DNA of 64,000 bases, taken from NCBI GenBank assembly GCA_049654165.1, contig JBASHR010000069.1, positions 64,513 to 128,512 on the forward strand. The letters run 5' to 3'. The translations under genes and the position numbers were made by a program. Below the pieces are notes generated by a model. The model made no database searches. It was given only the letters and a program-made list of their open reading frames with translations, and was not told the origin of the DNA. The stretch comes from Bacteroidales bacterium (GTDB taxonomy: Bacteria > Bacteroidota > Bacteroidia > Bacteroidales > JAAYJT01). This document shows positions 1-64,000 of the stretch, one piece after another; the first letter of the stretch is position 1; each line of letters opens with the position of its first letter.

Positions 1-1
1 C

Positions 2-520
2 ATCTGCACACAAAACAGGTTGCATTATTTTGGTGAAATTGAAAATAATGAAATGATATTTTCACCCCTGGGAATGGCTGCACAAACCTGTTGGAAACAA
101 ATACCAGATCATTTTCCATTTGTTCAATTGGGTGCATTCGTGGTAATGCCCAATCACGTCCATGGTATTATTATCATCAATAAATTGGTTGATATACCCG
201 TGGGGACGCAAATCGTTGGAACGCAATCCGTAGAGACGCAAAATTTTGCGTCTCTACCAATAACAACAAAACAAAAATCACAACCATCCAACAACCAATT
301 TGGCCCGCAATCAAAAAATTTGGGATCCATAATTCGCGGATTTAAAATTGGTGTTACCAAACAATCAAAAATCATTGCCCCGGATTTTAAATGGCAATCC
401 CGATATCATGATCATATCATTCGCAACGAGGCGGAATATCACCGTATCGAGGAATACATATTGAAAAATCCTATTAATTGGAAAAATGATAAATTTAATA
501 AATCAGTGAAATTTTCATGA
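2..520 (+). CDS. IS200/IS605-like Y1 (RAYT-type, REP-associated) transposase, 5' end cut by the window edge
   Basis: The frame stays open back to nt 2 (ICTQNRLHYFGEI...). It has the HUH-type motif 'MPNHVHGIIII' and a C-terminal 'SRYHDHIIRNEAEYHRIEEYILKNPINW', both typical of RAYT/IS200-like transposases. Confidence 0.75.
   Translation: MCTQNRLHYFGEIENNEMIFSPLGMAAQTCWKQIPDHFPFVQLGAFVVMPNHVHGIIIINKLVDIPVGTQIVGTQSVETQNFASLPITTKQKSQPSNNQFGPQSKNLGSIIRGFKIGVTKQSKIIAPDFKWQSRYHDHIIRNEAEYHRIEEYILKNPINWKNDKFNKSVKFS
200..257. repeat. Three tandem 15-nt units ending in a 28-nt perfect palindrome, inside the transposase CDS
   Basis: The units are gtggggacgcaaatc, gttggaacgcaatcc and gtagagacgcaaaat (200-244), encoding VGTQI/VGTQS/VETQN. 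Nt 230-257, GTAGAGACGCAAAATTTTGCGTCTCTAC, equals its own reverse complement. Confidence 0.9.
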
Positions 521-792
521 GCACAGTAGGTAAATTAGAACGAGAAACCCAAAACCGTATAGTGACATTAATGCAAAAAGAATTGCATTATGAATATCCC
601 GGTAATTGGGAGGATCGCGAAGACAACAGCAATATCGAAGTAGTTTTAAAAACATCACACACCAACTGCCTGGTTCCAGGCTATGGCGACTTGCCCGTTA
701 GATATATTTATGTACATTTGGCAGGCTGTTGGCTCACAGGGCATGTATTGGGCACGCTATCGTCTGAAAACCATACCTCCAACCGTTACTAG
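517..792 (+). pseudogene. N-terminal remnant of a type I restriction enzyme R subunit (HsdR-like)
   Basis: The first ~45 aa ('GKLERETQNRIVTLMQKELHYEYPGNWEDREDNSNIEV') resemble the conserved N-terminus of HsdR proteins. The rest has no recognisable similarity and the ORF stops after 91 aa, whereas HsdR is about 1000 aa. Confidence 0.4.
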
Positions 793-925
793 CAGCAAAA
801 ATGTTTTATTGCTTCCGTCAAATCGCTGAACGACTTTAAGACCAAAGTCACTGATCCACGGGGCCTAAAATGCAGCACATGAATGAACCAGCAAAAATTT
901 TGGTAAAACATATTTCATTTTATTC

Positions 926-2203
926 TTACAATAAATCCAGCCTGTGAGCATCCTGTTTTACAAAAGTAAACAGCAAAAGCGTGAATGCCATAAGCGAAGA
1001 ACCGCCGTAACTAATGAATGGAAGCGGTATCCCAATCACAGGGACCAGGCCAATAGTCATACCTATATTTATAATGAAATGAAATATAATTACTGAGGCT
1101 ACCCCATATCCGTAAATTCTTGCAAAATCAGATCTTTGTCTTTCAGCCATATTTATCAGCCTAATTATCAATATTATATAAAGGGCTATTACTATCATAC
1201 TACCAATGAATCCCCATTCTTCTCCTATGGTGCAAAAAATAAAATCGGTGCTTTGCTCCGGAACAAAACTATATTTGGTCTGTGTGCCCTGTAAGAAGCC
1301 TTTTCCTTTTAAACCTCCCGACCCAATAGCAATTTTTGACTGATTCAGGTTATAGCCGGCACCTTTCAGATCAATCTCCTTGCCAAGGAGCACATTGATG
1401 CGGGATTTCTGATGAGCCTGCAGAATGTTTTCAAACGAGTACTCAACAGTAAATACAAATGCAGCAGCCACAAGAAATATAGAAATAACCTTCAGAATGT
1501 TAGCTCTGCTACGTTTTATAAACAGAATACTTACAGCAGCAATCACGGCTAAAGAAATGACTACAATACCAGGTTCTAACAGTAATGTCAGCACTGAAAG
1601 AACGATTACGGAAAATCCTACAATAAACAAATAACCTGAAAGTCCTTCACGGTAAAGAGTTATTAAAAAAGCTGAAAAAACCAGGGCTGAGCCGGTATCG
1701 TTCTGTAACAATATCAGAATTGCCGGCAATCCGATGATCGCAAATGTAATTGCTTTTCCTTTAAGGGTTTTCATATCAACAAAATCACTGCTTAAAGCCC
1801 TGGCCAAAGCAAGGCAGGTAGCATATTTTGCAAGTTCGGCAGGTTGCAGTGCAAAACCACCAATCTGAAACCACGATTTACTTCCTGCTACTACTGCACC
1901 TTTAAATAATACTGCTATCAGAAGTAAAATTACAACGGCATATATCAGATACGAGAAAGCCGGAAAAAATCTTATGTCAATAAGTAAAATGATCATTGCA
2001 AGAAATAAGGCAATGGCAATCCATATCAATTGTTTACCATAGTTCTGGGAAATATCGAAAATACTGCTGTGATCTTCCTGGTACACAGCAGCATAAATAC
2101 TTATCCAGCCAATAAGCACCAAAGCCAGGTAAATCAGAACGGTTATTTTGTCTATGCCGGCAAAAAGGCTGTTACGTTCTCTCATATCAATACAGAATCG
2201 CAT
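926..2203 (-). CDS. rodA: Rod shape-determining protein RodA (FtsW/RodA/SpoVE, SEDS family)
   Basis: It is a polytopic membrane protein with the SEDS-like stretches 'QPAELAKY' and 'PEQSTDFIF'. It lies immediately downstream of the PBP2 gene and overlaps it. An alternative start is at 2185. Confidence 0.9.
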   Translation of the reverse strand: MRFCIDMRERNSLFAGIDKITVLIYLALVLIGWISIYAAVYQEDHSSIFDISQNYGKQLIWIAIALFLAMIILLIDIRFFPAFSYLIYAVVILLLIAVLFKGAVVAGSKSWFQIGGFALQPAELAKYATCLALARALSSDFVDMKTLKGKAITFAIIGLPAILILLQNDTGSALVFSAFLITLYREGLSGYLFIVGFSVIVLSVLTLLLEPGIVVISLAVIAAVSILFIKRSRANILKVISIFLVAAAFVFTVEYSFENILQAHQKSRINVLLGKEIDLKGAGYNLNQSKIAIGSGGLKGKGFLQGTQTKYSFVPEQSTDFIFCTIGEEWGFIGSMIVIALYIILIIRLINMAERQRSDFARIYGYGVASVIIFHFIINIGMTIGLVPVIGIPLPFISYGGSSLMAFTLLLFTFVKQDAHRLDLL

Positions 2204-3998
2204 TTACCATACGCTCTTCAATATGTTTGCGTACTATTTCACCATTAAAATATTTTTCCATCATCAATGTGGCTATAGGAACTGCCCAGGTTGCCCCAAA
2301 ACCTGAATTTTCAACTACAACTGCTATTGCTATTTTGGGGTTATCCATTGGAGCAAAGGCAATAAATAAAGAGTGGTCCTTGCCATGAGGATTTTCTGCC
2401 GTGCCTGTTTTCCCACACATTGGAATAGTATCAATTCTATACCAGCGGGCAGTTCCATGTGAACCGCTAAAAACCTGATGCATTCCGTCAACAATATCAT
2501 GAAAATATTTTTGATCAACGCTGGTATATTTCTTTTTAAATTCGGGTAATGCAATGCTATCGCTTCGCTGCGTGACGGATCTCAATAAATGCGGAGGATA
2601 GTAAGAACCTCTGTTTGCATAAATTGCAGCCATATTTGCAAGCTGAACAGGAGTAAGCAATATCTCCCCCTGCCCTATTGATAATGAACGTATTGTAAGC
2701 GCACGCCAACGATTCACTCCATAAATCCTGTTATATTCTCCGGATTGGGGTATTTTTCCCGATTGTTCACCAAACAGATCGCCTCCCACTGGTTTTCCAA
2801 GGCCAAAACTATGTATGGTTTCAGTCCATTGCTGAAATGCCTCAGCAGTGTTCTTAAACTTTGAACTACCGATTAAATCACGAAAAGCCCCCCAGAAATA
2901 AGAATTACATGAATGCTCGATAGCTCCACGAAGTGCCAGCGGCGATTCATGGCTATGTGTACAACGTATTGGCTGGGATTGTTTTCCTGAACAGCCATAT
3001 CTGGATTGAGGGGTTAATGTTTCATATTTCAGTGCAACAAGTGCATTAGCCATCTTAAATGTTGATCCGGGCGGATAGGTAGCCATTAATGCTCTGTTAA
3101 ACAAGGGTTTGAGTGAGTCTTTCGACATCAGAAAATAATTTTTTGTACGTTCCCGCCCTACCATAAGGCCAGGGTCATACGTAGGACTGCTTACCAGTGC
3201 AAGTATTTCTCCGGTTACGGGTTCAATGGCAACAATGCTCCCTCTTTTATTTTTCATCAAATATTCGCCATAAGCCTGAAGCTCAGCATCAATCGTTAAA
3301 TAAATATCAGAACCCATTTCGGACAAGGTGTCAAATTTCCCTTCCATGTAACTACCTACTTCTCTGTTATGCACGTCAACCATCATGATCTTAACCCCTT
3401 TTTTCCCTCTCAAAATCTCCTCATAGGTTTTTTCAATCCCACTTATTCCAATATAATCGCCCATTTTATAATAGGGATTGGTTTCTATCACTCTGTTGCT
3501 TACTTCTCCAATATAACCAAGTATATGTGCTGCAATGGGTTCGGAATATTTACGAAGTGTACGGGTTTGAACAAAAAAACCGGGACATTTAAACAGTTTT
3601 TCTTCAAGGAAACCATAAGTTTCGCGTGATATCTGAGCCTCGAAAACTGAAGGTTTGAAAAAAGAATATTTTTTTGCGCGGTTTATATTGCTGATAAAGG
3701 TTTCCCTGTCAATGCCAATTATATTGCAGAATTCAACTGTATCAATATTTTTAACCAGGCGTGGCACAACCATAAGATCGTAGGCAGCCTCATTATATAC
3801 CATCAATTTCCCGTTGCGGTCATATATAAGACCACGCGCCGGATATTGGGTCATATATCTCAACACATTATTATTGGCTGAAAGCTTATAACTCTTGTCA
3901 ATGATCTGAATGTGAAAAAGCTTCAGAATAAAGATGATTCCAACAGCAATCACAAAACCAATAACAATATATTTCCTGTCGGCGTAAGGTTTTCGCAT
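2187..3998 (-). CDS. mrdA: Penicillin-binding protein 2 (elongasome transpeptidase)
   Basis: It has an N-terminal membrane anchor and the transpeptidase motifs 'STFK', 'SCN' (SxN variant) and 'KTGTA'. It is paired with rodA. Confidence 0.9.
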   Translation of the reverse strand: MRKPYADRKYIVIGFVIAVGIIFILKLFHIQIIDKSYKLSANNNVLRYMTQYPARGLIYDRNGKLMVYNEAAYDLMVVPRLVKNIDTVEFCNIIGIDRETFISNINRAKKYSFFKPSVFEAQISRETYGFLEEKLFKCPGFFVQTRTLRKYSEPIAAHILGYIGEVSNRVIETNPYYKMGDYIGISGIEKTYEEILRGKKGVKIMMVDVHNREVGSYMEGKFDTLSEMGSDIYLTIDAELQAYGEYLMKNKRGSIVAIEPVTGEILALVSSPTYDPGLMVGRERTKNYFLMSKDSLKPLFNRALMATYPPGSTFKMANALVALKYETLTPQSRYGCSGKQSQPIRCTHSHESPLALRGAIEHSCNSYFWGAFRDLIGSSKFKNTAEAFQQWTETIHSFGLGKPVGGDLFGEQSGKIPQSGEYNRIYGVNRWRALTIRSLSIGQGEILLTPVQLANMAAIYANRGSYYPPHLLRSVTQRSDSIALPEFKKKYTSVDQKYFHDIVDGMHQVFSGSHGTARWYRIDTIPMCGKTGTAENPHGKDHSLFIAFAPMDNPKIAIAVVVENSGFGATWAVPIATLMMEKYFNGEIVRKHIEERMVNAILY

Positions 3999-4089
3999 TG
4001 AATGACTTAAAAATAAAACACCAGGACTCTTCCTTTCAGCAAAATTACTTTATTTACCTGTAATAGGGCAATTGAATTTGCAAAAGGTC

Positions 4090-4590
4090 CTAATCAATAA
4101 TTATGAGAGGTGTGCGAATTGTATTGCTTTCATGTAATGCCCTGTCTTTCAGGCTAACATCAAAGGCTAATGTATCGTTAAGTAAGAAAGACCTCAACAT
4201 GGGATAATCAAAATTATATTCAATAACTCCCTCTATTGGCTTATTGTCAGGATTTGGAGCAACTATAGGAATACGCCCGTTAAAATTAACAGTGGAATCT
4301 TCGAAAATTATCTTTTCCAACTGCCCTTTTTTCATTTTTAAAACATCAATGAAAAGATTGTAATCGTAAGGCGGGGCTATCATTGTTGAATCAAGCCCGA
4401 CATCGCCATCGCCATCAGTAAATGAAATGCTCAGAATAAGTAACTGAGGAATAGTATCAGGTGGAATAATTACCTTTGTAAAGTCTTTGAAAGCTATCCG
4501 GGGCTCAACAGGGAACTCCTTTTCTTTCATACAGGACGAAAGAACAAGAAAAAGCAAAACCAGAAAGGTTAAAAATAATCGCATAAACAT
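4090..4590 (-). CDS. Hypothetical lipoprotein
   Basis: It has a signal peptide with a lipobox ('LVLSSC'). I recognise no other motif. Confidence 0.5.
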   Translation of the reverse strand: MFMRLFLTFLVLLFLVLSSCMKEKEFPVEPRIAFKDFTKVIIPPDTIPQLLILSISFTDGDGDVGLDSTMIAPPYDYNLFIDVLKMKKGQLEKIIFEDSTVNFNGRIPIVAPNPDNKPIEGVIEYNFDYPMLRSFLLNDTLAFDVSLKDRALHESNTIRTPLIIID

Positions 4591-4637
4591 TTTATTTATC
4601 AGCGTATAAAAATACTAATTTTTTCGTTTCGAAACCT

Positions 4638-5630
4638 ATGAATGAGTTTAAACCCGATATAAACCGGATCTTTAATATTAGCACTGAAACTGAATTTCAG
4701 GAATGTGCTTTACAGATCTTTCATTTTCAATACTCGCAAAATGAGGTTTACAGGCGGTTTTGCGACTTGCTGGGAACAGGAAATAAAGTTGGCGATATTT
4801 CTGCAATACCTTTTCTTCCGGTCGAGTTATTTAAAACCCACAAGGTTCAATGCGGGTCAGAACCGGCAGAAAGAATTTTTATAAGCAGCGGTACCACAGG
4901 GCAAACTACATCAAAACATTATGTGAACCGGCTTTCGCTGTATGATGAAAGCCTGACGAGGACATTTGAATTATTTTATGGCTCTCCGGAAGATTATTGT
5001 TTTCTTGCATTATTGCCATCGTATCTTGAACGCGAAGGCTCGAGTCTGGTGTATATGGTCAGTAAACTGATGAGCTTAAGCAATCATGCTCAGAATGGCT
5101 TTTATTTATACGAACACCATAAACTTGCTCAAACCATAGAGCATCTTATTGAAAAGCAGCAAAAGGTCATCCTCATAGGAGTCAGCTATGCCCTGCTCGA
5201 TTTTTCAGAAACTTATCCCATACATATGCCTCCTGATTTTATTGTCATGGAAACAGGAGGTATGAAGGGCAGAAAAAAGGAAATGATAAGAAAGGAACTG
5301 CATGAGATTCTGAGTTCAAGGTTTCAGATCACCAGTGTTCATTCAGAATATGGCATGACTGAGTTACTTTCGCAGGCATACTCGAAAAACTCCGGAATAT
5401 TTGGCACTCCACCATGGATGAAAATAATGATCCGCGATATTAATGATCTGTTCAGGTATCTGTCAGCCGGTAAAACCGGAGCTATTAATATAATTGACCT
5501 TGCCAATATTAATTCATGCGCTTTTATTTCTACTCAGGATCTGGGCAGAATAAATCATGATGGCAGTTTTGAAGTCTTAGGCCGCTTTGACCAAAGTGAT
5601 ATGCGCGGCTGTAATCTTATGATCACCTGA
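4638..5630 (+). CDS. LuxE/PaaK-like acyl-protein synthetase / acyltransferase family protein
   Basis: It has an adenylate-forming-like 'SSGTTG' motif and an overall LuxE-like layout (330 aa). Confidence 0.6.
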   Translation: MNEFKPDINRIFNISTETEFQECALQIFHFQYSQNEVYRRFCDLLGTGNKVGDISAIPFLPVELFKTHKVQCGSEPAERIFISSGTTGQTTSKHYVNRLSLYDESLTRTFELFYGSPEDYCFLALLPSYLEREGSSLVYMVSKLMSLSNHAQNGFYLYEHHKLAQTIEHLIEKQQKVILIGVSYALLDFSETYPIHMPPDFIVMETGGMKGRKKEMIRKELHEILSSRFQITSVHSEYGMTELLSQAYSKNSGIFGTPPWMKIMIRDINDLFRYLSAGKTGAINIIDLANINSCAFISTQDLGRINHDGSFEVLGRFDQSDMRGCNLMIT

Positions 5631-5682
5631 AAGCAAGAAACACATAAAACAATTTAAAAATCCTGATTTATTTCCATCACTA

Positions 5683-6342
5683 TTATCCTTTTACAGGAAG
5701 CAGTACAGCAGGATTGTCATTTGAAGGGGAATTTACCAGTTTTGATATCTCATAAGCATCCATCTGATCCGGATCATAAGGCTTTAATAATGCAAGAAGT
5801 TCATTCTGCTTATTACTGTTAAGCCATTTTTCTTCCGATTCCTGTGGCAAGATCACCGGCATACGCTCATGAATACTCTGCATAAGCTCGTTTGCGGTAG
5901 TAGTAATGATAGAAAACGAATAAATTGCTGTATTCTCAGGGTTTTTCCAGGCTTCCCATATTCCCGCCATTGCAAAAGGCTGATCGTTTTTCAGTTTTAT
6001 TCTGAATGGGGTTTTTCCGTTCTGACTTTTCCACTCATAAAAACCATCAGCCGGAATAAGGCATCTGCGTTGTTTAAAGGCATGTTTGAACGATGGCTTT
6101 TCCGTTATACTTTCAGCGCGGGCATTTATCATTTTATTTCCGATTTTTTCATCTTTTGCCCAAAATGGTATCAAACCCCACCTGAAATAACGTAATTGCC
6201 GTGGCTCACCGGCAATGATGACGGCAAGATTCTGTGTGGGAGCGCAATTATACCTTGCCACATAAGGCTCAATGCCTCCGGCCAGCCTGAAACGCTCGTT
6301 CAATAGGTATTCATCAGTGGTTAGCGAGAATCGTCCGCACAT
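5683..6342 (-). CDS. SOS response-associated peptidase (SRAP/YedK-like abasic-site processing protein)
   Basis: The N-terminus 'MCGRF' carries the catalytic Cys2. The size (219 aa) and conserved 'YNCAPTQ' and 'GFYEW' motifs fit the family. Confidence 0.9.
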   Translation of the reverse strand: MCGRFSLTTDEYLLNERFRLAGGIEPYVARYNCAPTQNLAVIIAGEPRQLRYFRWGLIPFWAKDEKIGNKMINARAESITEKPSFKHAFKQRRCLIPADGFYEWKSQNGKTPFRIKLKNDQPFAMAGIWEAWKNPENTAIYSFSIITTTANELMQSIHERMPVILPQESEEKWLNSNKQNELLALLKPYDPDQMDAYEISKLVNSPSNDNPAVLLPVKG

Positions 6343-6434
6343 GTCTCTTCAATTTTATAATTTAGTTCTCTTTTCTTTTTTGTAACTTTGAAGCCTGAAA
6401 AGCAATACAAATATATATTCAAATACTCATAACT

Positions 6435-7082
6435 ATGAAAAAATTTGCAATTGTTATCGCAGGAAGTGGTGTTTTTGACGGTGCTGAGATCCACGAAGCC
6501 GTTATGACCATGTTGGCTGTTAAAAAGGCAGGCGCTGAATATCAGATGTTTGCACCCGATGCCATGCAACATCATGTAATTAATCATCTTACCGGTGAAG
6601 AAATGCCCGAAAAGCGCAATGTACTTGTTGAATCAGCACGTATTGCAAGAGGGAACATAAAACCTCTGGCAGAATATGACGCAAAACAATACGATGCTTT
6701 AATATTCCCGGGTGGCTTCGGAGTTGCTAAAAATCTTTGCACTTTTGCCTTTGATGGTCCTGACTGTAAAGTAAACCCCGATGTTGAAAAAGCTGTTTTG
6801 ACAACCCATGCGTTGAAAAAACCAATAGGTGCATTATGTATTGCTCCGGCATTGATATCAAGGCTTTTAGGCGATGTGGAAGTAACTATTGGTGAGGATG
6901 CCGGAACGGCAGAAGCTATTGCCAAGATGGGATCAAAGCATATTAAAACTACGCATGGAGAAGTTGTTTTTGACAAAAAGAACAATGTATTTACCACACC
7001 ATGCTATATGTTGAATGCAAGCATTGCCGATATTGAGCTTGGAGCCAGAAATATTGTTAATGCTATGCTGGAAGTAATGTAA
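6435..7082 (+). CDS. elbB: ElbB-like DJ-1/PfpI family protein (isoprenoid biosynthesis glyoxalase ElbB)
   Basis: The N-terminus 'KKFAIVIAGSGVFDGAEIHEAV' and the stretch 'IGALCIAP' are typical of ElbB. Confidence 0.8.
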   Translation: MKKFAIVIAGSGVFDGAEIHEAVMTMLAVKKAGAEYQMFAPDAMQHHVINHLTGEEMPEKRNVLVESARIARGNIKPLAEYDAKQYDALIFPGGFGVAKNLCTFAFDGPDCKVNPDVEKAVLTTHALKKPIGALCIAPALISRLLGDVEVTIGEDAGTAEAIAKMGSKHIKTTHGEVVFDKKNNVFTTPCYMLNASIADIELGARNIVNAMLEVM

Positions 7083-7128
7083 TGCCCTGTTGGTCAGCAA
7101 GCTGAATTGCTTCAATTCCGGTGCGTTT

Positions 7129-7563
7129 TTACATTTTATTGATCAGCTCAGATACAGCTTTCTGAAGGATCTTACCATGGTCAAAAGCCAGAGAAGGAAG
7201 TTTGTTTATATCAAACCATTCTGCTTCCTTGGCATCTGAACCGGCTTTTGCAAGATATTTGTCCTGCCCAGCTTCACCCCAGAAAACAACCGATATTGTT
7301 CTGTGACGCGGGTCACGATCAGGGTCGCTGAATGCATGAAATTGCGAAAGTGAAATTCCGGTAATCCCGGTTTCTTCTTCCAGCTCTCTTTCGGCTGCTT
7401 TTTCAAGTGTTTCATCCATTTCAACAAAGCCACCGGGCAAAGCCCATTGATTTTCAAACGGAGGTAAAAGCCTCTTAATAAGTAAAACCTCAGTCATTGC
7501 ATTTCTTAACACAATGATATCAACGGTTACAGCCGGACGCGGATATTCATAGGTATATGGCAT
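7129..7563 (-). CDS. NUDIX hydrolase
   Basis: It has a NUDIX box 'GGFVEMDETLEKAAERELEEETG'. Confidence 0.85.
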   Translation of the reverse strand: MPYTYEYPRPAVTVDIIVLRNAMTEVLLIKRLLPPFENQWALPGGFVEMDETLEKAAERELEEETGITGISLSQFHAFSDPDRDPRHRTISVVFWGEAGQDKYLAKAGSDAKEAEWFDINKLPSLAFDHGKILQKAVSELINKM

Positions 7564-7600
7564 AGCGTATTCTAAATTTTAAATGTAAGCGATATTTGAA

Positions 7601-7660
7601 GCCAAAAATACTTATACGAATTGTATTTACAAAATAATCTAAACTGTTTTGCCAACCGGT
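7601..7660 (-). repeat. Dispersed ~50-nt intergenic repeat, copy 1 (inverted orientation)
   Basis: The reverse complement reads accggttggcaaaacagtttagattattttgtaaatacaattcgtataagtat. This matches the copies at 13892, 27983, 53432 and 56468. Confidence 0.7.
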
Positions 7661-7726
7661 AATATTTCGGGCATGGTCATCAAAATTTATTACTGTTAAT
7701 TGCCACTATCCTTATAACGAAAGCTT

Positions 7727-7734
7727 TACTTTTG
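7727..7734 (+). promoter_or_regulatory. Bacteroidota -7 promoter box (TAnnTTTG)
   Basis: TACTTTTG lies 30 nt upstream of the GTG start at 7764. Confidence 0.4.
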
Positions 7735-7763
7735 CCTGTACAAGTTTTGAACATTGTCATAAG

Positions 7764-9029
7764 GTGAATTCAGAAAAAAAATATGATGTGATTATTGTGG
7801 GAGCTGGTGCTTCTGGGCTGATAGCTGCCGGCAGGGCTGCCCATCTGGGCGCACGGGTATTATTGCTTGAAAAAATGAGAAGTGCCGGGCGCAAACTTTT
7901 AATTACAGGAAAAGGACGATGTAATATCACAAATGATGCTCCGCAGTCAGTTTTCTTTAAAAACATTTTTCCTAAAGGAAGATTCCTGAAACATGCTTTT
8001 GATGCTTTTTTCACTGACGATATTCTTCAAATACTTCATGATCACAGCGTTGAGACTATAACTGAAAGAGGTAAGCGAATTTTCCCGGTAAGTAATAATG
8101 CATCCGATGTTTTGAATGCAATATTGCAATGGATGGGTAAAAAGAATATTGAAATCAGATATAATACAAGGGTTACATCATTATTAACCGGAAATGACAG
8201 GATAAATGGAGTAAGAGCCGTAATTGACGGCAAGGATACAGACTTTTTCTCGAAAACTGTCATTATTTGCACAGGAGGGAAATCATATCCTGCCACAGGT
8301 TCAACCGGTGATGGCTATACGCTGGCTATCCAGGCAGGACACAGTATAAATGAAGTCAGGCCTGCCCTGGTTCCTCTGGTCACTTTTGGACATACTGCTG
8401 AAAAACTACAGGGACTGGGATTGAAAAACATAAATGCGATAGTTTGGGTGAATGGCAAAAAGATCGCTGAAGAATTTGGTGAACTAATGTTTGCACATTA
8501 CGGACTAAGCGGACCGGTTATACTTACGCTAAGTCGCATTGTTGTGGAAATGCTCATGAAAAACAACAAAGTGGAAATCGGTATTGATCTGAAACCGGCA
8601 CTTGATGAAAAAAAGCTTGATGCACGTTTATTACGTGATATTAATACACACGGGAAAAAACAAATAGAAAACATTTTCAAGCTCTGGCTGCCTTCAAAAC
8701 TTATCCCGGTTTTTATTGAATTATTAAAAATTGACGGAGAAAAATTGTGTAATCAGCTTAGCTCACAGGAACGTAAGAAAATATTGCTGCTGATGAAAGA
8801 CTTCCGCTTTGAAATCAAGGGACATCCGGGTTTTAAAGAAGCTATCATTACAGCCGGTGGTGTTGAAACCAGCGAGATAAACCCCAGAACAATGGAATCG
8901 AAACTTATGCCCGGTTTGTACTTTGCCGGTGAAGTCATTGATCTTGACGGAACTACAGGCGGTTTCAACCTTCAGTTGGCTTTTTCAACTGCCTGGCTGG
9001 CAGCACAAAGCTGTTGTAATAAAACCTAA
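7764..9029 (+). CDS. HI0933-family NAD(P)/FAD-dependent oxidoreductase (BaiN-like flavoprotein)
   Basis: It has the Rossmann motif 'YDVIIVGAGASGL' followed by 'KGRCNITN', typical of the HI0933 family. The start codon is GTG. Confidence 0.85.
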   Translation: MNSEKKYDVIIVGAGASGLIAAGRAAHLGARVLLLEKMRSAGRKLLITGKGRCNITNDAPQSVFFKNIFPKGRFLKHAFDAFFTDDILQILHDHSVETITERGKRIFPVSNNASDVLNAILQWMGKKNIEIRYNTRVTSLLTGNDRINGVRAVIDGKDTDFFSKTVIICTGGKSYPATGSTGDGYTLAIQAGHSINEVRPALVPLVTFGHTAEKLQGLGLKNINAIVWVNGKKIAEEFGELMFAHYGLSGPVILTLSRIVVEMLMKNNKVEIGIDLKPALDEKKLDARLLRDINTHGKKQIENIFKLWLPSKLIPVFIELLKIDGEKLCNQLSSQERKKILLLMKDFRFEIKGHPGFKEAIITAGGVETSEINPRTMESKLMPGLYFAGEVIDLDGTTGGFNLQLAFSTAWLAAQSCCNKT

Positions 9030-9098
9030 ACTAAAAAATCCTGATTTTATCAAAATAGCACCTCGTAATCCTGCATCCTGAATATCAACAATATAGGA

Positions 9099-9680
9099 TT
9101 AGTTCCAGGTCAAGGTTGAAAGTAGATACTGAATATCTTCTTTTAGGAAATCAATTACCGGAGCCAGTGAATCGTTATTTGGAATAACATTGAAATATAA
9201 AGCCCCTCTTAAAAAATGCCGGGTACTGTCAGTAACAAAAAACTGACATGGCGAAGCTACCCCTGAACCCTTTACATTATAGATAGTTCCGTAAACCCTT
9301 GCATCAGTATTTATGATCATATCCTCGCGAATACCAGTAGCCTTTGAAATTTGCTTTGTCAGCAGCTTATGTGAATCGTCAAGGTAAGATGCCAGATTAT
9401 TGTCAATTTTTTTATAGCTGAGATGAATATTTGCTTTGAAACGGGGAATATCAATATTCATCCAATACGGTTCTGACAGCGAAGAAGGATTCAGGCGAAC
9501 CTGAGCGTATTCAGGAAATTGAAAAGAATACGGAAAAGCAGAATCAAATTTTATGTAATGTTTTTCAGGAAGTGCTATTCTGAAGAATGTCCGGGGTTTT
9601 GGAACCGGAGCCTCCTGACAGGAAACCAGAATAAAACTAACAAAAAACAAAACATATAGTATCTTTAGCAATTTACTCAT
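9099..9680 (-). CDS. gldD: Gliding motility lipoprotein GldD
   Basis: It has the lipobox 'LVSC'. The stretches 'PKPRTFFRIALPE' and 'QFFVTDSTRHFLRGALYF' match conserved GldD blocks. I trimmed the start to the internal ATG at 9680, in front of the signal peptide. Confidence 0.8.
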   Translation of the reverse strand: MSKLLKILYVLFFVSFILVSCQEAPVPKPRTFFRIALPEKHYIKFDSAFPYSFQFPEYAQVRLNPSSLSEPYWMNIDIPRFKANIHLSYKKIDNNLASYLDDSHKLLTKQISKATGIREDMIINTDARVYGTIYNVKGSGVASPCQFFVTDSTRHFLRGALYFNVIPNNDSLAPVIDFLKEDIQYLLSTLTWN

Positions 9681-9817
9681 TATCAGATAAATATGAAATT
9701 GTTCCAAAACCTTCATTAATTAAAATTCAGCTATTGGTTTAAAAGACATGAATCAATATCAATAAACCCGATTTTCTGTATTTTATTTTAAAATCGCGTT
9801 CTATTGAATTTTTGGCT

Positions 9818-9825
9818 TAATTTTG
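9818..9825 (+). promoter_or_regulatory. Bacteroidota -7 promoter box (TAnnTTTG)
   Basis: TAATTTTG overlaps the ORF-track TTG start at 9823. This argues that priA begins at the ATG at 9892. Confidence 0.4.
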
Positions 9826-9891
9826 AATCCGGTAAAACTCTTACTTGAGCAGGTTAACTGTCAAGGATATAAAATCGCACTTTCTCCAACT

Positions 9892-12393
9892 ATGTCATTA
9901 CTTCCGGGCAAATATGCCAATGTTTTGCTTCCTCTACCAATTCCGGGATTTTTCACTTACGCAATTCCTCCGGAAATGGAATCAACTCTGGTTGCCGGCG
10001 TAAGAGTAGTAGTACAATTTGGGAGAAAAAAGTTATACACTGCTCTGGTTCACAGCATTCATGAAACAAATCCGGGTTTATCCGTTAAAGAAATCCTGGT
10101 TCAGATGGATATTCTGCCCATCGTTAACATCAGGCAGTTTGTGTTCTGGGAATGGTTGTCAGAATATTATATGTGTTCGATGGGAGAAGTGATGAATGCG
10201 GCACTACCACCGGCATTGAAACTCAGCAGTGAAAGCCGCATAAGTCTTGATCCTGATTTTGATCATGATTACAGCAGGTTTAACGAGCGTGAATACAATG
10301 TAATTACAGTACTTGAGCAACAAGAAGAACTAAGCATTTCAGATGTTTCTCAAATTACTGGGCAGCAGCGGGTTATCCCATTGATCAATTCCCTTATTGA
10401 GAAAAAAGCTGTAAGTATTTACGAAGACATCATACAGCGTTATACTTCAAAAACCGAGAAATTCTATAATCTGGCTCAGATTTACCACGATGACGAAAAT
10501 GCACTTGCAGCAATAATGGAATACCTTGAAAGGCGCGCTCCGCGACAGTATGAAATATTGATCAATCTGTTGCATTATCTTGAATTAAGAAGCCACCCTG
10601 AAAATGGTATTCCAAAATCGTTACTGATCTCTGAAACTAAAAGCGCTGATGGGGCTTTGCGCTCATTGGTAGAAAAAGGGCTGCTTGAAGTAACAGAACA
10701 AAATATATCAAGGCTGGGTAAATATGAGGCTGTGCAGTCAGTTTCTGATATAGAACTTACTGAGCACCAGCAGGAAGCATATACAAAGATCAGGGAATAT
10801 TTCACAAACTCAAAACCTGTGCTTCTGCATGGAATAACTTCAAGTGGCAAAACCGAGATTTATATTAAACTTATTGAAGAAACTCTCAAAGCCGGATTTC
10901 AGGTTCTTTATCTGTTGCCGGAAATCGCACTAACAACTCAGATAATTTCACGTTTGCGAAAATTTTTCGGTGATGTTGTTGGTGTTTATCATTCACGATT
11001 TGGTGAATCCGAAAGAGCAGAAGTATGGAACAAGGTAGCTTCATGGCAGGCTTCTGCTGACGGGCAGGTTGTTTCCCATAGTGTCATACTTGGCGCTCGA
11101 TCTGCAATATTCCTGCCTTTCAGCAAACTGGGCCTGATAATTATTGATGAGGAACACGACACTTCTTACAAGCAATATGATCCGAGTCCACGCTATAATG
11201 CACGCGATGCTGCCATTTATCTGGCAAAACAGCATGATGCAAAGGTTTTATTAGGTTCGGCAACACCTGCCATTGAAAGCTATTTCAATGCAAAAACAGG
11301 AAAATACGGGCTGGTATCGCTTGCGAAACGCTATGGAGATATGACGCTGCCTGAGATTTCAGTTGTGAATCTCAAAGAAGCCACACGTCTGAAACAGATG
11401 AAAAGCCATTTTACACCTGCGTTGATCAATGAACTTGAAAAAGCTCTGGATCTCAACGAACAGGTTATTCTTTTTCAGAACCGGCGTGGTTTTGCCCTTC
11501 GTCTGGAATGTAATTTATGCCATTATGTTCCTCAATGCCGCCACTGTGATGTAACCCTTATCTACCATAAAAAAGAAAATCATCTGCGATGTCATTATTG
11601 CGGATATAAAGAGCCAATACCGCCGCATTGTCCGAAATGTCACAGTAAAGAGCTGAACCTCATTGGGTTTGGAACTGAAAAAATTGAAGAGGAACTATCC
11701 CTGATATATCCTGATATCCGTATTGCAAGGATGGATATTGATACTACCCGCAGCAAATTTGCACATCAAAAAATAATCACTGATTTTGAAACCGGCAAGA
11801 CTGATGTTCTCACCGGCACTCAAATGGTAAGCAAAGGACTTGATTTTGACAATGTCAGCCTTGTCGGTATTTTAAGTGCCGATAACATGATCAGTTTCCC
11901 TGATTTCCGCTCTTTTGAGCGCAGTTATCAGCTTATGGCGCAGGTAAGCGGGCGCGCGGGTCGAAAAAACAAACAGGGTAAAGTGATAATTCAAACCCGT
12001 AATCCAAAACATCCGGTTATTAATTTTGTAATTGAGAACAATTATGAAGGTATGTACCGGCATCAGATAGCGGAAAGGCAAATGTTTAATTACCCGCCGT
12101 TTAGTCGCCTTTTGAAGATTTCGTTGAAACATAAAGAGCCTGAACCATTAAACCATGCTGCGGATAAACTTGCCGGAAAACTTAAAAAAGCCTTCCCAAA
12201 GCAGGTACTTGGCCCTGAATATCCTGTGGTTTCGAGGATCAAAAATTATTTTATTAAGGAAATCCTTATAAAATTAAGTCGTGATAAAAATCTGGCGCGA
12301 AACAAAGAACATATCTCGAAGATAATTGATGACTTCATGAAAACCACATCAAATAAGCAAATCAGAGTAATTACTGATGTTGACCCGATGTAG
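9892..12393 (+). CDS. priA: Primosomal protein N' (replication restart helicase PriA)
   Basis: It has Walker A 'GITSSGKTE', a DEAH-like 'DEEHD' and the Cys-rich zinc-binding insert (CNLCHYVPQCRHCD...CHYCG...CPKC). Confidence 0.9.
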   Translation: MSLLPGKYANVLLPLPIPGFFTYAIPPEMESTLVAGVRVVVQFGRKKLYTALVHSIHETNPGLSVKEILVQMDILPIVNIRQFVFWEWLSEYYMCSMGEVMNAALPPALKLSSESRISLDPDFDHDYSRFNEREYNVITVLEQQEELSISDVSQITGQQRVIPLINSLIEKKAVSIYEDIIQRYTSKTEKFYNLAQIYHDDENALAAIMEYLERRAPRQYEILINLLHYLELRSHPENGIPKSLLISETKSADGALRSLVEKGLLEVTEQNISRLGKYEAVQSVSDIELTEHQQEAYTKIREYFTNSKPVLLHGITSSGKTEIYIKLIEETLKAGFQVLYLLPEIALTTQIISRLRKFFGDVVGVYHSRFGESERAEVWNKVASWQASADGQVVSHSVILGARSAIFLPFSKLGLIIIDEEHDTSYKQYDPSPRYNARDAAIYLAKQHDAKVLLGSATPAIESYFNAKTGKYGLVSLAKRYGDMTLPEISVVNLKEATRLKQMKSHFTPALINELEKALDLNEQVILFQNRRGFALRLECNLCHYVPQCRHCDVTLIYHKKENHLRCHYCGYKEPIPPHCPKCHSKELNLIGFGTEKIEEELSLIYPDIRIARMDIDTTRSKFAHQKIITDFETGKTDVLTGTQMVSKGLDFDNVSLVGILSADNMISFPDFRSFERSYQLMAQVSGRAGRKNKQGKVIIQTRNPKHPVINFVIENNYEGMYRHQIAERQMFNYPPFSRLLKISLKHKEPEPLNHAADKLAGKLKKAFPKQVLGPEYPVVSRIKNYFIKEILIKLSRDKNLARNKEHISKIIDDFMKTTSNKQIRVITDVDPM

Positions 12394-12406
12394 AAAGTCT
12401 TCTCTG

Positions 12407-13027
12407 TTAATGGGATTGCAAAGGCAGGAACTGAAATCCTTTATCGCTGTAGTATCCTAAAACCTGTGGCAAGACCTTAAGCATAGTTTTGGCTGATTTT
12501 TTATTATCATGTAACACTATGATTGAACCCTCGCGGGCAGATTTTAAAATATTTTTAATGCATTTCTCTACACTAACTTTCGGGTCAAAATCACCACCCA
12601 ATGCTGACCACATTATTATCTTATATTTCTTTGATAAATATCCTGCCTGACTTCGGGTAATACGACCATAAGGAGGGCGGAACAGCTTTGAATCAACAAG
12701 TTCCGCACATTGATTTACATCTTTTAAATATTCTTCATCAGTAGTTTTCCAGCCATTTAAATGATGAAATGTATGGTTTCCTGCTGAATGACCGGCTTCC
12801 AGTATCTTTTTGTATAATTCCGGGAATTTGCGAACATTATCACCCACACAGAAAAAAGTGGCTTTTGCATCAAAATCCTTTAACAACGATAAAACCTCCT
12901 CTGTTACGCCAGCTACCGGACCATCGTCAAAAGTAAGATAAAGGCTCTTGTCTTTTGTCGGGATCTGCCATACTAAACCCGATGGCATGAATAACCTTAA
13001 TAATCCGGGAGAACCGGTGAAATACAT
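12407..13027 (-). CDS. Polysaccharide deacetylase (CE4) family protein
   Basis: It has the NodB-type motifs 'TFDDGP' and 'HSAGNHTFHH'. Confidence 0.8.
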   Translation of the reverse strand: MYFTGSPGLLRLFMPSGLVWQIPTKDKSLYLTFDDGPVAGVTEEVLSLLKDFDAKATFFCVGDNVRKFPELYKKILEAGHSAGNHTFHHLNGWKTTDEEYLKDVNQCAELVDSKLFRPPYGRITRSQAGYLSKKYKIIMWSALGGDFDPKVSVEKCIKNILKSAREGSIIVLHDNKKSAKTMLKVLPQVLGYYSDKGFQFLPLQSH

Positions 13028-13136
13028 TGAAAAGTGATTTTGATTTTACAATAAAACGGACAAAATGACTAATTTCGCACTCTTAAAAATTAAATCAGCC
13101 AATAAATCGCTAAAATAATTATAAAACTAAATCAAC

Positions 13137-13883
13137 ATGAAAAAATTAGTTCTGATCAGACATGGTGAAAGTTTGTGGAATAAAGAAAATCGTTTCACAG
13201 GCTGGACTGATATTGATCTTTCTCCCAAAGGAATTGAAGAAGCTCATGAAGCCGCTAAGAAACTGAAAGAACTGGGGTTTCAGTTCAGAGTAGCTTATAC
13301 CTCAGTGCTGAAACGTGCTATACGTACACTCTGGGTCATCCTTGATGATATGGATTTGATGTGGATACCGGTTTACCGTACATGGAGGCTGAATGAGAAA
13401 CATTATGGAATGTTGCAGGGTTTGAATAAAATAGAAACTGCTGAGAAATACGGGGATGAACAGGTATTGCTATGGCGGCGTAGTTTTGATGTGCCACCAA
13501 CGCCACTTGATGAAAACGATCCAAGGCATCCTAAACACGACCCTCGCTATAAAGACCTTGAACCTAAAGATATTCCTGACACTGAAGCTCTGAAAGATAC
13601 CATTGACCGCTTGCTTCCGTTTTGGGAAAACGAAATAAGGCCAGCTCTGGTAAAGCATAATGAGGTATTGGTGGTAGCTCACGGAAACAGCCTGAGAGGA
13701 GTAGTTAAAGTGCTGAAAAACATCAGTGATCAGGATATTCTGGAAATGAACATTCCCACAGGTATTCCCTATGTCTTTGAGTTTGACGACAATATGAACC
13801 TTGTGAAAGATGAGTTTTTAGCCGACCCTGAAACACTGAAAAAACTTATGGATGCTATTGCCGCTCAGGCTAAAAAGAAATAA
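13137..13883 (+). CDS. gpmA: 2,3-bisphosphoglycerate-dependent phosphoglycerate mutase
   Basis: It has '[18 protein letters not shown]' and 'AHGNSLR', the histidine phosphatase signature. Confidence 0.95.
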
Positions 13884-13891
13884 TGCCGTTT

Positions 13892-13943
13892 AAACCATCG
13901 GCAAAACAGTTTGGACTATTTTGTAAATGCAAATCGTATAATA
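13892..13943 (+). repeat. Dispersed ~50-nt intergenic repeat, copy 2
   Basis: The sequence is aaaccatcggcaaaacagtttggactattttgtaaatgcaaatcgtataata, in a convergent intergenic region. Confidence 0.7.
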
Positions 13944-13970
13944 CGAACTCAGGGATCTGCATCCTGATAC

Positions 13971-14010
13971 AAAAACAGCCATCAGTCCGCTAGCTTCTGA
14001 TGGCTGTTTT
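13971..14010. terminator. Bidirectional intrinsic terminator hairpin
   Basis: AAAACAGCCATCAG, a 12-nt loop, then CTGATGGCTGTTTT, flanked by A and T runs. It lies between the convergent gpmA and the 705-aa lipoprotein gene. Confidence 0.75.
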
Positions 14011-14029
14011 TCATTTTTTTAATACTTTT

Positions 14030-16147
14030 CTATCTGTTTGCGCTAAGCATCACTTTGCCAACTTCCCATGTGGATGAAGCACTGCTTGAGCAAGTATATT
14101 TAAATGCGATATATATGTTTTGCCCTTCATAAGCTGCAAGGCTGACTTCATTGGTTTCAATGAATGTCCAGCTATTACCTGCTGCACGTGTAAAACCGGT
14201 GAGTTCAGTCCATGTTGCAGTATTTGGATTACCCGACCCGCTAAAATCTGTTGAAATAAGAACCTTTAGGTCATTAATACTTGTAATGTGATTGATTGCT
14301 TCGCGGAAACTCATTTTAACACCTGTCTGCCCGCTAAGAGATATTTCAGGAGAAATGAGCCAGTCTTCATTCACATAATGTGTTCCACCAACAAAACCTG
14401 TCATTTTAGCACATCCGCTATCAAAATCTGCCCATTCCCAAACCTGATCGCCGGCAACACTATATGTTGAGAAAGTTCCAAGGTCTTTTTTAAAATCTTC
14501 AACAAACAAATAATCTTCTCCTCCACTGCCTCCTCCTTCTTCAAGCTCAAAATCTTCACTTCCACCATTACTGTCGCGTAAGCCTGCAATACCAAAATAG
14601 GTTCGGAGAGTACCTGTTACTTTCAGCCATTTACCAAGGTTATCAGGATGATCTAGAAGATTTACTTCCGAACGCAAAGGCTTTCCTGCCGGAAGATTAA
14701 CCACTACGCATTTCGTATAATCGATTTCGTTCTTTTCATCAGCTATCAATACGTTAGTTGAAGAAGTAAAAGGTGGCGCAAAATGAATATCATCGCCTGA
14801 GGAAATTGAAGTTACTCCGGATTTTACCGATCCAACAATATATCCCTTCACCCAACCTACTACGTATGGATTGGCATTTTGTTTTTCGATTGCAGATTGA
14901 ACATCATAAGGATCATCCTGTGTGCCACTACCCGATCCGCTTCCACCTCCGTTGCCTCCGCCTTCAAACTCATAATCATCTGCTTCACCGGAGAAATCAC
15001 GCAATCCGGCTATTCCAAAGTATGTTCTCAAAGTACCTTTTACATTAAGCCATTTCCCCATATTATCCGGATTATTCTGAAGGTTAACATCGCCACGAAG
15101 GCTGCTGCCTGCAGGAAGGTTTACAACAACACAATTCATAAAATTGGTTTCACCGGCTTCATCAGCTATCAGCACATTAGTTGCCGAAGTGAAAGGTGGC
15201 GAGAAATCAATATCATCGGCTGATGCAATACTTGTTACACCTGCTTTCACCGATCCTACAATGAAACCTTTCACAAAACCAACTACATATGGTGTTGCGT
15301 TTTGCATTTGTACTGCCTGTGCCACAGTGTATGGATCTTCTTTTGAACCATCACCACCTTCAGGAGGTGGGGGAACTGTGCCGCTAAAGTTCTTCAGATC
15401 ACTGGTATCGCGAATAGTAAGCTGATAGGTATTCTGAAAAATACTTAAAATCCCGGTAACAGTACCGCTGCCTGCCGGTATCAGCTCGCTGGCGAAATTG
15501 GCATACTTACTGGTTCTTACTACCATTGTAGTGCCAACAATTGAACGGTTTGTGGCATCTGCCGACTGAGGTGCCCATTCTTTTCCGGGATCAACAAAGG
15601 TGATATTTTCAAATTTCACAAGCTGACTTACCAGAAACGTATTTAAACCTGTAAGTTCAGTTAATTGTGGTTCAGGAACTTTTCCCGGAAGGCTGTCGCG
15701 AAAAATATGCTGTGGCATAAATACTTCCGGAAGTCGTCCTATTGAGCCTTCAAAAAGATACCCAAGCTGGATGAGCTTATTGTAATCGCCGATATACATT
15801 CCCTTACATTTGACAAAAACCCTCTGTCCAAGTTTAAATTCATTGTAAAGATTGGTTTTGTCCAGCGCCAGCTCAATACCTGCCGTACTATCCTGAATTA
15901 TAAGTTTTTTGTACAAATTACCGCTTTCATCGTTACCTACAACAATTCCCTGAATAATGATATCCTCTTCAATCTGTTTTAACGATTTATAGGAAGATTT
16001 CAATGCAGCTATCGTAGTGTTGGAAGTAAAATCAACTCTTGGAATATAAATTGGCGGTTCATCAAAATCGCCTTTTACGCAAGCTGCAAAGTATGTTGCA
16101 ATTCCAAGCAGCAAAAGTCCGATGAATATTTTCCGGATATTTTTCAT
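14030..16147 (-). CDS. Surface lipoprotein with an N-terminal OB-fold-like domain, a tandemly duplicated ~140-aa module and a C-terminal beta-sandwich (choice-of-anchor-J-like) domain
   Basis: It has the lipobox 'FAAC'. The OB-like pattern is 'IIIQGIVVGNDESGNLYKKLIIQDSTAGIEL'. Two modules at about 60% identity are separated by Gly/Ser linkers. From memory this resembles DUF5689/DUF6359-type proteins (unverified). Confidence 0.7.
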   Translation of the reverse strand: MKNIRKIFIGLLLLGIATYFAACVKGDFDEPPIYIPRVDFTSNTTIAALKSSYKSLKQIEEDIIIQGIVVGNDESGNLYKKLIIQDSTAGIELALDKTNLYNEFKLGQRVFVKCKGMYIGDYNKLIQLGYLFEGSIGRLPEVFMPQHIFRDSLPGKVPEPQLTELTGLNTFLVSQLVKFENITFVDPGKEWAPQSADATNRSIVGTTMVVRTSKYANFASELIPAGSGTVTGILSIFQNTYQLTIRDTSDLKNFSGTVPPPPEGGDGSKEDPYTVAQAVQMQNATPYVVGFVKGFIVGSVKAGVTSIASADDIDFSPPFTSATNVLIADEAGETNFMNCVVVNLPAGSSLRGDVNLQNNPDNMGKWLNVKGTLRTYFGIAGLRDFSGEADDYEFEGGGNGGGSGSGSGTQDDPYDVQSAIEKQNANPYVVGWVKGYIVGSVKSGVTSISSGDDIHFAPPFTSSTNVLIADEKNEIDYTKCVVVNLPAGKPLRSEVNLLDHPDNLGKWLKVTGTLRTYFGIAGLRDSNGGSEDFELEEGGGSGGEDYLFVEDFKKDLGTFSTYSVAGDQVWEWADFDSGCAKMTGFVGGTHYVNEDWLISPEISLSGQTGVKMSFREAINHITSINDLKVLISTDFSGSGNPNTATWTELTGFTRAAGNSWTFIETNEVSLAAYEGQNIYIAFKYTCSSSASSTWEVGKVMLSANR

Positions 16148-16187
16148 GGTGTTTCTTATTATGAATTATTTATTAATTATTTGTTTG

Positions 16188-18905
16188 TTAAAATCTTACA
16201 GCAACGTTAAGGAAATAATTAGTTCCTATCATATAGAAATAGCGGGGAGGAAATTTATCAACATCCTTTTCCTGAAAATCAAATCTTAATTGTTCATATC
16301 CTCCGGTACTGATTTTTTTATTGTTTAGTAAATTATTGGCGCTAAGATTAAGCTGCAAAAAGTATTTTCGTTTGATCCTGAATGATTTGCCCACCGAAAC
16401 ATCAACGGTATAACCACCGGAAAGAGTTTCCTGACGGGTAATTTTTGCAATTCTTGGGTCACCTTCTCCCAGATTCTCAATAGCACCCTGACTTCTGCGC
16501 TCTGGATTAAAGCTCAGATAAATATCATCAAAATAATTAACACTTGCATTAACAAAAAGGTATTTGGGTCCAACCCATTTAATGCCGAGTGCAGCCGCTG
16601 TTTGTGGTGTTCCGAAAACAAAAAAGTTCCTAAGATAAGCAAGTTCTGTTGTATCAGGGCGCGACCCATTGTCAAAGGCAACAGTGGCAAGAGGGCGGTT
16701 TGTATAACGGTAATTACCAATATTTACGGCAGCCTGTAGCCACAGATCATAAAACATATATGCTTCGCCTCCGAACTCAATACCCTGATGTGTGGTATTA
16801 ATACCATACATAATATGATTGACCAGAGTACGGTAATCGTCATGATAAAAGCTAAGTATCTGATTCTGATCTTTAAACTCGGTATGATAGGCTGTCAATC
16901 TGGCTTTTACCAATGGAGCACGGAAATGCAGGCTTGCTTCAGAGCTGAATATCTTTTCACTCACCAGTTTCGGAGAAACATCATGCCTGGTTCGGGGTGA
17001 AACAAAAGCATTACGCATGAACGGAGCCTGGGTCATATAAGCCATATTTCCTTCAAGGAAAAGCCTTCCGGTGAATTTATATGTAGCACCGCCTTTAAAG
17101 GCATAGTCAATAAAATTATATTTATGCGATTCCCCAAGCGATTTATCAGGATGACGGCCATTGCGCATAAATCCTTCGCGCCAGAATGTTGTGGAAGAGA
17201 GCTGTGCTGCAAGGAAGAAATCTATCTTTCGGTATGAGAATAAACTACTGAGCCATAATTTCCCAACCTGCTGCTTTAGTTTGTAATCGTAACCAAATAT
17301 ATCACCTTCTTTAACTATACGGTTTGGATTGTCAAGGTCGTTCTGGATTATGGTATCATTACCAATAAAATCCCTCTCGGCAAACTGGTCAATATCAGTC
17401 CAGAATTCGCCACCAAGCAGGTCGTCAATTGTTTTAAAATAGCTTACCGTATAACTTGAAAGCTCCACACCCTTGTTGATGGTAATATTTTCGTTTACCC
17501 TGTGATTTACAACTGTGTTCAAATTAAGATTCGACATGTCGTTTCTACGGTCTTCAATGATATACCGTGCCTGTTTACCTTCCATACGCGAAAGATAATT
17601 AGCCTGATACAGGGCATCCCAGTTTATCTGACTAACTGCACTGCTGTTTCTCCAGGTTTCAGCAACTGCATTTTTCACTATCGTATCAGCGAACCAGCTT
17701 GGCAGCTTTCTGTAGTAGTCCGGGCGGGGATCGGCTGAGTTATACCAGTTTAAAGCAGTAGTCCCGGTTTTGCCAAACATATATGACACAGTAGTGGTAA
17801 TATCGGTATTGCTGTTGTATTTCCAGTAATGGTTCAGAATCATAACCGGTTGATTCATAGTCCTGACCCTTGAGTTCCGTACTTCTCCGTTTTGAAATCC
17901 CCAGTTTGGGCTATAATGGTTGGTTCCGAGCAGATCATAAATCTCCTGTACCGAACCACCCTGCATACCTCGTTTGACAGGTGCGGCAAAGGCAGTGAAT
18001 TCAAGAGAGTGTTTGTCGTTAAACTTTTTTTCTAGACCCAGATAATAAGCCCATGCATCATAAAATGTTCCCCTGATATATCCCTCGTTACCCCAACGCC
18101 TTGATCCACTGACTGTTACAGCCCAATTATTGTTCATCAAACCTGTGGAGTGAATGAACATAAGCCGGTGAGTATAACTTCTGTTTGACACTGAATAGGT
18201 AAATTTGGTTTGAACACGCTGGCGCGAAGGACGTGTAATAATATTTGAAACCCCACCAATGCTCCCAAAGGAATAAGTTGTGGGCTCCAGACCATTAGTA
18301 TAAACACTGTTACGGGTAGCATCGTTAAGCCCACCCCATATTGCCCACAATGTACGGCCTGTTTCAGCATCGTTTATCATTGAGTTCCCAACATAGGTAG
18401 GTGTAAACTCAGCATCATATCCACGGTTTCGGAACCATGCCTGCCCAAAGGTATATGACGCAAAAGAAAGAAAGACATCGCCTGTGGAATGAAGCAGACC
18501 TGAAATATTCTGTGCCTTGGCATCGTCGTCCATATCAATCATTTCAAGATTGATTTCAGGGATTTTTTCAGTTTCGGTAAGATCCGCTATCAGAAAAACA
18601 TCATCAAGCCGGGTTTGAGTTTTTACTTCAATGTCTAACGTCCTGGTTATAAACCCAGCTCCTGAGAACACGATTTCAGCAGAGCCGAGCCTCAAACCTG
18701 ATATTGTGAATCTCCCTTCATGATCGGTTATTACCTGCTGCCCCTCAATGCTTACAATAATTGAAGGTAATGGTTGCCGGATCTGAGATTCCAGCACCCT
18801 CCCTGTAACTGAACCAGGTTGCCGGTCATCAGGTGATAAGGGTTGAGCGTATATGACATAAAATGGCAACAATGCCATCAGAAAAAACAATAGCTTTTTA
18901 TTCAT
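16188..18905 (-). CDS. TonB-dependent outer-membrane receptor with an N-terminal carboxypeptidase-regulatory-like domain
   Basis: It has a signal peptide and a CarboxypepD_reg-like N-terminus ('GSVTGRVLES...PLPSIIVSIEG'). It is 905 aa with a beta-barrel-type C-terminus ending in '...NVAVRF'. Confidence 0.85.
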   Translation of the reverse strand: MNKKLLFFLMALLPFYVIYAQPLSPDDRQPGSVTGRVLESQIRQPLPSIIVSIEGQQVITDHEGRFTISGLRLGSAEIVFSGAGFITRTLDIEVKTQTRLDDVFLIADLTETEKIPEINLEMIDMDDDAKAQNISGLLHSTGDVFLSFASYTFGQAWFRNRGYDAEFTPTYVGNSMINDAETGRTLWAIWGGLNDATRNSVYTNGLEPTTYSFGSIGGVSNIITRPSRQRVQTKFTYSVSNRSYTHRLMFIHSTGLMNNNWAVTVSGSRRWGNEGYIRGTFYDAWAYYLGLEKKFNDKHSLEFTAFAAPVKRGMQGGSVQEIYDLLGTNHYSPNWGFQNGEVRNSRVRTMNQPVMILNHYWKYNSNTDITTTVSYMFGKTGTTALNWYNSADPRPDYYRKLPSWFADTIVKNAVAETWRNSSAVSQINWDALYQANYLSRMEGKQARYIIEDRRNDMSNLNLNTVVNHRVNENITINKGVELSSYTVSYFKTIDDLLGGEFWTDIDQFAERDFIGNDTIIQNDLDNPNRIVKEGDIFGYDYKLKQQVGKLWLSSLFSYRKIDFFLAAQLSSTTFWREGFMRNGRHPDKSLGESHKYNFIDYAFKGGATYKFTGRLFLEGNMAYMTQAPFMRNAFVSPRTRHDVSPKLVSEKIFSSEASLHFRAPLVKARLTAYHTEFKDQNQILSFYHDDYRTLVNHIMYGINTTHQGIEFGGEAYMFYDLWLQAAVNIGNYRYTNRPLATVAFDNGSRPDTTELAYLRNFFVFGTPQTAAALGIKWVGPKYLFVNASVNYFDDIYLSFNPERRSQGAIENLGEGDPRIAKITRQETLSGGYTVDVSVGKSFRIKRKYFLQLNLSANNLLNNKKISTGGYEQLRFDFQEKDVDKFPPRYFYMIGTNYFLNVAVRF

Positions 18906-19091
18906 GATATATAGAAGTGAATTAATTGCAAAGTAAGACAGAAATAATAATTTGTATTTGAACTATTATCAGTTGCGGAATTTCAGCACAAAATAAAGCA
19001 AAATTTCAAAATCAAGCATTACATACAGTTTTTTAATTGCTGCATCATTATCAAATTGAAGTATAATGTCGCAGCCCTAACTGAAAAACAA

Positions 19092-19099
19092 TATCTTTG
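19092..19099 (+). promoter_or_regulatory. Bacteroidota -7 promoter box (TAnnTTTG)
   Basis: TATCTTTG lies in the divergent region between the receptor operon and the EEP nuclease gene, 34 nt upstream of the ATG at 19133. Confidence 0.4.
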
Positions 19100-19132
19100 C
19101 TCATCCATAGTTTTATGAAAAAGCACATTGAT

Positions 19133-20182
19133 ATGAAAAAAGTAATCTTTTTATTGTTAATCGGTTTATTAATAGTCTTTGTAACATATACCCAAACATC
19201 TAAACCTCAGGAGAAAAGAGCCACAGTTGCCTGTATAGCTTTTTATAATATTGAGAATCTTTTCGATACAATTGACAGCCCCGACACTTTTGATACTGAA
19301 TACACCCCTCAGGGCAGTAAAAAATGGGATAGCGCAAAATATTGGGAAAAAATTTCAAACATTGCCAGAGTCATCAGTGATATAGGAACAGATATGACAC
19401 CTGACGGACCTGCAATAATCGGATTGGCAGAAGTTGAGAACCGTTCTGTTCTGGAAGATCTGGTCAATGATCCACAAATCCGAAACCGTAATTATCAGAT
19501 AGTTCATTACGATTCTCCTGATCGCAGGGGAGTAGATGTGGCGCTGTTGTATCAGCCAAAATATTTTAATCTGTTGTCAAGCAAACCCTATCTATTTATC
19601 CCTGAGGGCAGAACGAATTTCTACTCCCGCGACGTGTTACTGGTTAGTGGTTTGTTTCACGGTGAATTGATGCATGTACTTGTAAATCACTGGCCATCAC
19701 GTGTTGGTGGTGAACGTAAATCACGCCCGCTGCGTAATTCTGCTGCTCAATTAAACCGTAAGATCATTGATTCACTTATGGTTGCAAATCCTGAAGCCCA
19801 CATTCTGCTTATGGGCGACTTAAATGATGATCCGGTAAACGAAAGCGTAAAAGTACATCTGAAAGCCGGATGGAAAAAAGATAAACTCAAGCCCGGTGAA
19901 CTTTATAATCCGCTTTATGAATTCTATCAGAAAGGAATCGGTTCACTTGCATACCGCGACTCATGGAACCTGTTTGATATGATTATTATGAACCAGACAT
20001 TATTATCGAAAAAAGAAAATACTTATCAGTTCCTAAGAGCCGGAGTTTTTAATAAACGATATTTATTACAAACCGAAGGACAATATTCCGGATATCCGCT
20101 ACGCACTCATGTAGGCGACAATTACATGGGTGGCTTCAGCGACCATTTTCCAACATTTATCTATGTTGTAAGAGAAAAGTAA
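19133..20182 (+). CDS. Secreted endonuclease/exonuclease/phosphatase (EEP) family protein
   Basis: The signal peptide is 'MKKVIFLLLIGLLIV'. EEP-like blocks include 'FYNIENLFD', 'GLAEVEN', 'LMGDLND' and 'SDHFP'. The starts at 19097 and 19115 are less likely given the promoter box at 19092. Confidence 0.8.
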   Translation: MKKVIFLLLIGLLIVFVTYTQTSKPQEKRATVACIAFYNIENLFDTIDSPDTFDTEYTPQGSKKWDSAKYWEKISNIARVISDIGTDMTPDGPAIIGLAEVENRSVLEDLVNDPQIRNRNYQIVHYDSPDRRGVDVALLYQPKYFNLLSSKPYLFIPEGRTNFYSRDVLLVSGLFHGELMHVLVNHWPSRVGGERKSRPLRNSAAQLNRKIIDSLMVANPEAHILLMGDLNDDPVNESVKVHLKAGWKKDKLKPGELYNPLYEFYQKGIGSLAYRDSWNLFDMIIMNQTLLSKKENTYQFLRAGVFNKRYLLQTEGQYSGYPLRTHVGDNYMGGFSDHFPTFIYVVREK

Positions 20183-20247
20183 TCCTTTTTAACCTATATA
20201 TTTAAAACTGACATGGGAAACCGGGAAGTATAAACCGGCAGCTTAGC

Positions 20248-20353
20248 AAAAGGACAGTTGACCTTTTACACAGCCCGATTGATCGTTTGGTAGATAAAAA
20301 AACAGAAATAAATAAAATCGGTAAAAAGTTATAACTTTGTACGGGTATTTATT
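20248..20353 (+). repeat. Repeated promoter-bearing module, copy A (51-nt conserved 5' block + TAACTTTG core)
   Basis: aaaggacagttgaccttttacacaGcccGattgatcgtttggTagataaaa, then an A/T spacer, then ataactttgtAcgggtatttatt. The 5' block matches copy B at 48 of 51 positions. Confidence 0.85.
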
Positions 20354-20399
20354 TGTGCAAGTATTTATAAGTTATGGGGTATAGTGAAAACAGAAATCT

Positions 20400-21215
20400 A
20401 TGACATTACATGAAGCAATAAAAAAGGTTTTAAAGGAAAATGGAAGGCCTTTAAAGCCAATTGAAATAGCATCAATCCTGAATGATAGCAAAATCTATCA
20501 AAAAGGTGATAAGAGTAGAATTAAATCATCTCAGATTTCAGCTCGAGTAAATAAGTATCCATCATGTTTCTTCAAAGAAAATGGGTTAATCTATTTGAAT
20601 AATTGGGACTCATCATTAAAAAAAACAAATGAAATTATGCCAAAACATACTATAAAAATAAGAGTTGATTCGAAAGTTACTGATGGAGATATTGAAGAAA
20701 AACTTTTAGCAGCAGGAAACTTTCGACAATATAATGACTTAGATTCCATAACTTTATCTAAAAATGGTTTTTATTGTTTGAGACTTAAGGAAAACTCAAA
20801 ACTACCAGATAGATACCAGCTGATTCTAGATAAACGTAAGTTTAAATATTTATACATTGGAAAAGCTGAAGGACAAAATCTCGGAGAGAGATTAGACCAA
20901 GAAATTGAACATAAAGGTCCAGGAACTTTTTTTAGAAGTATCGGTTGTGTATTAGAATATTTGCCAATTAAAGGTCATTTAAAAGGACATTCAAATCAAA
21001 ATAATTACAAGTTTTCAACTACAGACACAGCGGAAATTGTGGAATGGTTAATTTCTAATATTGAAATTAGCATTGTTGAGTACAACAGTAGCTTTGAAAT
21101 TGAGAAAGAATTTATCAATAAGTATTGTCCCTTATTGAATTATACTCATAACCCAATGAAATTGCAAGAATTGAAAGAAGATAAAGACAATTGTCGAAAA
21201 ATTGCAAGAGGATAA
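20400..21215 (+). CDS. HARE-HTH domain / GIY-YIG-like nuclease fusion protein
   Basis: The N-terminus 'TLHEAIKKVLKENGRPLKPIEIASIL' is HARE-HTH-like. The C-terminus has the GIY-YIG pattern 'GFYCL...YLYIGKA...LGERL...EKEFINKYCPLLN'. Confidence 0.6.
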   Translation: MTLHEAIKKVLKENGRPLKPIEIASILNDSKIYQKGDKSRIKSSQISARVNKYPSCFFKENGLIYLNNWDSSLKKTNEIMPKHTIKIRVDSKVTDGDIEEKLLAAGNFRQYNDLDSITLSKNGFYCLRLKENSKLPDRYQLILDKRKFKYLYIGKAEGQNLGERLDQEIEHKGPGTFFRSIGCVLEYLPIKGHLKGHSNQNNYKFSTTDTAEIVEWLISNIEISIVEYNSSFEIEKEFINKYCPLLNYTHNPMKLQELKEDKDNCRKIARG

Positions 21216-21449
21216 AGAAATACATGTGATAACAAAGTGTAGTAACAATAAGGGTTTCAAAGGTAAATTAAGCCTCCTATATTACTCAAACTTCGATGGT
21301 GGTTAACAATTTTGCAGCCCGTAATCCCTTTCTTTTGCTACACTCAACCGTAACAATCAAGCCTAAAAAAAACAGCGACATAATGAAAATTGACAAGAAA
21401 AAATATAAAGACAGAACAAAAAGCCAAATCAAACGAAATCCGACAACAT

Positions 21450-21480
21450 TTTGTTGATCGGAAAAAATATACTACTTTTG
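21450..21480 (+). promoter_or_regulatory. Candidate Bacteroidota promoter (-33 TTTG, 19-nt spacer, -7 TACTTTTG)
   Basis: TTTG is at 21450-21453 and TACTTTTG at 21473-21480. This would give a leader of about 270 nt in front of the ATG at 21755. Confidence 0.5.
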
Positions 21481-21568
21481 ATTTTGAATTAATTAAAACG
21501 AATTTTATGACATAAGAAACCTTAATTTAAAAATATAGAAGCGTTAGCTTTTATTCTGAGATTAGAAA

Positions 21569-21702
21569 ACTACCACTTTTCAAACGCATCAGGAATAACA
21601 AGTGAAACGCTCACGCCATGGCGTGGGCTTAACTTATTTGATGCGTGGGTGCGTGGTAGTACCTCTGATCTGAATATAGTTACAGACCCACGCTTCTTTT
21701 TT
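21569..21702 (+). promoter_or_regulatory. GC-rich structured leader element with an intrinsic terminator (candidate riboregulator/attenuator or small RNA)
   Basis: Nested helices: ACTACCAC (21569-76) with GTGGTAGT (21653-60), and ACGCATCA (21584-91) with TGATGCGT (21639-46). A central hairpin spans 21609-21628 (CACGCCATGGCGTG core). A competing helix pairs GCGTGGGT (21643-50) with ACCCACGC (21686-93), followed by TTCTTTTTT. Confidence 0.5.
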
Positions 21703-21754
21703 ATACTAACCGTCATAGTTGGGTCTGATGTGGCAATCTAAAAACACAATTTTT

Positions 21755-22474
21755 ATGTTTAGCAAATCATTTTTTAAGACAGCCCTTATTGCGGGGCTAA
21801 CGGTGGCAATGGCACAAGGTGCATTTGCACAAAAAACTGCTGATGAGTTAAAAGCAGAAAGAGAAGTATTAAAGTCAGAAATGAACTCAAAAGAAGCAAA
21901 AAAATTAGAGAAAGTTCTCGAAAAAATTGCACCTATTGGTGGCACAATGGCAGATTTTGTAACAACAGTGTTAAATCCTTCATTAGCATCAGTTCCAGAA
22001 ATTCAAAGGAAAGCTGTTCCTTCGGTTGCAAAACTCGTTGGTAATGAACCTGCCAGAATCGTAAATAAACCTGCTGCAACAAGGCTTAACTCTGTTGATG
22101 GGCTTGTAGATGCAGGCACAACATTGCTTGGTGTTGTAGTTTCAACCAATGCCGTGTTGTCAAAGTACAAAATCGCGATCACTGAAAGTAAAGATGGCGA
22201 AGTTGATATTACACAATACAAAGCAAATTTGGACGATTACATTGCTATTCTTCCAATGCTGGTGCAAGCAGACATTGATGCTACAAAAGCAGTTGAAAAA
22301 ATCAAATATGCTCAAGCCGATCTCAAAGGATTGAATCCTATACAGGCAGCTCCAACTATTAAAGCGTCTAATTGGGCTATTGACGCAGTAAATGTCAGTG
22401 TGTGGAAAATTGCAGAAAACACCAAATTACTGCAGAATCTTATCAACAGTATTAAAGTAGCAGGTAATTTGTAA
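21755..22474 (+). CDS. Exported all-helical protein of unknown function (operon gene 1)
   Basis: The signal peptide 'MFSKSFFKTALIAGLTVAMAQGAFAQ' is followed by a coiled, Lys/Glu-rich N-terminus and the central hydrophobic segment 'GTTLLGVVVSTNAVL'. I trimmed the start from the track's 21719. Confidence 0.6.
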   Translation: MFSKSFFKTALIAGLTVAMAQGAFAQKTADELKAEREVLKSEMNSKEAKKLEKVLEKIAPIGGTMADFVTTVLNPSLASVPEIQRKAVPSVAKLVGNEPARIVNKPAATRLNSVDGLVDAGTTLLGVVVSTNAVLSKYKIAITESKDGEVDITQYKANLDDYIAILPMLVQADIDATKAVEKIKYAQADLKGLNPIQAAPTIKASNWAIDAVNVSVWKIAENTKLLQNLINSIKVAGNL

Positions 22475-22475
22475 T

Positions 22476-23294
22476 ATGTTGATTATGAAAAGATCTACAG
22501 TAATCATATTATTGCTTATGGTTAGTCTTTACGGTTGCCCGCAAGCTGATAGTAAACCAGTAATTGTAGTTAATAGATTTTCTTCAGAAGTGGATAATCC
22601 AAGTTTTACAACTTCTGTTCAGGAAAAAGTTTCTCAAATTGTTGTAAATTCAAAACGTTTTACGGTTAGGATGAGTGATGAAGAAGCAAAAGACGAAGTT
22701 GAAACAAGGAAATCTGAAATTTACCTTGATAATAGTGAGAATCTTGCCGATTTGAAATTGTCGGCATATCAATTCCGTATTATCGGACATTTGATAAAAG
22801 CGAATATCTACAGAATGAAAAACCCTGATGGAAGCGTAAACGGATTTAAAGCAAGTTGTGCTTTTACGCTGAAAGTCAATGATGTGGAAAGAGGGCAAAC
22901 TACTGAAGCTGAAAGTTTTCAAACCGAAGTCAGTCCGTTGGCGGCATCAAAAGAACAGGCAATAAACCAAGCATTGCAATCTATAGAGCCAAAATTGAAG
23001 TCTTATTTTATAAAAACTTTTCCATTAACAACAAAAATTGTAAAGTTTTTGGATAATAAAAAATGTTTGATTTCAGGCGGAAAAAGTTTTGGGTTCAGAG
23101 AGGGCGATAAATTGATGGTTGAACGTATTGAAATGCTTAACGGAAAGCCCTATCCTATCGAAATAGGCGAATTGAAAATTATAAAAATTGCAGGCGATGA
23201 CTTTTCAGAATGCAGTGTTTCAAAAGGTAGTAAAGAAATTTTGGCAGCATTTAACACAGCTGAAAAGTTGAATTGTAAATTAATTGTAAAATAG
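22476..23294 (+). CDS. Lipoprotein of unknown function with a CsgG/LpoB-like N-terminal pattern and an SH3-like C-terminus (operon gene 2)
   Basis: It has the lipobox 'SLYGC'. 'KPVIVVNRFSSEV...VNSKRFTVR' resembles the first strand-helix-strand of CsgG/LpoB-type lipoproteins. An alternative start is at 22488. Confidence 0.6.
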   Translation: MLIMKRSTVIILLLMVSLYGCPQADSKPVIVVNRFSSEVDNPSFTTSVQEKVSQIVVNSKRFTVRMSDEEAKDEVETRKSEIYLDNSENLADLKLSAYQFRIIGHLIKANIYRMKNPDGSVNGFKASCAFTLKVNDVERGQTTEAESFQTEVSPLAASKEQAINQALQSIEPKLKSYFIKTFPLTTKIVKFLDNKKCLISGGKSFGFREGDKLMVERIEMLNGKPYPIEIGELKIIKIAGDDFSECSVSKGSKEILAAFNTAEKLNCKLIVK

Positions 23295-23300
23295 TTAAAT

Positions 23301-23762
23301 ATGAAACAATTAGTAAAATTATTTTTAGTCGGAGTTTCCATTATTTTGTTTGTAAATTCTTGTCGAACAATTTATCCTTCAGCTGAAGTCAATTATTTGT
23401 CGGGCGATGAGCAAACGCTTACCGTTCGTTCCGTAGGGGTTGACATTGATAAAGAAAAAGCAATTATCAATGCTGAACAAAAAGTGTTTGATGTTCTGTT
23501 CTTTAGAGGCTTACCCGAATCAAAACAAAAAATACCGTTAATCAGCAGCAACGAGCATGAAGAAATATCAAATCACAAGAATTATTTTGATAGTTTTTAC
23601 GATGGAAAACGACATAAAACATTTGTAATGTCGTCAATTCCTGTAAGTAACGTAAAAGCTAGGGGTAGACAAAAAATAGTTACGCTCGACGTAAAAGTTA
23701 ATTTGTCGGCACTGCGGCACGATTTGGAAACCTTCGGGGTTATCAGAAAATTTGGTTATTAA
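23301..23762 (+). CDS. Small lipoprotein of unknown function (operon gene 3)
   Basis: It has the lipobox 'FVNSC' and is 153 aa. Confidence 0.6.
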   Translation: MKQLVKLFLVGVSIILFVNSCRTIYPSAEVNYLSGDEQTLTVRSVGVDIDKEKAIINAEQKVFDVLFFRGLPESKQKIPLISSNEHEEISNHKNYFDSFYDGKRHKTFVMSSIPVSNVKARGRQKIVTLDVKVNLSALRHDLETFGVIRKFGY

Positions 23763-23783
23763 CCCAATAAATAGAGGAAATTT

Positions 23784-24674
23784 ATGAGAAAAATACAAAT
23801 AGTAACATTTTTATTGCTTGCGGTAGGTTCTGTTCTCGGACAAAACGTAGCCACAAACAGCGATGGACAAGTTGTAACTGTTCAGCCCAAAATAATGGTC
23901 ATTCCATTTACTAAAGAAAGAGAAGATATCAGGACAATTTTGGAGGAGGATGTTAACCGAAGAATTGCAATTGCTAAAATAAAAGAAGGTTTTGACAGTC
24001 GAGGTTTCACAACCGTTGATTTTGTTGCCAGACTCAAAATTGCAAAAGACAATAATGTTTTCACTTCCGATAATCAGACGGATATTAAAACGCAAATTGT
24101 AGAAATGTCGGGAGCTGATGTGTACGTACAATCCGAAGTAATTATAGAAAAAGGTCAATCGGGTAATTCGGTAAAGCTGATTCTTGCTGCCTATGAAATT
24201 TCTACAGGTAATTCGCTGTCGAACAAAGTAGGCGAAAGCGGACGTTTTTACACAGACGATTTCAATAAGTTGGCATCAAAAGCTGTAGAAAGCTGCATAG
24301 AGGATTTTTTGAACATCATGCAAACGAAATTTACGGACATTGTGAATAACGGAAAATCTATTTTGATTGACATCAGCTTCGATCCTTCTTCGTTGTTTAC
24401 GATGTCGTCGGAAGTTGGAAGTGATGGTTTACCGCTTTCCGACCAAATAGAAATGTGGATGAGCGAAAATGCTCTTAAAGGGAATTATCATATTCAGGGA
24501 ACTACGAATTTAAAAATGTTGTTCGATGATGTGCGTATTCCGCTCAAAGACAGCAATGGAAATAATTATAATCCCAATAAATTCGGACTAGAAATGTATA
24601 AATTCTTCAGAACGTTAGGAATTTCAATAGGCAGAGACATTAAAGGCAATACTATTTATATAACAATAAAATAG
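23784..24674 (+). CDS. Exported protein of unknown function (operon gene 4)
   Basis: It has a signal peptide ('LLLAVGSVLGQ'), and 'PKIMVIPFTKE' directly follows the mature N-terminus. It may belong to a Bacteroidota-only DUF family (unverified). Confidence 0.6.
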   Translation: MRKIQIVTFLLLAVGSVLGQNVATNSDGQVVTVQPKIMVIPFTKEREDIRTILEEDVNRRIAIAKIKEGFDSRGFTTVDFVARLKIAKDNNVFTSDNQTDIKTQIVEMSGADVYVQSEVIIEKGQSGNSVKLILAAYEISTGNSLSNKVGESGRFYTDDFNKLASKAVESCIEDFLNIMQTKFTDIVNNGKSILIDISFDPSSLFTMSSEVGSDGLPLSDQIEMWMSENALKGNYHIQGTTNLKMLFDDVRIPLKDSNGNNYNPNKFGLEMYKFFRTLGISIGRDIKGNTIYITIK

Positions 24675-24681
24675 AGACAAC

Positions 24682-25626
24682 ATGAAAACAATTTATTTTA
24701 TAGTAATCGCAATGATTTTGGCTTCTACTTCAGTTGCCCAATCAATAAGCGATTTGGGAAAAATTACCCTATCGGTTGTAATGCCTGAAAATGTTGATGG
24801 TTTGGATATTTCGCAACTTTCTAAACTGGAGACTAAAATCTCTCAAATTGTTACCGTATCTGGTTTAGCAGCATCAGGTTATAATAATAATTTTGTCATT
24901 TACCCCAAGTTTGCAATTTATGAAAATAATATAGTTGAAGGAGGTATGCAAAAAATTACTGTTTTTACAGCAGAATTAAGTTTGTTCATTAAACAAGTTG
25001 AAAATAATTTATTATTCTCTACAATTAGTAAACAACTCAAAGGAAGTGGAAGCAATAAAGAACAGGCAATTACAAACGCTATCTCTAAAATTCCAATAAA
25101 CGATACCGAATTTAAAATCTTTATTGAAACAGGAAAATCTGAAATTATCCGGTACTATGAAACAAAGTGCGAGGACATTATTAAAAAATCTGACAGTTAC
25201 GTTAAAATGCAGCAGTATGACCAAGCATTGGGATTATTAATGACTGTTCCTGAAGAAGTATCAAGTTGCTACAATCAGATTCAGGGTAAAGCAATTGAGG
25301 CATATAAAGCTTATCAAACACAAAAATGTGCCGAGTTAATTCAAAAAGCAAAGACCACGCTTGCTGGTAATGATTATGCTGGGGCATTAAACATTTTATC
25401 AGATATTGATCCTTCCGCTTCGTGCTTCAATGAAGCACAAGCATTAGCAAAAACAGCCGAAACAAAAGTTGATGCCGAAGAAAAAAAACAATGGGATTTT
25501 CAGATGAAACAGTATAGTGATGCTGTTAGTCTGGAAAAACAGCGTATTAATGCAATAAAAGAAATAGCGGTTTCTTATTACAAAAGTCAACCTACGACAG
25601 TCAATTATAATTATATCATAAGGTAG
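24682..25626 (+). CDS. Exported protein of unknown function with a Cys-containing helical-repeat C-terminus (operon gene 5)
   Basis: The signal peptide is 'IAMILASTSVAQS'. 'ITLSVVMPENV' starts the mature part. The C-terminal half is helical and TPR-like, with five Cys residues. Confidence 0.6.
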   Translation: MKTIYFIVIAMILASTSVAQSISDLGKITLSVVMPENVDGLDISQLSKLETKISQIVTVSGLAASGYNNNFVIYPKFAIYENNIVEGGMQKITVFTAELSLFIKQVENNLLFSTISKQLKGSGSNKEQAITNAISKIPINDTEFKIFIETGKSEIIRYYETKCEDIIKKSDSYVKMQQYDQALGLLMTVPEEVSSCYNQIQGKAIEAYKAYQTQKCAELIQKAKTTLAGNDYAGALNILSDIDPSASCFNEAQALAKTAETKVDAEEKKQWDFQMKQYSDAVSLEKQRINAIKEIAVSYYKSQPTTVNYNYIIR

Positions 25627-25731
25627 TTTCTCCCTTAAACATTTATGCTATTTTTGTCCAAAACACAGAATATTTGCATTGTGAAAACTTTTTGACAACA
25701 TATTATCATACATATTATAAAAATTAAAACG

Positions 25732-25832
25732 AAAGGACAGTTGACCTTTTACACATCCCTATTGATCGTTTGGCAGATAAAATTAAAAAGACAAAACCAA
25801 CAAAAATTGATAACTTTGTTCGGGTATTTATT
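25732..25832 (+). repeat. Repeated promoter-bearing module, copy B
   Basis: aaaggacagttgaccttttacacaTcccTattgatcgtttggCagataaaa, then a spacer, then ataactttgtTcgggtatttatt. Confidence 0.85.
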
Positions 25833-25873
25833 GGTTACTGGTCAGGTTACTGCAAACTCTAAAACACAAGATA

Positions 25874-26089
25874 ATGGCAAAATACACTTTTACCCAATCG
25901 CAGTTTGACGAAATTAGCAACTTGTTAAAAATACGAAAATATCAAAGTCGGGACGAACAAAAATCTACCCAAACTAAAATCAGAAGAAAAGGTTTTAAGA
26001 TTTCAGACCATTTTACCGGGTTTAGCGATATTGACTTTAAAAAACTTTTAGACAGAGGCGAAATTGTAATTATAGACAATCCCATATAA
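25874..26089 (+). CDS. Small basic protein of unknown function (71 aa), first gene of a three-gene cassette
   Basis: The ORF starts 55 nt downstream of the TAACTTTG box. It is Lys/Arg-rich in the centre ('KSTQTKIRRKGFKISD'). Confidence 0.45.
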   Translation: MAKYTFTQSQFDEISNLLKIRKYQSRDEQKSTQTKIRRKGFKISDHFTGFSDIDFKKLLDRGEIVIIDNPI

Positions 26090-26110
26090 TAATATTTTAA
26101 AAACAGATTT

Positions 26111-26605
26111 ATGAACTTCAAAGACATTGAACAAATTAAGAAAGCAGGTTTTACAGGCTTCAAGACAATGAAAGAATTGTTTGCAGACAGTTCAGCTATT
26201 CCAAAAATCAAAGGCGTTTATTTGGTTCTCAACCCGACAAAAAAAGGCGGGTTCTTGACTGTTGGAACAGGCGGTCACTTTAAAGGGAAAAATCCAAATG
26301 TTTCAGTTTCGGAACTTGAAGCAAATTGGGTAGATGACACGATTGTAGTTTACATCGGCAAAGCAGGGAAAGACGGTAGTAGTGCGACACTTCAATCACG
26401 CTTGCGACAGTATTTTGGTTTCGGACAAGGTAAAAATGTAGGACATTGGGGTGGCAGATTTATTTGGCAACTTAAAAATTCAGCAGATCTTGTAGTTTGT
26501 TGGAAAGCATTACCGACAACCGACCCAAGAACAGTTGAAGCCGACCTAATTCAAGACTTCGTTTCAAAATTTTCTCAGCGACCATTCGCAAATTTAGCTA
26601 ACTAA
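26111..26605 (+). CDS. GIY-YIG-like nuclease domain protein
   Basis: It shows the GIY-YIG fold pattern: 'KGVYLV' (GIY), 'VVYIGKA' (YIG), 'LQSRLRQY' (Arg helix) and 'EADLIQDF...PFAN' (Glu/Asn). Confidence 0.6.
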   Translation: MNFKDIEQIKKAGFTGFKTMKELFADSSAIPKIKGVYLVLNPTKKGGFLTVGTGGHFKGKNPNVSVSELEANWVDDTIVVYIGKAGKDGSSATLQSRLRQYFGFGQGKNVGHWGGRFIWQLKNSADLVVCWKALPTTDPRTVEADLIQDFVSKFSQRPFANLAN

Positions 26606-27294
26606 TGAACCCACGACAATTTGAAGAATTAGTTTGTGAGTATTTTCGCAAACAAGGTTACGAGGCCAAAACAACTTCATACAGTGGCGACTATGGTATT
26701 GACGTTTTCGCAACAAAAGGAAAAGAGAAAATAGCAGTTCAAGTAAATATGTATGGCGATTCAACAAGAAAAATAAATCGTCAAATGGTAATGGAATTGT
26801 ACGGAGCAAAAGATTATTTTGATTGCACCAAAGCAATTATCGCAACTGACGGAGCATTTTTGCCCGATGCAATTTCTGTTGCAGAGAAATTGAAAATTGA
26901 AATTTTGTATTTCAACGAATTTCAAACACAACTTCCACAAAATCAATCACTAAAAAGCCGCAAGACAGATAAAACTTTTGAACAAATTTGGGAAGACTAC
27001 ATAATTCCACTTCAAGGAAAAACACTAACGAGAAGTAACGGTAAAACAAATAAAATAATCAAGGTAGATTGGAGTGGAATTGAACGGCTGACATCAAACG
27101 GTAATAAAGGAAAAATCAAAATTGAAATATTCAAACAAGCCGTAAACAAACTTTTAACTAATGGTTCAATTAGCCGTGATTACATCAATCAAAACTACGT
27201 CGGACGAGCATCTTCGGGAATTGTGCTAATTTTATCACAAGTTCCGTTCTTTACACTAACTGACAGACCAACAGGATTGAAATATGAAATGTAA
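26605..27294 (+). CDS. Mrr-like (PD-(D/E)xK) restriction endonuclease domain protein with an uncharacterised C-terminal domain
   Basis: 'FEELVCEYFRKQGY', 'GDYGIDVFA' and 'IAVQVNMY' match the Mrr_cat layout. The start ATG overlaps the upstream stop by 1 nt (TAATG). Confidence 0.65.
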   Translation: MNPRQFEELVCEYFRKQGYEAKTTSYSGDYGIDVFATKGKEKIAVQVNMYGDSTRKINRQMVMELYGAKDYFDCTKAIIATDGAFLPDAISVAEKLKIEILYFNEFQTQLPQNQSLKSRKTDKTFEQIWEDYIIPLQGKTLTRSNGKTNKIIKVDWSGIERLTSNGNKGKIKIEIFKQAVNKLLTNGSISRDYINQNYVGRASSGIVLILSQVPFFTLTDRPTGLKYEM

Positions 27295-27306
27295 CGATAA
27301 AAAGCT

Positions 27307-27329
27307 ATAACTTTGTGCGGGTATTTATT
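27307..27329 (+). repeat. Repeated promoter module, copy C (3' core only)
   Basis: ataactttgtGcgggtatttatt is identical to copies A and B except at one position. Confidence 0.8.
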
Positions 27330-27395
27330 AGTTAATGACAAATTTAAGATTACGACTTGCAATAACTCAAATTTAATAACCAAAAAAATGTAATT

Positions 27396-27650
27396 ATGTC
27401 AGAAATTATTCGCAACAGGACAATCAGACCTTCAAGTAGGCTTGAAAGTTCAAAGAGTTACAAAATTGACACTAAAACCGTTTCGAGTGGCGACACTTTA
27501 ATTGTAAACATTGACCACGAATCAAAACCATTTAAGAAAACGTTCACATTCCGAGGTTCGGACGTTGCACATCTTAACAGTATTCACTTTAAGGTGCATG
27601 ATTTTGGAACTCATATTGAAATTTCTTGGAGTGGAGCAAAGCCAATCTGA
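27396..27650 (+). CDS. Hypothetical protein (84 aa)
   Basis: The ORF starts 81 nt downstream of the third TAACTTTG core. I recognise no motif. Confidence 0.4.
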   Translation: MSEIIRNRTIRPSSRLESSKSYKIDTKTVSSGDTLIVNIDHESKPFKKTFTFRGSDVAHLNSIHFKVHDFGTHIEISWSGAKPI

Positions 27651-27982
27651 ATAGCCGAAACATATTTGGTCAAGCAATTAGAACTTAAAGCACAGGTATT
27701 ATCAAAACCTACTGTTAAATCATTAATATTAGTCCACTCAAAAAAATCATTTGCGCCGTTGGCGAAAGACGATATTGAGATTTTAATCTTAGACACAATG
27801 CCTGGTGTATATTCCGAACTAAACTGCCCCCCCTATTCCGGTGATGCTGACCCCCATCATTCGATATCAGTTTTTTAGGGCTAATCTCAGTCTATAACAA
27901 AGAACAACGAGAGGATAAAATTATACCGATTGGAAAAATATAACAGACCAATTTTATCTCTGCTTGATTGTTCTATATATTT

Positions 27983-28025
27983 AAACCATCGGAATTGGCG
28001 ATTGTAAATACAAATCGTATAATAT
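27983..28025 (+). repeat. Dispersed intergenic repeat, copy 3 (shorter)
   Basis: aaaccatcggaattggcgattgtaaatacaaatcgtataatat. Confidence 0.6.
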
Positions 28026-28138
28026 GAGTGTTGTTTTATTGGCAATAAGCTATAAAATATCCCTTTTTTCAAAAAAGAGCGATTTTAATGAAACAAAATC
28101 ATTCAAAATTTCGTTCATATAATAAAATATATTATCAA

Positions 28139-28597
28139 ATGATAGAAGAAAAAGGAATAACAACAGACCATTATAAGAAATTCACTGAAATTCTCGGAAA
28201 GGAAAATATCCCTGTTGAAATTGAAAGCCCGTTCGATTTCATACATAATGCCAATGAAGGAATAAATGTAGGTGTGATATTGAATTTCAGCAGATATTTC
28301 AACCTGTCAAAAGAGCTTGTTGCTCAATTTCTGGATATTTCTGAACCGACTCTGTATCGTTGGTTTAAAGCGAACAAAAATTTAGAAAGGAATTTCTCGG
28401 TTAAGCTATTTGAAATTGTTGACCTGTTTATTTACGGTGAGGAAGTGTTTGGCGACCGTGATACTTTCTTCAAATGGTTGGGTCTGCCTAATCAAGCTAT
28501 GGGGGGCATGGAGCCAAAAGAGCTGATTGAGATACCCGGTGGTGTTTCAAAGATCAAAGACCTTTTGGGAAGAATTGAGCACGGTGTTTACAGTTAA
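28139..28597 (+). CDS. Xre-like antitoxin with a C-terminal DUF2384-type (MbcA/ParS) domain
   Basis: 'ISEPTLYRWFK' is HTH-like and 'FKWLGLPNQAMGGMEPKELIE...GVSKIKDLLGRIEHGVY' is the typical C-terminus. The ORF track starts at 28088. The gene lies directly upstream of a RES gene. Confidence 0.75.
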   Translation: MIEEKGITTDHYKKFTEILGKENIPVEIESPFDFIHNANEGINVGVILNFSRYFNLSKELVAQFLDISEPTLYRWFKANKNLERNFSVKLFEIVDLFIYGEEVFGDRDTFFKWLGLPNQAMGGMEPKELIEIPGGVSKIKDLLGRIEHGVYS

Positions 28598-28603
28598 TGA
28601 ATT

Positions 28604-29056
28604 ATGCTTGTTTACAGGATCACAGCAAGGAAATATGCAGGCGACCTGAGTGGCTATGGAGCAGCCATGTACGGCGGACGTTGGAATAAAAAAGGAATAC
28701 CGGTTCTTTATACAGGAGAAAATAAAGAAATAGCTCTTCTGGAGGTAATTGTAAACACCCCGCCATTGTTAATTCCGGAATTGGATATCCTTACTATTGA
28801 AATCTCAGATGATTCAATAACCACAATTGATATAGAGCAGTTGCCTAAAAACTGGAGTTCATATCCTGCTCCTGTTATTTTAACTGATATTGGAGAAAAC
28901 TGGATTAAGGAAGGCAAAACCATATCCCTTAAAGTGCCGAGCTGTATTATACATACCTCTCACAATTATATTTTAAATTGCAGGCATCCCGAATATTCAA
29001 GGGCTAAACTAATTGAGCGCAGGCATTTCAGGTTTGACCCGAGATTAAAAAAGTAA
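28604..29056 (+). CDS. RES domain toxin (NAD+-degrading RES family)
   Basis: 'YRITARKY...GGRWNKKGIPVLYTGENKEIALLE' carries the R-E-S signature. It is 150 aa and paired with the Xre/DUF2384 antitoxin. Confidence 0.8.
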   Translation: MLVYRITARKYAGDLSGYGAAMYGGRWNKKGIPVLYTGENKEIALLEVIVNTPPLLIPELDILTIEISDDSITTIDIEQLPKNWSSYPAPVILTDIGENWIKEGKTISLKVPSCIIHTSHNYILNCRHPEYSRAKLIERRHFRFDPRLKK

Positions 29057-29195
29057 AACCCTCATCATAGTATTGAGTCAGGGCGTTAAGGAAATTCGTA
29101 TTGAATAGCATGAGCCCCTGCTCAAATAATTGCCGAAAACCGTTATTCCAGTATATCAGGCAATAAGAAAGCCCGGCTTATTTCCGGCAGAAACC

Positions 29196-30734
29196 TTACA
29201 AAGGTATATTCCCATGTTTTTTACCCGGCAAACTATCAACTTTATTTTGGGTCATTTCCAAAGCCTGAATAAGTTTACGGCGGGTCTGTCGGGGATAAAT
29301 GATCTCGTCAATATAACCAAGTTCAGCGGCTTTATATGGGTTTGCAAATGTTTCGCGATAATTTTCAACAGCTTTTTGTTTTTGCTCTTCATCAAGTTTC
29401 TCGCGATATAAAATATTAACAGCCCCATCAGGTCCCATTACCGCAATTTCGGCACCGGGAAATGCAAAATTCACATCAGCACCAATATGTTTACTCGACA
29501 TTACATCATATGCACCGCCATATGCTTTACGGGTGATCACAGTGATCTTGGGTACGGTAGCTTCAGCGAAAGCATATAATAATTTGGCTCCATGCTTTAT
29601 TATACCGCCAAATTCCTGAGCAGTGCCTGGAAGAAAACCGGGGACATCAACAAATGTTATCAATGGAATATTAAAAGCATCGCAAAACCGTACAAATCTT
29701 GCAGCCTTGATTGAAGAATTGATATCCAGAACCCCTGCCAGTACAGCAGGCTGATTAGCCACTATCCCCACCGGACGTCCGTCAAGACGGGCAAAACCAA
29801 CAACCATATTCTGTGCATAATGCGGCATTACCTCAAAAAAGTTGCCATCATCAATAACAGTATATATCAGTTCTTTCATATCGTAAGGCTTATTGGGGTC
29901 GGCAGGCACCAATGTCTGAAGCTTTTCATCTTCACGGTCAGGATCATCTGCACTTACCTGAACAGGAGGGTCTTCCATATTATTTGATGGCAAAAACCCC
30001 ATCAGCTCACGTATCATCATAAGACATTGCTCATCAGTAGGTGCAACAAAATGAGCGACACCACTTTTTGAGTTATGGGTCATAGCCCCGCCCAGTTCAT
30101 CCTTTGTAACTTCTTCGTGAGTAACTGTTTTAATCACATCAGGACCTGTCACAAACATATAGCTCGTGTCTTTCACCATAAAAATAAAGTCAGTTATTGC
30201 AGGTGAGTAAACAGCTCCGCCGGCACATGGCCCAAGAATAGCAGATATCTGAGGTATTACACCTGAGCTTCTCACATTGCGGTAAAAAATATCAGCATAG
30301 CCTGCCAAACTCTGAACTCCTTCCTGTATACGGGCACCTCCTGAATCGTTAAGCCCGATGACTGGAGCACCCATTTTCATGGCAAGATCCATGACTTTAA
30401 CAATTTTATCGGCATTGGCACGGCTTAAGGTACCGCCAAAAACTGTAAAATCCTGTGCGAAAACATATACCAGACGCCCATCTATTTTACCATAACCGCT
30501 TACTACACCATCGCCGGCAATTTTTTGCCTGTCCATACCAAATTCAGACGTCCGGTGAGTCATATATTTATCAAGCTCCACAAAACTACCCGGATCCAAT
30601 AAAATATCAATACGCTCACGGGCAGTCAGGCGGCCTGACTGATGCAGTTTTTCAATTCTTTCAGCACCACCTCCGAGCAAAGCTTCTTTTTCCTTGTTCT
30701 CAAAACGTTTGTAAATTTCGTCCTGTGTAATCAT
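29196..30734 (-). CDS. Acyl-CoA carboxylase beta subunit (propionyl-CoA carboxylase / methylmalonyl-CoA carboxyltransferase)
   Basis: It shows carboxyltransferase family similarity throughout, e.g. 'GKLTARERI'-like '[14 protein letters not shown]' and 'DVPGFLPG'. Confidence 0.9.
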
Positions 30735-30815
30735 AACTCAGTATTTTTCAATTTTTGTTTTCGGTTTTGAACACAAATTATTTATATCCCGGAAATTAAT
30801 CTTCAGAACCTTTTT

Positions 30816-31325
30816 TTATTCAAAAACCATCATAACCTGATTTCCATCCACCACATCGCCTTCATTAACATTTATTTTTTTCACCGTAGCGTCACGTGGC
30901 GCTTTGAACTCGCTTTCCATTTTCATTGCAGAAATTGTCATAACGGTCTGTCCTGCCTGCACTTTCTCTTTTTCTTTAACAAGTATCTTTATTACTCTTC
31001 CCGGCATTGGACTAACAATGGAATCACCACCGGCTTCGTCAATAGCTCCCTCACGGCTTTTCAGATATTTGGTTTGCGGGTCAATTATCTCAACATTATA
31101 CGTATTATAGAAGGTGCTTACAGTATAATGCCGTTTGCTGCCGGTGTTCACCATTTCAAGATTGTACGATCTATCATTCAGCAAGGCTGAGTAAACGCCA
31201 TCGCCAACCCTGGCAAGGTCGAGTTCGAGAATTTCTTCGTCAACCCTGATTTTTACATGGTTGCCGTCACGCTGTAATAATTCAACCAGAGCAGTACGAC
31301 CATTTATATTTATTTCTGTTTTCAT
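30816..31325 (-). CDS. Biotin carboxyl carrier / biotin-lipoyl attachment domain protein
   Basis: Its C-terminus has the biotinylation motif 'AMKME'. Confidence 0.8.
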   Translation of the reverse strand: MKTEININGRTALVELLQRDGNHVKIRVDEEILELDLARVGDGVYSALLNDRSYNLEMVNTGSKRHYTVSTFYNTYNVEIIDPQTKYLKSREGAIDEAGGDSIVSPMPGRVIKILVKEKEKVQAGQTVMTISAMKMESEFKAPRDATVKKINVNEGDVVDGNQVMMVFE

Positions 31326-31422
31326 TCTCTTTTGCTGCTATTTTTTATAACAGATATTTAATGGGGTTAATTTCTTTTTTCTGATAATGCTTTCTACTGA
31401 ACTTGAAACATAAGGCTTAATA

Positions 31423-32928
31423 TCAGGTTCTCAGGGCTTTTCTTCTTCCACATTCTTTCCAGTTGCTAACGCTGTTACGCGAAGCCTGTTCATTCTTTTT
31501 CATTTCTATTTTATCCAGGTAATCAATGAATGTTGAGATTATTGCCAGAGTCTCACAGCGTTCACCACAATACGGGTCCTGCAAAAGTATATCACGGTTA
31601 TTTTCAATGAAATGGGTGTTATAGGTGCCATTTTTAAAGTCAGGTGTATCCATTATTCTTTCCAGAAACTTTATAGAAGTCTTCACACCCGTTATTTTGT
31701 ATTCATACAATGCCCTTCGCATTCTTCGTATGGCTTCTTCCCGCGTCTGAGCCCATACAATAAGTTTTGATATCAGAGGGTCGTAATAAATAGGTATTTC
31801 ATATCCTTCGTAAACATAACCATCATGCCTGACACCAAGACCGAGTGGTTCAGAAATATGGCGTATCAATCCCGGGCTGGGCATGAAATTATTGTTTGTA
31901 TCTTCAGCATAGATACGGCACTCAATAGCATGGCCGAATTGCCTGAGTTCTTCCTGTTTCAGTTTCAGATGCTCTCCATTTGCAATTCTGATCTGTTCTT
32001 TAACAAGATCAACGCCCACAACCCTTTCAGTGATCGGATGCTCAACCTGCAAACGGGTGTTCATCTCAAGGAAATAATAATTCAGGTTATCATCAACAAT
32101 AAATTCGATAGTTCCTGCACCATAATAATTAACTGCTTTAGCGGCATTAACCGCATGACGTCCCATTTCTTCACGAATTTCGGGAGTAAGTAAAGGCGAT
32201 GGGGTTTCTTCTATCACTTTCTGATGCCTGCGCTGTACTGAGCATTCTCTCTCAAACAAATGAATTGTATGCCCGTGCTTATCGGCAAGGATCTGAAATT
32301 CAATATGATGAGGTGAATCAATGTATTTCTCGATATAAACCGCATCATCGCCGAAAGCTGTGTGAGCTTCAGAACGTGCAGCTCTGATAGCCGAAACTAT
32401 TTCACTTTTTTTATGAACCAGGCGCATACCCTTGCCTCCTCCACCTGCTGAAGCTTTTATCATAACCGGCAAACCTATTTCCGTAATAGTCTGAATAGCC
32501 TCTTCTTCGCTGGTAATTTTATTTTCAGTACCGGGAACCACAGGAACACCTGCTTTCGTCATATGTTTACGCGCTGTAATCTTATCGCCCATAGCCGAAA
32601 TTGCCTGAGGCGAAGGTCCTATGAAAATTATACCTTCATCAGCACAGCGTTGCGAAAACTTTTCGTTTTCTGAAAGAAAACCATAACCGGGGTGAATGGC
32701 ATCAGCTCCGCATTTTTTAGCTACCTCAATTATCTTTTCAATATTCAGATAGCTTTGTACTGATGGTGACGGGCCAATATGATAAGCTTCATCAGCATAA
32801 CGTACATGCAGGGATTTACGGTCGGCATCAGAAAACACCGCAACTGTTACCAGACCCATTTCGCGACAGGAGCGCATAACCCTGACAGCAATTTCGCCAC
32901 GGTTTGCGACCAATACCTTTTTAATCAT
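31423..32928 (-). CDS. accC: Biotin carboxylase subunit of acyl-CoA carboxylase
   Basis: It starts 'KKVLVANRGEIAVRV' and has an ATP-grasp region with 'GGGGKGM' and 'EMNTRLQVEHP'. Confidence 0.9.
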   Translation of the reverse strand: MIKKVLVANRGEIAVRVMRSCREMGLVTVAVFSDADRKSLHVRYADEAYHIGPSPSVQSYLNIEKIIEVAKKCGADAIHPGYGFLSENEKFSQRCADEGIIFIGPSPQAISAMGDKITARKHMTKAGVPVVPGTENKITSEEEAIQTITEIGLPVMIKASAGGGGKGMRLVHKKSEIVSAIRAARSEAHTAFGDDAVYIEKYIDSPHHIEFQILADKHGHTIHLFERECSVQRRHQKVIEETPSPLLTPEIREEMGRHAVNAAKAVNYYGAGTIEFIVDDNLNYYFLEMNTRLQVEHPITERVVGVDLVKEQIRIANGEHLKLKQEELRQFGHAIECRIYAEDTNNNFMPSPGLIRHISEPLGLGVRHDGYVYEGYEIPIYYDPLISKLIVWAQTREEAIRRMRRALYEYKITGVKTSIKFLERIMDTPDFKNGTYNTHFIENNRDILLQDPYCGERCETLAIISTFIDYLDKIEMKKNEQASRNSVSNWKECGRRKALRT

Positions 32929-33131
32929 GCAAGCTTAAAATGATTAGAACTTTGAATTTAAACAATGAGGATTAAAAAAGGTTTGATCATACAAAAGTTC
33001 AAAGAATATCTTCCGAACTTCCGGATCGAATCATAATTGCACAAAAAACAACTTGCTAAACTCCGATTTAAAAAAAATCGGACATAGGTTTTGCCCCTTC
33101 AGATATTACTTTGATGGGGTTGAAATTATTA

Positions 33132-34127
33132 TCAGAACACTTTGAACCCGATTATTTCCCTTACGTCTCTGATAGTACGTGAAGCACTTTCGCGTGCTTT
33201 TTCAGCGCCAAGGCTGGCAACTTTATGCAGATAGTCGTCGTTTGCAGATAATTCTTTTATTTTTTCACGAAACGGCTCTGTAAACGCAATAACATCTTCG
33301 GCAAGCTGCTTTTTCAAATCACCGTAACGGATCTGACAGGAATTATAAAGGTTGTTAAAATGTTCATAGGTATCAGCAGATGAAAGCACTTTCATCAACT
33401 GGAACAAATTTTCAACAGGCTGGGGCTTAGGCTGATTTTCAACTGTCGGGCCTGCATCGGTAACAGCTCGCATTATCTTCTTACGAATGACTTCAGGCTC
33501 ATCAGAAAGATAAATGGCATTATGATCGCCTTCTGACTTGCTCATTTTTGTACTTCCATCGAGTCCGGGAATTTTTATAAGCTCTTCGCCAAAATTGAAA
33601 GCTACCGGAGCCGGGAAATATTCCACTTTATACATGCGGTTAAACCTGTTGGCAAAGTTGCGCATCATTTCGAGATGTTGCTCCTGATCCTTGCCAACCG
33701 GCACTTTAGCAGCTTTATGAATGAGAACATCGGCGGCCATAAGAGTAGGATAAGTCAGCAAACCGGCATTTATATTATCCGGCTGAGTTCTGACTTTCTC
33801 TTTGAATGAAGCTACCCGCTCCAATTCGCCAAGATAGGCATTCATATTCAGTAACAAATATAGTTCGGTAACTTCAGGAATATCACTTTGAATGTAAAGG
33901 GTAGCTTTTTCAGGATCCAAACCGGCAGCAAGAAAATTTACCAGAACATTCTTCACATTGCCATGAAGGTCGGCAGGGGTTGGATGTGTCGTCAAAGAAT
34001 GATAGTCGGCAATAAAGAAATAGCATCTATGCTCGTTTTGCATTTTAATGAAATTTTTTACCGCTCCAAAATAATTACCCAAATGCAAATTTCCGGTAGG
34101 GCGAATTCCGCTTACAACAATATCCAT
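33132..34127 (-). CDS. trpS: Tryptophan--tRNA ligase
   Basis: It has the class I motifs 'TGNLHLGNY' (HIGH-like) and 'KMSKS'. Confidence 0.95.
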   Translation of the reverse strand: MDIVVSGIRPTGNLHLGNYFGAVKNFIKMQNEHRCYFFIADYHSLTTHPTPADLHGNVKNVLVNFLAAGLDPEKATLYIQSDIPEVTELYLLLNMNAYLGELERVASFKEKVRTQPDNINAGLLTYPTLMAADVLIHKAAKVPVGKDQEQHLEMMRNFANRFNRMYKVEYFPAPVAFNFGEELIKIPGLDGSTKMSKSEGDHNAIYLSDEPEVIRKKIMRAVTDAGPTVENQPKPQPVENLFQLMKVLSSADTYEHFNNLYNSCQIRYGDLKKQLAEDVIAFTEPFREKIKELSANDDYLHKVASLGAEKARESASRTIRDVREIIGFKVF

Positions 34128-34187
34128 TGATTATAATTGATTTTTAATAAGTTACAAAATTATACTAAAGCGTACGTAAGGTACACT

Positions 34188-35741
34188 TTATAAAACGATC
34201 TCATCGTCGTTTTTGTTGAAAAAATGATATTCAAGAAAATGATGTGACGACATTGAACTGAGCCTTATCCATTTCCCATAACGCAGAAACCATTTCATAC
34301 GCCGGCTGATAAAACCTTTTGTAATAAAAGCATGAACATAGGGATGTAAAGCTAATTTCAGATATTTTTCATTTTGATCCTTAATGAGATAATGAATGTT
34401 GTTTTCAATTTCATCAACCAGAATAATACTTGATTTCACTTTACCGGTTCCATCGCAGGCAGGACATTTTTCAAGTACCTGAACTGTCATTTCAGGTCTT
34501 ACACGCTGACGTGTTATCTGAACAAGTCCAAATTTACTGGGAGGCAATATTGAATGTTTGGCGCGGTCTTTCGACATTTCATCCTTGAGTTTCTGATAAA
34601 GCTCACGACGATGCGCCGCCTGGTGCATATCAATAAAATCAACGACTATTATCCCGCCCATATCGCGTAATCTCAACTGCCGTGCAACCTCGGCAGAAGC
34701 TTCCAGGTTTACAGATAATGCATTGGCTTCCTGTGTATTGTCAACATTTATACGATGACCGCTATTAATGTCAATCACATGTAAAGCCTCAGTATGCTCA
34801 ATAATGAGATAAATACCGCTTTTAATCGTTACGATCTTGCCAAACGAATTCTTTATCTGCTTATCAATGCCGAAATTCTCAAAAATCGGCGTTTTACCTT
34901 TATAATGCTTTACTATATCAACCTTGTCGGGTGATATTTTTTTAATATAGTTTTTAATTTCCTCATAAACATCGGCATCATTTACGTAAATACTATTAAA
35001 CGATTCGTTAAGGATATCACGTAAAATGGCTGAAGTACGATCAATTTCACTAATGATTTTCTGTGTAGGCTGCGCCTTTTTAAGTCTGGCTACAATATTT
35101 TCCCATTTCTGCACCAGATTTTTCAGATCAGCATCCAGGTCGGCTACCATTTTATTCTCAGCAACCGTTCTGATAATAATTCCGCAGTTTTTAGGCCTGA
35201 TGCTTTGTATTAATCTTTTCAGGCGATTTCTTTCTTCCGGACTTTTTATCTTTTGCGAAACCGAGATCCGGTTTGAAAACGGTACCATAACCAGATAACG
35301 TCCGGCAAATGTAAGTTCAGAAGTAATTCGCGGACCTTTCGTTGAAATAGGTTCTTTTGCTATTTGAACCAGAACATTTTGATTGGGGCTGAGTACCGAA
35401 GATATTTTACCACTTTTATCAATATCGGGTTCCATGCTGAACCCTGCAAGGGCGCTGCTCTGTACTTTTCCTTCAATGGCGAGGTTAACGAACTTGTTAA
35501 GTGAGTTTATCTGGGCACCCAGATCGAGATAATGTAGAAAGGCATCTTTTTCGTAACCAACATCAACAAATGCAGCATTCAGACCCGGCATTATTTTCCG
35601 AACCCTTCCAAGATAGACATCGCCAACAGAATATTTATTGTTGCTCTTCTCCTTGTTAAGTTCTACTAATACCTTGTCTTCAAGTAATGCAATGCTGACT
35701 TCTGAAGAATCCGAATCAATGACTAATTCCTTATTCACCAC
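34188..35741 (-). CDS. rng: Ribonuclease E/G family (RNase G-like)
   Basis: It has an S1-like N-terminus ('VGDVYLGRVRKIMPGLNAAFVDVG') and a catalytic core with 'IIEHTEALHVIDINSG'. The start codon is GTG. Confidence 0.9.
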   Translation of the reverse strand: MVNKELVIDSDSSEVSIALLEDKVLVELNKEKSNNKYSVGDVYLGRVRKIMPGLNAAFVDVGYEKDAFLHYLDLGAQINSLNKFVNLAIEGKVQSSALAGFSMEPDIDKSGKISSVLSPNQNVLVQIAKEPISTKGPRITSELTFAGRYLVMVPFSNRISVSQKIKSPEERNRLKRLIQSIRPKNCGIIIRTVAENKMVADLDADLKNLVQKWENIVARLKKAQPTQKIISEIDRTSAILRDILNESFNSIYVNDADVYEEIKNYIKKISPDKVDIVKHYKGKTPIFENFGIDKQIKNSFGKIVTIKSGIYLIIEHTEALHVIDINSGHRINVDNTQEANALSVNLEASAEVARQLRLRDMGGIIVVDFIDMHQAAHRRELYQKLKDEMSKDRAKHSILPPSKFGLVQITRQRVRPEMTVQVLEKCPACDGTGKVKSSIILVDEIENNIHYLIKDQNEKYLKLALHPYVHAFITKGFISRRMKWFLRYGKWIRLSSMSSHHFLEYHFFNKNDDEIVL

Positions 35742-35838
35742 TTAATAAAGTGTTACGATTTTCCTGCATACTGAAAAGCCAACTACACAATAAAGTCGGT
35801 AAAATTTAGGGATTGGGAAAGGAATAAGAAAAAGGTAT

Positions 35839-35871
35839 GAGTTAAAGCGATGTAAATTACCGCTTTAACTC
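35839..35871 (-). terminator. Intrinsic terminator hairpin downstream of the 29-aa ORF
   Basis: GAGTTAAAGCG, a 11-nt loop, then CGCTTTAACTC gives a perfect 11-bp stem. A T-rich tract follows on the minus strand. Confidence 0.6.
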
Positions 35872-35885
35872 ACCACTCCTTACTC

Positions 35886-35975
35886 TTATTTCTTCTTATG
35901 ACGATTTTTTCTTAAACGTTTCTTACGCTTGTGAGTCGACATTTTGTGCCTTTTTCTTTTCTTTCCGCTTGGCAT
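35886..35975 (-). CDS. 29-aa highly basic peptide, bS22-like small ribosomal protein (below the ORF-track size cut-off)
   Basis: My manual translation is MPSGKKRKRHKMSTHKRKKRLRKNRHKKK*. It resembles the bS22 (AURKAIP1/COX24-like) mini-protein known from Bacteroidota and mycobacterial ribosomes. Confidence 0.6.
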   Translation of the reverse strand: MPSGKKRKRHKMSTHKRKKRLRKNRHKKK

Positions 35976-36004
35976 AATTTAAATTGTTTAACTTTTTACC
36001 AGTT

Positions 36005-36289
36005 TTATTTTACATTGGCTTTCACTTCATTAACAAAGGATTTAGCCGGCTTGAATGCAGGAATATTGTGAGCAGGAATAACTATAGTTGTATTCTTTGA
36101 AATATTTCTTCCGGTTTTCTCAGCTCTTTGCTTAACAATAAAACTTCCGAAACCACGTAAGTAAACATTTTCGCCTTTGGCAAGTGAGCCTTTTACAGCT
36201 TCCATAAAAGCTTCAACGGTTTCCTGAACAGCAACTTTTTCAACCCCGATCTTATTTGCAATTTCTGCAACAATTTCTGCCTTTGTCAT
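36005..36289 (-). CDS. HU family DNA-binding protein
   Basis: It is 94 aa, with 'GENVYLRGFGSFIVKQRAEKTGRN' (the HU beta-arm). Confidence 0.9.
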   Translation of the reverse strand: MTKAEIVAEIANKIGVEKVAVQETVEAFMEAVKGSLAKGENVYLRGFGSFIVKQRAEKTGRNISKNTTIVIPAHNIPAFKPAKSFVNEVKANVK

Positions 36290-36625
36290 AATTTCTTTGT
36301 TTTAATGATTTGATAATAAATTTTTTATTGAGGGCTGCAAATATATAATTTTTTGATTTACTGATACTCTAACAAATTTTTTATTTTCTAAACCTAATGT
36401 ACCTTTGCAACAAAAATCAAATTTTGATTTTGCCCATAATACATTGATTAGGTGTCTTTTATACAAGTAATACGTTTATAAATAATGGTTTAATATAAAA
36501 ATTGATTTTAATTTGAGTTTTTTGATAATTATCAGCAAATCAACTATTTTTCTCATTAAAATTGTTTTATTTATCAATGTTGAGATTGAAAAATCTTTGA
36601 AAAACGATCCTAAAGTAAAAAATGA

Positions 36626-37603
36626 ATGAAAATAGGAAGCATTGATCTGGGTTTACAGCCTTTATTGTTAGCTCCTCTGGAAGATATAACCGACTCACCG
36701 TTCAGGCAGCTTTGCAAGGGATATGGTGCTGATATGGTTTTTACCGAGTTCATATCATCTGAAGGGCTGACCCGAAAGGCTGCCAAAAGCTTCAACAAAC
36801 TTGATTTCGATGAAACTGAGCGTCCTGTAGCAATACAGATATTTGGTCATGATCCTGAAGCAATGCGCCAGGCAGCCATACTTGCAGCAAAGGCTGAGCC
36901 GGATTCAATAGATATTAATTTTGGCTGTCCGGTTAAGAAAGTCATTTCCAAAGGCGGAGGCGCTGATTTATTACGGGATATCCCACGTATGATAAGCATT
37001 ACAAAAGCAGTAACAAATGCTGTAAATCTGCCTGTAACCGTTAAAACAAGACTGGGATGGGATGAACAATCAAAAAACATTGTTGAAATTGCCGAAAAAC
37101 TCCAGGATTGCGGAATTGCTGCAATAATAATTCATGGGCGTACCAGAGCGCAATTATACAAAGGCATAGCGGACTGGACTTTGATAGGCAAAGTAAAAAA
37201 CAATCCGGCAATGAAAATCCCGGTCATAGGTAATGGCGATATTGACAGTCCGCAAAAGGCAAAACAAATGTTTGATGATTTTGGTGTTGACGGGATAATG
37301 ATAGGCAGAGCAGCAATAGGAAACCCATGGATATTTAAACAAATAAAAACTTTTCTCACTTCGGGCGAAATACCTGATGTGCCAGATATAAATGAAAGAA
37401 TATCGGTATGCAGGACTCATCTTATAATTTCAGTGGCACTAAAAGGCGAAAGGCGGGCGATACTGGAAATGCGCAGGCATTATTCAGGATATTTCAGAAC
37501 GCTGCCACGCTTTAAAGCTCACAGAATAAAGCTGCTAACCCTAAATTCCCTTGATGAAATTCTATCTTTATTTGATCAGATATCACAGGAAAACCAGATC
37601 TAA
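36626..37603 (+). CDS. dusB: tRNA-dihydrouridine synthase (DusB-like)
   Basis: It has 'LAPLEDITDSPFRQLC' and 'DINFGCP', the Dus family signature. Confidence 0.9.
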   Translation: MKIGSIDLGLQPLLLAPLEDITDSPFRQLCKGYGADMVFTEFISSEGLTRKAAKSFNKLDFDETERPVAIQIFGHDPEAMRQAAILAAKAEPDSIDINFGCPVKKVISKGGGADLLRDIPRMISITKAVTNAVNLPVTVKTRLGWDEQSKNIVEIAEKLQDCGIAAIIIHGRTRAQLYKGIADWTLIGKVKNNPAMKIPVIGNGDIDSPQKAKQMFDDFGVDGIMIGRAAIGNPWIFKQIKTFLTSGEIPDVPDINERISVCRTHLIISVALKGERRAILEMRRHYSGYFRTLPRFKAHRIKLLTLNSLDEILSLFDQISQENQI

Positions 37604-37612
37604 AGCAATATA

Positions 37613-38743
37613 CTACAAGCGGTTTGAAAGTTTATTTACCATTTTTGATTTCCAGGAACTGAAATTACCTTCAATTATCTTACGGCGGGCTTCCTCAACC
37701 AGCCATAAATAAAACCGCAGATTGTGGATACTTGCTATCATCGGTCCCAGCATCTCGCCCGAAATGAACAGATGCCGCAGATAAGCCCTTGAATATTCAT
37801 TATCAGTGAACGAATCGCCATCGGGATCGAGAGGGGTAAAATCTGTTTTCCATTTTTCGTTTTTAATGTTGATGATCCCTTTCTGCGTGAATATCATGCC
37901 ATTACGTCCATTGCGGGTTGGCATCACACAATCAAACATATCAACACCAAGGGCAATGCTTTCGAGTATGTTTGCCGGTGTTCCCACACCCATAAGATAG
38001 CGGGGTTTATCTTCAGGCAGGATACCACAAACAAGGGCAATAATTTCGTACATAATATCTACCGGTTCGCCAACAGATAACCCACCTATAGCATTTCCTT
38101 CAGCATTACAAGCAGCAATGAACTCAGCCGATTTTTTGCGCAGATCATGATAAATGCTACCCTGAACAATCGGGAACAAAGCCTGGGAATAACCATACAA
38201 AGCCTCAGTAGCATTGAACTGAGCAATACATCTTTCGAGCCAGCGGTGAGTACGATGCATACTTTGAGCAGCATAGGACTGCTCGCAGGGAAAAGGTGTA
38301 CACTCGTCGAAAGCCATAATAATGTCAGCACCTATCATTCGCTGGGTATCAATTACACTTTCAGGGGTGAATTCATATCTTGAACCATCAATATGCGACT
38401 GAAAAACAACACCATTTTCATTGATCTTACGCTTGTCAGTGAGCGAGAAAACCTGATATCCGCCACTATCGGTTAATATCGGGCCATTCCATCCGTTAAA
38501 GCGGTGCAATCCTCCTGCCTGTTTAAGTATCTCTGTTCCGGGTCTGAGGAAAAGATGATAAGTATTGCCAAGGATTATCTGCGCTTTGATATCTTCAGTC
38601 AACTCCCTGAAATGAACCGCTTTTACAGAGCCAACAGTACCAACAGGCATAAATATCGGAGTTTCAATAATTCCGTGGTCTGTGGTAAGAATACCAGCCC
38701 TCGCACTACTTTTGGTATCTCTGTCAACAAGTTTGAATTGCAT
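37613..38743 (-). CDS. tgt: Queuine tRNA-ribosyltransferase (tRNA-guanine transglycosylase)
   Basis: It has 'ARAGILTTDHGIIETPIFMPVGT' and 'LTDSGGYQVFSL'. Confidence 0.95.
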   Translation of the reverse strand: MQFKLVDRDTKSSARAGILTTDHGIIETPIFMPVGTVGSVKAVHFRELTEDIKAQIILGNTYHLFLRPGTEILKQAGGLHRFNGWNGPILTDSGGYQVFSLTDKRKINENGVVFQSHIDGSRYEFTPESVIDTQRMIGADIIMAFDECTPFPCEQSYAAQSMHRTHRWLERCIAQFNATEALYGYSQALFPIVQGSIYHDLRKKSAEFIAACNAEGNAIGGLSVGEPVDIMYEIIALVCGILPEDKPRYLMGVGTPANILESIALGVDMFDCVMPTRNGRNGMIFTQKGIINIKNEKWKTDFTPLDPDGDSFTDNEYSRAYLRHLFISGEMLGPMIASIHNLRFYLWLVEEARRKIIEGNFSSWKSKMVNKLSNRL

Positions 38744-38879
38744 AAATAATTATAAGAATTGACGCCAAAAATAGAGTAATTATGTTAACCGGCTTTAATA
38801 AGCACCGGGCTAAAAGTTTTCTGATAAAAATAAAAGTGCCGTCTTCAGGCTTTCCATGCTTTTTTTCAAATCATTTGGA

Positions 38880-38887
38880 TAATTTTG
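38880..38887 (+). promoter_or_regulatory. Bacteroidota -7 promoter box (TAnnTTTG)
   Basis: TAATTTTG ends 19 nt upstream of the ATG at 38907. Confidence 0.4.
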
Positions 38888-38906
38888 CAGATACAAATTT
38901 CCATAT

Positions 38907-40034
38907 ATGCAATTTCTACAGGAACTCCCTACACTCACACTTATTCTGTTGATTGTCTTTCTGATATCTTTTCTAATCCAGATTTTTTATTACTGGTTTT
39001 TCTACAGTCGTCTGGCTTTTTATAAATCCAGACCCGGATCAGACACTCTTCAGCCTGTTTCAGTGGTAATTGCATCACATAACGATGGTATCAAGCTCAA
39101 AAGGAACCTTCCCGCTATTCTGACACAGGACTATCCTGATTTTGAAGTCATTGTGGTAAACGATGCTTCTGATGATAATACTGAAGAGGTTCTCACAGCT
39201 TATTCACAACAATATCCAAGGCTAAAGGCTGTGCATATTAAGCAAAGCGTGATCTTTTTCCGAAGCAAGAAATTTCCTCTCTCGGTTGGTATCAAATCAG
39301 CTAAAAACGAGATCTTACTTCTTACCGATGCTGACTGTTATCCGGCTTCTGACCAATGGATCAGAGAAATGCAGGCAGCTTATGATAAAAACAGCGAAAT
39401 AATCCTTGGATTCAGCCCTTATGAAAAACAACCCGGACTACTTAACCTTCTGATACGTTTTGATACTTTTCAGATAGCTACACTCTATTTTTCATTTGCA
39501 CTGGCACGTTTGCCATATATGGGTGTGGGGCGTAATCTTTCGTACAAAAAGTCTCTGTTTTTCAGGCATAATGGATTCATAAGCCATTATAAAATCCAAT
39601 CGGGCGATGATGATCTGTTTATAAAATCTGCTGCCACTAAAACTAATACACGCATTCGTATTATCGAAGAAGCACATGTGATCTCTGAACCAAAAAAAAC
39701 ATTCAAAGCCTGGATAAGACAGAAACGCAGGCATTTTTCAACAGGCAGCTATTATAAACCATTGAAAAAGAACTTGTTAGGATTACAGGCTTTAAGTGGT
39801 TTATTATATTACTGTTCGCTCATAACTCTCATTTGTTTCAAAATTTTTCTTCCTGTTATCCTCGGCATACATGGTTTCAGATTATTAAACAGAATAATAC
39901 TTTTAGGCTTTTGCAGTAAAAAACTTAACCAGGGTTATTTATTCTTATTTTCGCCGGTGTCAGATCCCTTTTTTACATTTTTCAATCCTTTACTGGTATT
40001 GTGGGGCATGGCATTTAAAATCAAAAGATGGTAA
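38907..40034 (+). CDS. Family 2 glycosyltransferase (membrane-associated)
   Basis: It has 'VSVVIASHND', 'VVNDASDDNT' and 'TDADC' (a DxD-like motif), plus flanking TM segments. Confidence 0.8.
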   Translation: MQFLQELPTLTLILLIVFLISFLIQIFYYWFFYSRLAFYKSRPGSDTLQPVSVVIASHNDGIKLKRNLPAILTQDYPDFEVIVVNDASDDNTEEVLTAYSQQYPRLKAVHIKQSVIFFRSKKFPLSVGIKSAKNEILLLTDADCYPASDQWIREMQAAYDKNSEIILGFSPYEKQPGLLNLLIRFDTFQIATLYFSFALARLPYMGVGRNLSYKKSLFFRHNGFISHYKIQSGDDDLFIKSAATKTNTRIRIIEEAHVISEPKKTFKAWIRQKRRHFSTGSYYKPLKKNLLGLQALSGLLYYCSLITLICFKIFLPVILGIHGFRLLNRIILLGFCSKKLNQGYLFLFSPVSDPFFTFFNPLLVLWGMAFKIKRW

Positions 40035-40639
40035 CAAAAAAGCCAAATAGCGGTACTTCAAAGCGTGATCAGGAACTGATCCATGCCGCTGTTGTCATTG
40101 GCGACCGGAAAGCCTATACTGAGCTTATGAACCTGTATTGGGAACGGATTTATAAAATGATGCTTAAAAAGGTAAATGACGAAGATATTGCCAACGATCT
40201 GACAATTGAAACTTTCGGTAAAGCTTTCAGGAACCTGCACAAATACGTGCCGGATTTCGCTTTCAGCACATGGCTGTTTAAAATTGCAAATAATAATTTC
40301 ATTGATTATAAAAGAAGGTCAAAACACAATACTTTGTCAATTGACGAAACATTTGAAGACGACGACGGCAACGTATATTTGTTTCCTGACCTTAAAAGCA
40401 AGCATCCCAGCCCTGAGGAAGAATTCATTAAAAAGCAGGAAGACAGCCTTATACATGATGTTGTTGAGCGCCTTAAGCCTCATTACCGAAAATTGATTGA
40501 GCTCAGATATTTTCAGGAATATTCTTATCAGGAAATTGCCGATGAGATGCAATTACCGCTGGGCACTGTTAAAGCCCGGCTTTTCAGGGCTAAGGAATTA
40601 CTTTGCGCAATACTGAAGAAATCCGGCGATAACATCTAG
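40028..40639 (+). CDS. RNA polymerase sigma-70 family (ECF-type) sigma factor
   Basis: Region 2 is 'FSTWLFKIANNNFIDYKR' and region 4 is 'YSYQEIADEMQLPLGTVKARLFRA'. It overlaps the glycosyltransferase stop by 7 nt (ATGGTAA). Confidence 0.85.
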   Translation: MVTKKPNSGTSKRDQELIHAAVVIGDRKAYTELMNLYWERIYKMMLKKVNDEDIANDLTIETFGKAFRNLHKYVPDFAFSTWLFKIANNNFIDYKRRSKHNTLSIDETFEDDDGNVYLFPDLKSKHPSPEEEFIKKQEDSLIHDVVERLKPHYRKLIELRYFQEYSYQEIADEMQLPLGTVKARLFRAKELLCAILKKSGDNI

Positions 40640-40654
40640 TATCACCTCACTGCT

Positions 40655-43279
40655 TTATTTTCCTATAAGTTTCTTTATTTCATTAAGCTTCATCAGCGCC
40701 TCTACCGGAGTAAGAGTGTCAATATCAATATTAAGGATATCTTCCCTTATCTGCTCCAGCAAAGGATCATTCAAATGAATAAAACTAAGCTGATACTGAT
40801 CTTTGATGTGTTTTCCCTTTTTACCGTCTTTTTTCGAGATACTTTCATGGCTATGCGACTGCTCAAGCTGTTTTAGCAACATGTTTGCCCTTTCAATAAC
40901 ACTGGCTGGAATACCTGCCATACGTGCCACATGGATGCCAAAGCTATGCTCGCTGCCGCCGGGAGTGAGTTTTCGGAGAAAGATAACCTTATTCCCTATT
41001 TCTTTTACAGCAACATGAAAGTTTTTGATCCTCGGGAATGATGATGCCATCTCATTAAGTTCATGATAATGAGTAGCAAACAAAATTTTGGGTTTAAACA
41101 AAGGATGCTCATGCAGGTATTCCGCTATTGCCCATGCTATTGAAATACCATCGTAAGTGCTGGTTCCCCGCCCTATTTCATCAAGAAGTATGAGGCTGCG
41201 GCTCGAAATATTATTGAGTATGCTTGCTGTTTCGTTCATCTCAACCATAAAGGTTGATTCGCCTGATGAAATATTATCGGAAGCTCCTACTCGGGTAAAT
41301 ATTTTATCAACCACTCCCAGGGTTGCTTCCCTGACCGGCACAAAACTTCCTGCCTGAGCCATTAACACGATGAGAGCCGTTTGTCTGAGCAGGGCAGACT
41401 TCCCCGACATATTAGGACCGGTAATTATTATTATCTGCTGTGTATCAGGGTCAAGATATACATCGTTGGCAATATATTCCTCGCCGGTAGGCATAAACTT
41501 TTCAATTACCGGATGCCTGCCCTGTTTTATATCTATGACCCATGAATCGCTCATTACAGGTTTTACATAATTGTTTTCAACAGCTATTCCGGCAAACGAC
41601 AATAAACAATCGAGGCGGGCAATAAGCGAAGCATTTAACTGCACCGGCTCAATATAATCACATAATGCAAGTACCAGTTCATCAAATAACCGCTGCTCCA
41701 GACCGAGTATCTTTTCTTCGGCGCCAAGGATCTTTTGTTCATAATCCTTTAATTCTTCGGTAATATAACGTTCACTACCTACCAGAGTCTGTTTTCTGTG
41801 CCATTCAGCCGGAACTTTATTTTTATGGGCATTGGTAACCTCAAGGTAATAGCCAAAAACATTATTATAACCTATCTTCAGATTGGTAATACCTGTATTA
41901 ACAACTTCGCGCTGCTGTATCTGAACCAGATAATCCTTACCTGAAGTCAGCAGATTGCGTAATTCGTCAAGCTCGCTGTTTGCACCCCTGGCAATAACTC
42001 CCCCTTTCTGAACCTGCACCGGCGGTTCAGGCTGAAGTTCTTTTTCAATTCTGTTACGAATGAGGCTGCATGGATTAAGCTGTTCGGCAATTTTCTCAAA
42101 AGCAGCATTACCAGATGCTGCAAGTATGTTCTTTATTGGAATTAAAGCATCCAGCGCTTTTTTTAATTGAACCGTTTCACGAGGATTTACACGGCGAACC
42201 GCAACTTTTGAGATCAAACGTTCAAGGTCGCCAATAATCTTGATCTGCTGTAATAACACATCAGCTACCTCAGGGTTCCGTATCAGATAATCCACCATCT
42301 CATGTCTTTCTTCTATGGGCTTACGGTTTTTCAACGGGAGTAGTATCCAGCGCTTCATCATGCGTGAGCCCATAGGCGAAGTCGTTTTATCCATAACATT
42401 GAGCAGGGTGGCGGCATTTTCATTGGCTGAATATATCAGCTCCAGATTACGGATAGTAAACTTATCGAGCCATACAAAATCATCTTCTTCAATTCGTGAT
42501 ATCTTGCTGATATGCTCAACCTTGTCGTGATGTGTTTCAGCCAGATAATGCAGAGCTGCTCCTGCAGCTATGATGCCAAGGTTCTGAGTCTCAATGCCAA
42601 AGCCTTTCAGGGAAAGGGTATTAAAATGTTTTAATAACAATTCGTGAGTAAAATCGAAAGTAAAAACCCAGTCCTCAAAGGTGTTGATATAAAATTTATC
42701 GCCAAATAATTCGGTGAAACGGTGGCGCTTGTTTTTCTGAACAATTATCTCGCTGGGCTGAAAAGTTTGCAGCAGTTTATCAATATACTCGTTTGAACCC
42801 TGAGCAAGAAAAAACTCACCTGTTGAAACATCCAAGAAGCTTATCCCTGAGGTATTTGGCTGAAGATGAATACCTGCCAGAAAATTATTTTCCTTATGAT
42901 CAAGGATTTTATCATTATATGAAACTCCCGGGGTAACCAATTCAGTAACCCCACGTTTAACCAGTTTTTTTGTCAGCTTAGGGTCTTCAAGCTGATCGCA
43001 GATAGCAACACGCAAACCTGAGCGTACAAGTTTTGGCAAATAGGTGTCAAGAGCATGAAAAGGAAATCCTGCCAGCTCGACGTATGAAGCTGCGCCATTG
43101 GCGCGACGGGTAAGAACAATACCAAGGATCTTTGAAGCCTTTATGGCATCTTCACCAAAGGTTTCATAAAAGTCACCAACCCTGAACAGCAACATGGCAT
43201 CAGGATATTTTGCCTTGATGCTGTAATACTGCTTCATTAAAGGTGTTTCAACAATTTTTTCCTTTTCTGCTTCCTTCAC
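40655..43279 (-). CDS. mutS: DNA mismatch repair protein MutS
   Basis: It has 'TPLMKQY', Walker A 'GPNMSGKS' and '[12 protein letters not shown]'. Confidence 0.95.
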
Positions 43280-43401
43280 AATATTTCATGGTTTATTTGG
43301 CAAAGTTACCAGAAAAAACTTAAGCTGTGATAAAGTTTCTTTAATCAAGTTATTAACCCAATGTGAATCCGAAGTGTGAAAACACGGCCAAAATTTGATG
43401 T

Positions 43402-43579
43402 ACGGGCTTTAGCCCGTTTCAATTTATTCTTCATTTGTTATTAAATCCCGTAAGTGTCTACGACACTACGGGATTTATGAGTGGCATAGAGTACCACACG
43501 TGTTATAAACATGCCATCCCGTAAGGGTCTTCAACCCTACGGGATTTGTAGACTCAGGCGCTGAAGCTCCCGAAGCGCC
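43402..43579. repeat. Cluster of REP-like hairpins in the giant-gene/mutS intergenic region
   Basis: ACGGGCTTTAGCCCGT is at 43402-17. There are two related hairpins: AAATCCCGTAAGTGTC-TAC-GACACTACGGGATTT (43443-76) and ATCCCGTAAGGGT-CTTCA-ACCCTACGGGAT (43516-45). GGCGCT...AGCGCC is at 43557-79. Confidence 0.7.
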
Positions 43580-43584
43580 TTATT

Positions 43585-43607
43585 AAAAAACCCCGCCGGG
43601 GTTTTTT
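43585..43607 (-). terminator. Intrinsic terminator of the giant T9SS cargo gene
   Basis: The minus strand reads AAAAAACCCCGGCGGGGTTTTTT, about 50 nt after the stop at 43654. Confidence 0.7.
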
Positions 43608-43653
43608 AACCTGCGGCGGGGTTTTTATTTAGTCAGTTTTGACTGACAAAGAA

Positions 43654-46600
43654 CTATTGTTTGATCAGTTTTTCAATACTTGTCTGCTTGCCGCTAAGTA
43701 TGCGTATAATATACACTCCCTTAGGACTGCCTGACAGATCAAACTCATACTGGTTCTGGCCAAAAACCTGTGTTTGCAGTACTCTTTCACCCATCAAACC
43801 AAATATCTCAACATTGATCACCGAAGCTTCATCAGCTTCTTTCATCAACAATGTGAAGCGTCCGGTAGTAGGATTCGGATATACTGTGAACATTGCATCC
43901 ATTTCTGCCGGAGTAATAACAGCAGGTGCAATTTCTTCAGATTTAGCTGTAACCATGGTAGCAGCTTGTTCGCAATATGTAATTTCATCCATAATAGTGG
44001 CAAGGAAATTAGCACCCTGAGCTACATGAACACCTACGCCAAGTACAATATTCTGACCGGCATACAAGTATGCTACAGCACCTTCTTCAATTTCAAAGTC
44101 AGTAGCAACAATGCTCACTTCAGCTCTGAACTCAGTATTAGTTCCTTCTTCAACCTGAGCATTGTCAATTGTCAGCATTCCAAGTCCATCATAGCAATCG
44201 TCTTCAAGTACACCGGAATAAGTTGGATTCTCAGGTGGACCAGTTTGTATTGCTTTGAATTCAAAGTCATCAAAACTAATATACCACGGCGTACTTGTTG
44301 AATTGATCCTAATTGCAAAATAGTAAATACCATCAGCATCAGGTACAAATGTATGTAAGAACTGAGCATATGTTTTTGTAGTGGTTGTCCCACTGGTAAC
44401 AAATGATGTTCCTACCTGAGTTGCGCCGGTTGATATTTGTGATGTATTCACAAATACATCCCCGGTCCAACCAGCATAATTATCGCCAGCCCACCAGAAT
44501 GAAAACTCATATGTTTTTCCGGCCTGAACAGCGAAACCAGGTGTCCAGATATATGAGTTTGTTGAACCCCAAGGTGCCCGTAAAAACTGGGTCCCGGTTC
44601 TAGCATCAGCATCATATGTTGAGCTTGCATTATTGGTGGTAACCCAACTACCACTTTCCTTGAACCAGCAATTGGGGAATGCAGGAATAGTTACATTTTC
44701 AAAACTTTCTGTCCATGGGAAAATAGAAATTGCTTCACAAAGTGTTGCAAAAGTCATCTTCACTGACCAAGCACTAACATCTCCCTCACCACAGTCTGCT
44801 TGAACGCTGAATGCATAAGCTGTACTTGAATTAAGACCTTCAAGAAGGAAAGGATTAGTTGTAATACCAGAAATCAATGTACCTCCCGTTTCAGGGTTAA
44901 ATCCCGGCTCACCATACTTAATATTCCATTTTGTTTCATTTCCTCCAGGAGTCCAACCCAAAACTGCACTGGTTGCAGTTATATCTGAAACAGTTAAAGC
45001 AGTTGGAGCGGGACATGTAGGAGCAAAATCAATAAGAATATCATCAACGCAAAGATAATTCATATCTGCATTACTATATCCGTGCCAACCAACATAATAT
45101 ACTCCGGTTTCTACAGGAGTAAATGCAGCAGTTGCCAATGCATAAACTGTATTTGTAATGTTAGCATTATTCCAGATCTGTCCACCTGTCATTCCTGCTG
45201 CATTTGGAGCTGTTCCCCATTTAACCTCAAGTTTTTCAGGCCAGGTGGTGCTACTACCACGATAATAGAATTCAACTATATAAGTCTTTCCACCGATAAG
45301 ATTTAATCCCGGAGTAAAGAACCAGTCATCCATAGCTAAACTTGTATTATACAAGATGTACATACAATTTGGCGTTGATTTTGGATATGAAGTGGATGTT
45401 ACCCATAATCTAATATCACCATTATCATTAGTAACTGTCATGCAATCAGGAATAGCTGGTGCTGTAACGCCATCAAAGTTCTGAACGTAAGGTATATCTT
45501 CCGTACCGCAAGGTGTTTTAAAGGCTTTTGTTACCGACCATGTACTAACGTCGCCACCGCCACAATCAGCCTGAACCATAAATGCATAATTAGTATTTGA
45601 GGTCAGACCAGTAACCGGATAGGGTTTGGTAATGTTGTTAGCGAAAACAGTATCACCTACTCCAACCTTATAATATTTAAGATTCCATGTAGTTTCGCCA
45701 AATCCGGGAACCCAGTCAAATTCAGCACTTGTGGCTGTGATATCAGAAACAGTAAGATTGGTTGGTGTCGGGCAAAGCGGCAGAGTAGTGAATTTCTTGG
45801 GTCCAGCCCATACACTCCTGGTTTTAGGTATACTTTCATGAACAATAATGCCCCAACCTGTTGCATTTACATCCCAATATTCATCCAGGCCTATGTTTGA
45901 AACAGGTTTTGGTGTATTTGATGTATTAGCTATCTTGATATTTATTCCACTGATACCAACCGAGATCCATTCAGGGTTATAATCAGGAATATCGAATTCC
46001 AGTTCAAACCATTGTTTATTCTGTCCACTAGCTGTAACAGTATAAGATCCGTTTAAAGGCGATCTCCGGATGAATTCTTCATCATTCGGAGTTGGAAATC
46101 CAGGTGTTTGCGGATCCCATTCAGGTGTAGTATAACTTACACAATAACTTATATAGGCTGGTGCTAATCCAACAATCTTCTGAACATAAAAGCCCATCTT
46201 AATTTTATTCATGTTCCAGCTATCAAGTGGACTATTATAGAACCATATACTACGTATAGTATCATTGTAAGTACCCCACGTTCCGTCTTCTCCAGGTTCA
46301 TTGGCAGTACCACCACTGTTGGCAGAATCTATGTCACCATTCGATTTAATTTGTAGCCAGAATCTGTTAACTTTTGGTGTATCAAATTCGGCTTCACCGC
46401 AATCAGCCTGTACATAGAACCAATAATCTGTTTCGGGCTGAAGGTCTTCAATAAATAGCGGATTATCCTCAATGCCCTCAAAGCTATCGTATGGATCAAT
46501 TGCACCACCTATTTCAAACTCATCATCATCAGCTATTATAACATTGAAAACTGACGCATCACCCACCGGTGTCCATCCAAGGTTAAAAGCTGTAGGATTG

Positions 46601-49600
46601 ACCAGAGTAGCTGTAAGATCAACAGGTTTGGGACATAGTGGAGCCAGGGTCATAGTAACGGGAATATTTACAGGTTGTTTGGATATAACCCGCCCGTCAT
46701 GAGTAAGAAGTATATTGCAATTGTGAGTACCTTCATCAACTAAGTTGCTGTTAAAAATAACATCAATATCACTACTTGCGGCAGGTGGTACAACACCTGT
46801 GTATGAGCCAAGTGTCAGCCAGGAATCACCCCCAACAAGGCACATGCTTAAAGCATATGCACCTACTGTTACTGTAAAGTTTTCTTCATCGAATTGCAGG
46901 TAAGGTGTTCCCTGATCTAAAGAGCCTGCCCACATAAACCAGCAATCAGGATCAGAGGTTTGACCCTGAATAGCAACCCAACCACTTGATAAGTATAACG
47001 GCTTATCAATTTCGAGGTGATACATATATAAATTACCATAAGAGCCAAGCGCAATACCAGTATTTACCCTGTTGATTGTGGGATTGAAAGATGCTACAAA
47101 ATCACCTGGGAATCCATCATTATCAGTGTAAAATTGAATTACAAAAGGCATTGGATCCTCATTGCTACATGCGCTCCAGGCACCAGTATAAATCAAATTC
47201 CCGCCCCAGAAGGTAAGCCCGGTTATAGGTGCGTTAGCTCCGGAAAAATACTGCATTGCAAAATATCCGGGAGCTTCTTCTGAAGTAACTAATTTCCAAC
47301 TGATTGTATCAGGAAGTTGACTAAAAATTGAACCTTCAGGGCATGTTGTAAATACTTTTGCCGATCTGTTACCGTGGTTATACGAACCGCTTAAGGATGC
47401 GTCTTCAACACTCTTTTCAACAATATTTCTGCTAAATTCAAAATGTTTGTTCAGTGAACCCCGCTCTTCATCCAGATAACCAGTAATTACAGCATTCCAG
47501 GTTAAAGGTCCTGTTCCGCCAGGATTTGAAATTGTAAGCTCTTCAATTTTCTGACCCGGCTTATTAAATTCAACTTCAAAGCTTTCAGGACTAACGCTGA
47601 TTTCTGCATAATCAAGTACAAAATTCAGAGTATTGGTTATCCCTCCAACGATCTCAAAATCTTCTTCCAGTTTTGTGAGAAAAGTTTCAGCTTCACATGT
47701 AATATCATAAAATCCTGCCGGTATTCCTGTTATTTCATAATCTCCATTTTCATCAGTAAAGGCTATTTGATATATACTTTCACTTAATAAAGTCATTTTG
47801 GCTCCTTCAACTGGCCCACGGGCGCCACTGACATTACCGGCTAAACTACCCGGCACAAAACTCTCTACTAATACATTGTCAATAAACCAACCATCTATAT
47901 TAAACGAATAACCGTAAAATGTAAATGCCAGTTTAAAATCAACTGTGCCGACAGGTAATGTGAATGTCAGATTTTCAGGCTGAGGTCCGACATCTCCGGT
48001 AAAGAAATTTTTATAAATAATATTCCATGTTTGACCAAGATCAACAGAGTACTCCACAGCAATATATGCGCCTGTATATGCTGCATAATAAGCTAAAAGA
48101 TGATCAAAAGATATTTTAAAATCACTGGCGCCACCTGTAGCTAATCCAGGAGTTACCAATCTGGTTGTACCTGTAAAGCTTGGGCTCCAGTATAATCTCA
48201 TTTCAGGAGCCGGACCACCGGCATTTATAGAATTCTGAACACTCCAACTATTTTGTCCAAGCCCCATAACTGACCAGCAATCCGGTAATGTTCCGATAGT
48301 TACTCCGGTAAAATCCTCTGCAAATGGTAAAGGAAATGCTGCACATTCGGTTACAAATGAAACAGGACCTGCCCAAGGACTATTATCTCCATTACAATTA
48401 GCCTGTACATATACTTGATATTGTGTACTTGAACTTAAACCTGTAATAGTATAACTATTTGTTGTTATGTTTTCAACAAGGGTTCCTTCTGTTTCAGGGT
48501 CAAAACCTGCTTCACCATATAATAAATTCCACATTTCTTCATCACCGCCTGGAGTCCAGCTAATTTTTGCACTGGTTGCAGTTATATTAGAAACAACCAG
48601 ATTTTTAGGAGCTATACAACTTGGTGTTGGTTCAAACCTAAAATCATCAAAACTAAGATACCAGGGAATGCCCGTAGCATTTATCCTTATTGCAAAATAA
48701 TAAATACCATCCTGATTAGGGATAAACGAATGTAAAAATTGAGCGTATGTTTTTGTAGTTGTTGTTCCACTTGTTACAAATGACGTTCCTATCTGGGTAG
48801 CGCCGGTTGATATTTGTGATGTATTCACAAACACATCACCTGTCCAACCTGAATAAGTATCACCAGCCCACCAGAATGAAAAATCGTACGATATTCCTGA
48901 ATACAATTGGAAACCGGGTGTCCACATAAATTCATTAGTAGCAGAATATGACTCACGAAGGAATTGAGTTCCGGTTCTGGCATCAGCATCATAGGTTGAA
49001 TTTGCATTATTGGTAGTTACCCAATCGCCATTTTCTTTAAACCAACAATCGGGAAAAGCAGGAATGACAACACCTTCAAAACTTTCAGTCCATGGGAATG
49101 TAGATATCGGAGTGCATAATGTTTTAAAATTCTTCTTTGCTGACCATTCGCTTATATCATCTTCACCACAAACAGCCTGAACATAAACATCATAATTCGT
49201 GTTTGGATCTAACCCTTCAAGAAGAAAGGGATTTGTATCAATGTCTTCTACCAATGTTCCTTCTGTTTCAGGGTCAAAACCTGCTTCACCATATAATAAA
49301 TTCCACATTTCTTCATCACCGCCCGGAGTCCAGTTAATTTTTGCACTATTTTGAGTGATATCTGTAACTATCAGATCTGTAGGAGCTGCACAACTTGGAA
49401 TTTCCTCAAAAACAATATGATCAATAAATACATTATTACCATAACCACTTACACCTTCAAAAATGATATATGAATTGGTTTTTTCTTTGTTTTGCGGAAT
49501 ATTAAAAACATAATTATACCATCCTGCTGAAGGTACAACTGGTGCCAATGTGGTTGACCTGTTAATTGTTCCAAGTAAGGTACCACCAACAGAAGTAGCT

Positions 49601-51549
49601 GAGGTATTATAATATATGTTTACTAAATCGGCATTGGAGGGGTAGCCAGTGTCTCTGTACATCCAGAATGATACTCTGTAATTATTATCAGGGAAATTTA
49701 TAGGCGGGGAGATTAATTCACCCTTGGTACCGCTGGTATAACCGTAATTATTATATCTTGCCATCCCCGCGCCACTGTAAGGATAACATGTTGGATAAGT
49801 TCCACTGGTTTGTCTGTCCCAGGTACCTGTTCCGCCTCCTCCAGTTTTTATATTTGTCCATCCTAAAGGAGGAAATGTAGCATTATCGAAACTTTGCACA
49901 TGAGGAAAAGTTGATATTGTTGGATTCTGCATGACTGTAAATGATCTTACTTCACTCAATGTTTCGCCGGCACCATTATAAGCTCCAATCCTCCAGTAAT
50001 AGGTAGTTGAGAAATCCAATTCTGGTGAAACTGTATAAGGAGAGGCAGTAACATCAGCCCATTCAAAAGTTGGAGTTACTGTGGTGGCAAGGTAAATTTT
50101 ATAACCCTGTGGGATCCCACCTGTGGCAGCGGGAGTCCATGAAAGCTGAACAGTTGGTTGTATATCTACTGCTCCATCGGCTGGTGCTGAAAGCGTAACA
50201 GGATCAGGAATTATTGGCGTGATTTCCGGTCCAAACACTTGATCAATGTAAATACTGCCTGAAGATCCGACATAATAAACTGAAAAGGCGAGGTAATAAT
50301 TTGATTTTGCTCCTGCAAGCGAGCCCAAATCCACACTATAGTATGCAAACGGCGCATTGCTTGCAAGCTCTATCACATTGCCGATATTGTTCCATGTAAT
50401 CCGGTCTGTTGAGTATTTTATCTGTATCCTCTGAGAGGTGTTTGCAGTTGCTGTTCGTGCATAAAACTCCAATTTACTTGTGGGTGTAATTGTGAGTAAA
50501 GGAGTTGTAAGAAGATTTTCAGTAGTTGAAGTAAATTTATAGGCAGAAGCCACGCCATGTTGGAAATAGGTTGTTGACCGGCTGAAAGAACCGGGATTTG
50601 TCCAACCTAAAGGTGGAAAAGTTGTTGATTCAAAACTCTCAGCAAGCTGAGTAACTGTAGGGGTTCTAAAGCTCCAGACAGGACAGCCTACTGCAGCTCC
50701 GATACTATTACGTGGAACAATCTGCCAGTAATAGGTTTGTCCGGCTGCCAAAGCAGGTGTATAAGAAGTACCAGGCTGATTCTGAATAAATGCAGGAGGA
50801 TTGCTTGTACCAAAATACACATCATAAGATGTGGGAGTTCCACCACCACTCTGCCATATTAGAAGTTGATTGGTATAAACAGTTGTATTATCAACAGGAG
50901 CGATTAATACAGCACAGTTTGGAGGTGTGGTTGGTACATAGGCAGCCATATCAAACTGAACCTGAGCTATTGTAGCAGTTGGTCCAGTTTTAGCAATCGG
51001 AGGTGAGGCAGGATTAGGATTGGTATTATCATCGTAATACATAATTCCTCTGTTTGTTCCTGCATTATACGAACGCCAGGCGGCAGTACAACTGTAACTG
51101 GCAGAATTTTCATCCACAGCAACTACAAGATTCCCTCCCGTATAATTGAAAGGTGTGGGCAAGGTAATTTCAATCCAGTTCCCTGCAACAGGTGTTGGAA
51201 TATCACCTGAAAAAACCTGTGTCAATGCAGCCAAAGGTATCCAGTCAGTCGTACTGGTAAAAACAGATTTACTTGTATTACCCAAATAAATTGTCCAATC
51301 AGACCAGGTTGAATAGCTAGTACCTCCTGATGAATAAAAAAATCTTACTTTGGTAATAGGACCAATTCCTCCACCAGCATCGCTGATTTCTCCTGCTAAA
51401 TAGATTTGCTGACTGTAACTGTAGTTGTAACAGGAATAGATTGGGAAGTAGCTTGTTGTTGTAGTACCTGACCCAATCTGTACATCCACTGAATACAGGC
51501 TGAATGACCATAACAGCATTGTTGTAATGAACAGTAATAACTTTTTCAT
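43654..51549 (-). CDS. Giant (2631 aa) T9SS-secreted multidomain surface protein (FN3-like and choice-of-anchor-J/MAM-like beta-sandwich repeats, CarboxypepD_reg-like domain, T9SS C-terminal sorting domain)
   Basis: It has a signal peptide and at least five FN3-like units of the pattern 'CPxPTxLTVSDITATSA...W.PGG.E..WN..YG...Y...VQA.CG'. It ends in the T9SS CTD 'FTVYPNPTTGRFTL...PKGVYIIRILSGKQTSIEKLIKQ'. Confidence 0.85.
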   Translation of the reverse strand: MKKLLLFITTMLLWSFSLYSVDVQIGSGTTTTSYFPIYSCYNYSYSQQIYLAGEISDAGGGIGPITKVRFFYSSGGTSYSTWSDWTIYLGNTSKSVFTSTTDWIPLAALTQVFSGDIPTPVAGNWIEITLPTPFNYTGGNLVVAVDENSASYSCTAAWRSYNAGTNRGIMYYDDNTNPNPASPPIAKTGPTATIAQVQFDMAAYVPTTPPNCAVLIAPVDNTTVYTNQLLIWQSGGGTPTSYDVYFGTSNPPAFIQNQPGTSYTPALAAGQTYYWQIVPRNSIGAAVGCPVWSFRTPTVTQLAESFESTTFPPLGWTNPGSFSRSTTYFQHGVASAYKFTSTTENLLTTPLLTITPTSKLEFYARTATANTSQRIQIKYSTDRITWNNIGNVIELASNAPFAYYSVDLGSLAGAKSNYYLAFSVYYVGSSGSIYIDQVFGPEITPIIPDPVTLSAPADGAVDIQPTVQLSWTPAATGGIPQGYKIYLATTVTPTFEWADVTASPYTVSPELDFSTTYYWRIGAYNGAGETLSEVRSFTVMQNPTISTFPHVQSFDNATFPPLGWTNIKTGGGGTGTWDRQTSGTYPTCYPYSGAGMARYNNYGYTSGTKGELISPPINFPDNNYRVSFWMYRDTGYPSNADLVNIYYNTSATSVGGTLLGTINRSTTLAPVVPSAGWYNYVFNIPQNKEKTNSYIIFEGVSGYGNNVFIDHIVFEEIPSCAAPTDLIVTDITQNSAKINWTPGGDEEMWNLLYGEAGFDPETEGTLVEDIDTNPFLLEGLDPNTNYDVYVQAVCGEDDISEWSAKKNFKTLCTPISTFPWTESFEGVVIPAFPDCWFKENGDWVTTNNANSTYDADARTGTQFLRESYSATNEFMWTPGFQLYSGISYDFSFWWAGDTYSGWTGDVFVNTSQISTGATQIGTSFVTSGTTTTKTYAQFLHSFIPNQDGIYYFAIRINATGIPWYLSFDDFRFEPTPSCIAPKNLVVSNITATSAKISWTPGGDEEMWNLLYGEAGFDPETEGTLVENITTNSYTITGLSSSTQYQVYVQANCNGDNSPWAGPVSFVTECAAFPLPFAEDFTGVTIGTLPDCWSVMGLGQNSWSVQNSINAGGPAPEMRLYWSPSFTGTTRLVTPGLATGGASDFKISFDHLLAYYAAYTGAYIAVEYSVDLGQTWNIIYKNFFTGDVGPQPENLTFTLPVGTVDFKLAFTFYGYSFNIDGWFIDNVLVESFVPGSLAGNVSGARGPVEGAKMTLLSESIYQIAFTDENGDYEITGIPAGFYDITCEAETFLTKLEEDFEIVGGITNTLNFVLDYAEISVSPESFEVEFNKPGQKIEELTISNPGGTGPLTWNAVITGYLDEERGSLNKHFEFSRNIVEKSVEDASLSGSYNHGNRSAKVFTTCPEGSIFSQLPDTISWKLVTSEEAPGYFAMQYFSGANAPITGLTFWGGNLIYTGAWSACSNEDPMPFVIQFYTDNDGFPGDFVASFNPTINRVNTGIALGSYGNLYMYHLEIDKPLYLSSGWVAIQGQTSDPDCWFMWAGSLDQGTPYLQFDEENFTVTVGAYALSMCLVGGDSWLTLGSYTGVVPPAASSDIDVIFNSNLVDEGTHNCNILLTHDGRVISKQPVNIPVTMTLAPLCPKPVDLTATLVNPTAFNLGWTPVGDASVFNVIIADDDEFEIGGAIDPYDSFEGIEDNPLFIEDLQPETDYWFYVQADCGEAEFDTPKVNRFWLQIKSNGDIDSANSGGTANEPGEDGTWGTYNDTIRSIWFYNSPLDSWNMNKIKMGFYVQKIVGLAPAYISYCVSYTTPEWDPQTPGFPTPNDEEFIRRSPLNGSYTVTASGQNKQWFELEFDIPDYNPEWISVGISGINIKIANTSNTPKPVSNIGLDEYWDVNATGWGIIVHESIPKTRSVWAGPKKFTTLPLCPTPTNLTVSDITATSAEFDWVPGFGETTWNLKYYKVGVGDTVFANNITKPYPVTGLTSNTNYAFMVQADCGGGDVSTWSVTKAFKTPCGTEDIPYVQNFDGVTAPAIPDCMTVTNDNGDIRLWVTSTSYPKSTPNCMYILYNTSLAMDDWFFTPGLNLIGGKTYIVEFYYRGSSTTWPEKLEVKWGTAPNAAGMTGGQIWNNANITNTVYALATAAFTPVETGVYYVGWHGYSNADMNYLCVDDILIDFAPTCPAPTALTVSDITATSAVLGWTPGGNETKWNIKYGEPGFNPETGGTLISGITTNPFLLEGLNSSTAYAFSVQADCGEGDVSAWSVKMTFATLCEAISIFPWTESFENVTIPAFPNCWFKESGSWVTTNNASSTYDADARTGTQFLRAPWGSTNSYIWTPGFAVQAGKTYEFSFWWAGDNYAGWTGDVFVNTSQISTGATQVGTSFVTSGTTTTKTYAQFLHTFVPDADGIYYFAIRINSTSTPWYISFDDFEFKAIQTGPPENPTYSGVLEDDCYDGLGMLTIDNAQVEEGTNTEFRAEVSIVATDFEIEEGAVAYLYAGQNIVLGVGVHVAQGANFLATIMDEITYCEQAATMVTAKSEEIAPAVITPAEMDAMFTVYPNPTTGRFTLLMKEADEASVINVEIFGLMGERVLQTQVFGQNQYEFDLSGSPKGVYIIRILSGKQTSIEKLIKQ

Positions 51550-51637
51550 AACTAATAATTTTTGTTAAACATTTAAAATAAAGATTTGATGGATTATATA
51601 TAATTATTTGATTGTCAATAACAAATAAATAATTAAG

Positions 51638-51745
51638 CTATGGCGGCTCAAGGTCGGAAATAAAAAAATTTTGTATCATTGCCTCTGGTTTTTAGATTGG
51701 AAATTAGCCGGCTAAATTAGTAAATAATTTTACTATAACCAATAC
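51638..51745 (-). repeat. Paralogous upstream leader/promoter region, copy 1 (upstream of the giant gene)
   Basis: tatggcggctcaaggtcggaaataaaaaaattttgtatcattgcctctgg...ggctaaattagt...actataaccaa aligns by eye at roughly 75% identity with 53020-53123. Confidence 0.65.
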
Positions 51746-51901
51746 CTGAAACGATGTTTTTTGATTGTTTATAAGATTTTTAATCGAATTTATTTTATCT
51801 TACTGAATTACAATACATTACTACATAAAATAAAATAATCACTCTTTGGATTTTACAACTATCAGCGTCATCCTGAATTATTCTTATAACTGGTATAAGG
51901 G

Positions 51902-52105
51902 CTATTGTTTGATCAGTTTTTCAACCCAAATCTGCTTGCCTCTATGCATACGTACTATGTACTGTCCCTTATTACTATCCCGAAGATCAAACTCATACAA
52001 ATTGCGCGAAGTCTGCATCAATAGGAGCTAACCTGTATGTCACTCTGTTTCAGCATTTTCTGCAATCATAAGATCAGTTACAACTTTGATTTTTCTGGAG
52101 TCTTT
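51902..52105 (-). pseudogene. Decayed T9SS C-terminal sorting domain remnant
   Basis: The minus-strand frame reads KIKVVTDLMIAENAETE*HTG*LLLMQTSRNLYEFDLRDSNKGQYIVRMHRGKQIWVEKLIKQ*. It has two in-frame stops. The last ~36 aa parallel the giant protein's C-terminus (NQYEFDLSGSPKGVYIIRILSGKQTSIEKLIKQ). Confidence 0.7.
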
Positions 52106-52155
52106 CTGCTATTATTATATATTCTTATGGGAGTCTACCGGTTAAGGCAGGAAAT

Positions 52156-52186
52156 AAAAAAGCCGGATTCAAAAATCCGGCTTTTT
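52156..52186. terminator. Bidirectional intrinsic terminator hairpin
   Basis: AAAAAGCCGGATT-caaa-AATCCGGCTTTTT lies directly downstream of the stop at 52206 (minus strand). Confidence 0.75.
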
Positions 52187-52205
52187 ATGATTTTCAAAAA
52201 GTAAT

Positions 52206-52934
52206 TTAATTATTAAGTTTTCCTTTCCATCCGCTTTTTGCGATAATATACATAGTTACTTCACAATTAAATGTTTGACCCTGAGCAATCTGAAACTCGG
52301 TAAGAGAAATACTACCAAGTCCGCCGGAACCATACCAGCCAACATAATCTCCAGAAGACCAGTTTGCACTATTGTCAATATCTTTCCAGACATCAAGTAC
52401 ATAATTTCCGGGATTTACACTGGGTATTGTAAAATTCACTGTTGCCCCAGTACCTGTAACAGCTACATATTTTATTGGCACATTGAGATTCCAGTTATTA
52501 ATAGAGGTATACAAGCTAACTTTTGAATTTGCAAGATCACCTGACACTCCAGCAGGGAATCTGGCAGTTCCGGTAACCTGAGTAACCGGCGGAAGAACTG
52601 TAAGTGCTGCAGAACCTGTGGCACTTCCTCCTTTACCGTCGCTGACTGTAACATTGATAGAATGGGCACCTTCAACCGAAGGAGCAGTCCATGTAACATT
52701 AGCACCTGTTCCGGAAACAGACCCTCCCGTAACGGTATAACTGTATGTGAGTGCATCACCATCGGGATCAGAAGCAACAACGGTAACCGTTGCCATTCCA
52801 TTTGCATTAACGCTTGCCGGCTCAACACTTACAGAAGTGATAACCGGCGCTTTGTTCGACTCTTTCTTGCAGGAATGAAACCCTGCAACTGCCAGAACAA
52901 CAAAAGAAAATAGAAAAACAGTTTTAATTTTCAT
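52206..52934 (-). CDS. Lipoprotein with an Ig/PKD-like domain
   Basis: I trimmed the start to 'MKIKTVFLFSFVVLAVAGFHSC' (lipobox). The Ig-like segment is 'VVASDPDGDALTYSYTVTGGSVSG'. The ORF-track N-terminal extension runs through the conserved upstream repeat. Confidence 0.7.
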   Translation of the reverse strand: MKIKTVFLFSFVVLAVAGFHSCKKESNKAPVITSVSVEPASVNANGMATVTVVASDPDGDALTYSYTVTGGSVSGTGANVTWTAPSVEGAHSINVTVSDGKGGSATGSAALTVLPPVTQVTGTARFPAGVSGDLANSKVSLYTSINNWNLNVPIKYVAVTGTGATVNFTIPSVNPGNYVLDVWKDIDNSANWSSGDYVGWYGSGGLGSISLTEFQIAQGQTFNCEVTMYIIAKSGWKGKLNN

Positions 52935-53019
52935 AAGGATTTTAATTTTCATGAAACATCTAATAAATTTTATAAATAAGTATAATGATTTGATTATCAG
53001 CATTGAATACACAAACTGC

Positions 53020-53123
53020 TTAAGGCGGTTCATAGTCATAAATAAAATATTTCGGTATCATTAGCCTCTCGTTTTAATTGTAAATAACAGGCTAAATTAA
53101 TTTGTGTTTATACTATAATCAAA
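53020..53123 (-). repeat. Paralogous upstream leader/promoter region, copy 2 (upstream of the 52206 lipoprotein gene)
   Basis: taaggcggttcatagtcataaataaaatatttcggtatcattagcctctcg...ggctaaattaat...actataatcaa. Confidence 0.65.
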
Positions 53124-53431
53124 ATGAGAAGCAGCCTCTGTTTTTGTTATTCCTTGTGCCAGTTACCATATATTGTTGCATTACAGCCCCTTAACACAGC
53201 TTAGGCAAAATTCAAAATTGCAAAAAGCCATAAACTTTTAACATATATTTAACTTAATCGGCTGAATTCAAGACATTTCTGTAACGACAAAGCTCATTTT
53301 TTTTAAATTTTCTAAAAACTGGAACATAAGATTAGTTACCTGGTTAAAAAACAGTTAGCCAATCTGTGTAATTTCGATTGAAAAAGAATAATAAACCAAT
53401 TTTACCAGTTGGTAGCTTGTTCTATGTAGTT

Positions 53432-53482
53432 AAACCACCGGCAAATCAATTTGGACTATTTTGTAAAAACAAATCGTATAAA
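53432..53482 (+). repeat. Dispersed ~50-nt intergenic repeat, copy 4
   Basis: aaaccaccggcaaatcaatttggactattttgtaaaaacaaatcgtataaa. Confidence 0.7.
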
Positions 53483-53539
53483 ATCATATTCCAGCATAAA
53501 GGCTATAATAAAATCGGAAAATACTAAAGGATAAATCCT

Positions 53540-53547
53540 TAATTTTG
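53540..53547 (+). promoter_or_regulatory. Bacteroidota -7 promoter box (TAnnTTTG)
   Basis: TAATTTTG ends 24 nt upstream of the ffh ATG. Confidence 0.45.
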
Positions 53548-53571
53548 CAGCCATAAAAATATTTCTGCTAT

Positions 53572-54912
53572 ATGTTTGAAAATCTGAGTGAACGCCTTGA
53601 AAATGCCTTTCGTATCATTAAAGGTCAGGGCTATATTACTGAAATTAATGTTGCCGAATCGCTGAAAGATATACGCCGCGCCCTTCTTGATGCAGACGTG
53701 AGCTTTAAAATTGCCAAACAATTCACTGACACTGTAAAAGAAAAGGCAATGGGGCAGAATGTCCTGAAATCAATTTCGCCCGGGCAGCTTATGGTGAAAA
53801 TCGTTCATGATGAGCTTGTTGCACTTATGGGCGGGCAAAACACTGATATTAATATCAAAGCCAATCCATCAGTTGTACTTATTGCGGGATTACAGGGTTC
53901 AGGAAAAACAACATTCTCAGCCAAATTAGCAAACCATATTAAAAGCAAACGCGGAAAAAGGGTCTTACTCACCGCCTGCGATGTTTACCGTCCTGCTGCC
54001 ATCGAACAGCTAAAGGTTCTTGGCAATCAGATAAATGTTGATGTTTACAGTGAAGACAACAACCGTGAACCTGTAAAAATTGCCAGAGCCGCAGTACAAC
54101 ATGCCCGCAATATGGGGCATCAGGTTGTAATTGTTGATACCGCCGGTCGTCTTGCCATTGACGATGAAATGATGAACGAGATAGCAGCCCTCAAGGAAGC
54201 CCTCAAACCACAGGAAATCCTTTTTGTGGTGGATTCAATGACCGGACAGGATGCAGTAAATACTGCCAAGGCATTTAATGATGTTCTTGATTTCGATGGT
54301 GTAGTGCTCTCAAAATTAGACGGTGACACCCGTGGTGGTGCGGCGCTTTCAGTAATGGCAGTGGTGAATAAGCCTATAAAGTTTGTTAGCATTGGTGAAA
54401 AGCCCGATGCCATTGATGTTTTCCACCCCGACCGTATGGCAAACCGTATTCTGGGAATGGGTGACGTGGTTACACTCGTCGAACGCGCCCACGAACAATA
54501 CGACGCTGAACAGGCAAGAGCCCTGAAAAAGAAAATTGCTAAAAATCAGTTTAATTTCGATGATTTTCTTGGCCAGATACGAAAAATCAAAAAAATGGGC
54601 GATGTAAAAGACCTTATGGGTATGATACCCGGTATGGGGAAATTAACCAAAAACCTCGATATGGATGATGATGCATTCAAGAACATTGAAGCCATCATAC
54701 AATCAATGACACCGCTTGAACGAAGCGAGCCTTCGGTGCTTAACGGAAGCCGCCGGAAACGTATTGCCATGGGTAGTGGCACTGATATTCAAGAAGTTAA
54801 CCAACTGATAAAACAATTTGAAGAAGCAAAAAAGATGATGAGAGCCGTTTCGGGCGGAGGCATGAAAAATATGATGCAAATGATGCAGCAAAATAAAAAA
54901 AGAAGAAGATAA
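53572..54912 (+). CDS. ffh: Signal recognition particle protein Ffh
   Basis: It starts 'MFENLSERL', has 'GLQGSGKTT' and 'DTAGR', and has a Met-rich M domain. Confidence 0.95.
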   Translation: MFENLSERLENAFRIIKGQGYITEINVAESLKDIRRALLDADVSFKIAKQFTDTVKEKAMGQNVLKSISPGQLMVKIVHDELVALMGGQNTDINIKANPSVVLIAGLQGSGKTTFSAKLANHIKSKRGKRVLLTACDVYRPAAIEQLKVLGNQINVDVYSEDNNREPVKIARAAVQHARNMGHQVVIVDTAGRLAIDDEMMNEIAALKEALKPQEILFVVDSMTGQDAVNTAKAFNDVLDFDGVVLSKLDGDTRGGAALSVMAVVNKPIKFVSIGEKPDAIDVFHPDRMANRILGMGDVVTLVERAHEQYDAEQARALKKKIAKNQFNFDDFLGQIRKIKKMGDVKDLMGMIPGMGKLTKNLDMDDDAFKNIEAIIQSMTPLERSEPSVLNGSRRKRIAMGSGTDIQEVNQLIKQFEEAKKMMRAVSGGGMKNMMQMMQQNKKRRR

Positions 54913-54943
54913 TAACTATACCATCATTTAAAACTTAAAAACT

Positions 54944-55822
54944 ATGCAACTTATTGACGGAAAACTAGTATCAAAACACAAAAAAGATGAAATAGCAAAA
55001 GCTGTTGCCGAAATGATTGACAGTGGCAAACGTGCCCCTCATCTGGCTGCCATACTCGTTGGTGACGATCCTGCAAGTATGACCTATGTAAATAATAAGG
55101 AAAAATCTGCCAGAAGTGTTGGCATCACCTCATCAGTATATCGTTTACCGGCGGATACCACAGAAGAAAAACTCCTGGAAACTGTTGATTTTCTGAATAA
55201 TGATGATGAGGTGGACGGTTTTATCGTGCAACTGCCATTACCACGCCATATCTCCGATTCAAAAGTCATTGAACGAATAAATCCGGCAAAGGATGTTGAC
55301 GGTTTCCATCCCCAGAATATGGGAAGGATGGTTCAGTACCTGCCTTCATACCTGCCTGCAACGCCATATGGCATTGTTCAATTGCTCGATTATTACAATA
55401 TTGAAACTGAAGGCAAACATTGTGTTGTACTGGGTCGCAGTCAGATTGTTGGAACTCCCATGACCTTACTGCTATCGAGAAAATCCCGTCCGGGTAACTG
55501 TACGGTTACCATTTGTCACAGCTATACCAAAGACTTGCCATATCATACTCTGCAAGCCGATATTCTTATTGCTGCAATTGGAAGACCTGCATTTATCAAA
55601 GCAGATATGGTAAAAGAAGGTGCGGTGGTCATTGATGTTGGCATACACAGAGTTGAAGACACTGAAAAAGGTGGCTCACGCCTTATTGGTGATGTTGATT
55701 TTGAAGAAGTCTCAAAAAAAGTATCGTATATAACTCCGGTACCTGGTGGTGTAGGACCTATGACCATTGTAGGGCTTCTGCAGAACACCCTTAGAGCAGC
55801 TAAAAAAGAGATTTATCCCTGA
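54944..55822 (+). CDS. folD: Bifunctional methylenetetrahydrofolate dehydrogenase/cyclohydrolase
   Basis: It has 'DGFIVQLPLP', 'VVLGRSQIVG' and 'TPVPGGVGPMT'. Confidence 0.95.
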   Translation: MQLIDGKLVSKHKKDEIAKAVAEMIDSGKRAPHLAAILVGDDPASMTYVNNKEKSARSVGITSSVYRLPADTTEEKLLETVDFLNNDDEVDGFIVQLPLPRHISDSKVIERINPAKDVDGFHPQNMGRMVQYLPSYLPATPYGIVQLLDYYNIETEGKHCVVLGRSQIVGTPMTLLLSRKSRPGNCTVTICHSYTKDLPYHTLQADILIAAIGRPAFIKADMVKEGAVVIDVGIHRVEDTEKGGSRLIGDVDFEEVSKKVSYITPVPGGVGPMTIVGLLQNTLRAAKKEIYP

Positions 55823-55827
55823 ATTTA

Positions 55828-56460
55828 ATGCATAACACTAACGAACAGCGTATTGCCAGCGGATTATGGCTTCCGTTAATGGAAGAATTCTATACCTTGC
55901 AGGGCGAAGGTTATCATACCGGTAAACCTGCTTATTTCATACGTGTAGGAGGTTGCGATAATGCCTGTCATTGGTGCGATACCAAAGCATCATGGAATGC
56001 AGCACTATATCCGCTGGTACATATAAATGAAATAATTGAACGCGCAAAAGCATGTGCAGCAGGGGCAGTGGTTGTAACAGGCGGAGAACCTCTCAATTAC
56101 AACCTCAATCCATTATGCAGCGGTTTGAAAACTGAAGGATTAAGCGTTTTTCTTGAAACCTCAGGATCAGCACCTTTAAGTGGTGAATGGGACTGGATCT
56201 GCCTTTCGCCAAAAAGAAAAATTCCTGTACACAGCGATTTATTTTTAGCTGCCAACGAATTGAAAGTAGTTGTGCTTGAAGATAGTTATCTTGAGTTTGC
56301 CGAGCAACTTGCTGAAAAGGTCAATTCATCCGCACTGCTTTATCTTCAGCCTGAATGGAGCCGCCGCAATGTCATTATGCCACGTATTATCGAATATATT
56401 AAAGCTAACCCTAAATGGAGGATCTCACTTCAAAGCCATAAATACATGCAAATTCCATAG
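55828..56460 (+). CDS. queE: 7-carboxy-7-deazaguanine synthase (radical SAM)
   Basis: It has 'FYTLQGEG' and the cluster motif 'CDNACHWCDT'. Confidence 0.85.
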   Translation: MHNTNEQRIASGLWLPLMEEFYTLQGEGYHTGKPAYFIRVGGCDNACHWCDTKASWNAALYPLVHINEIIERAKACAAGAVVVTGGEPLNYNLNPLCSGLKTEGLSVFLETSGSAPLSGEWDWICLSPKRKIPVHSDLFLAANELKVVVLEDSYLEFAEQLAEKVNSSALLYLQPEWSRRNVIMPRIIEYIKANPKWRISLQSHKYMQIP

Positions 56461-56467
56461 GCAATGA

Positions 56468-56527
56468 CGATTGTAAATTTACAAAATATTTTGAACTATT
56501 TTGTAGATAAAAATCGTGTTTTATAAA
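56468..56527 (+). repeat. Dispersed intergenic repeat, copy 5 (divergent)
   Basis: cgattgtaaatttacaaaatattttgaactattttgtagataaaaatcgtgttttataa lies in a convergent intergenic region. Confidence 0.5.
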
Positions 56528-56543
56528 GAAATAAAGTGGGACT

Positions 56544-56945
56544 TTAATGTTCCATGGCGTTTTTAAGTTTCTCGGCCATGATATTAATGAAATTGTTAAG
56601 CGGATTCTTAGCAATCATTTCAAGCATAGGGCTTAATTCAGCATTAACGCAGATAACAGCAGAAGTGGAATTTTCATCTTCGGGATGAAGTTCAACACTC
56701 AATTTAAATTCCAAAGGGGTTTTTCCTGTTGAAACAGCGCTGACCTTCCTGTTTTCAACTCTTTCATTAATTAATAAGGCCAGCTCTCCTATTCCGCTGA
56801 TTTCAAAGCTGCAACTATCAGCATCAGCCCTGAAGTTCCTGATCTGCTCAGGCAATACGGTTTCAAGATTGCGAAAATCACTAATGAAAGCATACACCCC
56901 GGCAGTATCTCTGGCAATGAGGTGTTTATTACTTTTCAATTGCAT
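56544..56945 (-). CDS. SRPBCC-like (START/polyketide cyclase fold) protein, function unknown
   Basis: The size and pattern ('ARDTAGVYAFISDFRNLETVLP') suggest the SRPBCC fold. The assignment is weak. Confidence 0.45.
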   Translation of the reverse strand: MQLKSNKHLIARDTAGVYAFISDFRNLETVLPEQIRNFRADADSCSFEISGIGELALLINERVENRKVSAVSTGKTPLEFKLSVELHPEDENSTSAVICVNAELSPMLEMIAKNPLNNFINIMAEKLKNAMEH

Positions 56946-56955
56946 CTTCCAAGGA

Positions 56956-57603
56956 TTATTCAGGTTTGACCCACGCTGACGGATTTTCTCTCCAGTTTAG
57001 CAGGGCTTTCATTTCATCAGCATTAATATACTGATCTTCAACTGCTTTATTAATAAGGGTAGTATAGTCGGTGAGAGTTTGCAACGGTATTTGTGCTTTT
57101 TTAAAATTCTCTATCGCTTCCTGAAGGTCATAGCTAAAAATTGCAACCATACCTTTTACTGAACAACCGGCATCTTTCAGAACCTTAACAACCTCAAGGC
57201 TGCTTTTACCAGTGGAAATAAGATCCTCAACAATCACAACCGATTGTCCTGACTCAACAACTCCTTCAATCTGATTGCCAAGCCCATGGTCTTTTTTCGA
57301 CGAACGTACATAAACAAAAGGCAAACCAAGCTCCTGAGCAACCAGTACTCCATGAGCTATTGCACCTGTAGCAACACCGGCAATAACATCAACAGGTCCA
57401 TAATTTTCATTTATCAGTTTAGCCAGCTCCTGACGTATATAAGTGCGTATTTTGGGATACGACAATGTTTTGCGGTTATCGCAATAAATAGGAGAAATAA
57501 TTCCCGAGGCCCATGTAAAAGGGTTTCTGACATCCAGCTTTATTGCTTTAATTTGCAGCAACAGATCTGCGCTGGTAATAGCAACATCATTATTTAATTT
57601 CAT
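56956..57603 (-). CDS. pyrE: Orotate phosphoribosyltransferase
   Basis: It has 'FTWASGIISPIYCDNR' and the PRPP-binding 'VVIVEDLISTGKS'. I trimmed the start to the ATG at 57603. Confidence 0.9.
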   Translation of the reverse strand: MKLNNDVAITSADLLLQIKAIKLDVRNPFTWASGIISPIYCDNRKTLSYPKIRTYIRQELAKLINENYGPVDVIAGVATGAIAHGVLVAQELGLPFVYVRSSKKDHGLGNQIEGVVESGQSVVIVEDLISTGKSSLEVVKVLKDAGCSVKGMVAIFSYDLQEAIENFKKAQIPLQTLTDYTTLINKAVEDQYINADEMKALLNWRENPSAWVKPE

Positions 57604-57610
57604 GCGGCAA

Positions 57611-58252
57611 ATGTATAAAGTTTTTATCAACGATAAACCCGTCATCTTTGCTGAGAATATTCTCACAAAATATCAAAGCAGCAGAACACGGATTCATAGT
57701 TATAATGATTCATCTGATCTTAAGCAGGTTATCGGAACGTTCATTCATGATAACATGTATGATAAATTGGTAATTATTAACCCTAAAAACCCGGATTTGT
57801 TGCATGATGCTTTTAAAACATTTTTTACACCTGTTAATGCTGCCGGAGGCATTGTGTTTCAACAGGATAAGGGAATGTTATGGATATTTAGAAATGGTCG
57901 CTGGGATTTACCCAAAGGCATAGTTGAAATTAACGAAAGTCCTGACCAGGCAGCTATAAGAGAGGTAGAAGAAGAAACAGGACTTAGTGAACTCAGTATT
58001 ATTGCACCGCTCGAAACCACTTATCATGCGTTTTTTGAAAAAGGGAAATATATTTTAAAGGTTACCCACTGGTTCTGTATGAAAACCAAAAAGCCTGAAC
58101 TATTGTTAAAACCTCAGGAAAATGAAGGAATAACTAAAGCGGAATGGGTTGATATCACAGATATACCGGATAAATTAAACAGCACATGGGCAAATTTGCG
58201 TGAACTGGTACAGAACTTTATTGCGAAATATACCAATGACGAAAAGCGTTAG
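57611..58252 (+). CDS. NUDIX hydrolase with an N-terminal extension
   Basis: It has a NUDIX box 'LPKGIVEINESPDQAAIREVEEETG'. An alternative start is at 57602. Confidence 0.8.
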   Translation: MYKVFINDKPVIFAENILTKYQSSRTRIHSYNDSSDLKQVIGTFIHDNMYDKLVIINPKNPDLLHDAFKTFFTPVNAAGGIVFQQDKGMLWIFRNGRWDLPKGIVEINESPDQAAIREVEEETGLSELSIIAPLETTYHAFFEKGKYILKVTHWFCMKTKKPELLLKPQENEGITKAEWVDITDIPDKLNSTWANLRELVQNFIAKYTNDEKR

Positions 58253-58388
58253 TAACATTACAGACAATAAATTTTAACCTTTACAGGTATTTTACTGAAC
58301 CTGAATATTATAAATAAGATAACAATTGAATAAAAACCATACCTTTACTCATTATTTTATATAAACCTGAATTACTAAAAAACTTTCA

Positions 58389-58868
58389 ATGAAAAAAATA
58401 GCTGTTTTTCCGGGTTCTTTCGATCCGCTTACCCGTGGTCATGAAAATGTAATATTACGGGCGCTACCGCTTTTTGATGAAATTATTATCGCCATAGGCA
58501 TCAATGCCGAAAAAAAGGCATTCTTTCAGGTTGACCAGCGCTTACAATGGATCAAACAGGTTTTTGCTGAATATCCTCAGGTTAAGGTAGAATCATTTTC
58601 CGGATTGACTGTGGAATTTTGCAAACAGGTAAATGCATCCCATATACTTCGTGGATTAAGAACTTCTGCCGATTTTGAATTTGAGCGCAGCATAGGTCAA
58701 ATTAACAAACAAATGCACCCTGACATTGAAACTGTTTTTTTTCTCACCCTGCCTAAATACACGGCACTAACCTCTTCAATAGTCCGCGATATTATCCGTA
58801 ACGGTGGTGATGCCAGCGCTTTTGTACCCGAAGCAATAGCTGATTCAATTAAAAATTACAAGTTGTGA
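58389..58868 (+). CDS. coaD: Pantetheine-phosphate adenylyltransferase
   Basis: It has 'AVFPGSFDPLTRGH' and 'ISSSIVR'-like 'LTSSIVRDI'. Confidence 0.95.
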   Translation: MKKIAVFPGSFDPLTRGHENVILRALPLFDEIIIAIGINAEKKAFFQVDQRLQWIKQVFAEYPQVKVESFSGLTVEFCKQVNASHILRGLRTSADFEFERSIGQINKQMHPDIETVFFLTLPKYTALTSSIVRDIIRNGGDASAFVPEAIADSIKNYKL

Positions 58869-59851
58869 TGTATTGGTTTCGTGTTGCTGTATTTCTGTAT
58901 GCTACTTTCTTTTTCAGTCTGCTCCATGCTGAAACCACTGTGATAAAATCTTCAGTTGCTAATGCTGCCGGACTTCCGGTAGAACTTATCACCTATTCCG
59001 ATTATATTTCAAATACCGAAATGGTTTTAGCACGTACTACTGTTGCTAAAAACGGAACTTTCGATTTGCGGTTTGAACTGGACCATACAATATTTTCAAT
59101 TCTTAAAATCGGGATACAGAAATGTGAAATTTTACTGGAGCCTGCTAAAACTTACCAACTTAAAATTAGTGGTATCCTTAGCGAAAAACTACGTGATAAA
59201 GATATTCCTGCCTTTCAGATACCATGGCTTCAGGTTGAGGTCATTAACCCATGGAAATTTGAACTAAACGGACTTACAAATGAGTTTTTTGATTTTCATG
59301 ATGAGTTTCTGGCTGAAAATACAATGACGATTCTTAGGAGCCGCAACACCGGTGTACTTAATAAATATGTTACTGAATTATATAATCGCTTTCCCGGAAT
59401 TGACAATGCCTGGTTCAACGATTTGTTAACCTACAAAACCGCTGAAATAGAGATGATGCTCAGGATTACGGATCGCAAAGCCCTGGCTGAGAAATATTTG
59501 CTGGATCATGAAATATTATATGACCACATGGAATATATGGATTTTTTTCAGAAATTCTTTGAAAAATATCTTATTACATCTTCTTTATACGAACGCCGGG
59601 ATATTGTCGCAGCACTGGATTCACCACAATCATACAGCCTTATGATGGAAATGCTATCCATAGACACCATTCTGAAAAACAAGCGTTTACGTGAACTGGT
59701 ACTTATCAGGAGCATGTTTGATCTTTGGGCAATACCAGGATTTAACCGTGATAGAATAAACAAGCTGCTACAACAGGTTCAGACAGAAAGTAAATATGCT
59801 GAACATCAATTAATTGCCACTAATATCATAAACCATTTTTCAGCTCAGTAA
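58868..59851 (+). CDS. Hypothetical exported protein
   Basis: It has an N-terminal hydrophobic signal-like segment and no recognised motif. Its start is coupled to the coaD stop. Confidence 0.55.
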   Translation: MYWFRVAVFLYATFFFSLLHAETTVIKSSVANAAGLPVELITYSDYISNTEMVLARTTVAKNGTFDLRFELDHTIFSILKIGIQKCEILLEPAKTYQLKISGILSEKLRDKDIPAFQIPWLQVEVINPWKFELNGLTNEFFDFHDEFLAENTMTILRSRNTGVLNKYVTELYNRFPGIDNAWFNDLLTYKTAEIEMMLRITDRKALAEKYLLDHEILYDHMEYMDFFQKFFEKYLITSSLYERRDIVAALDSPQSYSLMMEMLSIDTILKNKRLRELVLIRSMFDLWAIPGFNRDRINKLLQQVQTESKYAEHQLIATNIINHFSAQ

Positions 59852-60382
59852 AAATGTAAAAAAGCTGAAATGAACTGAGCCATAACTTCTGTGTTCCGTG
59901 AAAAATTCATGATCTGAGAAATCGTATGAGCCGGGGTGTTCCAGAATAAACAGCCCTTCATCAGTCAGAATATTCTTGTTTAAAACAAGAGAAGGCAGCA
60001 TTTTCAGGTCTTCAAAATTAAAGGGAGGATCGGCAAACACCAGGTGATACAGTTTCTTATTATATTTAAGGAATTTGAAAACATCAGATCTGAACACTTT
60101 TATGTTCCTAAAATCAAGCTTTTTGGCAGTTTCAGCTATAAATGTAACACAACCCTGATGTGAATCAATAGCGGTAACGCTTTTGCAGTCCCGTGAAGCA
60201 AACTCATAGGAAATACTGCCAGTGCCGGCAAATAGATCAAGGACTTCCAGATCGGTGAAATCATATTGATGCTCAAGGATATTGAAAAGTGCCTCCTTGG
60301 CAAAATCGGTAGTAGGTCGTACCGGCAGGTTTTTAGGAGGAAATATCTGCCTCCCTCTGTGTAATCCTCTTATTATCCGCAC
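59840..60382 (-). CDS. rsmD: 16S rRNA (guanine966-N2)-methyltransferase RsmD
   Basis: It has 'MRIIRG..RGR', 'VRPTTDFAKEALFNIL', 'DLFAGTG' and 'FADPPF'. Confidence 0.9.
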   Translation of the reverse strand: MRIIRGLHRGRQIFPPKNLPVRPTTDFAKEALFNILEHQYDFTDLEVLDLFAGTGSISYEFASRDCKSVTAIDSHQGCVTFIAETAKKLDFRNIKVFRSDVFKFLKYNKKLYHLVFADPPFNFEDLKMLPSLVLNKNILTDEGLFILEHPGSYDFSDHEFFTEHRSYGSVHFSFFTFLLS

Positions 60383-61257
60383 AGCGTTACATTTAACAAA
60401 TCGTAATACTGATGAAGCGGGGCATCGTCAAAAACAGCACTGAATTTAAATTCATTGGCTTCAGGTATCAGCTCAACAAAACGAAAATATGTTTTGAGCA
60501 AGCCGGCAAGCTCGCTATTATTTTCAAATCTGCCCGATACAAACAAGGTTGATTCTTCGGTATTGATTTTCAATTGCTCAGTTACAAACAGCAGGTAATA
60601 AAGCAAATCGGTATCAGTAAAATAATGAAATGAATTACACAACTGTAACTCTGATCCTTTGAATACTAATATGTCAAGTATTTCTGACTGAATATTTGCA
60701 AGTATCCTCGTAATCGGACTACCACCTCTAAACTGGGTAAAAAAACTACGTATCAGCGAGCTGCAAATATGAAAGCGGCTTGCAGAAGGGAAATTCCTGC
60801 TTATCCATTCGTTAACAGGCACCGGAACAGAATAAAGCAGATAAGTTTCAGGTGCCGTTATCATATCATTACAAACCAGGTCGTTATCGTTTAAAGTATG
60901 GTTGAATGAAAGATACATCCTGTTTTTTGAGGAGTCATAAAGAGGTACTGGTATTAAGGTGTATTTTGCACCTCCGGCCAATACAAACACCTTATTAAAA
61001 TCTTCCTTTAACAAATAATTACTGTTAATGATTTTGTCGAGCCATTGCTGATAATCGTCTGACAGCATTATATCCGGAAATCTTAATCCAGAAGGTAATA
61101 AATACTCTTCCAAAGCCAGAAATCTGTTTCTCTCAGTATTGAATACCGCATAAGAAAAGCCATCCGGTAAAAGACGGATGGACAGATCATAATTATTTGT
61201 AAACAGGTAATTTAATCCGGAATCAACATATCTGTGAACCGGCGAAATCTCTATCAT
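60373..61257 (-). CDS. Conserved hypothetical protein (DUF3822-like, commonly next to rsmD in Bacteroidota)
   Basis: The call rests on its position upstream of rsmD with overlapping stop/start, and on its size. The family assignment is from memory (unverified). Confidence 0.55.
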   Translation of the reverse strand: MIEISPVHRYVDSGLNYLFTNNYDLSIRLLPDGFSYAVFNTERNRFLALEEYLLPSGLRFPDIMLSDDYQQWLDKIINSNYLLKEDFNKVFVLAGGAKYTLIPVPLYDSSKNRMYLSFNHTLNDNDLVCNDMITAPETYLLYSVPVPVNEWISRNFPSASRFHICSSLIRSFFTQFRGGSPITRILANIQSEILDILVFKGSELQLCNSFHYFTDTDLLYYLLFVTEQLKINTEESTLFVSGRFENNSELAGLLKTYFRFVELIPEANEFKFSAVFDDAPLHQYYDLLNVTLCG

Positions 61258-61272
61258 TCAATATATAAATAT

Positions 61273-61869
61273 TTATTCCCAGTTACCGTCAGTTGAGGGC
61301 TCAGTCATTGAGCCTAGCCTAAGCCCGGGATAACGTCCGATTTGCTCTTCTGAAGCAACAAGATTTCTAAGAAGCTGATCGTCAAGTCCTTTAAGAAATG
61401 TATTAAAATGAGCCTTGGCTTCAAAAACATTTACCATCACACCTCCGCGCTCAATACGTCCGGCATCTAACTCAAACTTTTCACCACCCGAAAAAGGAAT
61501 ATATGGCAATGAATCAATCGAATATGAAACATGCTTAAGCAAAGAATCAGCAGCTCTGACATAGGCAATAGTGTCATTAATAGTTTTAGTAAATGTAGTA
61601 TCGTTAGGATCCGGAACAATTTTAACCACCGGTATATCAGCATTTCTCAAAAAATCGAGTAAAGTATCAAAACTTGATGCATAATTGTTGCTATATACCC
61701 TGTAAGTCAGTTGAATAGAACGCAGGTCTTTCATCTGGGATACTACAATGCTTTTGCGATGTTGAAGTTCTTTTTGAAAGCGTACAGGTTTTAAAATACT
61801 TTCAACAATAAAATAACCAAGTACAATAATGACTACTGTGAGAATGATACGGACGATTAATCGGTTCAT
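61273..61869 (-). CDS. Hypothetical membrane-anchored protein
   Basis: It has a single N-terminal TM helix ('IVRIILTVVIIVLGYFIV'). Confidence 0.55.
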   Translation of the reverse strand: MNRLIVRIILTVVIIVLGYFIVESILKPVRFQKELQHRKSIVVSQMKDLRSIQLTYRVYSNNYASSFDTLLDFLRNADIPVVKIVPDPNDTTFTKTINDTIAYVRAADSLLKHVSYSIDSLPYIPFSGGEKFELDAGRIERGGVMVNVFEAKAHFNTFLKGLDDQLLRNLVASEEQIGRYPGLRLGSMTEPSTDGNWE

Positions 61870-62074
61870 AGTTAATGAATTTTAATGTAGGCGCAAATGT
61901 ATAAATTTTTATTCAACAAGATTAAATTTTAAAATTATTCTTTAAAAATCAGTGTCAAAAAATCCTTTTTTATATTCTTCAAATGCTCTTCATGTTAAAG
62001 CTTCACTGGCTGATCATGTGTTTGCAACTAAAAACTGATTTTCTAAAATTACTATGCAAAAGGTCCGAATAATT

Positions 62075-63847
62075 TTATTTTTGTGTTTGTATTGATTGCT
62101 TTTCAAGCATTTGTAAGGTTTCTTCGGGCGCATCCTTAATGTCCATTACTATAAACCCGTCCAAAGCATTATTAAATTTAGGATCAATATTAAATCCAAT
62201 GATCTTGCCATTTTGTTTAAGATATTTTTTCAGCAGCACAGGTGTTTTGAAGCCTTCAGGTTCAAGCTCTGAAATAATATCATCTATGGTTTTCATAAAT
62301 ATTGATTTTTCACGCTGAAGCAATATTTCGGCATCAATATTAGCAAGTCGGACCTTAAATTCTTTCTTTGCTGAAACATACTTTGCCATCTCGTGATCGT
62401 AATAATTCTGACGTATATAGTGCACCAGTAAAGTCTTTGATATTTTCAGAAAATTATTGCTGATACTCACCGGACCAATCAAATATCTGTATTCAGGATT
62501 TTGTTTTATGAAAGTCAGAATACCCCTCCATAACAATAACAGGATGTAAACTTTCTGCTGATATTCTTTTATTATGAACGAGCGCCCCAGTTCAACAGAT
62601 TGCTTTAACATTGGGTGTAATTTACGGTGAATATCAAATAAAGTACTGATATAGAAACCTTTAACGCCGAACTTGTTATACAGATCATTGCCTTTTCCAA
62701 TGCGATATGCACCTACTATCCGCTTTTCTGATTTTGACCAGATAAATAAATGGTGAAAATACAAATCGTATTCATCAATATCAATTGCACGGTTTGTTCC
62801 CTCTCCTATCTCCCTGAAAGTTATTTCGCGCAATCGTCCTATTTCTCTCAGCAAATTAGGAATATCACCCGACTCAGACAAATATACCTCAAAATCCTGA
62901 AATTCAATTATAAGGTCTGTTTCTTTGATTTTTTCAATTTCCTGATCAAGCAGATCCTGTTCAACCGGATCAATAATTTTTTCAGGAACTGATTTTGCAC
63001 GCAATGGAATGGTAAAATAGCGCCTTTTAACTTCAAAAGAAGTTGCAAGAGCATAAGTTTTAGCTCTTAAAAACCGCATCAACTGTGTATTATCGCTGAA
63101 TTCGGCTATATCTTCCCTGCTTATAGCCTTACCGATGCGAATTCTAATGGTATGCTCTTTTTTATTAAGCAGTTCTGATGGCAGTCTTGCAGTACGCAGT
63201 CTGGGATGTATCATGCCCAGAAGATTAAAAAGCAAACCGTTATTACCACTAAAATAAATCGGAACAACTTTAGCCTCCGATTTAGCAATCAGCTTTCCAA
63301 TAAAAGGATTCCATTCTTTATCGGTGATTTTTTTTGAATTAGTATGAAATGCTGATACTTCTCCGGCCGGGAATACAGCCAAACAACCTCCGTCAGACAG
63401 TACGTTAAGCGAACTTTTTATACCCGCCATACTTTTTTGCGCACTGTCCTTACGTTCAAACGGGTCAACCGGTAGAAAATAATCTGATATGGGTTTTATG
63501 CTTTTCAGAATATAATTTGCCATTACTTTTACATCAGGTCTGACCCCGGCAATCAGCCGTATAAGAAGTAATCCGTCAAGTCCGCCATAAGGATGGTTTG
63601 CAATGAAAACCACCGGACCCGAAACAGGGATATTTTTGTAATCGTTGGCAGGGACTTCGTAAACAACCTCCAGCTCTTCAAGGCAACCATCAATAAAATC
63701 AAGGCCTTCACTATGCTCGTACTTTTCATATATTTCATTGATCCTTTGTATTTTCAGTAGTTTCATCAAAGGAACCGCCAATGATTTCAAACCAAACTTC
63801 TGAAGATACAAGGCTCTGCCAAACTCATCAGGACTAATCAAACTCAT
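62075..63847 (-). CDS. Bifunctional acyltransferase (N-terminal PlsC-type O-acyltransferase + C-terminal OlsB/GNAT-like N-acyltransferase), OlsF-like aminolipid synthase
   Basis: The HX4D motif 'NHPYGGLD' is in the N-terminal half. The C-terminal half is hemolysin-like/GNAT ('VGAYRIG...ELGRSFI'). The domain order matches OlsF of Serratia and Flavobacterium. I trimmed the start to 63847. Confidence 0.65.
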   Translation of the reverse strand: MSLISPDEFGRALYLQKFGLKSLAVPLMKLLKIQRINEIYEKYEHSEGLDFIDGCLEELEVVYEVPANDYKNIPVSGPVVFIANHPYGGLDGLLLIRLIAGVRPDVKVMANYILKSIKPISDYFLPVDPFERKDSAQKSMAGIKSSLNVLSDGGCLAVFPAGEVSAFHTNSKKITDKEWNPFIGKLIAKSEAKVVPIYFSGNNGLLFNLLGMIHPRLRTARLPSELLNKKEHTIRIRIGKAISREDIAEFSDNTQLMRFLRAKTYALATSFEVKRRYFTIPLRAKSVPEKIIDPVEQDLLDQEIEKIKETDLIIEFQDFEVYLSESGDIPNLLREIGRLREITFREIGEGTNRAIDIDEYDLYFHHLFIWSKSEKRIVGAYRIGKGNDLYNKFGVKGFYISTLFDIHRKLHPMLKQSVELGRSFIIKEYQQKVYILLLLWRGILTFIKQNPEYRYLIGPVSISNNFLKISKTLLVHYIRQNYYDHEMAKYVSAKKEFKVRLANIDAEILLQREKSIFMKTIDDIISELEPEGFKTPVLLKKYLKQNGKIIGFNIDPKFNNALDGFIVMDIKDAPEETLQMLEKQSIQTQK

Positions 63848-64000
63848 ACGCAAAATTCTGAAACTGTAAAAATACATAATTTTTCATTGGTACCATCAAA
63901 CTGCAATCCGTTTCATCTGATATCAACACATTTATTTTGATCAATGGTATTATAATTCCTGGAATCAATATTGATTGTCAAATACTTGACAGGTTGTTTA

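Follow-up and report, generated by a model that had tools for sequence, protein, structure and literature searches.

Genes and repeat copies at the locus

The locus lies within the window, by which we mean the whole 64-kb stretch of DNA that was analysed. Between two convergent core genes, coding for an Exo_endo_phos_3 protein and an acyl-CoA carboxyltransferase, it holds an islet (~20.22-28.09 kb) whose genes are of 71-314 codons and are all encoded on the plus strand (Table 1). In L048, a 78% relative, the site is empty and the distance from Exo_endo_phos_3 to carboxyltransferase is 186 nt. A non-coding module recurs within the islet. Its 23-nt core, ATAACTTTGTNCGGGTATTTATT, is present in three copies and a 51-nt block in two (3 differences), all on the plus strand. 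Searching both strands of the window with up to 3 mismatches gave no fourth core, and neither element is expected by chance (0 copies each; shuffles for the core, n=100). The three cores and two blocks named in a preliminary description are thereby confirmed, apart from a block start that was off by 1 nt, and so are copies A and B as direct repeats ~5.5 kb apart (5483 nt from start to start). The 23-nt core described there is real as well, but the conserved stretch runs further, to TTATT(A/G)GTT(A/G).

The spacers between block and core (31 nt in A, 27 nt in B) are A-rich and cannot be aligned beyond this composition, whereas the block is 94-100% identical between copies. In cassette A a second, partial core copy follows in tandem. 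Upstream of core C no remnant of the block was found; its element begins 1 nt past the Mrr stop codon, and the first 12 nt resemble the end of spacer A. Aligned with each other, the internal copies have a constant 3' junction and varying 5' ends. A search of the window revealed neither inverted copies of core or block nor terminal inverted repeats, no Rfam model matched the window, and the block and the three leaders do not fold more stably than shuffled sequences (z-scores 0.04 to 1.4).

Table 1. Features of the islet and its flanks; positions are counted from the first nucleotide of the window
Feature	Position	Strand	Remarks
Left flank, Exo_endo_phos_3 gene	19133..20182	+	PF19580 9e-130; beside the module in all alleles
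Islet left edge, CCGG...CCGG hairpin-like stretch	20221..20248	+	Directly after the last lineage-specific flank SNP (20220)
Block copy A	20249..20299	+	Islet head in every allele seen
Spacer A	20300..20330	+	Moves with cassette A; in L026 precedes the A-like cassette without block
Core copy A	20331..20353	+	Putative sigma-ABfr -7 box TAACTTTG at 20332-20339
Partial tandem copy, core 3' half (TTTGTGCAAGTATTTATAAGTTA)	20352..20374	+	From alignment
Cassette A: HARE-HTH + GIY_YIG_2 nuclease, 271 aa	20400..21215	+	Pfam 6e-29 and 1e-5
Lipoprotein operon, five genes including DUF6175	21755..25626	+	Without module copy; own TACTTTTG box at 21473
Block copy B	25732..25782	+	Sole internal block; identical in all strains with A, lipoprotein operon and B
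Spacer B	25783..25809	+	Moves with cassette B; directly 3' of the head block in L026 and L035
Core copy B	25810..25832	+	-7 box 25811-25818
Cassette B: 71-aa ORF, 164-aa GIY-YIG-like ORF, 229-aa Mrr_cat	25874..27294	+	Mrr_cat Pfam 2.5e-22
Core copy C	27307..27329 (element 27295..27329)	+	-7 box 27308-27315
Cassette C: 84-aa ORF	27396..27650	+	
Islet right conserved arm	27800..28087	+	Contains generic promoter-like element 28001-28022
Xre-like antitoxin + RES toxin pair	28088..29056	+	Right end of the inserted region; missing in L048
Right flank, acyl-CoA carboxyltransferase gene	29196..30734	-	Core genome

The units behind the module were named correctly in the preliminary description as far as the HARE-HTH/GIY-YIG gene, the Mrr gene and the 84-aa ORF are concerned, but the 164-aa protein called GIY-YIG there has no significant match in Pfam (GIY_YIG_2 E=0.19). 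A profile-profile comparison gave no more than 76% probability (E 2e-5) over the GxY...YIGxA...R core, so that the label is plausible, short of established. The same ORF has relatives in the C-terminus of the A-like protein of L026 and in L038_213. In P0133, a GIY_YIG_2 protein from another Bacteroidales, the N-terminal domain is a homologue of the 71-aa ORF (35%, E 6e-9), and the protein also shares 77% identity with residues 72-271 of the cassette A protein. No relationship links the N-terminal DNA-binding domain of cassette A to that of cassette B. Fusions of wH and GIY-YIG domains are characterised type IV (modification-dependent) restriction enzymes (PMC11037411). By their Pfam domains, the HARE-HTH + GIY-YIG fusion and Mrr_cat are cargo of this type, and type IV restriction nucleases are predicted to make up most of what the islet carries. 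We infer a role of the cargo in (probably anti-phage) defence. Pfam searches of the islet and related cargo gave no match to immunity gene families, and no plasmid or phage matched the islet.

The lipoprotein operon moves together with cassette A, and this segment is 99.9-100% identical between lineages. On the right side of the islet, homology to L001 and L038 restarts at ~27800-27808, behind three different last genes, and the conserved arm diverges more from strain to strain than the genes next to it do. The promoter-like repeat to which the element in this arm belongs is found at 4-5 sites in the window.

A promoter-like core confined to one locus

Sigma-ABfr promoters are described by the consensus TAnnTTTG at about -7 and TTTG at about -33, the latter frequently being undetectable in Bacteroidota (PMC7366714). 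The -7 box, TAACTTTG, is present in core copies A, B and C and ends 60, 55 and 80 nt before the respective ATG. Across 8 distinct copies the six specified positions are invariant; the three substitutions that do occur are confined to the two n positions (TAAG, TAAA, TAGC), a pattern with a chance probability of ~0.016. The box behaves as if it were under selection. Of 51 genes in the window, 15 have TAnnTTTG in the 120 nt before them (expected 6.9%), which indicates that the box is in use in this organism. Two observations speak against a promoter and hence against our preferred reading: over the whole window the box occurs at chance rate (82 observed, 82 expected), and a TTTG element is missing at the usual distance of ~20 nt, the nearest one, 42 nt (A) or 38 nt (B) 5' of the -7 box, being part of the block. 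On balance we consider the core a probable sigma-ABfr promoter/start region.

Could such conservation reflect shared regulation? The block, the conserved transcribed bases or both might bind a single regulator, such as the Xre-type protein encoded nearby or a DNA-binding domain supplied by a cassette, and the three units would form a regulon with recombination as a by-product. It would fit such a regulon that the core is kept beyond the -7 box ahead of otherwise unrelated leaders, that the block is kept at 94-100% next to unalignable spacers, that the module is not generic, and that the box of copy A sits within a perfect 14-bp palindrome, AAAGTTATAACTTT, with extended arms matching at 16/20 positions. 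The palindrome is lost, however, in copies B, C, L001 and L026b, variation is greater in the bases past the box than within it (L001 GGAGTTTT, L026b GGGTACTT), and core C works without a block. A single cassette-encoded autoregulator does not fit, since the N-terminal domains of A and B are unrelated. We consider a three-unit regulon unlikely as the driving force, while still worth weighing.

The occurrence of the module outside the islet was addressed with the core, whereas a scan with the block covered viral contigs only. When 185,579 species genomes were scanned with a degenerate core, 13 matches were obtained, 2 of them with module context, and both of these genomes have a single copy immediately downstream of Exo_endo_phos_3. 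In JGI metagenomes 4 of 11 core matches were real, all at the present locus. Within these species genomes and JGI metagenomes the module, judged by its core, is confined to one locus in one Bacteroidales lineage. It is not the generic, genome-wide element that the preliminary description had named as evidence against a shared regulator; being locus-specific, the module gave a negative result in this respect, and the shared regulator suggested there is neither favoured nor refuted. A chance resemblance of promoters or an interspersed repeat of the REP/MITE kind might be suggested by the 82 TAnnTTTG copies and by the truly generic promoter-like repeat that the window does hold. We reject this explanation as having practically no probability: shuffles expect 0 copies where there are three cores, the block is not expected either, terminal inverted repeats are absent, and the scans yielded one copy per representative genome, always at the present locus.

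Cassette turnover among related strains

All strains used for comparison are represented by metagenome or MAG contigs. Behind the same head L001 carries a 195-aa DUF7255-like gene, while L014 and L022 carry different cargo, in L014 a 151-aa gene; in one allele type the head is followed by the 151-aa gene and a lipoprotein gene. Strains of the L032/L038 type have 198-aa and 213-aa genes in place of cassette C, and at ~27303 three different continuations begin, depending on the strain. Module copies are absent ahead of the lipoprotein operon and of these 198/213-aa genes, which counts against the reading that we prefer. Many strains retain the array with a truncated cassette A gene. In L035 the head block is directly followed by cassette B, and in L026 cassette B precedes an A-like cassette (A'). 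Breakpoints fall where block meets spacer, at the core's 3' end and just past the Mrr stop codon.

Several suggestions of the preliminary description can be judged from these comparative data. That the module forms a cassette boundary is supported: breakpoints lie at the module, and the cargo following a common head varies (L001, L014/L022). Variants without the 20.3-25.8 kb interval, which were to be looked for, do exist among the metagenome and MAG contigs (L035, L026), and what they lack is exactly this interval. An association of the direct repeats with loss or gain of the interval is thus supported as well, but the two strains are probably not direct deletion derivatives: in both, a block with the SNP pattern G-G-T is joined to spacer B, unlike the usual product of a simple RecA deletion between A and B.

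Divergence from other lineages changes abruptly along the locus. Compared with L037/L039, the SNP map shows 82 mismatches in 19000-20220 and then 2 in 20221-25970, that is a flank ~6.7% divergent versus 2 SNPs over 5.7 kb of islet. The flank of L035 is 8% divergent and its cassettes B+C are 99.7-100% identical, and in L001 a flank of 98-99.4% identity stands beside unrelated cargo and a module of only 89.5% identity. The history of the islet is uncoupled from that of the core genome. Tracts of exchange stop within ~30 nt of the block, one end being at 20220/20221 and another in the stretch from 25774 to where spacer B begins. For the identical tract, the right end is bracketed to 21146-25970, short of being pinned at module B, which again weighs against the preferred reading. 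As a sequence pattern, such mosaic divergence with sharp tract ends fits recombination.

We propose, with a probability of about 0.56, that the module is both a reused promoter head and a recombination boundary of a recombinase-free, strain-variable cassette islet. The islet would have been inserted between the convergent Exo_endo_phos_3 and acyl-CoA carboxyltransferase genes in one uncultured Bacteroidales lineage, and the core (TAnnTTTG and the next ~15-20 nt) would serve as a sigma-ABfr promoter/start region reused before successive units. Cassettes bringing partial heads with them might have been stacked in tandem by recombination, giving rise to internal copies made of block, spacer and core in B, of the core only in C, and of spacer and core in L026. 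The copies are perfectly identical amid ~6% divergent DNA and hence may serve as homology for exchange; above all the head block would allow cassettes to be imported from other lineages, lost and re-ordered, with no need for a dedicated recombinase. Homologous recombination is the mechanism that we infer from these sequences. On its own it does not explain why the core has so constant a 3' junction with five unrelated sequences downstream, and this counts against our proposal. So does the single historical event in which the block was duplicated, as the block may then lack any function of its own.

Could the core or the block/spacer junction instead be the attachment site of a site-specific recombinase encoded elsewhere, in an integron- or rAID-like array? 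Five unrelated sequences (A, B, C and the cargo of L001 and L014) share their start point after TTATT(A/G)GTT past the core, the breakpoint at the block/spacer junction, directly after AGATAAAA, recurs in L026 and L035, cassette A has its partial tandem core duplication, and the intergenic repeats of rAID-1 have been called 'reminiscent of integrons' (bioRxiv 10.1101/471110). Against such a site, Pfam searches of the large ORFs of the window revealed no tyrosine or serine recombinase and no transposase, nor are any annotated in the flanks of related loci. Cassette 3' ends do not share a common (attC-like) element, and an inverted-repeat search placed nothing at the cassette ends. Moreover, the 5' ends of the internal copies are ragged and lie at A-rich microhomology (GATAAAAA, TAAAAAG), as in non-specific joining, and the core is absent elsewhere in the genome and metagenome scans. 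We regard an attachment site as improbable, and equally so the wider idea of a true recombination site within the promoter that is used by a recombinase acting in trans or by a cassette nuclease. If it were true, the islet would be a minimal Bacteroidales counterpart of integrons, working with a recombinase in trans and giving each captured cassette a promoter automatically.

The nucleases themselves might spread the cassettes by homing, if cassette GIY-YIG enzymes cut cassette-free alleles near the core and repair copied the cassette in. Several cassettes do encode GIY-YIG-type nucleases with DNA-binding N-terminal domains, and nearly 100% identical cassettes have spread between lineages. However, no such nuclease is encoded by the 84-aa, 195-aa and 151-aa cassettes, many array-bearing strains have a truncated A gene, and characterised fusions of HARE-HTH/wH and GIY-YIG act in modification-dependent restriction, not in homing (PMC11037411). 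Homing is therefore very improbable in our view.

Finally, A and B could stem from a single nuclease gene and its promoter, duplicated as one, the repeats being remnants of this event with no role in recombination. The cassette proteins do form one modular family (A, the 71-aa and the 164-aa ORFs being linked to P0133, L026 and L038_213), and upstream of P0133 we found TTGTGAGTATTTATGAGTTA 25 nt before the ATG, placed like the second core copy of cassette A at 26 nt. This likeness is weak (12/300 shuffles, p ~0.04) and missing in P0123. The core also precedes unrelated genes (the 84-aa ORF, the 195-aa DUF7255-like gene of L001, the 151-aa gene of L014), and the 94-100% identity of the non-coding copies contrasts with proteins that cannot be aligned or share ~30% identity, a difference that descent alone fails to give. 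Since the module in addition marks the ends of exchange tracts, plain paralogy has little to recommend it.

Relation to known variable loci

The cassette exchange that we propose comes close to what is described from Neisseria as minimal mobile elements (MMEs; Saunders & Snyder 2002; Snyder et al. 2007). Following the definition given in PMC3082526, both hold strain-specific cassettes of whole genes between two conserved genes (here Exo_endo_phos_3 and Xre-RES/carboxyltransferase), lack mobility genes of their own and have a content uncoupled from the core phylogeny. To MMEs exchange by homologous recombination is attributed, and the islet may share this mechanism. Measured against that definition, the islet differs in that its cassettes are stacked in tandem, each keeping its promoter head, beyond simple alternatives, and in that its exchange tracts end in the head, not in the flanking genes. 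Its host, too, is different, an uncultured Bacteroidales in place of Neisseria.

With the rAID-1 arrays of gut Bacteroidales (recombinase-associated acquired interbacterial defence; bioRxiv 10.1101/471110; PMC12247911) the islet shares the order Bacteroidales, co-oriented arrays of short genes, signs of horizontal transfer and conflict-related cargo. The conserved intergenic motifs described for rAID-1 may have a counterpart in the core, which here stands before 3 of 4 units and not before the L038-type genes. By definition, however, rAID-1 has a XerD-like tyrosine recombinase beside its array, of which there is none in the 64 kb, and orphan immunity genes as cargo in place of the HARE-HTH/GIY_YIG_2, Mrr_cat, DUF7255-like and small ORFs of the islet, whose array is also tiny (3-4 units) and restricted to one lineage. 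Integrons likewise add cassettes in one orientation at a conserved head that supplies the promoter. In contrast, the islet lacks both intI and attC at cassette 3' ends, it repeats a putative promoter before A, B and C where integron cassettes are promoterless behind one Pc, and its lipoprotein operon has a different upstream region. Defence islands and hotspots resemble it in that Mrr-type and winged-helix/GIY-YIG nucleases lie beside Xre-RES at a strain-variable site flanked by core genes; unlike these, the islet is without integrase, tRNA or mobile-element backbone and repeats a conserved non-coding head inside. In conclusion, we regard the islet as a neat local case of genome plasticity of a known kind and not as a new system.

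The repeated module and its putative promoter

The 23-nt core of the module (ATAACTTTGTNCGGGTATTTATT) occurs three times in the window, always on the forward strand, and the 51-nt block (ATTGATCGTTTGGNAGATAAAA) occurs twice, with three differences between its copies, where none would be expected. A fourth core copy was not found on either strand of the window with up to three mismatches, and 100 shuffles yielded 0. The repeat reported in the preliminary description, with each copy ahead of the ATG of a unit, holds, and shuffles give none; the core is present at 23 nt, although the conserved part is slightly longer and reaches TTATT(A/G)GTT(A/G). The full copies A and B are 5483 nt apart, and their A-rich spacers (31 and 27 nt) cannot be aligned with each other. 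Cassette A has an additional tandem partial core copy. A decayed block in the 3' end of the Mrr gene, 5' of core C, was rejected (best local alignment 7 nt, equalled in 223 of 500 shuffles), as was an invertible promoter or shufflon, there being no inverted repeats in a suitable position. Structured RNA was not detected in the block or the leaders, which fold no better than shuffles.

For the primary sigma factor of Bacteroidota the -7 consensus reads TAnnTTTG (PMC7366714). The bare motif occurs in the window at chance rate, yet upstream of genes it is enriched about 4-fold: 15 of 51 have one within 120 nt, versus 6.9% expected. The six specified box positions are invariant across eight distinct module copies, all three substitutions (TAAG, TAAA, TAGC) falling at the two free positions (~0.016 by chance), and the bases 3' of the box are more variable than the box itself. 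There is no -33 TTTG at the usual distance in the module. From these sequence patterns we infer a promoter function for the module. Scans for sigma-70 promoters and intrinsic terminators are uninformative for this phylum. Co-regulation of the three units would be compatible with the data. A palindrome surrounds the box in copy A but is not kept in the other copies.

Features of the window and of related loci (L, metagenome or MAG contigs; positions without prefix are those of the window)
Feature	Position	Description
Module copy A	block 20249, core 20331	HARE-HTH + GIY_YIG_2 gene; end of TAACTTTG box to ATG 60 nt
Partial core	20352-20374	tandem copy, cassette A
Module copy B	block 25732, core 25810	71-aa / 164-aa / Mrr_cat operon; 55 nt to ATG
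Module copy C	core 27307	84-aa ORF; 80 nt to ATG
L001		flank 98-99% identical to window; one diverged module, 195-aa DUF7255-like gene
L014, L022		module, 151-aa gene, Fib_succ_major lipoprotein gene
L035		flank, block, spacer B, core B, cassette B, core C, 84-aa ORF
L026		opens with cassette B; spacer A, core variant (no block) and HARE-HTH gene follow
L032, L038 and relatives		as in window up to 27303, followed by coreless 198-aa and 213-aa genes; cassette A truncated
Recurrent breakpoint 1		block/spacer junction, after ...AGATAAAA
Recurrent breakpoint 2		3' end of core
Recurrent breakpoint 3	27303	just past Mrr stop, after TAACGATAAAAA
Recurrent breakpoint 4	about 27800	right side
Contig-end overlaps	27924-27952 (L006/L002); 20379-20407 (L007/L046)	just inside right arm; just after module A
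Shuffled nuclease family	20400-21215; 25874-26605; L026 37-859 (-); L038 10435-11076	also proteins P0122-P0136
13-nt direct repeat CTATATATTTAAA	20194-20206; 27973-27985	near both ends of variable region
Generic repeat TTTGTAAATNCAAATCGTATAA	7612-7633 (-); 13920-13941, 28001-28022, 53460-53481 (+)	
Longer versions of generic repeat	13890-13941; 53430-53481; 56470-56521	
IS with DDE_Tnp_1_4 transposase	L038 11290-11712 (= window ~28002)	some strains
Conserved neighbourhood	14030-20182	CarboxypepD_reg-type outer-membrane protein (905 aa), DUF5689/DUF6359/DUF5017 protein (705 aa), secreted Exo_endo_phos_3 nuclease
540-nt non-coding stretch	21216-21754	between cassette A and lipoprotein operon; own TACTTTTG box (21473), palindrome CACGCCATGGCGTG (~21612-21625)
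Hairpin cluster	43445-43547; 43585-43625	two copies of a 32-nt perfect-stem hairpin (ATCCCGTAAG...CTACGGGATTT), 71 nt apart, and two G+C-rich terminator-like hairpins after them
2631-aa ORF	43654-51549 (-)	internal 270-300-nt repeats, 62-79% identical (families D1, D2, D6, D7)

Islet alleles and exchange tracts

The repeats sit in a co-oriented gene block (~20.2-29.1 kb) between an Exo_endo_phos_3 gene (+) and an acyl-CoA carboxyltransferase gene (-), on a Bacteroidales chromosome with ordinary core genes, including PBP2, RodA, PriA, MutS, Ffh, TyrRS and RNase E/G. The 64-kb window contains no recombinase or transposase, no tRNA or tmRNA gene as target site and no match to an Rfam family. At locus L048, whose Exo_endo_phos_3 is 78% identical to that of the window, the two flanking genes are 186 nt apart, and since this gap lacks both the module and the Xre-RES pair we regard it as the empty site. 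The 13-nt direct repeat is AT-rich and was reached by 2 of 300 shuffles; we rejected it as att sites or target duplication of the whole islet because it does not enclose the Xre-RES pair, which the empty site lacks as well. The neighbourhood adjoining the islet on the left, to which an Endonuclease_1/Por_Secre_tail gene is added in L049, may serve extracellular utilisation of nucleic acids. The 540-nt non-coding stretch may represent either a leader with structure or what is left of another unit. Farther right, the gap that separates mutS from the 3' end of the giant gene holds the hairpin pair and, after it, two G+C-rich terminator-like hairpins; the 2631-aa ORF itself is presumably a repetitive surface protein.

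One head precedes different cargo in related strains (Table), and the window-type arrangement was recovered in independent assemblies from many samples. What the islet carries does not follow the divergence of the core genome: the flank of L035 differs from that of the window by 8%, yet the cassettes B and C of this locus are 99.7-100% identical to the window's, and L001 has the opposite pattern. Against L037 and L039 the window has 82 mismatches in 19000-20220 (6.7%), 2 in 20221-25970, ~2.4% divergence in cassette B and ~11% in 27800-28200. The near-identical tract of cassette A and lipoprotein operon begins 28 nt before the block, and the B and C tract common to L035 begins between the last block SNP (25774) and spacer B. 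The module is the only stretch of perfect identity common to different alleles. These tract ends are the strongest evidence that the module may act as a recombination boundary, since both fall there despite kilobases of flank that is about 94% identical.

The preliminary description had proposed that copies A and B, as direct repeats, could delete the intervening 5.5 kb, and had pointed to population variants in which this might be seen. Such a natural variant exists, L035 lacking exactly the 20.3-25.8 kb interval, but its junction SNPs point to an older arrangement. In both L035 and L026 the G-G-T block is joined to spacer B, a junction that a RecA crossover between copies A and B would rarely give, because the last 8 nt of the block would be needed. 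Hence it is more likely that L035 and L026 represent the older arrangement, and that cassette A, the lipoprotein operon and the second block copy were inserted later.

In many strains (L038, L040-L043, L045) the HARE-HTH/GIY-YIG gene is called as 192 aa only, with its N-terminal part disrupted, TAGCTTTG as -7 box and the array otherwise intact, which suggests that cassette A is decaying in this lineage. Short-read contigs from two samples end with overlaps of ~28 nt, and these breaks would fit co-existing islet alleles inside single samples.

The best-supported explanation, as read from these alignments, would be a reused promoter head that doubles as homology for cassette exchange, no dedicated recombinase being involved. 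The head would give a promoter to successive cassettes, and its homology would allow them to be imported, stacked, lost and re-ordered. Internal copies might arise by tandem stacking of fragments that each bring part of the head; A-rich microhomology is found at their ragged 5' ends (at the start of the block, at that of spacer A, and 12 nt 5' of the core), which fits such stacking. The 3' junction of the core is constant with five unrelated downstream sequences. The promoter-head account leaves this constancy unexplained, and it keeps site-specific recombination at the module alive, if at low probability, as there is no recombinase, attC-like 3' element or inverted-repeat architecture.

Cargo proteins and distribution of the module

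By sequence, the cassette proteins form one modular family of predicted nucleases. The cassette A protein combines HARE-HTH with GIY_YIG_2. Over residues 72-271 it shares 77% identity with P0133-type proteins from other Bacteroidales, whose N-terminal domain, 70 aa long, is a different one and has a homologue in the 71-aa ORF of cassette B. In the L026 gene this HARE-HTH domain is joined to another nuclease domain; the C-terminus of its product and the 213-aa protein of L038 are related to the 164-aa ORF of cassette B. The GIY-YIG label given earlier to this 164-aa protein stands in weakened form (Pfam E 0.19, profile-profile probability 76%), and a PDB sequence search with it gave no match. 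All four pairings were seen between two unrelated N-terminal domains (HARE-HTH, or the 70-aa domain, which has an ORF of its own in cassette B) and two nuclease domains (GIY_YIG_2 or the 164-aa GIY-YIG-like type). Plain paralogy of the cassettes accounts for some of the A/B similarity, but the core also heads unrelated genes and the non-coding copies are far better conserved than the proteins.

Both the fusions of a winged helix with GIY-YIG and the Mrr-type enzymes belong to the modification-dependent restriction enzymes (PMC11037411). Given restriction-type nucleases together with an Xre-RES pair, a defence role of the islet cargo is likely. PADLOC gave domain-level matches only, to Mrr-like nuclease parts, and NCBIfam none. 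Upstream of P0133 a core-like string lies at the same distance to the ATG as the second core copy of cassette A; this position is suggestive, but the alignment to the module is weak, with 12 of 300 shuffles doing as well, the string is missing from P0123, a second homologue, and homology of these regions to the module was rejected.

A degenerate core pattern scanned against one genome per species (185,579 species) gave 13 matches, about as many as chance predicts. Only two have module context; both are single copies in Bacteroidales MAGs, directly downstream of Exo_endo_phos_3. A similar scan of JGI metagenomes gave 11 matches, of which 4 are real, all at this locus. The generic, genome-wide element ahead of unrelated genes that the preliminary description had set against a shared regulator did not appear in either scan, and chance resemblance or a generic repeat is excluded. 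In contrast, a truly generic promoter-like repeat, TTTGTAAATNCAAATCGTATAA, occurs at 4-5 unrelated window sites. It is embedded in a conserved stretch of ~52 nt with a TTGnnn-17-TATAAT look and precedes genes unrelated to one another (a NUDIX gene, Xre, ffh). At two of the copies the neighbouring genes converge and no protein gene lies downstream; these copies may drive small RNAs. The IS is inserted inside this element just upstream of Xre-RES; contigs L004 and L005 stop at the same point, and several short contigs break exactly there.

The block scan of viral contigs had a single match, a 22-nt coincidence within a coding region, and a viral origin was rejected. GIY_YIG_2 protein relatives were absent from viral contigs, plasmids and phages, islet DNA was found in plasmids or phages only as two short patches, and look-ups with the Mrr, Xre and RES proteins gave no further alleles.

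Relation to known systems

The locus fits the definition of the minimal mobile element of Neisseria (PMC3082526), in that its flanking genes are conserved, whole-gene cassettes replace one another between them and mobility genes are absent; stacking of cassettes in tandem and repetition of the promoter head come on top of this. With Bacteroidales rAID-1 arrays it shares co-oriented short genes, and its conserved intergenic core may be a parallel to their intergenic motifs, but it lacks their defining recombinase and immunity-gene features, and it shows 0 of 3 integron features. The phenomenon is restricted to one lineage and opens no long-standing question. The conserved head suggests itself as bait for new cargo genes. 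If our reading is true, one short non-coding sequence would do two jobs, providing expression for an incoming gene and a patch of perfect identity. Defence-type cassettes would then cross between lineages ~6% apart in core genes without mobile-element machinery, which would bear on the turnover of defence repertoires in uncultured anaerobic Bacteroidales.

Follow-up and report, generated by a model that had tools for sequence, protein, structure and literature searches.

Between a promoter and the first gene of an operon for exported proteins, positions 21450-21754 of the window (the whole 64,000-nt stretch of Bacteroidales DNA analyzed here) hold a long leader, raising the question of what this leader encodes and how it acts on the genes that follow. 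The promoter is of the Bacteroidota type and lies on the + strand at 21450-21480, with a −33 TTTG (21450-53) and a −7 TACTTTTG (21473-80) separated by a 19-nt spacer, as a first-pass annotation of the sequence had read it some 270 nt before the ATG. The first ATG of the operon occupies 21755-57, giving a leader of ~268 nt if transcription starts near 21487. The operon itself (21755-25626, + strand) comprises five genes: g1 (21755-22474), g2 (22476-23294) and g3 (23301-23762), the latter two each with a lipobox, g4 (23784-24674), which encodes a DUF6175 protein, and g5 (24682-25626). This gene order is kept in homologous loci. Pfam and NCBIfam searches of the operon returned only DUF6175 and a weak TPR-like match, and we found no mention of DUF6175 in the literature searched.

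Here, we describe a conserved RNA structure in this leader, identify the competing pairings of its 3' element, and weigh what it may do. We see about an even chance that the RNA is a portable attenuator-type leader, from a family without a match in Rfam 15; it probably gates transcription of accessory genes.

The first-pass annotation had singled out a GC-rich block, and GC content indeed reaches 42–48% at 21550-21700 compared with 22–30% in the flanks. The minimum free energy (MFE) of 21487-21754 is −72.8 kcal/mol, whereas dinucleotide shuffles average −49.7 (z = −5.4), and none of 200 shuffles folded as well as the leader. Alignment of homologous leaders, a check that the annotation had proposed, revealed helices that are conserved and covary across 56 distinct sequences. 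A 42-pair model was paired in 92.1% of cells compared with 67.1% after shuffling, both percentages being inflated by alignments fitted to the model structure, and its covariation score was 0.665 compared with 0.213. Controls with the partner slid by 1–3 columns gave only 33–43% pairing. Compensatory changes on both sides were found at 38 of the 42 model pairs and in all helices of the rod described below, and rod pairs include 59 G.U compared with 19 A.C. These substitution patterns lend strong covariation support to a large, genuine RNA encoded on the + strand.

The conserved RNA is roughly 170 nt long and consists, in order, of a hairpin (P0), a rod with helices P3–P7, CCCACGC with a U-rich tract, and a downstream partner, all on the + strand. 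P0 (21535-21554) pairs AUAGAAGC (21535-42) with GCUUUUAU (21547-54) around a GUUA loop. Its cells are 89% paired, seven of its eight pairs change on both sides (one reads AU 27 times and UA 17 times), and no other conserved helix appears when the 5' half is folded by itself. Within it lies X (AGAAGCGU, 21537-44). The rod is a long imperfect hairpin (21552-21676), supported by folds and by covariation in the 56 sequences, that rises from a basal helix (UAUUC 21552-56 with GAAUA 21672-76) through P3 (21559-66 with 21664-71), P4 (21569-76 with 21653-60) and P5 (21584-91 with 21639-46), in which every pair changes on both sides, to P6 (21600-03 with 21632-35) and the central hairpin P7 (21609-16 with 21621-28). 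Rod helices are 87–95% paired across the 56 sequences, and the largest internal loops measure at most about 7 nt.

Upstream of P0, the leader begins with an A/U-rich 5' extension (21487-21534, + strand) that is ~80–100% identical among close homologues. It contains a conserved GACAUAAGAA (21509-18) that is complementary to the start-codon region (21750-59) and is paired in the full-length MFE fold. An ACAUA motif recurs near the 5' end of other members as a weak, A/U-rich signal. We rejected an AUG-ACA-UAA mini-ORF (21506-14) as a leader peptide: it is conserved in the close subgroup only, and its AUG is missing in L098, L107, L130, L087 and L005.

All of the helices, palindromes and repeats that the first-pass annotation listed are present at the positions it gave. 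Its outer nested helix joins ACTACCAC (21569-76) to an exact complement, GTGGTAGT (21653-60), and its inner one joins ACGCATCA (21584-91) to an exact complement, TGATGCGT (21639-46); the perfect palindrome CACGCCATGGCGTG sits centrally at 21612-25, and GCGTGG occurs three times, at 21621, 21643 and 21651, spanning 36 nt. A third helix, GCGTGGGT (21643-50) with ACCCACGC (21686-93) followed by TTCTTTTTT (21694-21702), shares nucleotides with the inner-helix strand 21639-46, making the two mutually exclusive. As a general terminator stem this third helix did not hold, being confined to the subgroup of the window, L043 and L019, and forcing it in the window gave −48.9 kcal/mol compared with −63.6 for the MFE fold. 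The same members alone carry the two extra GCGUGG copies (21643-48 and 21651-56, + strand) in the 3' strand of the rod. The annotation's alternative pairing of CAGACCCA (21683-90) with TGGGTCTG (21720-27) proved complementary and is conserved with covariation.

We then examined the 3' element across the family. The T region (21678-21702, + strand) runs from AGUUA (21678-82) through CAGACCCA and ACGCUUCU (21690-97) to the U-rich UUCUUUUUU (21694-21702). CCCACGC is nearly invariant, and the next 9 nt contain at least six U in 44 of 47 distinct members. The element has several conserved, mutually exclusive partners, namely GCGUGGGC (21621-28), the 5' AGAAGCGU and, 15–25 nt further 3', UGGGUCUG (21720-27); UAGCU is a partner of the T region alongside X.

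Throughout the family CCCACGC is complementary to GCGUGGGC; this 3' arm of the central hairpin forms, with its flank, the C region (GCGUGGGCUUAACU, 21621-21634, + strand), the family-wide complement of T3. C:T3 pairing is worth −17.4 kcal/mol in the window; cognate combinations average −15.4 compared with −11.8 kcal/mol for non-cognate ones (permutation p < 5e-5), and the 7-bp core is 92–100% paired in 53 sequences. The C region is nearly invariant while its P7 partner drifts between C and U, and the P7 5' arm is rich in U.G wobbles while C:T3 stays Watson-Crick. In nested thermodynamic models the probability of C:T3 is ~0 because the rod is far more stable, and forcing the pairing costs ~13 kcal/mol in the window. 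We rejected C:T3 as an equilibrium nested structure; to form, it must rely on a kinetic route, a pseudoknot or a factor. A two-hairpin fold holding C:T3 by means of an alternative hairpin in the 5' half was also discarded, as RNAalifold finds P0 alone there.

Pairing between X and the terminator tail (X:tail) has good support in the subgroup of the window as well as in L005, L010, L098, L130 and L137. It is weak in the large phage set (7.9 compared with 7.7 pairs of 10, p = 0.02), and this marginal signal led us to reject it as a universal terminator stem. The downstream partner, D (UGGGUCUG), lies 14–24 nt 3' of the U-tract in the loop of a gamma hairpin (21710-21733, + strand; CCGUCAU 21710-16 with AUGUGG 21728-33, a stem read by eye only), and its pairing with CAGACCCA is the beta helix. 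Cognate tests of beta gave −8.5 compared with −5.9 kcal/mol in 25 members and −6.95 compared with −5.72 in 44 members (p < 5e-5 in each), and the compact relatives L068-L079 have the same alpha/beta/gamma layout. When the window leader was folded as a growing chain, P0 was present up to 21690, X:tail closed the rod at 21694-21720 (−63.6 compared with −56.7 kcal/mol for the P0 state), and P0 returned together with beta at 21728 and at full length (−78.4 compared with −74.9 kcal/mol). In short-leader members, a 5' A-rich tract pairs with the U-tract to yield a closed rod.

The terminator-like character of the 3' element varies among members. A simple, consensus terminator scan called no compact hairpin at the window U-tract, where the candidate stem partners are distant (21537-44, 21621-34 or 21643-50) and the loop exceeds 8 nt. 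Canonical local terminator hairpins can be read from the sequence in L008 (GCGAGAAAC-GGUUAA-GUUUCACGC-U7) and L087 (GCAUGG-9 nt-CCAUGC-U7), and a separate analysis supports local T3 pairing. In some members the U-tract is interrupted or short; phage Versailles has CACGCUUUCGUG, without a U-run, and the compact relatives have no clean U-run. For the window, we infer from the sequence that transcription may terminate at 21702.

The placement of the RNA in other genomes bears on whether it acts in cis. An exact TAnnTTTG box lies 17–107 nt 5' of the RNA in 13 of 19 members examined; no −7 box was found within 120 nt after the U-tract in any of the 19, or between the U-tract and the operon ATG in the window. 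The RNA is always directly 5' of a co-oriented gene, 7–111 nt away from the start codon and 20–60 nt away in most copies. The earlier proposal of a structured leader with its own promoter is thus upheld by a conserved, structured + strand RNA with promoter boxes on its 5' side, and we consider the odds roughly balanced that 21450-21754 combines a promoter with a leader RNA that acts in cis.

Hosts of the RNA are Bacteroidales chromosomes, prophages and conjugative elements. In viral contigs from the human gut the RNA is abundant: among the 79 loci listed, at least 45 distinct copies are in gut viral or mobile contigs, and Bacteroides phage Versailles carries a copy in its lysogeny module. Two contigs (L214 and L235) hold two copies each. 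The gene after the RNA in L235 is a small one, and beyond it come a DUF5675 gene and the large terminase subunit. The RNA is either unannotated or, as in phage Versailles, mis-annotated as a hypothetical protein. Its cargo includes restriction proteins (Mrr-type and HSDR_N), a DNA methylase, RteC, lipoproteins and small proteins of 70–90 aa, as well as an OLD-family nuclease operon. The first-pass annotation had tied the leader to a lipoprotein operon, a link that is too narrow, as the RNA also precedes restriction, methylase, RteC and small-protein genes. Leader DNA is 78–83% identical where the downstream protein is only 31–36% identical. That the leader travels as a portable cassette of promoter, then RNA, then cargo gene is a reading we hold with as much belief as doubt. 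An IS1595 transposase lies near the RNA in L130 and L137.

In the attenuator model, a CCCACGC duplex that forms while RNA polymerase transcribes the U-tract would stop transcription and leave a short RNA of about 215 nt as the termination product. With GCGUGGGC locked in the rod and AGAAGCGU locked in P0, the polymerase would instead read through; the downstream segment would then capture CAGACCCA, the neighbor of CCCACGC, and the operon would be transcribed. Because the cargo is unrelated and the two complementary 8-mers are invariant rather than merely covarying, the data suggest that the balance is tipped by a shared trans-acting factor, either a protein or another copy of the RNA, and not by a metabolite. 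Several observations speak against the mechanism. The downstream partner is transcribed too late for a classical antiterminator, C:T3 has ~0 probability in nested thermodynamic models, X:tail is weak in the phage set, phage Versailles lacks a U-run, and the compact relatives lack a clean one.

More speculatively, and in our estimation doubtfully, the RNA could represent an undescribed class of mobile-element regulatory RNA, a standard "expression gate" that genomic islands, phages and conjugative elements of Bacteroidales place before accessory, defense and anti-defense genes. The invariant GCGUGGGC and GCCCACGC would then serve as a common address, through which a single factor, or terminated RNAs made by other copies, could switch all cassettes in a cell together by triggering or blocking termination.

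A different reading takes the terminated rod to be a stable small RNA acting in trans, in immunity or cross-talk, like P4 CI or P1 c4. Its GCGUGGGC would pair with CCCACGC in leaders still being transcribed, whether from the same copy or from others, and terminate them, and cargo would be expressed via leaky read-through only. A shared trans partner would explain why C and T3 are invariant while the other helices covary freely, and the failure of C:T3 to form in cis at equilibrium, the presence of the RNA in the Versailles lysogeny module, the two copies per contig in L214 and L235, and the closing of the rod by the A-rich tract and U-tract in short-leader members all favor it. The resemblance to P4 CI (seqA/seqB/seqC) and P1/P7 c4 (a'/b', a2/b2) extends to a temperate-phage context and to short complementary blocks repeated within one leader, whose pairing 5' of the termination point could end transcription early and whose invariance would let copies act on each other. 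In contrast to those RNAs, there is no match to the Rfam C4 family, the complementary block lies in a stem and not in an exposed loop, and a chromosome and conjugative elements carry the RNA as well. Given further that GCGUGGGC is buried in a stable rod stem, that the 64-kb window has a single copy, and that the RNA always directly precedes a same-strand gene, as is typical of a cis element, we regard action in trans as possible yet unlikely.

The rod could also serve in mRNA processing, stability or insulation, perhaps as a 5' stem-loop or a double-stranded RNase site by which cargo expression is standardized, with the U-tract only a linker in a pseudoknotted alpha/beta/gamma fold. In its favor, compact relatives share this arrangement without a clean U-run, phage Versailles has no U-run, the rod is a long near-continuous duplex, and the cargo is highly diverse. 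This reading fits poorly with the U-rich tract directly after the GC-rich element in 44 of 47 members and with the canonical local terminators of L008 and L087, and a static stabilizer leaves the conserved exclusive helices unexplained; we judge it decidedly unlikely.

The first-pass annotation had read the layout as that of a riboswitch, attenuator or T-box-like switch. Mutually exclusive conserved helices are borne out, as is a GC-rich element with a U-rich tract after it, but the functionally unrelated genes behind one and the same RNA make a classical metabolite riboswitch unlikely. We give little credence to the rod as the aptamer of a new small-molecule riboswitch with CCCACGC and the U-tract as its expression platform: conserved internal loops and bulges (GAAA/ACC at the P3-P4 junction, a GGAAUAA bulge) and alternative helices with terminator-like logic would suit one, but no known class matched, the RNA occurs preferentially on prophages and mobile elements, and the cargo (restriction enzymes, a methylase, RteC, lipoproteins, small phage proteins) does not show the functional coherence expected downstream of a metabolite sensor. 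The T-box-like suggestion also fell, as there is no RF00230 match and no aminoacyl-tRNA synthetase context; the downstream genes encode exported proteins and lipoproteins, and in relatives restriction and phage genes.

Least probable of all is a DNA-level element, be it a GCGTGG/CCACGC operator as the annotation had suggested, a recombination site, an ssDNA promoter hairpin of a transferred strand, or a repeat or IS end: the perfect palindrome, the three GCGTGG copies and the mobile-element association (including the IS1595 transposase near the RNA in L130 and L137) would fit, but the helices covary freely and are kept by compensatory changes and sense-strand G.U pairs, a template-strand hairpin would show the opposite G.U/A.C bias, the single window copy has no terminal repeats or duplications, and there is no plasmid match. 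The annotation had also named a known repeat or IS end as grounds for abandoning its reading; no repeat occurs at the locus, and we rejected a repeat, MITE or IS end on the basis of one copy in 64 kb, co-orientation with the gene and RNA-like covariation. A plasmid element was likewise rejected (no PLSDB match).

The annotation's statement that the leader resembles no known riboswitch class is borne out by Rfam, with no family matched to the RNA in four scans. Rfam 15 gave no match in the window at the gathering threshold, and at E ≤ 10 positions 21200-21900 matched only Leu_leader, at 13.6 bits compared with a gathering score of 50. Scans of 20 chromosomal loci returned only DUF805, DUF805b, tRNA and Flavo-1, none at the rod RNA, and scans of 13 phage loci returned only RT-17, elsewhere in the contigs. 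A type III toxin-antitoxin RNA antitoxin was rejected (no leader direct repeats among the repeat families listed, and diverse cargo), as was a tRNA, tmRNA or integration-site fragment, of which none was found. Like 6S RNA, including Bacteroidales-1 and Flavo-1, the RNA is a rod of ~170–200 nt with paired 5' and 3' ends. Unlike 6S RNA, it has no Rfam match (RF00013, RF01693, RF01705) and lacks a large central bubble, it is invariably placed directly 5' of a co-oriented gene, and it occurs on mobile elements, and we rejected this assignment.

Among the closest known parallels are leaders controlled by RNA-binding proteins. As in the BglG/LicT RAT-terminator, PyrR and HutP attenuators, a promoter-proximal leader contains a GC-rich element and U-tract whose partner may be tied up by a competing conserved structure, and P0 overlaps X, the strand that can pair with the terminator tail, much as a RAT hairpin overlaps a terminator arm. 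In contrast to these systems, there is no sequence or Rfam similarity, sequestration falls to a rod of ~115 nt where those leaders use a small hairpin, three conserved segments can partner the 3' element, no linked gene encodes a cognate RNA-binding protein, and the cargo genes are mutually unrelated. The RNA also recalls lambda PR'-tR' (the 194-nt "lambda 6S") and put/nut, in which a constitutive promoter drives a leader of ~170–220 nt with a terminator-like end ahead of phage genes. Unlike them, the rod RNA is not known to involve a Q-like, N-like or NusG-like factor and is found in front of lone accessory genes and a chromosomal operon as well, and its conserved part is an RNA structure where lambda qut is a DNA site.

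To our knowledge, only a handful of cis-regulatory RNAs have been worked out in Bacteroidota, and we know of little on the control of accessory genes in the prophages and conjugative elements of gut Bacteroides. If the RNA is a conditional terminator, it would offer a testable handle on lysogenic-conversion and defense-gene expression in a dominant gut phylum and a ready-made regulatory part for Bacteroides engineering. A covariance model in public RNA family databases is merited and would remove spurious ORF calls.

A second RNA motif occupies related positions. DUF805/DUF805b (RF03081/RF02914) has no match in the window at E ≤ 10 and was rejected as an identity for the leader, being different and much smaller, with two short hairpins in 35–68 nt. 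Its defining features are the hairpins GUGG...CCAC and GGC...GCC plus a GAGUAGG just 5' of the start codon, and it occurs in the homologous operons L001, L016, L017, L024, L027, L058, L091 and L040, at the same place 5' of gene 1, in Flavobacteriia and other Bacteroidota; its function was not found in the literature searched. In L091 and L040, the rod RNA and a DUF805 or DUF805b motif occur together, with the rod RNA upstream.

The leader of the five-gene exported-protein and lipoprotein operon (gene 1 start codon at 21755, + strand) contains a conserved folded RNA of about 170 nt, hereafter the rod RNA. The elements that the first-pass annotation had read from the sequence were recovered: a promoter composed of TTTG at 21450–53, a 19-nt spacer and TACTTTTG at 21473–80; two nested perfect 8-bp helices, here P4 (21569–76 with 21653–60) and P5 (21584–91 with 21639–46); the palindrome CACGCCATGGCGTG at 21612–25; and three copies of GCGTGG spanning 36 nt. 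The GC-rich block it singled out has 42–48% GC, versus 22–30% in the surroundings, and the 268-nt leader folds at -72.8 kcal/mol compared with -49.7 ± 4.3 for shuffled sequences (z = -5.4). Of the checks it had proposed, the Rfam scan of the leader matched no family and the comparison of homologous leaders revealed helices kept by compensatory changes; a tRNA search at the leader matched none.

All parts lie on the + strand. The P0 hairpin (21535–42 with 21547–54) precedes a rod built from a UAUUC/GAAUA base (21552–56 with 21672–76), P3 (21559–66 with 21664–71), P4, P5, P6 (21600–03 with 21632–35) and the central hairpin P7 (21609–16 with 21621–28). The T region follows, consisting of AGUUA (21678–82), CAGACCCA (21683–90) and ACGCUUCU (21690–97), and then a U-rich tract (21694–21702) and the gamma hairpin (21710–16 with 21728–33, a stem seen by eye only), whose loop carries UGGGUCUG (21720–27).

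Gene 1 encodes a 239-aa protein with a signal peptide that belongs to a small Bacteroidota family and has no Pfam match. Using loci with gene 1 relatives taken from genomes and metagenomes (L-numbers denote the loci compared, here and below), we found that the leader is conserved beyond the protein that follows: DNA identity of the leader is 83% in L043 and 78% in L019, versus downstream protein identities of 36% and 31%. Compensatory changes were evident in the alignments, with ACUACCAC/GUGGUAGU in the window replaced in relatives by AUCGCCAG/CUGGCGAU and CUUCGAC/GUCGAAG. A covariance model built from five close sequences (R1) then recovered distant members. The final alignment, fitted to the model structure, comprises 56 distinct sequences. 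In it, 92.1% of positions in the 42-pair model are paired, versus 67.1% in shuffled controls (none of 500 attains the observed value), 38 of the 42 pairs show changes on both sides, and the covariation score is 0.665 versus 0.213. Sliding the partners by 1–3 columns lowers pairing to 33–43%, and P3, P4 and P5 carry three to five pair types at each position despite the model-fitted alignment. G.U outnumbers A.C in rod pairs by 59 to 19, and the promoter, U-tract and downstream genes all lie on the + strand. The rod RNA is a conserved RNA rather than a chance fold.

The 3’ element of this RNA has several conserved, mutually exclusive partners. The first, C:T3, joins the 3’ arm of P7 and its flank (C) to the CCCACGC element (T3); in the window, GCGUGGGCUUAACU (21621–34) pairs with AGUUACAGACCCACGC (21678–93) at -17.4 kcal/mol. 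Across 14 lineages the cognate duplexes average -15.4 kcal/mol versus -11.8 for non-cognate ones (p < 5e-5), the flanks co-vary (GCAUGGGU/AUCCAUGC, CGCGGGCG/CGCUCGCG, GCGUGAGCUU/GAGUUCACGC, GCGUGGAAU/GUUCCACGC), and the 7-bp core is 92–100% paired in 53 sequences. Both GCGUGGGC and CCCACGC are nearly invariant across members, whereas the 5’ arm of P7 varies between C and U, leaving many U.G pairs; Watson-Crick pairing is thus preserved in C:T3, and the local hairpin is free to weaken. The second partner is X, a segment inside P0: in the alpha pairing, AGAAGCGU (21537–44) binds ACGCUUCU (21690–97) and, together with UAGCU/AGUUA, closes the rod. Alpha has compensatory variants (AAUAGCG/CGCUAUU, AAUUGCG/CGCAAUU, AUUAGCG/CGCAAAU); in the large phage set it has only a marginal signal, and X covaries there with its partner in P0 instead (one pair shows AU:27 and UA:17). 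The third, beta, is the alternative pairing already proposed from the sequence, in which CAGACCCA (TGGGTCTG being its complement at 21720–27) joins a downstream segment 14–24 nt 3’ of the U-tract, and it held up in cognate tests in two separate sets (p < 5e-5 in each; for example AAGUGCCA/UGGCACUU, GAGUACCA/UGGUAC and UGUCCC/GGGAC(G)). The terminator-like helix of the first-pass annotation is also present, as GCGTGGGT (21643–50) complements ACCCACGC (21686–93) with TTCTTTTTT next, and is restricted to the subgroup of the window, L043 and L019. Of 47 distinct members, 44 have at least six U among the nine nt after CCCACGC. Some, such as L008 and L087, have compact canonical terminators, and a few have no clean U-run, among them phage Versailles, which reads CACGCUUUCGUG. 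In L002, L003, L035 and L036 the central hairpin carries an inserted stem-loop (CCGUAG...UACGG).

For the window RNA ending at the U-tract, we computed -63.6 kcal/mol for the rod closed by alpha, -56.7 for P0 plus rod, -50.6 for a forced C:T3 core and -48.9 for the forced terminator-like helix. In growing-chain folding P0 was kept up to 21690, alpha was present from 21694 to 21720, just as the U-tract emerges, and P0 plus beta returned at 21728 and was also the state of the full-length chain (-78.4 versus -74.9 kcal/mol). C:T3 had a probability of about 0 in nested models in 15 of 15 members tested; it would need a kinetic route, a loop-tail pseudoknot, pairing in trans or the help of a factor.

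The rod RNA also occurs on mobile elements. A blastn search of GenBank phages placed it in an unverified gut phage scaffold, 5’ of a gene for a 215-aa protein and an OLD-family nuclease, with primase and helicase genes adjoining. Three pattern scans of IMG/VR, with candidates filtered by R1, gave 4 matches and then at least 63 more in at least 61 of 79 loci, bringing the total to at least 69 matches and at least 45 distinct sequences. One named isolate, Bacteroides phage Versailles, has a single copy between regulator genes and an integrase (L278 3496–3668; ON453897.1 2855–3028, minus strand). The annotated ‘hypothetical protein’ WAK79110.1 (2847–3017) overlaps this copy almost exactly and is probably a spurious ORF call. 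Neighboring genes encode integrases, terminases, tail proteins, IS1595 transposases and a reverse transcriptase with RT-17 RNA close by, the latter pair being marks of a diversity-generating retroelement. Rfam RT-17 matches lie at L208 1918–2014, at the start of the reverse-transcriptase ORF in a prophage that also carries the rod RNA, and at L160 11045–11142. The downstream gene, or cargo, starts 7–111 nt 3’ of the RNA and varies in identity: Mrr_N/Mrr_cat endonuclease, HSDR_N protein, RteC, N6/N4 methylase, a weakly Lar-like protein, a TPR membrane protein, a lipoprotein or a 70–90-aa protein. Two contigs have two copies, L235 (344–507, 9712–9875) and L214 (1748–1913, 2319–2486), the latter as tandem cassettes with a small gene after each (88 aa, then 70 aa).

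The rod RNA is a promoter-proximal structured RNA with an invariant GC-rich element, a U-rich tract and conserved competing partners, portable across unrelated genes. An exact TAnnTTTG box lies 5’ of it in 13 members out of the 19 examined; none of the 19 has one within 120 nt after the U-tract, leaving no canonical promoter box between RNA and cargo. We infer that pairing of CCCACGC with GCGUGGGC or X would cause conditional transcription termination at the U-tract, and that locking GCGUGGGC and X in the rod and P0 would permit read-through, after which the downstream segment would capture the 3’ element. Because the cargo is so varied and the two 8-mers do not change in sequence, a shared trans factor is favored over a metabolite. 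The chief rival is a trans-acting small RNA resembling P4 CI or P1 c4. Less likely are a processing or stability element, which would leave the competing partners unaccounted for, a riboswitch, and a DNA-level site, as first suggested for the palindrome and GCGTGG copies, which the compensatory changes disfavor.

Leaders with terminator/antiterminator alternatives are a familiar kind of element. No Rfam 15 family matched the rod RNA in any member scanned, full-text literature searches yielded nothing on DUF6175 and nothing usable on DUF805 RNA, and no such leader was described among the matches listed for Hankyphage, terminators and morons. Within the libraries searched, the family, its three-partner architecture and its portable-cassette role on Bacteroidales mobile elements appear undescribed.

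Most homologous operons, in Flavobacterium and others, have the Rfam DUF805 RNA directly 5’ of the ATG. DUF805 or DUF805b loci include L001, L016, L017, L024, L027, L058, L091 (1394–1463) and L040 (2921–2955), and the genes behind the motif encode no DUF805 proteins; L040 combines DUF805b, and L091 DUF805, with a rod RNA. About 400 nt 5’ of the motif and operon in L001, a Taishania metagenome-assembled genome, lies a Flavo-1 RNA match (2397–2482; 48 bits versus a gathering score of 42). A compact third leader type in L068–L079 (carriers L068, L070, L071, L073, L075 and L078/L079) reads AAAGCGU-UAAUUG-CAGCUAU-ACGCUUU-(23 nt)-AUAGCUG-AA-GUGGCAAC about 100 nt 5’ of gene 1. Its two hairpins, AAAGCGU-loop(CAGCUAU)-ACGCUUU and ACCACUU-loop(AUAGCUG)-AAGUGG-CAAC, have complementary loops, giving a putative pseudoknot or kissing arrangement; the stem covaries (AGGACGU/ACGCUCCU in L075), and no Rfam family matched in the two loci scanned (L071, L073). 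The compact and window types have the alpha/beta/gamma logic in common and the rod is absent from the former, so the window type looks like the compact core into whose alpha loop a rod has been inserted, with a U-tract that is stronger.

Near the 5’ end of the leader, where an ACAUA motif recurs in most members, the conserved motif GACAUAAGAA (21509–21518) complements UUUUUAUGUU (21750–21759) across the gene 1 start codon (10 pairs, 2 G.U), and the L008 start codon likewise has UUAUAUGU, the pairing partner of ACAUAUAA. This A/U-rich, weak signal could be a translational lock. Between leader and gene 1 homologue, L002, L003, L035 and L036 have an extra gene starting M-I-R/K-A-E-L-K-A-Q-G, which may be a gene 1 paralogue. 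Tandem repeats of about 23 nt (GGGGGTGTCCCATTTGAGCC and variants, with an N run between) lie 5’ of the operon homologue in L095 (~990–1190).

The window is chromosomal, with PriA, an aminoacyl-tRNA synthetase, RNase E/G, Dus and carboxylases, and the leader sits within a small accessory island (20.2–28 kb) alongside GIY-YIG and Mrr nucleases. A promoter-like repeat, AAAAAG(T/C)TATAACTTTGTnCGGGTATTTATT with the -7 box TAACTTTG inside, occurs at 20249–20356, 25732–25835 and 27282–27332, about 45–70 nt 5’ of ATGs at 20400 (the GIY-YIG gene), 25874 and 27396, so the island looks like cassettes with one shared promoter; the first two copies have about 60 nt more in common upstream. On the minus strand, 43654–51549 holds a 2631-aa ORF with diverged internal repeats of about 270–300 nt (families D1, D2, D6 and D7).

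Follow-up and report, generated by a model that had tools for sequence, protein, structure and literature searches.

A five-gene operon of predicted envelope proteins, three with a CsgG/LptE-type fold, on an apparent integron-like cassette in Bacteroidota

Described systems of related fold and carriage

A 2026 JBC paper grouped LptE, PqiC, PelC, CsgG and FlgT as outer-membrane lipoproteins built on one core α/β domain (PMC13631591). The Foldseek lists for two products of the operon reported here, g4 and g5, recovered the same set. CsgG, PelC, PqiC and the FlgT-containing flagellar ring form rings; PelC is a dodecameric lipoprotein ring on the TPR-bearing porin PelB, and PqiC is an octameric ring on PqiB. 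Unlike these ring-forming members, LptE is the plug of LptD and LpoB is a monomeric activator. In Neisseria, the lipoprotein GNA1162 (DUF799) belongs to a conserved operon that includes a CsgG-like lipoprotein, and we know of no report of cassette mobility for it.

Integrons are the closest described systems in terms of carriage, and their typical cassette holds one gene. Chromosomal integron cassettes are stores of anti-phage systems (bioRxiv 10.1101/2024.07.02.601686), and repeat-bearing recombinase arrays of Bacteroidales store anti-T6SS immunity genes (bioRxiv 10.1101/471110).

The operon and its products

The locus lies in a 64,000-nt stretch of DNA from a Bacteroidales bacterium, referred to below as the window. 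Five + strand open reading frames, g1 (21755-22474), g2 (22476-23294), g3 (23301-23762), g4 (23784-24674) and g5 (24682-25626), are separated by gaps of 1, 6, 21 and 7 nt, and no terminator-like site was found on the + strand inside the operon. Among the 57 related loci with enough sequence, 30 have the order g1-g2-g3-g4-g5 and 16 more have g2-g3-g4-g5, so the order is kept in 46 of 57. These loci span Bacteroidales, Flavobacteriales, Cytophagales, Sphingobacteriales, Chitinophagales and Saprospirales, and their flanks are unrelated to one another. The five genes form one self-contained operon. The initial annotation had described five packed same-strand frames, a signal peptide on every product and no recognizable enzymatic domain. 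The packing was confirmed, and the recurrence of the order in relatives marks the frames as real genes. Sec-type signal peptides are present on all five products and conserved in each of the five families, and searches of Pfam, NCBIfam, PADLOC and PDB sequences revealed no enzyme domain. Judged from these sequences, all five products are predicted to be exported across the inner membrane.

The g1 product is an exported, Lys/Glu-rich orphan (signal peptide ..AFA|Q), predicted to be helical, and is the most variable member. Neither the single sequence nor the family matched Pfam or the PDB, and every one of its 147 relatives is unnamed. A hydrophobic central segment, reported earlier, is indeed present, but its Kyte-Doolittle value of 1.53 is below the transmembrane level and it is not conserved among the relatives. 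Nucleotide identity with locus L005 is 52% in g1 and 78% in the leader upstream (21351-21754).

The g2 product has a CsgG/LpoB-fold domain followed by a FlgT_C-like C-terminal domain. Pfam LpoB was matched by 35 of its 43 relatives, CsgG by 34, and FlgT_M together with FlgT_C by four. Against the PDB, the g2 profile matched CsgG (E 0.003); the alignment shows a deletion within the first membrane hairpin and ended before the second. Lipoboxes had been annotated in two products, and both motifs are present in the window (LYGC in g2 and VNSC in g3), but only that of g3 is conserved. A lipobox-like match occurs in only 6 of the 43 g2 relatives, and almost all of them have a signal-peptidase-I site (..YSQ/..AQ). 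In the small conserved lipoprotein g3, the lipobox is kept in at least 27 of 36 relatives. By this motif, g3 is the only conserved lipoprotein of the five products, and it is likely the lipid anchor of a complex. No relation of g3 to Pfam, PDB or LPP20 families was detected. A subfamily of proteins of about 420 aa consists of natural fusions of g3 and g4 (hhalign 99.1%) and has no lipobox. Since the g2 lipobox is not conserved and the fusion proteins lack one, tethering to the outer membrane is not universal.

The most conserved member is g4, which belongs to DUF6175 (Pfam PF19672, 4.9e-80). Its AlphaFold2 model (pLDDT 92.5) comprises an N-domain of the CsgG/PelC/FlgT fold (about residues 35-190) and a β-α-β-β-α-β-β C-domain (191-296). 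Foldseek matched the model to FlgT, GNA1162, CsgG, PelC and LpoB, with FlgT of the Vibrio LPHT ring at the top (8z5n, 3w1e). The gene is under strong purifying selection: compared with locus L001, identity is 87% in amino acids, yet 38% at 4-fold sites. Such selection is unusual for proteins engaged directly in an arms race, and counts against a protective role. In three relatives (P0230, L087, L068) a caspase-like Peptidase_C14 domain follows the g4 N-domain as a fusion and replaces the g4 C-domain, and in P0263 g4 is fused to a Peptidase_M48-like domain.

The g5 product combines an N-terminal LptE/CsgG-fold domain with a long-helix, TPR-like C-terminal domain. Its AlphaFold2 model (pLDDT 80.8) matched LptE-like proteins, CsgG, HpaA, PelC and PqiC-like proteins, and the best matches of the N-domain were LptE-like and PqiC-like (DUF330). 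The Cys-containing helical C-terminal region noted earlier was also found here, as long helices with four near-invariant cysteines (C163, C196, C216 and C248), and 25 of 34 relatives gave ARM_TT21/TPR matches. A natural g4-g5 fusion of 649 aa exists (P0138), and long forms of g5 (L030, L032, L079) have a weakly C14-like C-terminus with 23-24% identity. Because identity to L005 at 4-fold sites is 73% in g5 vs 32% in g4, the two genes must have had different histories; the sequences point to a recently exchanged g5 and an anciently conserved g4.

Thus g2, g4 and g5 each carry the α/β domain of LptE, PqiC, PelC, CsgG, LpoB and FlgT, on the basis of family profile matches for g2 and of Foldseek searches with AlphaFold2 models for g4 and g5. 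The CsgG/LpoB-type fold of these three products had been suggested from a short hydrophobic strand in each. Profiles and models support the fold, and the strand is real, being strand 1 of the α/β domain in the models of g4 (E36-41) and g5 (E30-32). The proposal that the five products are parts of one envelope complex gains support from the conserved gene order together with the g3-g4 and g4-g5 fusions, and these fusions argue for one periplasmic complex.

Comparison with described envelope systems

The earlier statement that the operon matches no described system still holds. The curli, Pel, Lpt/Bam and gliding machineries gave no confident match, and curli, Pel and a core part of Lpt/Bam were rejected as its identity. 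The core α/β fold of g2, g4 and g5 is common to CsgG (curli, type VIII secretion) by profile and structure, and the proposed complex would resemble CsgG in lying in the periplasm near the outer membrane, in being oligomeric and in not using ATP. Unlike curli, however, the operon has no equivalents of CsgA, CsgB, CsgE or CsgF and appears to be on a mobile cassette. It gives no evidence for the two membrane hairpins of CsgG and encodes three different paralogues rather than a homo-nonamer; of these three, g4 and g5 have no lipid anchor, and that of g2 is not conserved. PelC is a strong structural match to the g4 and g5 N-domains, and PelBC also combines the fold with helical-repeat scaffolding. 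In contrast to PelBC, the cassette has no porin domain and no polysaccharide synthesis genes, and in place of canonical TPR arrays the helical part of g5 has three long helices with disulfide-type cysteines. LptE and PqiC, from the same fold group (PMC13631591), are core-genome lipoproteins that are encoded or work together with a defined transporter, whereas the cassette is accessory and has no linked transporter.

The FlgT/FlgO/FlgP system of Vibrio (H-ring and outer disc) is a multi-protein periplasmic ring of the same fold as g2, g4 and g5. Besides the FlgT matches of g4 and the FlgT_M plus FlgT_C architecture among g2 relatives, a variant operon in Bacteroides finegoldii adds two lipoproteins of the LPP20 (FlgP) family. 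The cassette differs in having no flagellar genes and a g3 without detectable relation to LPP20, and to our knowledge the Bacteroidota are non-flagellate. GNA1162, among the best structural matches of g4, is likewise encoded in a small operon whose products are exported or lipidated and have the same fold, but the cassette has no DUF799 or DUF4810 Pfam match, and gene number and host phylum differ.

Cassette structure and mobility

The region from 20 to 29 kb of the window has a GC content of 0.31-0.37, against about 0.40 elsewhere, which agrees with the AT-richer island of the initial annotation. The flanking genes are GIY-YIG, Mrr_cat and Xre/RES, as reported there. The first (20400-21215, + strand; Pfam GIY_YIG_2, 6e-29) encodes a HARE-HTH and GIY-YIG nuclease in a neighbouring cassette outside the module, and in none of 79 other loci did a GIY-YIG gene adjoin the module. 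GIY-YIG, Mrr and RES lie in separate cassettes next to the operon and are never conserved together with it. In a strain of the same species, 20357-27807 is missing, the boundary with this island-less strain lying at 20356/20357. The idea of an accessory operon in a defence-type island was therefore strengthened by its absence from that strain, and the operon itself appears to be an integron-like cassette. The operon is not a core-genome cluster.

Comparisons between loci indicate that the operon is a distinct mobile unit, a gene cassette within an integron-like array. Four unrelated contexts encode an identical g4 protein and have in common a 5.64-kb segment, 99.5-100% identical, with exact ends at CCG|TT and bounded by attC-like palindromes of about 126 nt. 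Such palindromes number 35 in 21 of 79 loci vs 2 in shuffles and show a length peak at 124-130 nt; in at least six loci g5 is followed immediately by one of them. The junction sequence of other loci is also present in the window, and the GC content of the cassette is below that of its flanks in 43 of 53 loci.

All elements of the array in the window are on the + strand. Its start is putatively marked by the 3′ half of an attC-like site (20249-20295) after an Exo_endo_phos gene, with a putative crossover G|TT at 20285|20286. This element is 86% identical to 25732-25795 and shares its GA.AGTT centre and ..CGTT end with the attC-like sites found after g5 elsewhere. The first of three copies of a leader repeat, ATAACTTTGTnCGGGTATTTATT, with a Bacteroidetes -7-like TAnnTTTG, follows at 20306-20356, 44 nt upstream of the GIY-YIG gene. 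A degenerate attC-like imperfect palindrome (21230-21353; TAAC..arm...arm..CCGTAAC), homologous to junction elements of L094, L096 and L005, closes the GIY-YIG cassette; its outer arms pair when folded as DNA, but the energy is no better than that of shuffles (z -0.09). The 5′ leader of the five-gene cassette (21351-21754) opens with a conserved cassette-start sequence, a motif common to L005 and L093-L096, and contains a truncated small ORF (21383-21457) and a long hairpin (21584-21646). The five-gene cassette is closed by a diverged attC-like site (25650-25770; putative G|TT at 25768|25769), which aligns with the intact 124-130-nt sites right after g5 in L008, L010, L014, L020 and L025 and whose 3′ half is the repeat 25732-25795. 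The second copy of the leader repeat (25785-25835) opens the next cassette, with 71-aa, 164-aa and Mrr genes, and the third (27282-27332) coincides with the strain breakpoint 27303. No integrase was found in the window island, IntI and XerD-type recombinases included, and the only tyrosine-recombinase motif seen was upstream of the L006 array.

The discrete unit, the imperfect palindromes of about 126 nt with AAC/GTT ends, the G|TT junction, the same-strand low-GC arrays and the defence-type cassette content are all features of integrons, sedentary chromosomal integrons and rAID-1 arrays. Unlike typical integron cassettes, the units are far larger, with 4.4-5.6 kb, 5-7 genes and their own leader, and unlike Bacteroidales rAID-1 arrays, no T6SS immunity genes were recognised in them. 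Integron cassettes also carry many non-defence functions, an observation that counts against a protective role.

At L005 the neighbours are an AAA_15/21 ATPase and an N6_N4 methyltransferase, and behind each of them an attC-like site closes the cassette. The company of L093-L096 includes Eco57I, PDDEXK, ResIII, a Dam-type methyltransferase, NTase/HEPN and Band_7, and several units also carry a Bro-N gene. Among the 150 nearest flanking proteins, 136 Pfam families are represented, housekeeping genes included; each defence family recurs at most twice, and Peptidase C14 and M48 occur twice each. No PADLOC or NCBIfam defence model matched the five genes, and no relatives were found on viral contigs. 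The plasmid collection gave one match only, which looks like a chromosome fragment.

Possible functions

We propose that the five products would form a single hetero-oligomer at the outer membrane, on its periplasmic side, held there by the g3 lipid, with g4 as invariant core and an exchangeable periphery of g1 and g5. If it resembles the structurally characterised members of the fold that form rings, it may be a ring, collar or plug beneath or around an outer-membrane component; no partner gene of this kind was found linked to the operon. The complex would be neither an enzyme nor a powered transporter. Its role would be accessory envelope protection against an incoming agent, such as phage entry, contact-dependent or diffusible toxins, or foreign DNA. 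This role is the most likely one because of the mode of carriage and the co-carried genes.

A narrower possibility, raised in the initial annotation and considered doubtful here, is anti-phage or anti-conjugation surface exclusion, in which the complex blocks the passage of DNA or the tail tube, or masks a receptor. It would fit cassette arrays rich in restriction-modification (RM), toxin-antitoxin (TA) and nuclease genes, the presence or absence of the operon between strains of one species, its horizontal transfer with mosaicism in the peripheral g1 and g5, the co-carried Bro-N gene and the known use of integron cassettes as defence-system reservoirs (bioRxiv 10.1101/2024.07.02.601686). However, there was no PADLOC match, no phage-borne homologue or counterpart was found, defence genes do not dominate the flank census, and the conservation of g4 far exceeds that of typical phage-interacting proteins. 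The exclusion proteins TraT, Llp and Cor are moreover single small proteins rather than five-part assemblies. The conservation of g4 would be expected of a lattice or ring subunit, and the FlgT and HpaA matches, the FlgT_M plus FlgT_C relatives and the LPP20 lipoproteins of the B. finegoldii variant could likewise point to a non-defensive structure, either an H-ring or basal-disc-like brace (FlgT, FlgO, FlgP) or an HpaA-like adhesion factor that aids robustness or attachment in particular habitats. We regard this as unlikely, since the Bacteroidota are without flagella, the cassette shows no sign of surface exposure, and RM/TA cassette arrays with patchy strain presence fit conflict functions better than structural upkeep.

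A curli (CsgG)- or Pel (PelBC)-like apparatus for export or assembly at the outer membrane, secreting g1 or an unlinked polymer through a channel or funnel of g2, g4 and g5 with the g5 helices as scaffold, is improbable. In its favour, some of the best matches by structure and profile are CsgG and PelC, g5 has TPR-like helices as in PelB, and g1 is an exported protein without another assigned role. Nevertheless, the cassette encodes no β-barrel porin, amyloid subunit, CsgE/CsgF, glycosyltransferase or inner-membrane component; the g2 alignment to CsgG is interrupted in the first membrane hairpin and does not reach the second, the lipid anchor that CsgG and PelC need is not conserved in g2 and is lacking in g4 and g5, and g1 has neither repeats nor amyloid-like composition. 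The protease-domain fusions of g4, the C14-like ends of long g5 forms and the flanking C14 and M48 proteins might also reflect a scaffold that positions or regulates a periplasmic protease, lost here or supplied in trans. We consider this the least probable reading, as no protease domain occurs in the canonical five-gene form, to which the majority belong, fusions are confined to rare variants and the C14 similarity of long g5 is weak.

For the whole explanation, namely the shared fold of g2, g4 and g5, one g3-tethered envelope hetero-oligomer, a mobile cassette and accessory envelope protection, we estimate a probability of about 0.5. Taken together, the module appears to move between Bacteroidota genomes as an integron-style cassette, and this uncharacterised module is probably an accessory envelope-protection device.

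Organization of the operon

The five genes g1 (21755-22474), g2 (22476-23294), g3 (23301-23762), g4 (23784-24674) and g5 (24682-25626) were all found on the + strand with intergenic gaps of 1, 6, 21 and 7 nt, confirming the tightly packed arrangement proposed in the initial annotation. No terminator-like site was seen on the + strand between them. Signal peptides were present on all five products, as had been predicted, and were kept across each family. The two proposed lipobox cysteines fared differently. That of g3 is conserved in at least 27 of 36 relatives, whereas the LYGC motif of g2 is peculiar to the window lineage. Lipobox-like motifs occurred in 6 of 43 g2 relatives, in none of the g5 relatives and in 4 of 38 g4 relatives, the last count being regular-expression matches inside a signal peptide whose conserved cleavage site is ..GQ/AQ. 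Nearly all g2 and g4 relatives, and all g1 and g5 relatives, had a signal-peptidase-I site ending in Q. The hydrophobic segment described at the center of g1 does exist, but its Kyte-Doolittle value (1.53) is below the threshold for a membrane helix and it is not kept in the relatives.

Pfam, NCBIfam and PADLOC revealed no enzyme, ATPase or transporter domain in g1-g5, and single-protein sequence searches against PDB chains returned no relative, which agrees with the earlier view that the products lack a recognizable enzymatic domain. Nothing meaningful was obtained for the five proteins from NCBIfam. The PADLOC-DB 2.0 models did not match g1, g2, g4 or g5, and the sole match of g3, to Cas6b (E 0.0025), was at chance level.

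Folds of the module proteins

The product of g4 matched the Pfam family DUF6175 (PF19672) with 269.2 bits (cut-off 23; E 4.9e-80) over profile positions 2-292 of 293. Its AlphaFold model, built from an alignment of 100 diverse relatives, had a pLDDT of 92.5 and a pTM of 0.82. The Foldseek matches of this model included FlgT in the Vibrio LPHT ring (6e-6), GNA1162, CT253, CsgG, PelC, HpaA, LpoB and TolB, and all of them were confined to residues ~35-190. Residues 191-296 form a C-terminal β-α-β-β-α-β-β domain with many invariant residues. The g5 model (pLDDT 80.8) has an N-domain of the same kind as that of g4, for which Foldseek returned LptE-like lipoproteins, CsgG, HpaA, PqiC-like DUF330 and PelC. 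This domain is followed by three long helices with four near-invariant cysteines and weak TPR/ARM matches, in accordance with the Cys-containing helical C-terminal region noted before.

For g2, the evidence came from its family. The window protein itself had no match to Pfam CsgG at E<=1, but among 43 relatives LpoB was matched by 35, CsgG (PF03783) by 34 (best 6.6e-14), and FlgT_M together with FlgT_C by 4. When the family profiles were compared with the PDB, g2 found only CsgG (E 0.003), LpoB and FlgT, g5 gave a weak TPR match, and g1, g3 and g4 gave nothing. Profile comparison related the g4 and g2 N-domains at 95% and g5 to g2 weakly, at 75%. The CsgG/LpoB-type fold proposed for g2, g4 and g5 was thus borne out by the g2 family profiles and by the g4 and g5 models. 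Neither g1, whose 147 relatives are all unnamed, nor g3 had a detectable relative in Pfam or the PDB. An assignment of g3 as an LPP20- or CsgG-fold protein was considered and rejected, since hhalign gave no support. Overall, three members of the module carry domains of the LptE/CsgG/PelC/FlgT fold, and one member is a conserved lipoprotein.

Distribution, gene order and fusions

At 90% identity DUF6175 falls into 1,884 clusters, and at 50% into 639. A full-text literature search for the family name found no paper, and a search for a description of the five-gene module found none. A survey of one genome per species yielded 79 loci, which were distributed among Bacteroidales, Flavobacteriales, Cytophagales, Sphingobacteriales, Chitinophagales and Saprospirales, plus two in Gemmatimonadaceae. 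Gene orders were counted in the 57 loci whose sequence extended far enough to either side. The five genes co-occurred in other genomes with their order kept, the complete g1-g2-g3-g4-g5 being present in 30 loci and g2-g3-g4-g5 in 16. The rarer orders were g1-g2-g4-g5 (5 loci) and g3-g4-g5-g2 (3 loci).

Conserved neighbors that might name the function were sought and rejected, because the flanking genes were nearly all singleton clusters. The 150 nearest flanking proteins of the 79 loci fell into 136 Pfam families, among them those of DNA polymerase I and GroEL, and no PADLOC family had more than two members among them. Proteins with a T9SS tail accounted for 8 of the 150, an apparent excess that came partly from three related Flavobacterium loci. 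No module relatives were found on viral contigs. The only record with relatives in the plasmid collection, L086 (Bacteroides finegoldii NZ_OY725910.1, 93830-101055, human gut), carries dprA and other housekeeping genes and may be a chromosome fragment. It holds a related variant operon in which a g2 relative and a fused g3-g4 gene are accompanied by two lipoproteins of the LPP20 family and two unnamed proteins.

Members of the module are fused in other lineages. In a subfamily of ~420 aa, the N-terminal 150 residues matched the g3 profile with 99.1% probability and were followed by DUF6175, and a 649-aa protein consists of g4 and then g5. Together with the tight spacing and the fixed gene order, these fusions lend support to presumed contacts among the g3, g4 and g5 proteins. 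Other variants carry domains of periplasmic proteases. In P0230, a g4-family protein of locus L087 (2528-3868), and in locus L068, a caspase-like Peptidase_C14 domain takes the place of the g4 C-domain, the setting of P0230 being a g1-g2-g4N/C14 operon. In P0263, a Peptidase_M48-like domain precedes g4 in a fusion protein, and the g5 genes of three loci (L030, L032 and L079) encode a long form with a weakly C14-like tail. To judge from these domain arrangements, the C14 and M48 variants may be protease-armed versions of the module.

A mobile attC-bounded cassette

The exact g4 sequence P0011 recurred in 144 assembly blocks, whose contexts include at least four unrelated ones. A 5.64-kb segment containing the leader, g1-g5, a Bro-N gene and a 113-aa ORF was 99.5-100% identical in those four contexts, with nothing in common outside it. 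The ends of this unit are exact. On the left it starts with CGTTACAAGCAAGCC... (CGTTAC..), and on the right it finishes with ...CCAATCCGTT, also written ..AATCCGTT, with the junction between the G and the TT of the core. An imperfect palindrome of ~126 nt (TAAC-arm ... arm-GTTA) lies at the 3' end of this unit and of neighboring modules. Integron attC sites have the same palindrome architecture, with an inverse core ..AAC and a core GTT.., and the same junction within the core.

A scan with relaxed criteria, adopted because a first strict scan had missed known sites, detected 35 attC-like sites in 21 of the 79 loci, as against 2 in shuffled sequence, and their lengths peaked sharply at 124-130 nt. 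Intact sites were located 15-35 nt after the g5 stop codon in six loci (L008, L010, L014, L020, L025 and L033), implying that the minimal cassette consists of the leader, the five genes and one attC-like site. In L005 and L093-L096, the site follows the Bro-N extension. The Bro-N gene and a small ORF (103-113 aa) lie inside the module cassette in L093-L096, L005 (11872-12717) and L006, but the window has neither. Proteins with a Bro-N domain are typically encoded by phages and mobile elements. The cassette GC was lower than that of the flanks in 43 of 53 loci. In L005, an 11-kb island of GC ~0.33 in a host of GC ~0.58 contains the module cassette, an AAA_15/21 ATPase cassette and a methyltransferase cassette, each closed by an attC-like site.

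As a genetic element, the module behaves like an integron cassette, but it is unusually large, and an integrase was not seen beside it. The window island contains no recombinase ORF such as the IntI integrase that adjoins attI and a Pc promoter in integrons, and two candidate ORFs beside the L005 island had no plasmid or integrase match. Throughout the window and the 79 loci, canonical tyrosine-recombinase box II motifs (HWLRHS...LLGHKSSKTTEIY) occurred in a single ORF, L006 3985-5388. This 467-aa protein, encoded on the array strand ~2.2 kb upstream of the first attC-like site of the array, is a candidate array recombinase on the basis of its motifs. In rAID-1 arrays, a XerD-family recombinase is followed by low-GC genes with repetitive intergenic sequences and homologues of T6SS immunity genes (bioRxiv 10.1101/471110). 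The window shares the low GC and the repeated intergenic elements with these arrays, but the recombinase is absent and no T6SS immunity genes were recognized in the window with Pfam.

The window array and strain variation

The island from the Exo_endo_phos gene to the carboxyltransferase gene (20183-29056) resembles an integron- or rAID-like cassette array that lacks an integrase. Its GC content is 0.31-0.37 between 20 and 29 kb, as against ~0.40 in the surrounding DNA, and its other genes encode a HARE-HTH/GIY-YIG nuclease, a Mrr_cat nuclease and an Xre/RES toxin-antitoxin pair. The nuclease and toxin content and the low GC described in the initial annotation were therefore confirmed, although GIY-YIG, Mrr, Xre and RES never accompanied the module elsewhere. 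The Mrr cassette also encodes a 164-aa protein (26111-26605) whose GIY-YIG_2 match was at chance level (E 0.19) and whose end coincides with the start of the Mrr gene at 26605.

Three attC-like sites were located at 20249-20295, 21230-21353 and 25650-25770. A degenerate palindrome closes the preceding GIY-YIG cassette (gene 20400-21215) ahead of the window unit, and the junction at 21340-21395, ...CTCAACCGTAACAATCAAGCCTAAAAAAAACAGCGACATAATGAAAATTGACA, is the same as in the relatives. The site after g5 has diverged yet can still be aligned, and a second copy of its 3' half lies immediately beyond the Exo_endo_phos gene, where the array starts. A 51-nt leader repeat with a promoter-like TAnnTTTG motif precedes three successive cassettes (20306-20356, 25785-25835 and 27282-27332); a sigma-70 promoter model is not applicable to Bacteroidota.

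Two of these three repeats coincide with strain breakpoints. The same-species strain GCA_964550455.1 (L088, CAZJZG010000026.1), with flanks 98.5% and 95.7% identical to the window, lacks 20357-27807, which comprises the GIY-YIG gene, the five genes and Mrr. In their place it has 0.7 kb with a different 195-aa ORF, and Xre/RES is retained in this strain without the operon. Other strains of the species, represented by L081 and L083, differ from 27303 onward, where a DUF7255-like gene and a 213-aa gene replace an 84-aa cassette. The gene set is thus strain-variable and horizontally moved, and is not a core-genome cluster.

The leader (21351-21754) was 78% identical in nucleotides to that of L005 (7500-8064), as against only 52% for g1. 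Within it, 21383-21457 (24 codons) is a truncated copy of a 72-codon frame beginning MKID..., which is intact in L094-L096. A long hairpin at 21584-21646 combines a conserved GC-rich inner stem, CTCACGCC-ATGG-CGTGGG, with outer arms that differ in sequence yet keep their pairing in L005, L026, L054 and L055. Of 39 loci, only 5 had it ahead of g1, and an Rfam search of the region upstream of g1 revealed no riboswitch or known RNA. The hairpin could be a terminator of an upstream element, an operator or a small structured RNA.

The individual genes appear to have different histories. Window g5 and that of L005 (10887-11828), a MAG locus, were 87% identical in DNA and 73% at 4-fold sites, whereas the adjacent g4 genes were 72% identical in DNA, 32% at 4-fold sites and 78% in protein. 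Between the window and L001, g4 showed 87% protein identity and 38% 4-fold identity. These values imply that g4 has been conserved since ancient times under strong constraint, while g5 and g1, the latter occurring in two length classes, have been exchanged. The contrast between g5 and a neighboring g4 at synonymous saturation indicates that this one gene was recently exchanged by recombination within the cassette. Taken together, these data show the module to travel as an attC-bounded cassette, variable among strains and recombining.

Proposed assembly and function

The g1-g5 operon encodes an exported five-protein module. Proteins of the LptE/PqiC/PelC/CsgG/FlgT group form plugs or rings on the inner side of the outer membrane, and by analogy the module may be likened to these ring or plug lipoproteins. 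We propose that the five products would assemble as a ring or collar on the periplasmic face of the outer membrane, in which g3 would serve as anchor, g4 as core, and g1 and g5 as variable parts, and that the assembled module would provide accessory envelope protection. We give this composite reading, a hetero-oligomeric ring or collar with a protective role, a probability of about 0.5, its structural half being considerably more secure than its functional half.

The functional half draws on the genomic setting. The neighboring cassettes mostly contain conflict genes, namely GIY-YIG, Mrr and Xre/RES in the window, and Eco57I-type RM, PDDEXK, ResIII helicase, Dam-type methyltransferase, NTase/HEPN, Band_7 and SMC/ABC-like ATPases in the relatives. 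Chromosomal integron cassettes have been described as banks of anti-phage systems (bioRxiv 10.1101/2024.07.02.601686), and the rAID-1 arrays of Bacteroidales store immunity genes against T6SS toxins (bioRxiv 10.1101/471110). The neighbors and this literature together raise the prior for a protective role. The heterogeneous flank census, the lack of a PADLOC match and of viral carriers, and the island without an integrase call for caution.

The fold matches also recall machines of known function, and a curli- or Pel-like exporter would account for them. However, where the g2 profile aligns with CsgG, 8 residues of the first hairpin region are deleted, and the match stops at CsgG residue 179, short of the second hairpin. 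CsgG has two transmembrane β-hairpins, which form the outer-membrane barrel; the g4 and g5 models show the domain sheet only. The CsgG lipobox cysteine is not conserved in the g2, g4 or g5 families. No Pfam matches to csgE, csgF, csgA or csgB equivalents were obtained for g1, g3, g5 or their families. With PelBC, the module shares the PelC fold match, but no porin, glycosyltransferase or inner-membrane genes lie in or adjoin the cassette. We regard an exporter as very unlikely. Although 35 of the 43 g2 relatives matched LpoB, their lipobox is not conserved and the gene is strain-variable and horizontally moved, unlike LpoB, a core-genome outer-membrane lipoprotein that activates PBP1b. The likeness to the flagellar H-ring proteins FlgT, FlgO and FlgP, which are encoded with a flagellar basal body and assemble on it, is structural and at the domain level only, and no flagellar genes were present in the surveyed flanks. 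The module does not appear to belong to the curli, Pel, Lpo or flagellar systems, consistent with the earlier failure to match it to a described system.

Other functions are also conceivable for the module. A specific exclusion of phages or of conjugation would suit the conflict-gene neighbors, but the points that urge caution about protection bear on it as well, and we consider it unlikely. A non-defensive brace or adhesion structure seems less likely still. The C14 and M48 variants might suggest a scaffold for proteases, but g1-g5 of the window carry no enzyme domain, and this is the least probable of the alternatives. Accessory envelope protection by a ring or collar is the reading we prefer. 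In its boldest form, the DUF6175 module would be a new class of envelope-level immunity machine, in which three CsgG/LptE-fold paralogues would build a passive ring or collar in the periplasm and stop incoming agents at the outer membrane, whether phage genomes being delivered or payloads of T6SS or bacteriocin type. It would have spread across Bacteroidota as an unusually large multi-gene integron-type cassette, with variants armed with periplasmic caspase-like or M48 proteases. We hold this full version to be rather doubtful.

The large DUF6175 family can now be viewed as part of a five-part module with assigned folds, in which g3 is probably the anchor, g4 is the conserved core, and g1 and g5 are exchangeable. 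Its route of spread is a multi-gene attC-bounded cassette in Bacteroidota arrays that otherwise contain restriction, nuclease and toxin-antitoxin genes. Several cultured strains carry the module, which makes it directly testable. They include Flavobacterium collinsii CECT 7796, F. bizetiae CIP 105534, Sphingobacterium lumbrici, Kaistella rhinocerotis, Epilithonimonas xixisoli, Taibaiella soli and Cyclobacterium xiamenense. If it is not protective, it would still represent a new use of the ring-forming LptE/CsgG/PelC fold. If it is envelope-protective, bacterial immunity would gain a structural layer in the periplasm that needs no energy, and the known cargo of integron-like arrays would be widened.
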